Source: Perkinsus chesapeaki ATCC PRA-425 (Eukaryota; Protista; Perkinsozoa). Taken from it: a DNA stretch of 40,535 bases. Where the stretch lies: positions 1-40,535 of the forward strand of contig JAAPAO010000311.1 in the NCBI GenBank assembly GCA_013115145.1, in the 5' to 3' direction. The position numbers and the translations under genes were made by a program. Shown here piece after piece: positions 1 to 40,535 of the stretch; position 1 is the stretch's first letter; every line of letters starts with the position of its first letter. The notes below the pieces were generated by a model, which saw nothing but the letters and a program-made list of their open reading frames with translations, had not been told where the DNA came from and did not search any database.

Positions 1-77
1 AACCCTTATTCCCTATCTTAATAGTATCCAACAACCCCTAGTAGAGTAGCCTAGTCATCACTTAACCCTTATTTTAG

Positions 78-3000
78 GCACCCTCTACGTCATCGGCGGC
101 TTCGATGGTCGTCGCCAAAACGATATGTATCGCGTCCCTCTAGAAGAGGGCCTTCGAAAGAGGGCCGAAATTAATCGACCAGATGTATCTCTTCGAGACG
201 CTACCGGAGATCAGTGCCAAGCTGAAGCATGTCACTGTGGAGATACTTCCTCCTGTTGCGAGCCGACGCCGGTGGTGATGCCGGAAGATCTGTGCAAGTG
301 GCAGAAGGTTGAAACGAAAAATAGCGGTGCGAACGATTTAAGTGGAAGGACGGGACACGCTGCGGTGGTTTGGGGAAAATATTTGTTTGTTTTTGGAGGA
401 ACGGATGAGCATGCGAGGCAGAATGATGTTTATAAGTAATATGGGTGTAGGGGGTGGAATATGGTTATATTATATTAATCACATTGCCTCCATATCTTGT
501 AATACAAATATGCCACTCTGGAGACTAGAGGGGCCGTAGGGGTGGGATATCGATATATGGAGTTTACTGGTGACTTCATGCTTGTTTTGTAAATTATTAT
601 TAAAATAATATAGGGTGTAAAAAATCTTTTGAGATGTAAAAAAGTATATTTTCAATTCTATAGATTTGAAAGGCAGCATCGCAAAACTTTGGTGGTTTTG
701 ATTCTTCATCTCAGGTTTGATTTCTCGACCCAGATGTGGTCCAGAGTGGCAACGTCCTCCCCTCAGCCAGCGGCAAGAAGCGGCAGTAAAGCAGTCGTTT
801 ATAAAGATTACATGTATTTATTTGGGGGATATACTAAAAAGGAAGGAGAATATTTCAACGATATGTGGAAGCTTAATTTGGCTCAGGGAACGGTAATAAG
901 GAAAATGGGAACTCCTATTTGTGAATAAAAAGACCGCAGAATCATTCAAAATCTCGTACAAGCGAAATACTATAACATTTCCCGGTCAACCTTGAAGTTT
1001 TCCGGATCAATTTCAACAGATTTTGCCCCTATATAAATATTGTAAGAATTGTCAGAGAAAATCCGTTTCCCGCCGTTTTGAATTGCTCGAGAAAATTTGA
1101 CCGAAAAAAAAGTGCAAGTTTTTGGCAGTTTATAATTTCTTTGTGATTAAGTATGGTTTAGAATCTACGAGAAATTTACTATTTGGTGCGGGGAATAGAC
1201 CGAGCGTTTTTAGTGTTAGTTCCTCCCAGATACTTTCCATTTTTTCGAATTCTAGATCCAGTAAAACGTGGAAAATATTCCGTAAAAATCGCGGTATTTG
1301 CAATTTCCAATCCCCAAGGAAAAAATATCTTTTCGAGTAGCCTATTTTCTGACTATATCCTGCATCAGATGCAGGATCTTTTTTTGTAACGAACCAGTAG
1401 TTCAGAACTACTATGCTTGAAAATGATTTTTAGTGGGCGTTGGTGAAGCCAAGGAGAGGGACGCCGCCGTCGCCCAGAACTGATCACACCTGCTGCATTC
1501 TGAGGTAAGCAGTAAAATGATATCTGCATTACTCACCTAGCAATTGCGCATTGTCGTATGTACGAGCTTTTGTCCAAGAAAGTAGATCGTCTAATATGTT
1601 TGTATACATTTGGGGAATCGAGACGGGATGTGGTTTGAAGGATTTCACGCGCCACAAAATTCCTGCATCTGCAACCTTTTCATCATAATTTATGAAACTG
1701 TTTTGCCAAAAAACGCGTTCTTCGAAAGCAAGTACTGCGGTTATGAGGGCGTTTTTGGGGCGTATCTCTCGAAGTGTTTCTTTTTCAGGTCAGATATTTA
1801 TGTGTTTGGAGGTTTCGACGGCCGGTCACGATTTCAGGATTTACACATGTAGGAGGCTCACAGAAATTTTCCAATATGAATTCTCGAGAAAAACATTAGA
1901 ACGTTTATCAAGAGCGTTTTTTAGGTGCTTCGGTGCAGAAATAGGATTTCTCTGAAATAGCTCGCTTTTGTTGGCGGATAAACCAGTGTCGAAGAAATAA
2001 AAAAATCGATCCGTTTCAAATCTATTATTAGCGTTTTTCGGAGGAGGAAAATCGCGAGAATGAGAAACGATAATAATCTTAAGGGAAAACAGGACTTGTT
2101 GTTTCAGATTCAACACTGAAGAAGAATCATGGACCGCGATAAGTCCCGGGAACGAACCACTGGGTCGATTCGGGCATACCGCAGTGATGTATAATACGTA
2201 AACGAAAAGTGTTTGAAGGAGAAAAATGATTTTCTGATTAGGTCTATGTATGTGTTTGGTGGCTGGAATGGTCATGATACCCTGGATGACCTGTAAGTAT
2301 CAAATCGATCACGTGATCGATTTGTGCTTTTATAGGTGTGAGTACTCGACGGAGTCACAGAATTGGCTGAGTGTTCCGGGTCGGGGAGAAATAGTGAGCA
2401 GTCGATATCGACATAGTGCAGGTAGTATCTTGAGGTTGAGAGTGCAGGATACAAAACGAGTCAAGTTGGATACATGTGTTTTATTATTTCAGTCGTTTAT
2501 GGATGTTGTATGTTCGTATTTGGGGGAGTGGATAAAAAACAAGAGCGTTTCTCTGATCTCTGCGAGTTTAATTTTGAAACTAGTAAGTTGGGATCTTTCA
2601 ATTACCCCAGATGCAATCCTAAGACCGCTCAATCATGAAACGGTTTTAGGATACTATAAATTATGAAAGGGTCATATCTTGCTTTAGGAGCATGGTCTCG
2701 AGTGAAGACGTGGGGAGATCCAGCAACACCATCAGCGCGTACTTTTCACCAGGCTGTGATGTATAAGGGGTTTATGTACATCGTTGGTGGATTCGATGGA
2801 TTCAGGAGAAATGACATTTGGTGTAAGTGGCTGGAAGGCCAACCGTCGTTGGCTGTTGCGACTCGGAATACTATTTGTTGCACTATTTGGTATCGACTAT
2901 CCGGGATAGTTTATCCCGTATGTCGACTATTCCGCGTGTTTACTATTTTTCTCCATTTTGTACAAATTCTCCACCCGTGGGAGATGCTTCCTAGCCCACC

Positions 3001-3931
3001 AAATTGAACACCTTAAGCGAGTAATTGTTCTCTCACAATTTCTATAATAAAAAATGTATTTGCCGTTTACAATGTTTTCCGAAACGTGTTTTGGATGGAG
3101 CCTTTATGTAGGTATTCCTCTCGTCGAAGAAGTTAGTCGCGCCGAGAAAGGTCGGCGGAAGCGTCTTACTATGGGGCGAGTGACGTCCCGAACACCACTG
3201 CGAGAGTTGAACGACGATGCGGGTGACAATAACGATTGGACTGGCTCCGATGAGCAGCCAGACCAAGGCACGGCGATGCCGGCCGGTGGAGGAGACGTGA
3301 AAGTTGAAAGCAAAGAAATGCAGGAAAATGTGCGCTTGAGAGCGAGAGTATCCGAGCTTGAAGAGAGACTTGCGAGTATGGAGGAGGAAGATTTGTGCAA
3401 GGTGAGGAAACTATGCAGATGACTCTGGGTGTTTCGGTTGTACTTCAGCAATACTCGCATATTATTCGAGCCTGTTTTTCCGGGCGAAATATATACTTCA
3501 GGTTTTTGTACACTTTAGATTTTTTCGGCTATCAGTAAGTTATAAATTTGAATAAATAATCTGGTGTCACTGAAAACTAGTTCAGTGCACAAAATTGAAA
3601 AGATAAAATTATCTATGGAAATTTAAAGGCGTTAAAAGTAGCCTTTGCAGAGGCCAGTAGAATTCGTTATCGTCTTGATAGTTACGAATTAGTTCTTCAA
3701 TTGACCATTATACAACGATATATACCTTGCTCTGTTATCTTATAAATTAATTGCGATTACCTGTCTATGATATGATTCCATTACTGTCAGATATGTTTCG
3801 ACAGAACGATCGATACAGTGTTGTTGGATTGTGCCCATAGAGTTGTATGTCATGGGTGCACTGAACAATTGAGCACGTGCCCAGTCTGTCGGAGCCCTAT
3901 ACGAAAAGTCATCATTACGTATGATGGCTAG
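78..3931 (+). CDS. Kelch-repeat protein with coiled-coil and C-terminal C3HC4 RING finger (putative E3 ubiquitin ligase); multi-exon, 5' end outside the window
   Basis: Manually joined exons give repeated kelch blades: LYVIGGFDG, RTGHAAVVWGKYLFVFGG, ARSGSKAVVYKDYMYLFGGY, YVFGGFDG, GRFGHTAV, MYVFGGWNG, ARTFHQAVMYKGFMYIVGGFDG. A coiled-coil follows (ENVRLRARVSELEERLASMEEE). A GT donor after 3401 (DLCK|) splices to the exon 3791-3931, which reads ICFDRTIDTVLLDCAHRVVCHGCTEQLSTCPVCRSPIRKVIITYDG*, a RING finger absent from the ORF track. Confidence 0.9.
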
Positions 3932-3999
3932 AGGTGTCAGCAAATTCGAAAGAATATATTTAATAATCGTTCATTTTAACATTCTGTGATACCCACTAG

Positions 4000-6400
4000 T
4001 CGGTTAGTAAGTGAAGCTTTTGAGACGAGTGAATGAACTGTTATCGTACTATTGTCGTAAAGATGCCAACTGTAGACTTAATATTTCTTCATTGACGATG
4101 TTGTGTGCGAGTGTAAAGTGCAAGACAACGCGACTCAAGTGGAATGACAAGAGAATTGGAGTGCAGGCGAATGCCCAACGAAGGGTGTGCAGGTGTGAAG
4201 CTAACCTGAATGCTGCATCTTGCATCGTAGTCGATGACACCGTATCATTGATACATTGCAAACACTGCGTCATTCAACTTGCCTGATACGGTATAGTCTA
4301 TACCAACATACTTAGACAGTGTGACACTGTCAGCTTCTATTGATGAATTAATTCTGACTTTAATATATTAACCACCAAGCCACACTGTAGTCTGACGCGA
4401 CAACCAATCCAAATCCATTTAACGCAGCCAGTACTACTGGCTGCGTTAAACGGATTTGGATACTGGCCCAGTAGTAAACCCGGTTGTGGAACCGCCATTG
4501 GTTGCTAGTATAATACCACCAATTACGATTATAATAATTGCTATAAATTATTGCCGATAATCCGTGTTGAGCAGAAAAGCAAAGTTGAGATAACACACTT
4601 CTATGAAAATTGTAGACATAACAAAAGAAGAAGCTCTGACCTATAATTATTATTATAGTATAATAGTTTTGCCCTCTAGATTTCAACAGGTACTACTGTA
4701 GGGACGCTGAAGCTACGTAGCCGCAGTCCAGACTATAAAGCTTTGAAACGAGCGTCTGTACCCGACCTTGTAGTCGATCACTAACTGCATCAACGACCCA
4801 TCGACTGATTAGATAAGACATTATTTGGCACTCGCCAATCCAATGGATTATTCGCCACATGCATGTGTGAATAACTCTAGTCCAAGTTATTGGGAAATAG
4901 TAATCTATATTCAACTATATTTAATGGAATCTTATTTGATCGATAATACCATAGCTATGGTGTCCGCTATGGGAACATAACACAACGGGACAGTCGTACA
5001 CAAGTCCCACACATGTGTTAGTTAATCTTTCATCTGATGAACTCAAGCATGCGGTGAATGGTGTGAAATCCATCTTCCATGCCGTACCTCTATTTGTTTA
5101 CAACCCCGTAAGCGTTTAGAACAGGTGCTGCAGCACTACTACCCTAGACGGGTTTTTAAACTTCTCATTTCTCAGAGAAGTGAGAATTTCTCTTTCGTAT
5201 CACTCGTTTGATATCTTCTTGCATAATTGACGACGTGGCACGATCTACTCTGTTGCAGTTGAGGATGCTACTGGTGATACTTGTGAGATTATTAATGACC
5301 ACCCATTGTTCACGGAGATGTATATACAATGGTATCCACACCTCGAAGAGCAAACCATCCAAGGAGTGACTCAGTCACTGTGACTGTATGTAGCAGCATG
5401 GATATTAGTGACGAAATCTGAGTAGTTTCTTGACTGGTTGTCGATGAAGAGCTCGGGTACAATGTCCAATGTCAACGTGGCATTGAACTGGTGCGCATAT
5501 CCACTGATATTCTTAGCAAGGCCCTCCGTCGTCTAATTACGAGGAAAGAGGACCGAACCATCGATCCAGAGCCAGTCCTGTCCCAGTACAACGTGACGAA
5601 CACCCGCCTTGAACAAGTCCAGGAAGTCATTCTCTACCTGATAATCCAGGTAGGTTACTCCCACCGTCAGTGGTACACCCCAGCCTTAAGTAAATATCAC
5701 GGCAATGAATGCCCGGCTGATCCTCGGAGTCATTATGCCGAATGGGTAATGCGAGAGTAGCAGCGAGCGATCGCTGCTACTCTCGCACTACCGAGGCGGT
5801 CATCACAGAAGCCACAGACTTATCCGATGCACTCCGAGAACAGAGGCTCCGCGCTCCTGCCACCTTGGAGGCGCCGCCTTCTTGCGAGTGCAGATGGACT
5901 AGCTTACCACGCGAGCAGTTGACTGGACGCATCCCAGTCGGTGATGCGAGGCCAAATGCTGCCCGTGTCAGAAGCGCTACGTTATTGCGGCCTTAACGCC
6001 AGTTTCTGCTGGTGTATCGTCGAAGGAGTCATCGTTCCATACCAAAATCCTTGAGGACAGGGAGCTGCTCCCATCGCGGCGGAGTAACTTCACTCGGAAG
6101 CTGTACTGGCCTGCCTGGCTCTAAATGCACTCCTTCTGAGGGGAATATTTTTGCTACCTTAAACTGTCGCACTATTACAGTGAGAGATACAGAGTTATCT
6201 CGCGCAGCCTACGCGACGGAGTTCGGTTGCTACACTAACAACTGAGAAGGTGGAGTAGTAAGAAGGTGGATGATCACGCTCATGGAGCTCTATGACTGAT
6301 TTTCACGACTTAACTTGAGAACTGCTCGTATTCTGCCGTTTTGGAGATGCTCTCACCAGTCTACTGCCTAGCTGGCAACGCTTCCTGAACGTGTCAAATT
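4000..6400 (-). pseudogene. Heavily decayed coding remnant, possibly gag/aspartic protease of an LTR retroelement
   Basis: On the minus strand, 5958-5980 reads GTAGCGCTTCTGACACGGGCAGC, which gives VALLDTGS if one deleted G is restored. 5569-5589 encodes VLGQDWL, resembling the retropepsin C-terminal LGxDWL. 6346-6372 encodes ARQ*TGESI, resembling gag RQxxGES. There are many stops and frameshifts, and no RT motif or LTR pair was found. Confidence 0.3.
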
Positions 6401-7080
6401 AACACTGTTCAATGACGCAGTAAGCTGAGCATATTAGGTTGGTCAACGACTCGTTGACCGACGAAGCCCGGAATAGACTCATATCTCTGGGTGGAGCTGG
6501 GCTCCGGCGGAGCCCGACTCCGGTAGAAGCTAACTCTGGACTGTTCTATTGGCTGCGCGGACGTCGCTAATTTTCCCTACCACAAAAATGTTTTTTTGTG
6601 AGAAATTCCACGCAAAATGCGGTTTCCGCGACATATAACCTGCCACAGGCTTTCTTGACGGTAAATATTGAATTCCCACGCCGTGGGACCCACGGTGCAA
6701 TAGCGCGACACCGTCCCGGCGAGACTCTCGCCGCGAGGGCGCAACTGGGCATAGGCCGTGGGTCTGTAAGATCAAAATCTGTGTTGGTTCACGTGGGAGG
6801 GGAACGTTAGCCTTTCTTGACTCTGAACCGAAGCCATGTTGAATAACTTAGGCTTTGTTATCACCCAATGCAACAAATTGTCAACTTTATACTCTTACTT
6901 TTCTTCATGAGCCCTTCGCGCTGTAAGGGAAGTGAACCAGGATTAATGCCGAAGTAACGCGGGCCCCCATCGCGGGGTAGACCAGTATTCTCATTCTTCG
7001 CGAGATCATCAACGTTACCACGAATAGTGCAAACGGCATGCGGTGTATCGTATATCCCAACCGTTTGATCATTCTCTCAG

Positions 7081-9050
7081 CCCGGATACTATGTCCTCGG
7101 CATTTTCCTCAGGCGCCTTCCGACAGGCTACTCCGAGAGCTTGGGAACAAATGATTCTTGGAAGGAGAAGAAGTTCGAATCTTTTGTTGATCACTCGAAA
7201 GGTAACCCAATTATTGTTGTATAATCCATTATTATGGGGACTGCGTTAGTCCGCTCAAAGAAAGTCCGCCTGACTGTCCGAGCCACACTCGGCGCTGTAG
7301 TTAACAAAGATTTCTTTCTATCACAGAAGTTCTCGAATAATACCATCATAGTATTCATCATCAGGCAAAGGAGGGAAAACTTTCGCGCAGTACTACCTGG
7401 AGAATAAACAGTACTACAACCCGCAGAGACCGGTAAGCCTGAAGCAGTCGAGCTAAGTTTGAGGTTCTCTTCAGCAGTTCAATTAGTTGTGATCAACTAT
7501 TACACCCATTTCAGATGCTATTTCTCGGAGTTAACGCCATGAGCCCGCTACCTGCTTCTCCACAGGTCGAAGAAATGGCGGACGCTGCTAAGGCATTTGG
7601 CGCATGGATGATCATCTTAGAGAGAAGGTCATTCCTTCTCACATCGTCGCTCCTCACTTTTTCGATCACTTATCACAGATATATCGGTAAAAGTCTACCT
7701 ACGAATGAGTATTCTGTGGCCACCTTGACAAAGTTTTTCACAGAGCAACAAACAGTTGAAGATGTGGCCCTGTTCGGTGAGAAGATGAAAAATGAAATTC
7801 CAGGACTGAAGATAATTCTCTTTGGGTGCAGCTCGGGAGGGGTAGGCTCCATCAACCATTTAGCATTCAAGCCTTTCCCATTTCAGACAACTGCAGCGTT
7901 GGCTCGAAAGTATCACCCAAATATCTTCGACGGGGCTGTTGTGTCTTCAGCCGTATTCAAGTTCAAACTTGAGTTTCAGGAGTACGTAAATGGCTAGTCT
8001 ATATATTACGTGTATTTTCAAGGTATGTCGAAGTCATTGCTGAAGATTTAAAGAATCCGAGACTGGAAGGCAGCAGTGAATGCCTGACTGCTGTAATTGC
8101 TTTCATTGCTTGGTCATTAGCATTTACTTCTTCTAGATCACTGCAGCCCATGCGAAGATTGGCGAGATGTTCGGCTCGAAGGAAGGGCGCCAGCAGCTTG
8201 AGACGATGTTCGGATTGGTATCAGGGGACTTGGATGACCCTGCAGTTCGGACAGACTTGTCAGCTATGTTTTGATTTCTTGCCAGAAAGGTGTTAATCTG
8301 TCAGCTCCTACCTTGGGCAACTTCTCGGTATCAATTTGCAGTATAACGATCCACAATGCAAAGATGACTACTGCAACATCGAAAAGATCTGCAAGAGGTT
8401 CGCTGAAGGAACGTAAGTACTCTAGTAGAGTAACTCTACACGGACACTTAGTCTGTGGCACTCTAGGGCCCGCAATGTAACAACTGTATTATTCCTGCTC
8501 AGGGAGTCGCCTCTGATTAAGCTAATCAATGTCTACGCCACTAACATGGATTACCCATATGGGGAGTCGTTGGCCACGTCTTTGCGGGAACTTGTCAACT
8601 TGTCCGCCTTTGTTCCATATTGTGTGGCACTTTTGATGCTCATTTAGGTTAAAAAATGAGAAGAGTGCAGGTAAACAGAGGATGTTACACTTCCGAATCT
8701 GTTCTGGACGAGCGCTCTTCATGCCTTGTGTATCGGGTTCATGCCCTTTCTTTACTGGAAAGGAATATGACTGGGTGGAATTTGGGCTGTGGTTGTGTCG
8801 GGAGGGCCTGGGGATCAAGAAAGAAGATGTACAACGCATGGGAGTCTTCTGGCAGGAGAACGTCATGACTCATGACTCATGAGGGATTTTACAACTTAGA
8901 TACTGAAGGGTATCGCAGATTTCCAAGCGTACGTTGGGGATTTTCGCGGCGTCACCCACGTACTGTCGATAAATGGTGATGCTGATCCATGGTATCCAGC
9001 ATCGATAACTCAGGGAGGACACGGACCCGATGTGGAGATGGTGAGATAAC
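7081..9050 (+). CDS. Serine peptidase family S28 (prolylcarboxypeptidase/thymus-specific serine protease-like); multi-exon, possibly degenerate
   Basis: Exon translations match the S28 pattern: KKFESFVDH; TFAQYYLENKQYYNP; LE(R)RYIGKSLPT; FFTEQQTVEDVALF; KIILFGCSSGG (nucleophile elbow); ALARKYHPNIFDGAVVSSA; INLQYNDP; VLSINGDADPWY. The start exon and the final exon with the catalytic His could not be resolved. Confidence 0.75.
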
Positions 9051-12022
9051 CTTTCTGAGAGCCACTCGTATCAGATTTAAAAACCTGATAAGAAACAACG
9101 CGTTTATTAAATTGTTATTCCGTCGATTCAAGTGGAGTTTCCCCCACGGAAATTCCGTACAAGAAGGGTGAAACCTGTCATATGACTACTCCAACCCATC
9201 TCAAATCGTTTTAAAGTTGTTACTGGGGAGACGATCCTCAACTTACACTATTACTCTCGGTACTGTTTACGTTATTACTTCAGTGAAGTAATAACTAGCG
9301 AGCTTTCCATGCATTAAATAACCACACTCCAGGCGCGTGGGTCTGGAAAACATAGTTGATAGTCGTCAACTATCAATCTCTGTCCAAGGGCTCTGTCCTG
9401 GTCAGCTGCCAGATGCCACGCTCTTCGTCGCCCCGCTTGCTACTGACCGCGGGTCCTGCGTCCGGGTGTGGGGGATGGGGCGCGAAATGCAAATAATGGC
9501 TAGATGACTAGCACCACCATCGAAACTATGAGCACTATCCATAACGCATCGGCTGGGCCACGCAGTATCTTGCACGCACGCCCACGCGTGCACGTACACG
9601 GTGTGTGGGACACGACCGCACGCGCAAGAAAGCCGCGCCTCCGTTTAGGAATTTAACTGTGGCTAACAAGTTAGCCTGAAATAAATTGAAATTTATAGGA
9701 TGTCACGAATTGGGATGAAATATGAAAACAGGTACCCGATACTTCGCATTGCTATTGGTGCAGATATAAGAACGAGTAAGCATACGTGATCCGTCGGAGG
9801 AACCGACTTTTGGAGGAGTGCTGCTTATCAGTGTGCTTATCCGCTTAACACATAAGTGACACGCCCTCTCATGTGCGTATGGGCCTTTGTTCTCATTCAC
9901 AAGACACTCGTTTCTATCATATAGATATGCATAAACTTGTCAGGAAAGTCGCGCAGAGGATACGCAGCGTTATCAGCGACTGGCTCGGCTTGCATCAATA
10001 AGCGAACATGAGATGAAGCAGCAGCGGGGCGGTTTCGACAGTTGATACGGTTTTCGCGCCTTTGATCAGGCTGGTCAGATCAGCTCTTGGGGCCTCATTG
10101 TCTCAATGCTATGTCAAGAAGCTATTCTTATCTAAGCTTCGTGTATACTTTTCTCAATGCATGTGGGAAAGAAGTTCTTCAAAAAAGTCTCTTATTTGTG
10201 GTAATGAAGCAAGTTGCATTTTCGATGCTGCGGAGTGCATCAACTTGGATCGTCCATTATCGTCACGTATTTGAACGATGGTATCTCATGTCTGCGTGCT
10301 ACCGGAGCGCACGCTTTTTGGCTCGGGCCGAGCTATGCAAGGACAGTCGTTAATGACGACTGTCATTGCATTGCCACCCCTTCGCCGCTTTGTTGTCATT
10401 CCATTCCCGCGAAGACCGTGGCAACTGGCTCATTTGGTAAGAAGCCCACTGGCGGTGCGTGGCCGGCGAAGCCGGCGCGAAAATTTTCAAGGTAAGTCGC
10501 GGAGCGGCCCCGCAACTTGCCTTGCAAATTTTCGCAAAGTGTACGAGATGACGGCGTACGGGTTAAAAGTGGGGGTGTGAACGAAGTGGAAGTGTACGGG
10601 TTTTCGGTGTACCACTTGAAAGTGTTCGAGTATTCGATGCATGAGTATTAAGTGTATGAGTGTAACACTCAGAGTTTTCGGTGTATGAGTATTTAGTGAA
10701 GGTTAACTTGTTAACCCAGGTTAAATACCGATACGGATGGTCGCGTTGCTCCGCTAGTAATTTGTAGTGCGGAGATGAAACCGTAAGGCGTTCGGATATT
10801 TCCCGCGTTCTGCCTCTCAATGATAAGTTATCATATTATAGTCGAGATCTGTGGAGCTTCTTCTTTTTATCCCACCACTCCCACCACTCCCGGGAGCAGA
10901 TACCGAAGAGGTGCAGACACGCACTGTCGGAAGTGCCGACTCGGCACACTCCGAGTCTGCGACACATAGTCTGTGTACCTGAGTGTCTTTCAAATGTGCT
11001 ACTCATACGGACTTCGTATTCTGAAAATATAAAGGAGATTTCCCAGGCCACGAGGAAACATCGAATGCATTCATTCTGGGGCCATCTGATGTCACTCTAT
11101 GGCTCCCCTGTCCAGCATTGCGGCAATGCCTTAGCCCAACAACATAACCTTCCAGATTTACGACCATCATCTGTAAACTGTGCTAGGTCTTGTTCGACGA
11201 ACAATGTTCGTAACGTTCCATGCAACTCTTATGCAGAGTGTGCTTGCTTTTTTCTGTATGCCATGAACTTCTTTACCTGTCGCGTTCATGAATGATAGCG
11301 GATAAGTCGAACGCTTTCACACCTGCCTATTTAAACTATGTTCATTCTTTTCCCCATTTGTAGTCGTCACACGACTCGAGTTTCGTGGCGCGCGAGAAAT
11401 TTTCACGGTTTCGGTGACACGACGCCGTTCAAAATCTTGCGCTGCCATTTCATAGCAGGATTTTGGTAATTTCAATCTATGTACCCTAGCAGTAGTGGAG
11501 CTGGCCGATCACGAATACACAACAACGATCGGAGCTTCCGTGAGGCAATAGCTCGGTCACAAGACCAGTATAATGGCAGAGGTAATGGGGATTCACCATT
11601 TTAATAATTTGCGTGTTCAATGGCCCACCTGAAATAGAAGAGTTTCTAGGATTGAATTAAGCATGTCACAGTCGCTCTTTAAAGCCGTAAGAGGCCTATC
11701 GAACATTCTCGATACTTATTTACAGCGTAGTATTTCGATACTTACGTATTTTGAAAGTAAATTCGTCGCTTCGCACGAGCGTCGAACGAATGAATCTCTC
11801 CAGAATGGAAACAACTTACACTGCAATACTTATATGGGATCAGGATTCTTGCTCTTTTGTTATCATATTTCCTTTCTGGCGTTTTATAATGAAACCAAAA
11901 TCTGTTAATAAAACTTTTATTAATCGATTTTCGGTTGAAAAAGTCTTGGTGTCTGTCTAAGTTCATTCTCGCAATGGAGGTTCGTGCTCGTTCAAATGGT
12001 TGGTGGGCTTAAGCCTAGCTTG

Positions 12023-12208
12023 TGTATTTATTGTTTATATAACCAGTTTATTAAGGTAAATGCTTTTATTGTTTATATAACCAACTTATTAAGGTAAATG
12101 CATTTATTGTTTATATAACCAACTTATTAAGGTAAATGCTTTTATTGTTTATATAACCAGTTTATTAAGGTAAATGTATTTATTGTTTATATAACCAACT
12201 TATTAAGG
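12023..12208. repeat. 38-bp minisatellite, about 5 copies
   Basis: Unit TTTATTGTTTATATAACCA(GT/AC)TTATTAAGGTAAATG(CT/CA/TA); starts at 12027 and recurs every 38 nt, with the fifth copy at 12179. Confidence 0.95.
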
Positions 12209-12408
12209 TTTCTCGGTAAAACGAATTATTACTCCCTTTTACAATAGTTTATGTCGGTTTTTCCAGTCTTTTTCTTCGCACGAATTCATCCAGGAAAAGC
12301 AGGGTACTACAATTACATGTCATAAAACGGGTATTGGATTTTTTCAATAAAAATACGTTTTTTGGATTTGGGAAGGCGCACTGGGGAATAATCAAAGTAT
12401 CCTTTCGC

Positions 12409-15400
12409 ATGGTTTCAGGCCGAGTAAGCGTCACTGCGCCACAAAATTATCCAGTTCGTAATCGTCCGCCGTTGCATCCCAGCACACCTAGGCGTTCAGC
12501 TGGCAGTCCGAGGTGAGTGAATTTCGGAAAAAAATTCGGAAAATTTTCGGAAATTTCGCATGGAATTTTTTTAATGAAGGATTGTAGTATGGCTGAGATT
12601 TAAACGAATAGTATAATTGCCGAGATTCGATCATACCGTCTTGTATGCGGTGGAGCCGAAGAATGGGGGAAATTCTGGGGAAAATGGGGAAAATTCTGGG
12701 AAAAATGGGGAAAATTCTGGGAAAAATGGGGAAAATTCTGGGAAAAATTTGGGGAAAAATCAGGAAAAATGTGCAGAAGGCAGGAGAATCAGCGAAAAAC
12801 TTATTTGGGGTAAATTGTTGGAATTTCCCGGTACGTCGGACATCGATGACATGCTGGATAATGTCTCTGAGGAAATAACAAAAAATTTCCTGTGATATTT
12901 TTTCAGGTCATCCGTGAGATCGTTTAGTATGGGGAGTGGGAGTAATGAAGTGAATCAAACGGGGAAACGATCGGTCTCTCTGGGATGGGAAGGACCTCCT
13001 GTTAGTGATGATGGTAATACTGGTCCAATATTAGTATAATATAGATTATAGTATATGGTATAAATATATATAATATATAATATTGTACAAAAGGGTTGTT
13101 ATAATTGGTATTTTTACGGGAGATGGAACTCGGCACAATGCGCACAATCCTCAGGGGTTTGGTGAGGCTGAGATGAGAAGGATCCTCATCTGTCAAAACA
13201 TTCATTTTTTTCTATTTTTGAGGGTACGAAAGTGTTGTGGTAATTTATGCTTTTTGATGGGGACGAGACGCTCGACGGGAAAAATTTAATCGTTTTTTCC
13301 CATATTTTTGTCTTTGCTGGGTAATAATTGTTCATTGTGCAGTAAAATTGGAATATTTTTCCCTTTTCTGATTTTTTTGATCCTCGGTTGTTTTCATTTC
13401 CCACTGGATAGTAATCTGTTTAAGAATCCCGGTACGAAAACACATTCGAAAGGATTAGACTTCACTCCCCGATGGCCGAGCGAAAAGGGAAATGTCGACA
13501 GGGGCGATGGGATCTCGATATTATACCGATAGTTATCGACTTTGAATTTCGAGCAATATTATGTAGTACAGGCTTTCTTGATGTTAGATTGTTGAAAAAT
13601 GGAAGATTAATTAAGGAATTGAAAAATTATAAGAAATGATTTGAAACACGGAGCCACCGAATGGTGGTGTGAACCGAAGGGTGAACCGAACACGGTTCAT
13701 GACCGTGTTCACAGATCACCATCGTGACGGTGGTGATCTGTGAACAGCTCATCTTAAAATATTCATAACACTACAGAGGTTAGATTGAGTGAGCTTGACT
13801 GAGTCAAATTGAGCGGCATTTTCTGTGTAAGTCATAAAAGTAGACAAAATATTTGTGTACAATATTAAAAACGGGTTTCGGGTTCCCGAAACCCGTTTCT
13901 AATACTTTATGTAATTCAGCGGCGAAGTCAGATACTAATCGAGGAGGTAGTCCCAGCTCAGCAAGACAGGTCAGTGGTGGTCGACGAGCTTCGGTGGAGC
14001 AATCGCCGAGATCTACAAGAGGATATAGGTTTAAATCCCTCGAAGGTGAGCGTGGAAATAATGGGATCGAGTTTTTCCGTTATATAATCGATTGGATGGA
14101 ATAACATTTTACTAGTGTAAAAATAAATTATATAATCGATTGGTTGGAATAACATTTTACTAGTGTAAAAATAAATTATATAATCGATTGGATGGAGTGA
14201 AATTTTACTTGTTTATTTAGTATATTTCCCCACCCGAGGATTGAACTCGGGACCTTTCGGTATTTAGATGCGAAATCGCCCGAACCGGAAATCAAGCCGT
14301 CGACGACATTCGGGGACCAATCCGAGGATCCACTGGAAAGAACGATGAGACTGCAACGAAGGTAGATGAAACGGTTAATCGATTTGATGGAACATTTTTT
14401 CCTGTTAAAAAGTCAGCGTTGTAATATCTGTTGGTTTCCTTCCTCGGTTGAGCTCTTCAAGTTTTACCCTTCAGTGCTGACATGGAAAATTGGAATTCTT
14501 GAAAAACCCGATTTTTTTCCGAAAATTTTTATGCTTGCATATTTAGTCGACCAGATGCATATTATTTGTCCAGAAATGTGACCCTTTCATGATTGTTAAT
14601 TTACTGTGAATTCTACGGAGAAATGAAAGCCAAATTTTCGCGTATTTCCGTTTTCGTTGGTATTAAGTAATACAAAGCCGAAATAAGGCCTTTGAGCTTT
14701 TACCTTTCAACGTAGGTTCCTCTCGATTCGGATCCGCACGCATGCACAAGCTTTTTTCGTTCTTACTGTCAGATATCTTTATAGTAAGATTCCCGTCTCT
14801 GGTCCAAGTGTTTTTCCAGCTCTTATAAGGATACTTGCCACGGCTATCTTCCTGGTATGGAGATAAGGCCCGAGTTCGATCCCGGCACATGTTGTTTTTC
14901 CGTCAGTTTCTGGCTGTATTTGTAAGTGCTAGTATTTGGACTGGTTCAATGCAATGGATGGGGAACCTCACCTGCATGTATAGAGAATCGGAAGGAACGA
15001 TTTCATCGAATCCGGTAAGATAATGAAAAATTATGTGGTCAGTGGTATTCATCTGAGCTCAGGTCTTCGCCACTTGGACAGCCTCGAAGCCGCGATCGGC
15101 GGTAGATGGTAAAAGATGCCGCCTCTGGTTCCAACTCGACCCGAGGTTTCCTGTTTCATCGACCCTCTACGACCAACTAGGATACTACACTGCCCGAACT
15201 GGGCTGCTGTGCGGTGAGGTTGAGAAATCTTGCAATCTTGCTGAATCTTGCATTTCCTTAAGGTTCATTTAGCAGCGATATTTTCGGAGGCATGTGTGAT
15301 GGTGGGCGCTGTTTGACGTGTATTGCGGACAGGCCGTGCTATGGTACAGTGGAGACACGTCAGATAGAGGACGAAGAGGTTGTCTGGGTTGATAACCAGT

Positions 15401-16510
15401 AAGTGACGCGGGTTCAATCCCGGGGGAGGGCATTTTATTAAGGAGAAAATGAAATGCATAACTGCATCTTTTGGGCTTTACGTCAGGAAATTTATAAAAG
15501 AAGTAATATTAAGTCACGTACAGTAGCATAAAAAGACATGTAGTAGTATACAGTATTAATTTTGATACGCAAGACTAGGAGTAATTGGTAGAGTGAAGTA
15601 CCGCTGTTATTTCAGATTTCCGGCCATCCCCTCCGGTGGCACTTTGGCGAACGTGCTCGTCTTTCTCGATGACCAGACAGTTATTCAGATGAGTAACACT
15701 GCGGTTGGTCTGATGCCGATATGTTCTTTGGACGGGCAGGTGAGTGGCGCTGCTTTTAAAAGGTCCCGAGTTCGATTCCCGGCCGGAGCTGTTATGATAT
15801 CAAGATCAATTTTCAATAGGCGCGGTTTTTGCTCTGGAATGGTCATAAAATATCTGCAATAGATTTTCGATGGATTACGCACTCGCTAGATTTTTTGAGC
15901 GGAGCGAAGCGTTTTTTATTCATCGTTTTTAGGTCACTCCGGGACATAGTATAGTAATTCTGGGCCTCTTCATTGGAAGTGTTATTCTTGTCGTACTTGT
16001 TGCTGCGAGAGAGATAAGAGAATGGGTGAGATGTCGGGTGCCGGGATCGAACCAGGGACCTTTGGGTTGTTAGTTTAAAGTGAGGAAGAGTAACCATGAG
16101 GACACTGTAGATGATGCTGTGATGGTGGCGCATATTGGAGAGGCTGTTGAGAGCATGAAGAGGGAATCTGAAACGGCTGCTAGGTGGGAATAAATAGTAT
16201 TTCGGTAAACGACCATTTCATCGAATGTTTTAAAATGTATGGGCTCGCCTAGGGTTTGAAAATATCATTTGCTGATAAGAATGAGCACTTTGCAATGGAG
16301 ATACACCTCCGTCATTTATACCGAGACTGTTTACGGATCTTATTAGGCTGCACAACGCCCCAGGCTCAATCTTTTGTGAAATATTATTTCCCTCGAAAAT
16401 TTTTTCGTGGGTGGCAGCACCTGTCCCTTCACCCGGCGGTAGCCAGTATAGGAGTATAGCTGCAGTCGGTCGTTAAACGCAGAGCCCTAGGAAGTGAAGA
16501 GGCGAAATAA
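12409..16510 (+). CDS. Hypothetical multi-exon membrane protein with two predicted TM segments flanking a Cys-rich loop; gene ends approximate
   Basis: Phase-consistent GT-AG joins give LIRILATAIFL|FLAVFVSASIWTGSMQWMGNLTC; RILHCPNWAAV; SDIFGGMCDGGRCLTCIADRPC...VWVDNQ|FPAIPSGGTLANVLVFLDDQ...SLDGQ|VTPGHSIVILGLFIGSVILVVLVAAREIREW|FKVRKSN. The N-terminus is low-complexity and Ser/Pro/Arg-rich. No family recognised. Confidence 0.6.
12665..12770. repeat. 21-bp G-run tandem repeat (GGGGAAAATTCTGGGAAAAAT), about 4 copies, intronic
   Basis: Repeat is directly visible. It explains the spurious ORFs GENSGKN... and MGKILGK... Confidence 0.9.
14080..14196. repeat. 48-bp tandem repeat, about 2.4 copies, intronic
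   Basis: Unit TTATATAATCGATTGG(A/T)TGGAATAACATTTTACTAGTGTAAAAATAAA starts at 14080, 14128 and 14176. Confidence 0.95.
14226..14261 (-). other. Intronic tRNA 3'-end-like fragment A (T-arm + acceptor strand)
   Basis: Minus strand ACCGAAAGGTC-CCGAG-TTCAATC-CTCGG-GTGGGGA-A: perfect 5-bp T-stem, B-box loop, 7-nt acceptor strand plus discriminator. It lies just upstream of the AG at 14266-14267. Confidence 0.75.
14865..14888 (+). other. Intronic tRNA T-arm-like fragment B
   Basis: AAGGCCCGAGTTCGATCCCGGCAC inside the 52-nt intron 14855-14906. Confidence 0.65.
15405..15432 (+). other. Intronic tRNA 3'-end-like fragment C
   Basis: GACGCGGGTTCAATCCCGGGGGAGGGCA followed by TTTT, directly after the GTAAGT donor at 15399. 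Confidence 0.6.
15758..15790 (+). other. Intronic tRNA 3'-end-like fragment D
   Basis: AAAAGGTC-CCGAG-TTCGATT-CCCGG-CCGGAGC-T in the intron 15740-15932. Confidence 0.7.
16032..16068 (-). other. Intronic tRNA 3'-end-like fragment E
   Basis: Minus strand AACCCAAAGGTC-CCTGG-TTCGATC-CCGGC-ACCCGAC-A fills 37 of the 48 nt of intron 16026-16073. Confidence 0.75.
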
Positions 16511-16797
16511 TTTGAGATAATTTCTTGATTGAAATTCTCCTAGATGTGGGATGGATTCCGTCTGTCTGGCCCAGCACATGCTGCTCCTCTGGGTCGTCTG
16601 CCTTGTGCAGTATTATGAACACCGCAAGGATCCGATAATCAATCAAGTCTATTGGATGTACAGTTTGTGACATAGGGACAGGAAAAATGGAGCAGGATAT
16701 GTTATGTTAGTGAAACAGGAAACAGATGTTATCATTACACTTCTGTGGAAAATTGTAGCCCATCGGGGGAAGTGACCGTTTGCATGCATGATGGCAT

Positions 16798-19700
16798 TTG
16801 AGTGAATCACCAGTTAGGACTGCACAGGTGAATTCCCGCTTCCTCAGGCACTATACAGATCCTCATGATGATGCGGCAGGAAGGCGCGCGGTAGGCTGGC
16901 ACGATAATTTAGCTAATTCGCTCCGAATTCGAAAAATTTTCAGGACTCGGCGTCTCAGCGAAGTATCAGATCGGGCTCGGATAGAAGGTGATTCTTGCGC
17001 GCCGCGAAATTGTAGGAAATATTTCTGCTTTAGAGCATCTACATCAAGTCAAGGAGCACCCGAGGGCTCATCTGGTGAGTTTAGACTTGCGGGGAAAAAT
17101 TCCGAAATGTTGCGGAAAAATTTTGAAAATTTTTGCCTTAGATTCACTTTCGAGTAGTTGGAGACTCAAGTTGGAGAATATGAAGGTGAGCGTTGAGAAA
17201 GTGCAAGATTTGGCAAGATTTCGAGATTTTGCAGATCGCGGCAGCTACAAGAGAGAAGGTGGCAATTTTCCGGGGAATCATGGGCATGGTGGCGCGAATT
17301 ATAATGTAAGGAATCTTAGCTTGGCCCGTGAAAGATACTTGAGAGGTGATGTGGCAGATACTTCGTTGTTCACATGGTTGCCATCCTGTTGATATTTGCT
17401 CTTTCACCATCTCAATTTTTCCCTTATTCATGGTGGAGTAAGTCTTGGGGGAATTTAATAATTTCGTGGCGCGTGACGAAATTCGTTCGAGATAATTGAG
17501 GCTTTTCTTCATTTAAGTCAAATATACTCTCTCTAGATCCCACTGCGAACAATTCGCGGAAATTTTTCCCCCGTTCATTTGAAAAACTAGATTTTCCCCT
17601 CTGCGCGATCAGTATGATATTTGCCCGTTTCACCTTACCAAAATTTTCCCAGTTTTTTTGTAATTTTTCACTCCAGGTCTCTTCGACGGTTTCATCAGTG
17701 CCGGCACGGTGAGCTACTGGTCATTCACGGATCTCCTTGTAATGGGCGACATTTTCATATCTATCATACTCCTTCTGCCATCAATTTGCCGTCCACAATG
17801 GTGAGGAGTATCTTTAGGTTGATGCGTGCATTACTGTTGTGTAGGTTCTCGCTTGGAAATGGTGATGCTACTAAGACTCGTCGAGGTAACTTTTACCGGA
17901 AAAATTTCTCTGATTTTTCCTCTGCGTTTATTAATGATAATAATACGGCTCTGCTGTTACTGGAAAAAAAAATTCGAAGTGAAATACGTAGATCACACTT
18001 GAGGCCCGAGTGAATTCTATTTTTTTATTCTTAACTTTCCTCTTTTTTGGCATTTTTTAGCAAAAGTTTGGTGGTGATTTGATGCGCAGGTCGGAGATTA
18101 TCAGACTGATGTTCGCTAGGAATATGATGACACTTGAAGTGTTTCTGTGTGAAGCCCAGAGAGATGTTATTAACGTTAACAAAACGACGTTTCGTTTTGC
18201 TCTTTTGCGAGGGAAATTTTTTCCTGGAAAAATTTCGGATTCGCGCGGCAGTTTTTTGGAGGGAAAATTTTTACCTTGGGGGACTTTTTTGTTCCTTCAG
18301 GAGAGATACGCCAGAACATGATGGCGAACTCCGAAGCCTGTGTGGTAATTTTGGTGCGAAGTGGAACATGCGCCAACTTCACTAAAAGGAGGAGATTGAT
18401 GAATCTTGCACAGAAGTAAGATACGCCAGAGTCTCCAAGTTAACCTATTTTGAATCTTTCAAGGTGCGAAGATCTCTTCCCGGCCTCGAAGTCAGGACAG
18501 TCTAAAGTCTTCGTTGTCGATTATGGCAATGGTGCGACGCCGAAGGATGACTGTTGCAATATGCTGCGAGTGAGTCACGCCACTTTGCTCTCTTGAGAGT
18601 TTGAACACTCGAAATTGCTCTATTGAAATTCTTGAGCAAGCATGCTCTATTTGGAATTACGCTTGCTCAAAACTCTTTTCACTTGGAGATTGCACAGAAT
18701 AAACTTTAGTGTCAAGCGGACTCAGTCAGTGATGTTTGAAATCCGTTTTATCTAGATATTTTTTAGAACTCAACTCTACTGTTAACGAGTGTCTGATAGA
18801 AATGATTCACTTCAAATGAACGTTTGGAAATTTGTCGTTTCTTTTACGGAAAAATAAGGAAAAATTGTGGAGAGACGTTTTTCCATCTTTGTTTCTTAAA
18901 GTTTGCCTCAAGACGAACGTCACGAAATTCCGCGGCAAACATTTTTCGTTGAATCCAGTCCGACCTGATGAAATAGAATAATTTGTAACTAGAATGTATA
19001 TTTCCCCAACGAGATGATATACAGTGCGAACCAAACCGTTATGCAAATTCGTTTTTTGGTTTTTCGTTTTTTTTGGTATAACTTTTTTAATTTTACGACT
19101 CAGAACATGAAACTTGGAAGATGACATGATGGTAACAGTTAAAAATAAATGTTGTAATATCATGACCGTTTCTCCACCCAATTCGATTATTTTGGCGAGC
19201 GAGATTTTTTCTGGCTGCGCAGCCGACCCAAACCGTGTAGGTTCTGAGTTGAGGTATCCCTCTCATGAGTTGAAGTAGCCCTCTCTTAGGAGGTTTGCTC
19301 CGAGCCGCCGAATTTCCCCCTAGTGGGTATTGTAACGTTTTAATTTTGAAAATACCATAAGGAGAATCTAGAACATGGCACTTAATCGATCAACCGTTTC
19401 ATGCATATCTACTGATATCTTCCAGCGCGCCATAAAATATGTACTTGTTTGTGTTTGTCTCCCACGATTTTGCCTTTCAGCGAACGGTGAGCTTCAACAT
19501 CAACTACGCCTACCTTCCCGAAGATAATCCCGTGGTGGCACTCCACTGGACGAACAAGGTATGGATTCCGGCGGTGGCGAAGCGACATAGCTTGGAGAAA
19601 GGAGAAGGGTCGAGGAGAGCATCGTAAGCTGGAAAATATCTTTTACGGAAACTTTCGGGCCGGAAAAATTTCTTTCTGGTTGATATTGCCGATTCGCGCC

Positions 19701-22621
19701 GGGGTTGGCTCAAATTTGACGACTTGAAGTCGACGCTCGACGGATTCTAACTTTAACTTTGTGGTCGGAATTATGAGGGGGAATTCGGATAGGACTTCGC
19801 GCAAATAAGCATGCTATCTCATTTGAGTCGACAAAATTTTTAGTGGATTATATTTTCATAATTTTTTCTTGTCAAGTATACGAAACTGATTTTTATCAAT
19901 TGTTTCCTTATTATCATATCCCATCCCTCTTCTCGGATCTTTTCATCGACCATCTCGATATGATGCAATCTTATTTATTCCACCGTTCATTCGGCAAGGG
20001 ACAGATGACACAATAGTCTAGTTAGGCGCTCAGGGGCGAAAGAGCTATTTTGGTAGAGCTATCAAGAATGAGCCCAAACTCTAACGTATATAGTGGTACG
20101 AAAAGTTTTCGAATGATTTTAAATGATTTTACTCCTCTTTTAAAAAAAGAGGCGATATATATTATATTTGGTAATTTATTACCAATAAACGGTTGAGCTT
20201 TCTGCGAGTACTAAGCCCCTCCTGATCATAGGATATTGCTTAGGTATCGCTACGCATTGGTTATAGATGATATTGATGGTGTTAATGAATACACGCTTCC
20301 GACTGTATTTGACAGTCAATGTCGAGTAAGTTAACCTATTGAGTATCTTGCACGCTTGACCTCTGGATACCTCAGGAACATAACGAGGCTGGTATTCAGC
20401 TAGTAGTTCTGCCACCGGTTGCTATGGAGGATCCTCAGACCACCAAGACGGCGTGGATGATGGACGACTTTTTGATCAAGCTGGAAAATATGTGAGAAAT
20501 TTCCCGAAATTTCCCGAAATTTTCTGCCATTTCCAGAGATTCCTCGTAGGGTAAGATTCCTCAGTGCTACGAATATTCCTGCGAATTTCATATTCATGAT
20601 TTCTCACAAAATTGTCAGTTCTTTCTCGGGAAATTTCCCGAGCGCGTCAAGTTTCTGTAATATTTCCGGAAATTTTTCTTTTTTGCAGTCGCGGTATGGC
20701 ACTCCAAAGCATGACTGGTTCAATGATAACAACACCGACAAAATCGATATGTCTCTGGGATCGAATTAGCCTTTACGAGGCTGCGGCTGAAGCCACTGGA
20801 CCACAGAGAGTAAGGATCAGTAACACAATTTCTCGCGCGCCCAATAATTGCATGGCGAGTGGGTGAAGTATACGGAATGTTGTCGAGGGGAAAAATTATC
20901 GAAAATCTTTGTTAGATTTTCTGGCTTTTCCGTGGAGAAATTTGCAGGCTGAATGGAACGGCTCATTTTATATTCGGTGAAGTGAAAAACTGTGCGCTTT
21001 TTCCTCAAGGAGCGGATTCTCGTATAGGGGCATGAAAAGCAATGAAAAAAATTGGGAAAGAATTCAGAATTTATTTTTTCCCAATTTTGTTCACTGAAGT
21101 TAAAATTCAGTGTCTTCCATTATTTTGTTTGGGATTTGTGAATCAGTATCGGTCTGCTTCGCTGAAATTTATTGTAGATGAGATCGTGTCCCTTTTGTTC
21201 CAGGTGAGATGGTCCTCAGAGATGGATCAATGTTTGGCTTTAAAACAGCTTCGTCAAGTGGAGTGTCGGACTGCGGTCGCAGGGCAATCGGTAAGTGGAT
21301 ACTGCCGAAATTTCACGGATTTTTTATTTTTCGTTAATTTTTGATTCTTTGTGGCATTTAATTTTTCCCGCAAGATGTCACGTTTTCTTTTTGGGATTCG
21401 AGGTTTTTCCGGAATTTTTCAGTGGGAAAGATACAGTGGGAATTTGGGTAATTTTGCGAGTGTCTGTGACAGGTGACGGTTACCACAAATATGGATCTTT
21501 TCGCGGTCTACTGCGCAGCTTGGGCGCTACAAGGAAGGCTACTTTGGGAACTACTCAGTTTCAGATGTGCAACTATTACGAGGTAGGACGAACGTTTTAG
21601 TGCGGGTAAATTATTCCGGGTTATGGTTTCAATTTTTAGATTCCTGGCGAAGTGGTGGATTCTGTTCGACCAGTTCATTCCTAAGTTCTTCACGATAATG
21701 AGGTGAGCTATTTGTGCCACATTTGATTTTTATGCCTCCACTTCCTCATTGCATTTATATATTATTTTTATGCCTCCACTTCCTCATTACATTTATATAT
21801 TATTTTTATGCCTCCACTTCCTCATTACATTTATCTTTGTCATTAGATAAATTCATCGTGTCATCGATTTATATTTGTTATCATTTATCTTATCATTTAT
21901 ATTTTGTCATACCTTTATCCTTGTCAGGCCCCTGATGCTGGTTGTTGTATTCTTACGCTCTCCTTTCGATACAGTATTCATCATTCTGGTAAGTCCCTCC
22001 TTTCGAACTCGTTATCAGTTTCATGTCGACTTCAATAGATTGTAATACAGCTAGTCTGAATGAATCAGAAATTGAAAAAATGCCGCAGATTTCAGAATTT
22101 GGATTCCCCGCAAGAATGAGCTTCACACCTCCGTGTATGCCCAGAGGTTTCTGATCGATTCATACCGACTTCATCTTCACATTCTATCGAAAATCTATTC
22201 GGCCCGGCGCGGAGCAATGTTCTGACCAGCAGGTTAATAGTGCGCAATTTTTTTTGGAAAGTTCTAAGTTTCATCCTCGTTTTTGCTATTAATATTGTGT
22301 AAATTGTCCCGTGAATTGTTTTTCCTGAACCCTACTTCATCGAGATTCTTATCGAAATTGTGAACAGCGTAGATATGCAGGGAAAAAATCTTGAAAGACT
22401 TCCGCGTTGGTAAATCCTCCAAGTTGAGAAATCTTCTACCGAAACCCTTATTCTCAGGTTTATATTTTGCTGTTGGTGCCAGCGAGTATATTTTTGGTGA
22501 TGTCATCTCTTCGGTACAGCACCGACTTGACCAGGAATTGGTCCAAGTAAGAATTATTAACCTACAAGTTGTAGGCTACAACTGGCGGTGTTATGCAGTG
22601 CGTCGTGAGGAATCTTTATAG
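16798..22621 (+). CDS. Hypothetical multi-exon protein(s) with a hydrophobic segment and a possible TIR-like alpha/beta domain; may be more than one gene
   Basis: Phase-consistent exons: IRQNMMANSEACVVILVRSG...LAQ|KCEDLF...KVFVVDY...CCNMLR (18306-18569) | RTVSFNINYAYLPEDNPVVALHWTNKVW (19481-19623) | ILLRYRYALVIDDIDG | EHNEAGIQLVVLPPV | IRGMALQ. The 3' exons and gene boundaries are ambiguous. Confidence 0.45.
21731..21834. repeat. 38-bp minisatellite, about 2.7 copies, intronic
   Basis: Unit TATGCCTCCACTTCCTCATT(G/A)CATTTATATATTATTTT starts at 21731, 21769 and 21807. Confidence 0.95.
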
Positions 22622-22709
22622 TGCGTCGTGTGGAATCTTTGTAGTGCGTCGTGAGAAATCTTACTAGTGTGTCGTGAGAAATCTTACTAGTGTGCCGCGG
22701 AAAATCTTT
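22597..22709. repeat. 23-bp tandem repeat, 5 diverging copies
   Basis: Unit approximately AGTGCGTCGTGAGGAATCTTTAT starts at 22597, 22620, 22643, 22666 and 22689. Confidence 0.9.
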
Positions 22710-22728
22710 CTAATGTAGACTATTTTTC

Positions 22729-25518
22729 ATGGATTCTTGTGGGGACAGCAATTATGGAAGAAATCAGGGATTATTAAAATTAAAAAAAAGTTGTTTTGCG
22801 CCTCACAAACGGAGGGTGCGAAGCTCCACTGGAAGTTATACTGGCTACTCATAGCAATTTTTCACATCGGAGCTCTGGCAATGGGGAGCGTACAGAAATC
22901 AAGCTCTAATACGAGCAAATGAAATTGGCAAGAGCGCAGGGATTTATATCGTCTCGTGGGGATTAGTTTTTCCGTGAAGTGTTTTTGATGCGGAGGTGAA
23001 ATGGAAATTTTGATAGGAAATAGGTTCCTAGTAGATTCGGACCTCAGGGACGGTTCACTCTGGCATTTTTTCAGGCTACGTCTCCTTATGATTCTTCCTG
23101 GCATAAATATGATGCGGGAGATATTATATGGTTACTCATCGCTGTACCACGCAATTTTCACCTACAGGCCATCGTATCCGTCCTTGGACGCTATGTCGAA
23201 GAAGGTAGGTTTGGATATCTATCTTTGCCATGAATTCTAAGTTTACTATTCGCTCGGAATTATGGGGTTTTGTATGTGATTGACCTCGCTTTGAGGTACC
23301 CTTCGAAGGAGGTTGACACTTTTTTTGCGAAGATTTCTTATGTATATTTTTCCTAGTGCGGAGGAGATACAATATGAAGTTTAGTAGGAAATATGTTATT
23401 GGTGAGAGAAGAAATATCTGATGCATTTTTTGATACATTCGATGGGAATATCTGAGGAAGATAACACATGTTCTCTCAGGTATGTGGCAACGGCTTGCCG
23501 CCTCTTCCGAGCGATGGTGGAAATAGTGTTAACTGGTTCACTGTGTGGTGCTCGGCGACGAGCGGCCAATATAGCACAGAGCCCCGAAAGGAGTTCGAAG
23601 GTTCCCCGTACGAAGGAGGACACTCACCGAGATGGTGAAAATACGCAATTTTTTATTGCTTTTCTGAGTATTTAAAGTCTATTAACTACACCTTATTAAA
23701 ATTGAAACCGAGATGGCAAACGTATCAGGATGTCAGACCAGCTTCAGCTGGCTTATCTGGTAGAAATGGTATGTTGAGTTGATTGAGTGTTGAGAAAAAG
23801 GGCGAATGTGGTGGCATAAAGATAATATATAAATGTAAAGAGGTGGTATAAAGATAGTTTATAAATGTAAAGAGGTGGTATAAAGATAGTTTATAAATGT
23901 AAAGAGGTGGTATAAAGATAATATATAAATGTAAATAGGTGGTATAAAGATAGTTTATAAATGTAAATAGGTGGTATAAAGATAGTTTATAAATGTAAAT
24001 AGGTGGTATNNNNNNNNNNNNNNNNNNNNNNNNNNNNNNNNNNNNNNNNNNNNNNNNNNNNNNNNNNNNNNNNNNNNNNNNNNNNNNNNNNNNNNNNNNN
24101 NNNNNNNNNAAATGTAAATAGGTGGTATAAAGATAGTTTATAAATGTAAATAGGTGGTATAAAGATAGTTTATAAATGTAAATAGGTGGTATAAAGATAG
24201 TTTATAAATGTAAATAGGTGGTATAAAGATAGTTTATAAATGTAAATAGGTGGATTTCCATAAGATGGCGGATTCCTTTCCGTTCGACTGTCTCATGGAG
24301 ATTTCAAGGCGAGGAGAGATGAATAAGATGAGAAAAAGCTTCGATAAAAAATGTGGTCAGATTTCCAATTTGAAACGAGTAAGAGACAGGGAGCAATCTA
24401 GGCTCGCGGAAATATGACTCCTCGGCATCACCGAGTCGAGAAAAAAATGTGTTCTTAATGCGGAGGTACGGCACAAAGCTCGTTAGATTACACGTTACTG
24501 GATCAAAAGAAAACATCATATGCATTGCTTCTGGGGACATCACTTATGCTTGTATGCTCTTAGGCGCCCAACGAGTCCTTCAACGCGTGGCTTTTCGCTG
24601 CCCTGGCAGAGCCAGACTGGCCTTTGGCCACCGAGGAGAAGGAACATCTCTTTGTGGAGGTCTCAGAGGAAGGTAAATTTGAGCAATAGAGACTTTCAGG
24701 CAGCGATTCAATATACAGTACTCGGCGACAGTATTGGAGTGTGCACCGCCCTTCCTGAATTTAGCTCTCGAATCACGGAATCCACATGAAAAAATACAAT
24801 CTTCGGAGCAGGAAAGGTTTACCGACGGATGGCTCCAAATCTGGTTCACCTCCTAATTTACACTTGAAAATTCACAGAATTAAGTCATTTTTTTCCGCAG
24901 AAATATGTCAGGAAATGTCCTGTGACAGTATCGTCCTATTGCCCTTGCCCTGAGCCTACCAGATAGCTATCGTAAGCACCAGCGAGTGACATGTGCCTGG
25001 CACATGGCGTAAGCTGCGGTCGGCGAAGCTGCTTTCTGACGAGCTCACGCTCATTCAAAACGAACGCAGATGGCTATTATATATTTGCAGAAACAATTCG
25101 GTCTTCTCATAATGAGAAATTCTCATTGAGAATAACTACTTCGAGTCAGCCGATACCAACCGTTGGTGCTTCGCTGCTAACTACATCCTTACGGAAACTA
25201 AGGACGGTGACCACCCTGAGGCGTCCCGAGTGTCCGACGTCGAAGGCAGAGAAGCAGTTCTACAGTACCTCATAGCGGTAGGGTTTTGTAAGCTTTGGTA
25301 TACAGACCAGGGAACAAAGCACGCTTGGATTGGCGGCGAATTTTCAGCATTCAAGAATATGCTCAACTTGGCAATTCATCGAGGCGGCTGAGGTATCTCT
25401 TCTTATCAAAGATGCGACCATGCTGCGCCATGCGTCATGCCACTGTTTCATACTTGACTGGACAACCGATGAAGAGAAATGGTCGGTCGTGCTGGCCAGA
25501 TGTGTGAATAGAGGGTAA
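22729..25518 (+). CDS. Hypothetical multi-exon protein; boundaries approximate
   Basis: Exon-like segments flanked by AG/GT: VPSRFGPQGRFTLAFFQATSPYDSSWHKYDAGDIIWLLIAVPRNFHLQAIVSVLGRYVEE; APNESFNAWLFAALAEPDWPLATEEKEHLFVEVSEE; QRFNIQYSATVLECAPPFLNL; CFILDWTTDEEKWSVVLARCVNRG*. No family recognised. Confidence 0.35.
23808..24253. repeat. 32-bp minisatellite array interrupted by a scaffold gap
   Basis: Unit ATAAATGTAAA(T/G)AGGTGGTATAAAGATAGTTT on both sides of the N run. True length is unknown. Confidence 0.95.
24010..24109. other. Assembly gap (100 N)
   Basis: Run of exactly 100 N within the 32-bp array. Confidence 1.
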
Positions 25519-25860
25519 ACCGAGCTTGTACTCCGACACAGACTCTGTGTCACAGAGTCTCTGGGATTTCATTTATCTACCTGACGGCACATTCTAGTTG
25601 ATAGAGATGGTTAATCATCAATGATGCACTCATTGTCGTGCGAATCTGACGAGTTTATACGAGGGGTTCCCTCTCGCACTGGCCCCTTGTTAGAGAGAAG
25701 AAGTCTCACGGCGGCCGCCAGTGCACTTGCTTCGATCGGTGTTGTGTTGGACATCGCTACCCTTAGTTCAATCCTATCGTTAAACTCCTGGGTAATGTTT
25801 TTGAGAAATGAGCGAATAATAAACTCAACGAACTTGTATTAAAAATTTGTAAATTTGCAA

Positions 25861-28561
25861 ATGCTGTACACTGAAACTGTCCCCATTTCAGTGCCAAAAG
25901 TGTCTCCATTATGCAAGTATCTCGAACGGAGCCACGCGGAGATAGCGGACGGTTCTCGAAATGGAGATAGTAAGTGCCCATCAAAAATTGTTCCTTTTCG
26001 AGGCGCGTGGCTATTCAGGTTCTTCATCTGGTGTGAATGTGATCTCCATTGAACTGGAGCGGATGCTCCGTCAGGATTTCCGTCGCGCCAGAAAGGATAT
26101 CTTGGAAAAATGGCCGGCTGTCGTTGGAGATTTTCTCGACGAGCGACATTGGGCGGCTAGAGTTGAAAGAACGTGCCAGAAGAAGGGCCGAGTGAAGTAA
26201 GGAAAAAAGGATGGTTCTCGACGGCTCTCTCTGTCGAATTACGCGTGTCGGTCACGCACGCACGCGCCTATTAGTTGTCACGTGGCCCAGAGATCGACAA
26301 ATCATAACAACTTTTGTAGATGGATATGAGGCATGCTGAATCTCTCAGTGCGCTGGAAGGCAATGTCGTCAGTCTTGCTCATCTAAGCTCTACAATTCAG
26401 CTAGGGCCGAAATTGGCCGCCGGCCAGTGGACGGAAAATTACTCGAATTTTCCATATCTTGCCAACCGTTGGCAGCCAATGTATGTAGAGAACCACATGT
26501 ATACTATTAAAGGCAAATCTCCTCAATATGTACGTAGGTACAGTCTGGTGTTGCCCACGGAGGAGCTTCCGAAAGAGCTGGAGGATTTCGTTATTAGACA
26601 ACCGCTGGGTCATGAGATTCTAGAGGAATACGATGAAAGACTCCGGGAAAGATACGCTAGAGGTCGACTTGGTAAGATACTTTTCAGCTCGCTTCAACGA
26701 CCTAAGAATAAATTTACTAGCATAGCTCACACACTATTGATATATCTTTCATATTTTATGTTTGCAACTATCAAACTTTTTATTGAATCTCCGGACTTGC
26801 AATGCTCTTGAACTTTCCAGGGGGTACGTTGTCATCGAGATCGAGAAATCCTTGGTCTACTAGAGAGGGGCATTTTCCCGTTATTCTCAGATCCCACCTC
26901 CAGCATTGGTGTGTCCGAGCGTATCTGGCTTTTGCTTCATCGGTATTATACTCTCTTCGGCACAAAGAGCGGTGAGGGTCGCGGATGGCAACTGGGAACT
27001 CCGACGGAAGCGATGGAGTTGATGACGGTAAGTTCACGGCGTCTTTCTCACCGAACCGCTTCGGAGAGTGGCATTCTCAGAATGCATTTCTTCAGGCTAC
27101 GAGACACAAAAAATCGACCGTGCTTTTGTGGAAATTACCAAATTTCAGCCCACTTATTCGAGTGACGCTGTCCAACGGCATCTTTGCGCCACGCCACGCC
27201 GCGCAGCGCGCGCAATGTCTCCTTCAAACAGTAATAGAAAATCAGTATAATTTAATCAGAGATTTGAACCGTCTGGCGCAGAGGGATCTGAACCGTGGAT
27301 ACCTTGGAGATACTATTTACTGGAATGTATGTTGCCTGGCCGTTTTATCGACCACTTGATGACCATCATGCTACTTTTTGCGTATCCTGCCGAGAGGCGA
27401 CGCGCACATTCGAAAAGATTACGTTTAGAAGAATGAAAATTGCAAGGGTGAGTGTAGAGTGCGTTCGCATCCGATGGGCAAGTTGCTAAAAAGCTAATTG
27501 AAGCGAGCTTATATATGTATGAGATATTAACTTCTCAGCGACTCGCCCACCAGATACGAACGCATCACTGTATATCAGTGAAGATCGGTTTGAGTTGGCT
27601 CTGCAATTAACTGCGCATTGTAACACTACGCAGTCAGCGTCTGGTCTGGCTACTTTTTCCAAGCGGAATGATTCACCAAAGCGCCTTTCGGTCGCCAGAA
27701 GACGCTATCATGAATCATTTCATTCACCAAAATCTGTAGAATCTAGGATTTACTGCCTTTCAGGACCGATTCAGAGTTTCCCACGAGTGCTTCGCATCTC
27801 CCTTGAACGCGACGTTATCATCATTTTGCTCGCTTTTTTACGACACGGATAGTTTTTTCGGAAGCGTCGGCTCGTTTTTCCGACTACCCCTGGATGACTT
27901 TCCGGCAGCATGCGAAATTGGTCCTCCCTATGAGCCCGGTTTGATGCTCAAAGCAGTTCTGAAGGTGGAGAAAATACTTGCGCGTGCGTGCAAAACTTTT
28001 GTGTTCGTTGTCCCGGATTGGGATAACTGTGAGAGCATTGATTCTATCAAACAGAGCAAATATAATATAGGCAGTGTGAGCCTGGATAAAGAAGAGCACC
28101 GTTACAAGAATGGCTTCCAACACATGGTGAGTTTTCGAGTGATTGGTGCAGTCGTAGCGACTTCGTGAGACACTGCTGGCTTTCAAATTTCACTCAGTGG
28201 TACTACCACACTCGGACGCAGGGATTCTACCTTTGTGGTAGAATCCCTGCGAGACTGGGAAACACTATAGACCTCCAACTCTGTCCCAATGAAGGTTGCT
28301 GGCGCTCTTTACCGTTTCGACGGCGCCCTGCGAACCGCGAAGTGTGATCGTCAAGAGCTTCGCGCCTGCGGAACCGCGCCGCCGTTTGACGAATTGCGCA
28401 TGGCCATCGTCTTGTGTCCTCCTCAGGTATTGAAAGCTTCCCTGAAACATTCGATGTGCGAAACGCCCACTCTTATCGCCTGGTTAAGTAGCTCCGAAAC
28501 TGTTCGAGTGTCCGAGGAGAACAAAGAGAGAATGAAGAGCTCCTGGCGACCTGTCAACTGA
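25861..28561 (+). CDS. PCIF1: PCIF1/CAPAM-like cap-specific adenosine N6-methyltransferase homologue; multi-exon, start uncertain
   Basis: RIWLLLHRYYTLFGTKSGEGRGWQLGTP...MT| (donor 27028, acceptor 27763) |DRFRVSHECFASPLNATLSSFCSLFYDTDSFFGSVGSFF...CEIGPPYEPGLM...FVFVVPDW...HRYKNGFQHM| (28127-28426) |VLKAS...LIAWLSS...ERMKSSWRPVN*. This matches remembered PCIF1 motifs LLRRY, ECFASPLN, CSAFPDTDGYFGS, FEANPPF, FIVFIPEW and HEYRSGSQH. Confidence 0.88.
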
Positions 28562-29117
28562 CAGCCTTAACGTGTCTTTTCACCCAAACGTTTCCTTTCC
28601 TTGTCTTTATGCTTTTGCGGTAAAGTGTGATCAATGGGCGCGGGGGTTGCGCAGTGTTGTAATTATTACGACACGATATTACAATGACTGCTGGCTGCGT
28701 TACTCAGTTTCGATATGGAAAATACACTCTTCATTTTCGACGAAATCGAATGAAATTTTCCCAAATTTTTTGTTGTGAAAGAAAATATATTTATATGCAA
28801 TCAGATGTTATCTGATGCTGCTTCAGTTCGTTGTAGTGTTTCCTCGATTTGGCTTGCGTGGGCTACTAACTCTTCTGGAGATCTCGTCCGTAATTCTGGC
28901 GTATTCCCTAACTACGAAGTAGCCTATGCTAGTTTCGGAAGCGATAAGTCCTCATTGTAAACTCGTATCGAAGGTATCCTTAGTACCTGAAAAGTTACGG
29001 TTGGACACCGTGCCCAGCTCGAAGTATTTCGATAACGGTTATTCCATTCCTACCTCTACCCCAAGGGCAGCAGTATATTTCCACGTAGTTCGCAATGACT
29101 ATCTCCGTTAAGGTATT

Positions 29118-31148
29118 TTGTTATCAATGGCGCGGGTGTGCTTCAAGTCATCCCTTATCATCGTCACTATCGGTTTGGTGCTTCTCGTAATTCAACTCTA
29201 CATTGGTGGACTTGGTCTTACTCGAGAGTTCTCTAGTAGAAGGCCCTGGGTCGCGCCGTCGAAGCAAAAAGCCCTGCCCATGATGCTGCAACCGTCGACG
29301 ATCAGGGTGTCCGTTCTCGTTGACGAGACCAGCGGGAGGCCATCTTCTATAGAGTACATTTTGCCGCAGAACCTCGGCGCTGAAGAGCCGTCGTGGACGA
29401 GCATTCAGTGTCTTGGCTGGCGAAGAAATCGATCCTGTGCGTTCGACAACATTTACTACGACGGATCCGCTGGTAACTTTTTCCTTGCTTTGCCTCGCTT
29501 CAATAGCGGGAATGTTCGCAAGGCGCCTTACAGTGGACGAGCACTTCAATTCGACGGCTCCACGGAGAACCACACTGACACGGGCGTTCCTGTTGACGAA
29601 GATTCGGTGAGGAAGTTATTCCTCGGTGTCTCGACTGATGTTAAGGATCGTGCAGAAACCGTTCCGTTTAATCCCGATATTCGATTTTTCTCGAGCAAGG
29701 AGGAATTTCAGGGCTGGATGCAACAGCGACAGTCCAACTTCTTTTCCTGGTTGACTGGTCCGAAGAAAGTCCACAACGTTGAAGGTGTCAGCCTGCACTG
29801 GCAATTTTTTGGTGCGTTGGATGTTGGTCATTTCCTATACGACAGTCTCTATCCTGCCTGGATCACTGCTGTCCGTTTTGGGCACACTTTCGATCCGATT
29901 AATATGGTCCCGCTGGGCGACGATGGCGCCAAGCAAGCGAGAGGAAAGCTCTACTCAGTTCCCCACTGGACCACGTTGGAGCACTTCGGCCAGGGTGACG
30001 TTCTTCTAACCTCGGATTTGACAAGTGGCATTCATTCCTTCTCGCGCCTTCTCGTGGGTAGCAGATTTATGGGGCATAGAAACCCTCAGAGAAGCATGAG
30101 CATGCCTGGTGCGTATTCTTACGAGAACGCCCTGTTCTGGTTCGGTCAAAGGCTGCTAGCTGGCTTCGGTATGGCGGAGTGGCCTTCTGAAGAGGTTGCA
30201 GTCTTGCGATCAGCGTGGCTGGGAGAGTGTCGAGGGGTTATCACTGACAACAAAAGGTTTGACGAAAGGACCAAATCGATGCTCAAAAAGATTGCTGCGA
30301 ATTCACAATCGATGCTCAAGTGCAACATCACTTTCTTGGAATGGGAAAAGTATTCCTACAAAGAGCAGCTGGAGATCATCGGCAGCTCAGACTTATATAT
30401 CAGCTCGACGGGAACTGGGCTGACACGCTGCCATCTGACTCGGCCCCACGGAGCCGTGGTCCATCTTGGTTCATTCGAGCATGTTGGGAATCCGCAGCGT
30501 TATCAAGTATCTTATCGTGACGTTCACTTTGCGACTGGTTCGCCGCATTTGGCTTCGGTATTCTATTCTCGGCGGTTGTGGAACATATATGGAGAGCTTC
30601 AGGAGGAAGGTGTGATCGATGCAATTCAACGCGGTATGAAAAAGGCCAAGGAACTCAGGATTCCAAGACCCTACGAGGACGCTCTCTCCCCTACCTCTGA
30701 AACCTGGGAGCGCTACTGCAATTCGAGCAGTGACGACTGCCAAGCTATGGTTGACGTCCAAAACGGCAATTTCGAGCCCGGCCATCCGCGCGCCGCAGAT
30801 ACGTATATGTGCGAATACTGCTCCTGGGTTGATTATTTCGGCATCGCCCCAATGTGGACGTCCCTAGGGTGCATGGATGGAGATAAGCATGTCCGGTGTC
30901 CTCTCGATCACCAGCTATTAAAATCGGTTATGAAGCCGGATGATATCGCATTCGAGCCTGAATGCTACGACAGAGAAGTTGAGGGCATCCGCGCCGCTAA
31001 GCACGGCCTTCTCAGCCGCGCGGCTGCTGTGATTGGTAAGACGGTCGAGACACTGACTGCAAGCGAGGCCGTTTCGATTATGCTTCAAACTTCTCCGCCA
31101 AATTGCCCTTTCGAGCTTCCTAGGGAGCCGCCAAGCTGTGCCTGCTGA
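29118..31148 (+). CDS. Type II membrane glycosyltransferase, GT61/EOGT-like (DUF563); intronless, 676 aa
   Basis: N-terminal TM anchor (LIIVTIGLVLLVIQLYIGGLG); RSCAFDNIYY; GHFLYDSLYP; SYKEQLEIIGSSDLYISSTGTGLT, resembling the GT61 'EQ..~..aDv.vg.HGAGLT' segment. Confidence 0.7.
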   Translation: MLSMARVCFKSSLIIVTIGLVLLVIQLYIGGLGLTREFSSRRPWVAPSKQKALPMMLQPSTIRVSVLVDETSGRPSSIEYILPQNLGAEEPSWTSIQCLGWRRNRSCAFDNIYYDGSAGNFFLALPRFNSGNVRKAPYSGRALQFDGSTENHTDTGVPVDEDSVRKLFLGVSTDVKDRAETVPFNPDIRFFSSKEEFQGWMQQRQSNFFSWLTGPKKVHNVEGVSLHWQFFGALDVGHFLYDSLYPAWITAVRFGHTFDPINMVPLGDDGAKQARGKLYSVPHWTTLEHFGQGDVLLTSDLTSGIHSFSRLLVGSRFMGHRNPQRSMSMPGAYSYENALFWFGQRLLAGFGMAEWPSEEVAVLRSAWLGECRGVITDNKRFDERTKSMLKKIAANSQSMLKCNITFLEWEKYSYKEQLEIIGSSDLYISSTGTGLTRCHLTRPHGAVVHLGSFEHVGNPQRYQVSYRDVHFATGSPHLASVFYSRRLWNIYGELQEEGVIDAIQRGMKKAKELRIPRPYEDALSPTSETWERYCNSSSDDCQAMVDVQNGNFEPGHPRAADTYMCEYCSWVDYFGIAPMWTSLGCMDGDKHVRCPLDHQLLKSVMKPDDIAFEPECYDREVEGIRAAKHGLLSRAAAVIGKTVETLTASEAVSIMLQTSPPNCPFELPREPPSCAC

Positions 31149-33668
31149 TGAATAATGGAAGCTCTGAGCCTCTTTATATCATTGCTTGATTATATAATGT
31201 AAAGTCGTAATGGATTCACAAAGCTACTGCTTTACAATAAAGTCTCTCCCTTCATATGGGAAATAAAGTCAGCTGTTTATATAGCTCAATCACGCAAGTT
31301 CGTTTTCCACTGTAGATTGGATCAATTGGTTTTGTTGCAGAAAATCTGAGCGTGTTATGTTTAGATCGCAGACAGTAAATAAAGTAGAACAAGACGAGTC
31401 AACGTGGCAGAACTTTGTGCGTCTGCGTGCAGATGTACGCATATGCGAACACCATAGGTTGAAGATCTGAGGATCACCTAAACCCTTTCTGTTGGGTTTA
31501 ATGAACTCATCGCTGATTGTGTGAGATGTCTCCCTCCATCGAAAGTACCACATGCTTCTCAAAGTGCGGCAATCTTGTCGAGACCAAGCAAACACCCCGA
31601 AATCTCAGGTCTAACCTGCAGGTTAGAAAGATACCAGTTGTTGCATTGTTGGTGTGAAAAATGCACAATATCGTCCAGTTAGCCACTGGTCGAGTGCACT
31701 ATATAATGTCCACTGGCAACTTCCCATTGGGAAGTTCCCAGTGGAAGAAGAATCACGAAATGCGTTCCCACTAGGAAGTTTCTAGTAGGAGCATATTTCT
31801 CCTGTCACGTGACGGGCTCGACCTCATTGTTGTGATTCTCCTATTGACTTAACAAAACCGTTGTTGAAGGGATACGAAGGAAAACTTCTTAAAGTAAAAT
31901 ATAGACACTACGTGTTACAGAAGGCTAGTGAGACTAAGTATTGCGCAGCTGCGCTCATAAAACATCACACAATTAAGGGACATCTATTGTGTAATATCAG
32001 CAACTCCCTCAGTTCACTACACATTAATATTCCTCGATGCTAGTTAGATAGTCGATAAGCCTTTCGTGAGGGCTCCATCTTCCAGGATGATCCAAGCAGC
32101 CTGCCCAACCCACACGAAGCTGAACCACTTCTACCAATATCGGGTTTCTCGGCTCACCAGCTTCGAGCTTTGGTTCCTACCAAACCAAAAAATGCACTTG
32201 TTAAACCGATTGGGATTCTTTAGTCGTCGAATCGTACAAAACTCTGCACTCATACATTTTAAGTGCAGAACTTTATTGAGATATGTTGACCCTATATTTT
32301 AGGGCAGTCTAAAATACGACAGGTGGGCCGTCGATAAATAAGGAGTTCTTACTGAGTGTGTATGTGTGTGTGAGTCTATCGTCCAACGCCAAAAATGACT
32401 TAGACTATCCGTTCTCTGCGCAACTGCCGGTCCATACTCAGAAATCCTTAGGGAATGCGAGTATGGGAGCACATTGAGTATTTCGTAGCTGAGGGTAAAC
32501 CTTTCCGGAGCGTTACATCATATACACTCTAGGCAAGAGTAGTTCTCAGTAGCTCAGGATTACTAGTCCTGCGATACTATCAAAAGGATAAAACTTCGAC
32601 GTTGGATGGAGGAAGCCAGTTCAAGTGATACCACTGAAATGATATCATCGTCAAATCTGAATGCTACAGAAGGTTATCCCAATCTCGACGTCATCCGAAG
32701 GTCATCATCGGATGAACCCACATCGGGCTCATGCAGCTCAACATTGTTGGGCTAATAATCATATCAGGCGCTCTCTGTTGCTCTCTTGACTAAAGGAAAG
32801 ATACCAGTTATATATAACTTGCTCAGGTATTTTTCAATCTGAGCTAAACTGAGGCTGTGGAGCTGCCCAAGTATATCGCAGTATCTTGTTGAGCCTTCAT
32901 AGTGACAACTCGAACGATTACTCATAAGTAAATCACACAAATAAAGACTTATGTGACCTCAAATATGAAACACAGCGTCTACCAATGGTCGAACTATGAA
33001 TGATTACAGAATGTTTTACTGTACGCAAGCGCACCGCTCAAGTTGAGCGCAGGGAAACCGTGATGCGGCGCGCCGCACACTGTGCGGAGCACAGGTGGCG
33101 CAACCACCGGCCGCTGCCCCGGACACTGCAATATGGAAAATTTCCATTGGGCACGCACGTCTTGCATTTCCTCATCACCGATGGGTCATCGCGCACTTTA
33201 CGGTATAAAGGGGATATTAGCTTCCATCGCTCAGTGCAGTTGGCTTCGGTAATCTTCGAGGTGGCGCCAAGTTGGCGCCCTGATAGGGTACCCCGCTGGG
33301 AAACATGTAGATTATATGGAATAATACTACGTTCAAGCTGGTTGTTAGTTGTACGTCATGAACGGCAGAGATTGCTTGACACATTTGCCGAGCAGCCACA
33401 TTCACATTTAGATGCTCGGAAGCTTATAGGCATGTTCACGCGCATCAGTGTATAACCTCCAGTGGAGGCACAGCGGCGACGCGATCGATTTCACCACAGC
33501 AAGCTGTAGGAAACAAAGAAGTCGTAGAGATGTTGGGCATTTCTGGTTCTAGAGTCTAAACAGATGAGTGTGACGTTCTCCGACTCCGGCCCTATTATTA
33601 GGCAACCTGAGAGTAATGAAACCGTCTCCGCTGTTCGCCTTTTCTGTGTAGTTTTGGCGACCTCAATA

Positions 33669-40535: not shown

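What the first reader, a model, noticed from the sequence alone, without database searches (positions are those of the whole stretch)
14226..16073. Five introns of one gene each carry a tRNA 3'-end fragment (T-arm/B-box + acceptor strand), in both orientations
Seen: within about 1.85 kb, five introns of the 12.4-16.5 kb gene (ending 14267; 14855-14906; starting 15399; 15740-15932; 16026-16073) contain a module of variable region (AAAGGTC), T-arm with GTTCRAT, and a roughly 7-nt acceptor-like strand with discriminator. Two are antisense and three are sense. A and D share AAAGGTCCCGAGTTC exactly; B and E share GTTCGATCCCGGCAC exactly. The acceptor-like tails differ (GTGGGGA, GGAGGGC, CCGGAGC, ACCCGAC). 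No D-arm or A-box is attached and there is no CCA. In E the module makes up 37 of 48 intron nucleotides. I did not see the module in introns of the other genes here. Established: GTTCRANNC is the TFIIIC B-box, and isolated B-boxes (ETC/COC sites in yeasts) can act as chromatin boundaries. Inference: this may be a tRNA-derived mini-element that seeds or colonises introns (introner- or SINE-like), a TFIIIC insulator cluster, or a source of split-tRNA halves or tRF-like RNAs.
Basis: partly seen in the sequence, partly recalled or inferred. Interest (0 to 1): 0.8.

Follow-up and report, generated by a model that had tools for sequence, protein, structure and literature searches.

The report
tRNA-gene tails inside Perkinsus introns
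Five introns of one gene in the shellfish parasite Perkinsus chesapeaki are built around the worn-down back end of a tRNA gene, and the docking motif for the tRNA transcription factor TFIIIC has survived in the matching introns of other Perkinsus species, so these are old, probably still-used elements and not fresh insertions.

Summary
The window is a whole contig of Perkinsus chesapeaki. Five modules of 33-42 nt (variable loop, T-arm with the B-box motif GTTCRAT, acceptor-like strand) lie at 14226-16073. They are the only copies in 40.5 kb (4 hits against 0.01 expected). All five sit in GT-AG introns of one gene: four match the deposited annotation exactly, and the fifth is placed by the P. 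olseni orthologue.

They are not tRNAs. There is no A-box, no 5' half, and only module A still folds as a T-arm.

They are not recent insertions. Every host intron exists in P. olseni. Four-fold degenerate sites are saturated (30% identity), yet the B-box is kept 30/33 in introns B, C and E, against 47/87 for the rest of those introns. Intron E is 48 nt in three species. Retention is uneven: B and C have decayed in the third species, and A has decayed in P. olseni.

Best reading: these are ancient tRNA-gene tails that form intron cores, with the B-box kept as a DNA-level docking site, probably for TFIIIC. The TFIIIC step is inferred and was not tested.

This scan has noted the same class several times on other contigs of this genome. 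I found no published description.

The parts
12415..16183 (+). 5' part of the host gene. It has many short exons, encodes a membrane protein with no Pfam domain in this part, and continues downstream of 16184.
   Evidence: Exon blocks of P0001 are mapped. The upstream exons 12415-12518 and 13980-14050 match P. olseni exons.
14046..14267 (+). Intron A (222 nt, GTGAGC...TTTAG). It holds a 48-nt x3 tandem repeat and module A at its 3' end.
   Evidence: The P. olseni intron 7192-7271 is at the same codon.
14226..14267 (-). Module A, antisense to the gene. It has an anticodon-loop-like end, AAAGGTC, a perfect 6-bp T-arm and the acceptor-like strand GTGGGGA. The B-box lies at 14238-14248. Its CT end supplies the AG of the 3' splice site.
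   Evidence: the only module that folds as a T-arm. The P. olseni counterpart keeps only TGAAGTCGGGA.
14724..14759 (+). Possible sixth, decayed module (TTCGGATCC, GCAC, T-run) near the 3' end of intron 14362-14772.
   Evidence: Seen by eye. The profile does not detect it, so this part is weak.
14855..14906 (+). Intron B (52 nt). It consists of a 5' splice site, module B (14862-14895, B-box 14872-14882), a T-run and CAG.
   Evidence: Annotated intron. The orthologues are 50 nt in both P. olseni and the third species. The B-box is 9/11 in P. olseni and decayed in the third species.
15399..15615 (+). Intron C (217 nt). Module C (15404-15436, B-box 15410-15420) lies 5 nt after the intron start and is followed at once by TTTT.
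   Evidence: The P. olseni intron (84 nt) has the module at the same offset, B-box 10/11, also followed by TTTT. The third species has a 50-nt intron without it.
15740..15932 (+). Intron D (193 nt). Module D (15757-15792, B-box 15768-15778) lies near the 5' splice site.
   Evidence: Rfam tRNA alignment covers model positions 23-71 at 11.3 bits. The P. olseni intron has GGTTCGATC(C/T) about 40 nt further in, intact in haplotype L005.
16026..16073 (+). Intron E (48 nt). It is GTGAGA plus module E (16032-16073, antisense), which corresponds to tRNA positions 32-73. The B-box lies at 16043-16054.
   Evidence: the tRNA model aligns over positions 31-71. The intron is 48 nt in all three species with B-box 11/11, 10/11 and 10/11. 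If the intron were retained, an in-frame stop would be read at 16071-16073.

Best explanation
The five modules are relics of the 3' part of tRNA genes, running from the anticodon-loop or variable-loop side to the discriminator. In two cases the terminator T-run is also present. Each relic forms the core of a spliceosomal intron or one end of it.

The relics are old. Their host introns, and at least three or four of the modules themselves, predate the split of P. chesapeaki and P. olseni. They no longer act as tRNA or as tRNA halves.

What has been kept is the B-box (G53 T54 T55 C56 R57 A58 .. C61) plus a few bases 3' of it. It is kept in both orientations relative to the host gene and without a paired T-stem. 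This points to recognition as double-stranded DNA. The most likely reader is TFIIIC, as at A-box-less 'extra TFIIIC' sites. If so, this gene carries a cluster of 5-6 such sites in 1.85 kb.

Shown here: tRNA-like make-up, intron location, positional orthology, and preferential retention of the B-box.

Inferred: TFIIIC binding (I put this step alone at about 40%) and any effect on chromatin or on transcription of the host gene.

The modules also supply splicing signals. The antisense CT of the anticodon loop gives the 3' AG, and antisense AAAGG gives a pyrimidine stretch. In the sense copies the terminator T-run serves as the polypyrimidine tract.
For: 1. Non-random and clustered. There are 4 hits against 0.01 expected, and no other copy in the window.

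2. tRNA geometry. The Rfam tRNA model aligns E end to end over model positions 31-71 and D over 23-71. TTTT directly follows the acceptor-like strand in C in both P. chesapeaki and P. olseni, and a T-run follows in B in both species.

3. Intronic. Annotated introns match exactly. Orthologous exons align at 65% protein identity, while intron lengths differ between species: 217/84/50 nt for C and 193/421/360 nt for D.

4. Ancient and constrained. Four-fold site identity is 69/227 = 30%, which is saturated. The B-box is kept 30/33 between P. chesapeaki and P. olseni in B, C and E, against 47/87 for the rest of those introns (Fisher p = 8e-5). Over all three species the figures are 59/77 against 102/189 (p = 4e-4). 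In C and E the substitutions fall only at the degenerate positions 52, 57 (A/G) and 59.

5. In a blind search for the best shared 11-mer, the module is the top element in introns A, B, C and E.

6. No RNA-structure signal. Four of the five modules fold no better than shuffles, and T-stem pairs are not maintained between species.

7. Within P. olseni, two haplotypes at about 94% identity show 0/50 changes across the module-C end of the intron, against about 10/45 in the rest of that intron.
Against: - No binding, expression or RNA data exist here.
- The tRNA model scores are only 10-11 bits (E 3-6 even in 50-nt searches). Module A gave no tRNA match at all.
- Retention is patchy. B and C have lost the B-box in the third species, A has lost it in P. 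olseni, and B in P. olseni has G53 changed to C.
- Between P. olseni haplotypes the B-box is not visibly protected. C61 is changed in one intron and polymorphic in intron D, about 3 changes in 66 bases against about 6% background.
- Other short introns of this gene also carry conserved, unrelated 11-mers such as ATCTTGC and CGGAAAAATTT. Conservation inside small introns is therefore not unique to B-boxes.
- A cluster of TFIIIC sites inside a Pol II transcription unit would be expected to hinder elongation.
Confidence: 0.55

Rival explanations
1. The module acts in the pre-mRNA, not in DNA. It could be a splicing signal of very short introns (branch-site region, pyrimidine tract), or a T-loop-like target for a tRNA enzyme such as the Pus4/TruB pseudouridine synthase, which recognises GUUCNANNC hairpins.
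For: In the 48-52-nt introns B and E, and at the 3' end of A, the B-box lies 21-32 nt upstream of the 3' splice site, where branch points sit. Intron E is constrained over its whole length, with 52-64% identity outside the B-box against 30% at neutral sites. Modules supply the 3' AG and the pyrimidine stretches. Other conserved motifs exist in neighbouring small introns.
Against: The B-box is conserved in both orientations, and these give different RNAs. In C and D it sits next to the 5' splice site, 150-200 nt from the 3' end, and in C it is still conserved. The motif does not match the yTnAy branch sites seen in module-free introns here, such as TTAAC and TTGAC. The hairpin that Pus4-type enzymes need is lost in four of five modules.
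Confidence: 0.13
2. The modules are neutral relics with no present function. The apparent conservation reflects repeated gene conversion from real tRNA genes, which are themselves conserved, or chance survival among many decaying copies.
For: Decay is under way in several lineages: B and C in the third species, A in P. olseni, and the C61 changes between P. olseni haplotypes. In P. chesapeaki, modules A, D and E share AAAGGTCCC outside the B-box, whereas E of the other two species differs there. This could reflect homogenisation.
Against: Neutral sites are saturated (30% identity). Under no constraint, 30/33 retained B-box bases has probability of about 6e-13. Conversion tracts would have to act on targets of only 30-40 nt. 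Conversion would also restore the T-stem and acceptor, yet these are scrambled while the B-box is kept.
Confidence: 0.15
3. This is an active or recent tRNA-derived mobile element (introner- or SINE-like) that is now colonising or creating introns.
For: The module occurs in both orientations, as for DNA-transposon introners. A and D share a 15-mer exactly and have no intact counterpart at the same place in P. olseni. Modules abut splice sites: random placement would give p of about 0.01, 0.07 and 0.23 for A, C and D. P. olseni has modules in two introns where P. chesapeaki has none.
Against: Similarity between copies stops after about 30 nt, and I found no terminal repeats or target duplications. 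All host introns are shared with P. olseni, so no intron gain is seen. B, C and E are positional orthologues across saturated divergence. A residue of module A is present in P. olseni, and a B-box is present in the P. olseni D intron.
Confidence: 0.1
4. The modules are halves of split or permuted tRNA genes, or dedicated sources of tRNA-fragment-like small RNAs.
For: The modules run from the anticodon loop to the discriminator, and in B and C they are followed by a T-run that resembles a Pol III terminator.
Against: There are no 5' halves or A-boxes. T-stems are broken. No complementary acceptor strands lie nearby. Two of the five modules are antisense to the only known transcript.
Confidence: 0.03

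Closest known systems
Extra-TFIIIC (ETC) sites of budding yeast, chromosome-organising clamp (COC) sites of fission yeast, and human ETC sites (from my own knowledge of the field)
   Same: They are isolated B-box consensus sites with no A-box and no Pol III gene. They are conserved between related species and are sometimes clustered, as at the fission-yeast boundary repeats.
   Different: Known ETC/COC sites are mostly intergenic or near promoters. These lie inside spliceosomal introns of a protein-coding gene, are still flanked by recognisable tRNA-gene remains, and help to make up the intron. TFIIIC occupancy has not been tested here.
Introner elements (Micromonas, Aureococcus, dinoflagellates, Amoebophrya; PMC7789003, read)
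   Same: They are recurring sequence families that constitute introns, occur in either orientation, and are found in the same broad lineage (Myzozoa).
   Different: Introners are many near-identical copies with direct and inverted repeats, and they are strain-specific. Here only a 25-30-nt core is shared, there are no terminal repeats, and the introns are shared across deeply diverged species.
tRNA-derived SINEs (for example MIR, B2, ID)
   Same: They derive from tRNA, retain a B-box, and often lie in introns.
   Different: SINEs keep the 5' tRNA head with both A and B boxes, plus a body and a tail. These are only the 3' 33-42 nt, with no head, body or tail.
tRNA pseudogenes and tRNA genes hosted in introns
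   Same: They are decayed tRNA genes in non-coding DNA.
   Different: The truncated end coincides with the exon boundary. The relic supplies splice signals. One sub-motif is kept across saturated divergence.

Membership tests
Functional tRNA gene | Full cloverleaf detected by ARAGORN or by Rfam RF00005 at gathering score | tested here: not met
   Only the two tRNA-Leu(TAA) genes at 35 and 37.5 kb are called. Truncated alignments of E and D score 10.5 and 11.3 bits against a gathering score of 29.
Functional tRNA gene | A-box / D-arm 30-60 nt upstream of the B-box | tested here: not met
   The A-box pattern gives 5 hits against 1.95 expected. None is placed correctly, and the one near C lies in a conserved coding exon 68 nt away.
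ETC/COC-type TFIIIC site | B-box consensus GGTTCGANNCC with no associated Pol III gene | tested here: met
   All five modules keep G53 T54 T55 C56 R57 A58 and C61. No tRNA gene is present at these sites.
ETC/COC-type TFIIIC site | Conservation of the B-box between related species beyond the flanking sequence | tested here: met
   The B-box is kept 30/33 against 47/87 for the flanks between P. chesapeaki and P. olseni (p = 8e-5). It is lost in the third species for B and C.
ETC/COC-type TFIIIC site | TFIIIC occupancy without Pol III | not testable with these tools
   This needs ChIP or CUT&Tag in Perkinsus.
Introner element | Many near-identical full-length copies | tested here: not met
   Copies align only over about 30 nt, and mean column identity with flanks is 56%. 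There are five copies in the window, all in one gene.
Introner element | Terminal inverted repeats or target-site duplications at the intron ends | tested here: not met
   The repeat search finds only module-to-module matches. The junctions read show no duplication.
Introner element | Lineage-specific intron presence (recent gain) | tested here: not met
   All host introns are present at the same codons in P. olseni, and B to E also in the third species.
tRNA-derived SINE | 5' tRNA-related head with A and B boxes, followed by a body and a 3' tail | tested here: not met
   Only the 3' part of the tRNA is present, and sequence beyond the acceptor-like strand is unrelated between copies.
Split or permuted tRNA gene | A matching 5' half with a complementary acceptor strand, and a foldable T-arm | tested here: not met
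   No 5' halves were found. Four of five modules fold no better than shuffles.

The most novel reading that the evidence does not exclude
Perkinsus keeps a genome-wide class of intron-resident TFIIIC docking sites that began as tRNA-gene tails. These tails either created the introns (tRNA-tail introners whose anticodon loop and terminator supplied the splice signals) or were retained in them. Clusters such as the 5-6 sites in this gene would then tie the Pol III factor to the chromatin organisation or transcription of Pol II genes.
Probability: 0.3. Interest if true: 0.85.

Novelty: new variant of a known kind. Interest (0 to 1): 0.66.

Why it matters
If the B-boxes are bound by TFIIIC, this would be the first case I know of in which A-box-less TFIIIC sites are systematically embedded in spliceosomal introns and also serve as intron material. 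That would link three topics usually studied apart: the decay of tRNA genes, the origin and make-up of very short introns, and the non-Pol III roles of TFIIIC in genome organisation.

The lineage, sister to dinoflagellates, has poorly understood gene regulation. The cross-species pattern (intron E kept in three species, others decaying) offers a ready natural experiment. P. marinus can be cultured, so the idea is directly testable.

Even on the minimal reading (old relics with a constrained core), it shows that a defined, recognisable DNA source makes up a measurable share of small introns. In this gene that share is 2 of 14 introns of 70 nt or less.

Tried and rejected
- Exhaustive GT-AG path search for open reading frames. 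It gave about 21,000 frame-consistent paths, so ORF continuity alone proves little. I relied on the deposited annotation and on cross-species exon conservation instead.
- Transcript evidence. A search for spliced protein fragments covering exons around introns C to E found nothing.
- Rfam at relaxed threshold over 5.5 kb gave no tRNA hit. Truncated alignments appear only in 50-nt searches, at non-significant E-values, and module A gave none.
- Parent tRNA assignment. Only tRNA-Leu(TAA) genes are present in the DNA I could fetch, and the tools cannot scan the Perkinsus genome, so no parent could be named. From memory, AAAGGTCCC plus the CTAACAA loop of module E resembles tRNA-Val(AAC). This is a lead only.
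- A-box / 5'-half search: nothing usable.
- TIR/TSD search: nothing.
- Identity of the third species (Logan run SRR12548988): not found in the literature.
- Literature searches for Perkinsus with introner, tRNA-derived introns, or B-box/TFIIIC in introns found no description of this.
- Within-species polymorphism between P. olseni haplotypes: too few changes to test B-box constraint.
Full report
**Source.** The window is the whole 40,535-bp contig JAAPAO010000311.1 of assembly GCA_013115145.1. The JAAPAO prefix is used for Perkinsus chesapeaki in PMC11513098, and the annotated protein of this locus is named as P. chesapeaki.

- Reading 12.2-16.8 kb shows five modules: A 14226-14267 (antisense), B 14862-14895, C 15404-15436, D 15757-15792 (all sense) and E 16032-16073 (antisense).
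- GTTCRATYCC occurs 4 times against 0.32 expected. Every hit lies in 14237-16062.
- A profile built from the five copies finds nothing else in the window at E<1.
- The two exact shared strings are there: AAAGGTCCCGAGTTC in A and D, and GTTCGATCCCGGCAC in B and E.
- Similarity between copies ends after about 30 nt, and the flanks do not align.

**Are these introns?**
- No ORF longer than 98 codons exists in 12-17.5 kb, so any gene must be made of small exons.
- A phmmer search with one exon recovered the deposited protein P0001 (1276 aa, 100% identity) and an orthologous fragment.
- Mapping P0001 back onto the window gives 36 exon blocks. Its introns include exactly 14855-14906, 15399-15615, 15740-15932 and 16026-16073.
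- The P. olseni orthologue P0004 (KAF4665833.1, 64% identity, locus L004) carries additional upstream exons that match window 12415-12518 and 13980-14050. It also has an intron between ...FKSLE and DA....
Intron A is 14046-14267. The annotated start exon at 14623-14667 lies inside the true intron 14362-14772.
- The gene does not stop at 16.5 kb. It splices on from 16184, as in the other species.
- Exons align at 65% protein identity. Intron lengths differ freely between species: 52/50/50 nt for B, 217/84/50 nt for C, 193/421/360 nt for D.
- Intron E would introduce an in-frame stop if it were retained.
- I could not obtain transcript evidence. My own search of GT-AG paths is too permissive to count as evidence.

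**Are they tRNA-derived?** The case rests on motif and geometry, not on a significant model score.
- All five modules keep the T-loop / B-box invariants G53 T54 T55 C56 R57 A58 and C61.
- A, D and E have the variable-loop string AAAGGTC.
- The Rfam tRNA model aligns E end to end over model positions 31-71. Intron E is therefore GTGAGA plus the antisense of tRNA positions 32-73, and the AG of the 3' splice site is the complement of C32-U33 (10.5 bits, E 6.3).
- D aligns over positions 23-71 (11.3 bits). A gave no tRNA match.
- In C, TTTT follows the acceptor-like strand directly in both P. chesapeaki and P. olseni. In B a T-run follows in both species.
- They are not tRNAs. No tRNA is called there and there is no A-box. 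Only A folds into a T-arm; the others fold no better than shuffles, with z between -0.6 and +0.5.

**Are they recent?** No.
- I fetched the P. olseni locus (L004; also a second haplotype, L005, about 94% identical) and a 10-kb Logan contig (L002, run SRR12548988). The Logan contig is collinear and about 70% identical to both, so it represents a third, unnamed species.
- Between P. chesapeaki and P. olseni, four-fold degenerate sites are 30% identical (69/227). That is saturation.
- Intron E is nevertheless 48 nt in all three species, with the B-box 11/11, 10/11 and 10/11. The one change is at the free position 59.
- Intron C of P. olseni has the module at the same offset from the 5' splice site with the B-box 10/11. 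The change is A/G at position 57.
- Intron B of P. olseni has 9/11, with G53 changed to C.
- Pooled over B, C and E, the B-box is 30/33 against 47/87 for the rest of the same introns (p = 8e-5). Over all three species it is 59/77 against 102/189 (p = 4e-4).
- A blind search for the best shared 11-mer per orthologous intron pair returns the module in A, B, C and E.
- Intron D of P. olseni carries GGTTCGATC(C/T) about 40 nt further from the splice site. It is intact in haplotype L005.

**Limits of the conservation.**
- In the third species, B and C have lost the B-box. In P. olseni, A keeps only TGAAGTCGGGA.
- P. olseni has modules in two introns where P. chesapeaki has none.
- Between P. olseni haplotypes the module end of intron C is unchanged (0/50 against about 10/45 in the rest of that intron). 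However, C61 is changed in one other module and polymorphic in D.
- Several module-free small introns of this gene also hold conserved 11-mers.
- The elements are therefore constrained, but individually dispensable.

**How it most likely works.**
- The retained piece is exactly the TFIIIC-binding B-box.
- It is retained in both orientations relative to the host transcript, next to the 5' splice site in long introns (C, D) as well as in minimal ones, and without maintained T-stem pairing. That pattern fits recognition of double-stranded DNA better than an RNA role.
- I therefore read the 14.2-16.1 kb stretch as a cluster of five, perhaps six, A-box-less B-box sites of tRNA-gene origin. They are likely bound by TFIIIC, as at yeast ETC/COC sites (comparison from my own knowledge).
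- The TFIIIC step is inference, at about 40%.
- Independently, the relics contribute splice signals. In the long introns the truncated (anticodon-side) end abuts the exon boundary: distances are 0, 5 and 17 nt, for which random placement gives p of about 0.01, 0.07 and 0.23. This hints that the relic and the intron arose together, but I could not test it.

**Rivals.** The alternatives are an RNA-level splicing or T-loop-enzyme role, neutral relics kept similar by conversion, a still-mobile introner or SINE, and split-tRNA or tRF sources. They are weighed in the Rival explanations section. The last two are poorly supported.

**Novelty.** Searches of the paper library found no description. Earlier notes of this same scan describe the same class on other contigs of this genome. 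I used them as leads and re-tested their main claim here. It holds for E, for C and B in two species, and probably for D. It fails for B and C in the third species.

Noticed in passing
window 33564-37540: Tandem duplication of a 290-aa ORF of unknown function (98% amino-acid identity between copies). Each copy is followed about 450 nt downstream by a tRNA-Leu(TAA) gene (34987-35068 and 37458-37539). The 541-residue gene call over this stretch probably fuses the two copies.
   Followed up: partly
window 15214-15262, 17186-17234 and 20326-20375: A second intron sequence family. Intron 15214-15262 (three ATCTTGC repeats) is the 79% inverted complement of intron 17186-17234. The ATCTTGC core is conserved in the P. 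olseni orthologues of 15214-15262 and 20326-20375 despite saturated neutral divergence.
   Followed up: partly
window 14623-28561: The deposited P. chesapeaki gene model (1276 aa, named as the PCIF1-type methyltransferase) looks wrong at both ends. Its first exon lies in an intron of the true gene, which starts near 12.4 kb. It is also fused to the PCIF1 gene, which P. olseni annotates as a separate 416-aa gene.
   Followed up: partly
window 12023-12212, 12658-12784, 14080-14223: Three tandem repeat arrays in non-coding parts of the host gene region: 38 nt x5, 21 nt x4-6, and 48 nt x3 (the last inside intron A, just upstream of module A).
   Followed up: no
window 13706-13746 and 13858-13909: Two near-perfect palindromes (20-nt arms at 95% and 25-nt arms at 88%) in the long intron upstream of exon 13901-14045. 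The second gives a weak, sub-threshold match to a microRNA hairpin model.
   Followed up: no
L004 14000-14056 and about 17580-17630; L004 7368-7501: P. olseni has tRNA-tail modules (GGGTTCGAACCC, GGGTTCATTCCCC, AGGTTCGATCG) in introns whose P. chesapeaki counterparts lack them. One of these is a 57-nt intron orthologous to a 1359-nt intron of P. chesapeaki.
   Followed up: partly
window 16988-17033, 17075-17141, 18416-18463: Other small introns keep 10-11 of 11 bases with P. olseni in short motifs unrelated to tRNA: CTTGCGCGCCG, CGGAAAAATTT, and CAAGTTAACCT (the last a likely branch site).
   Followed up: no
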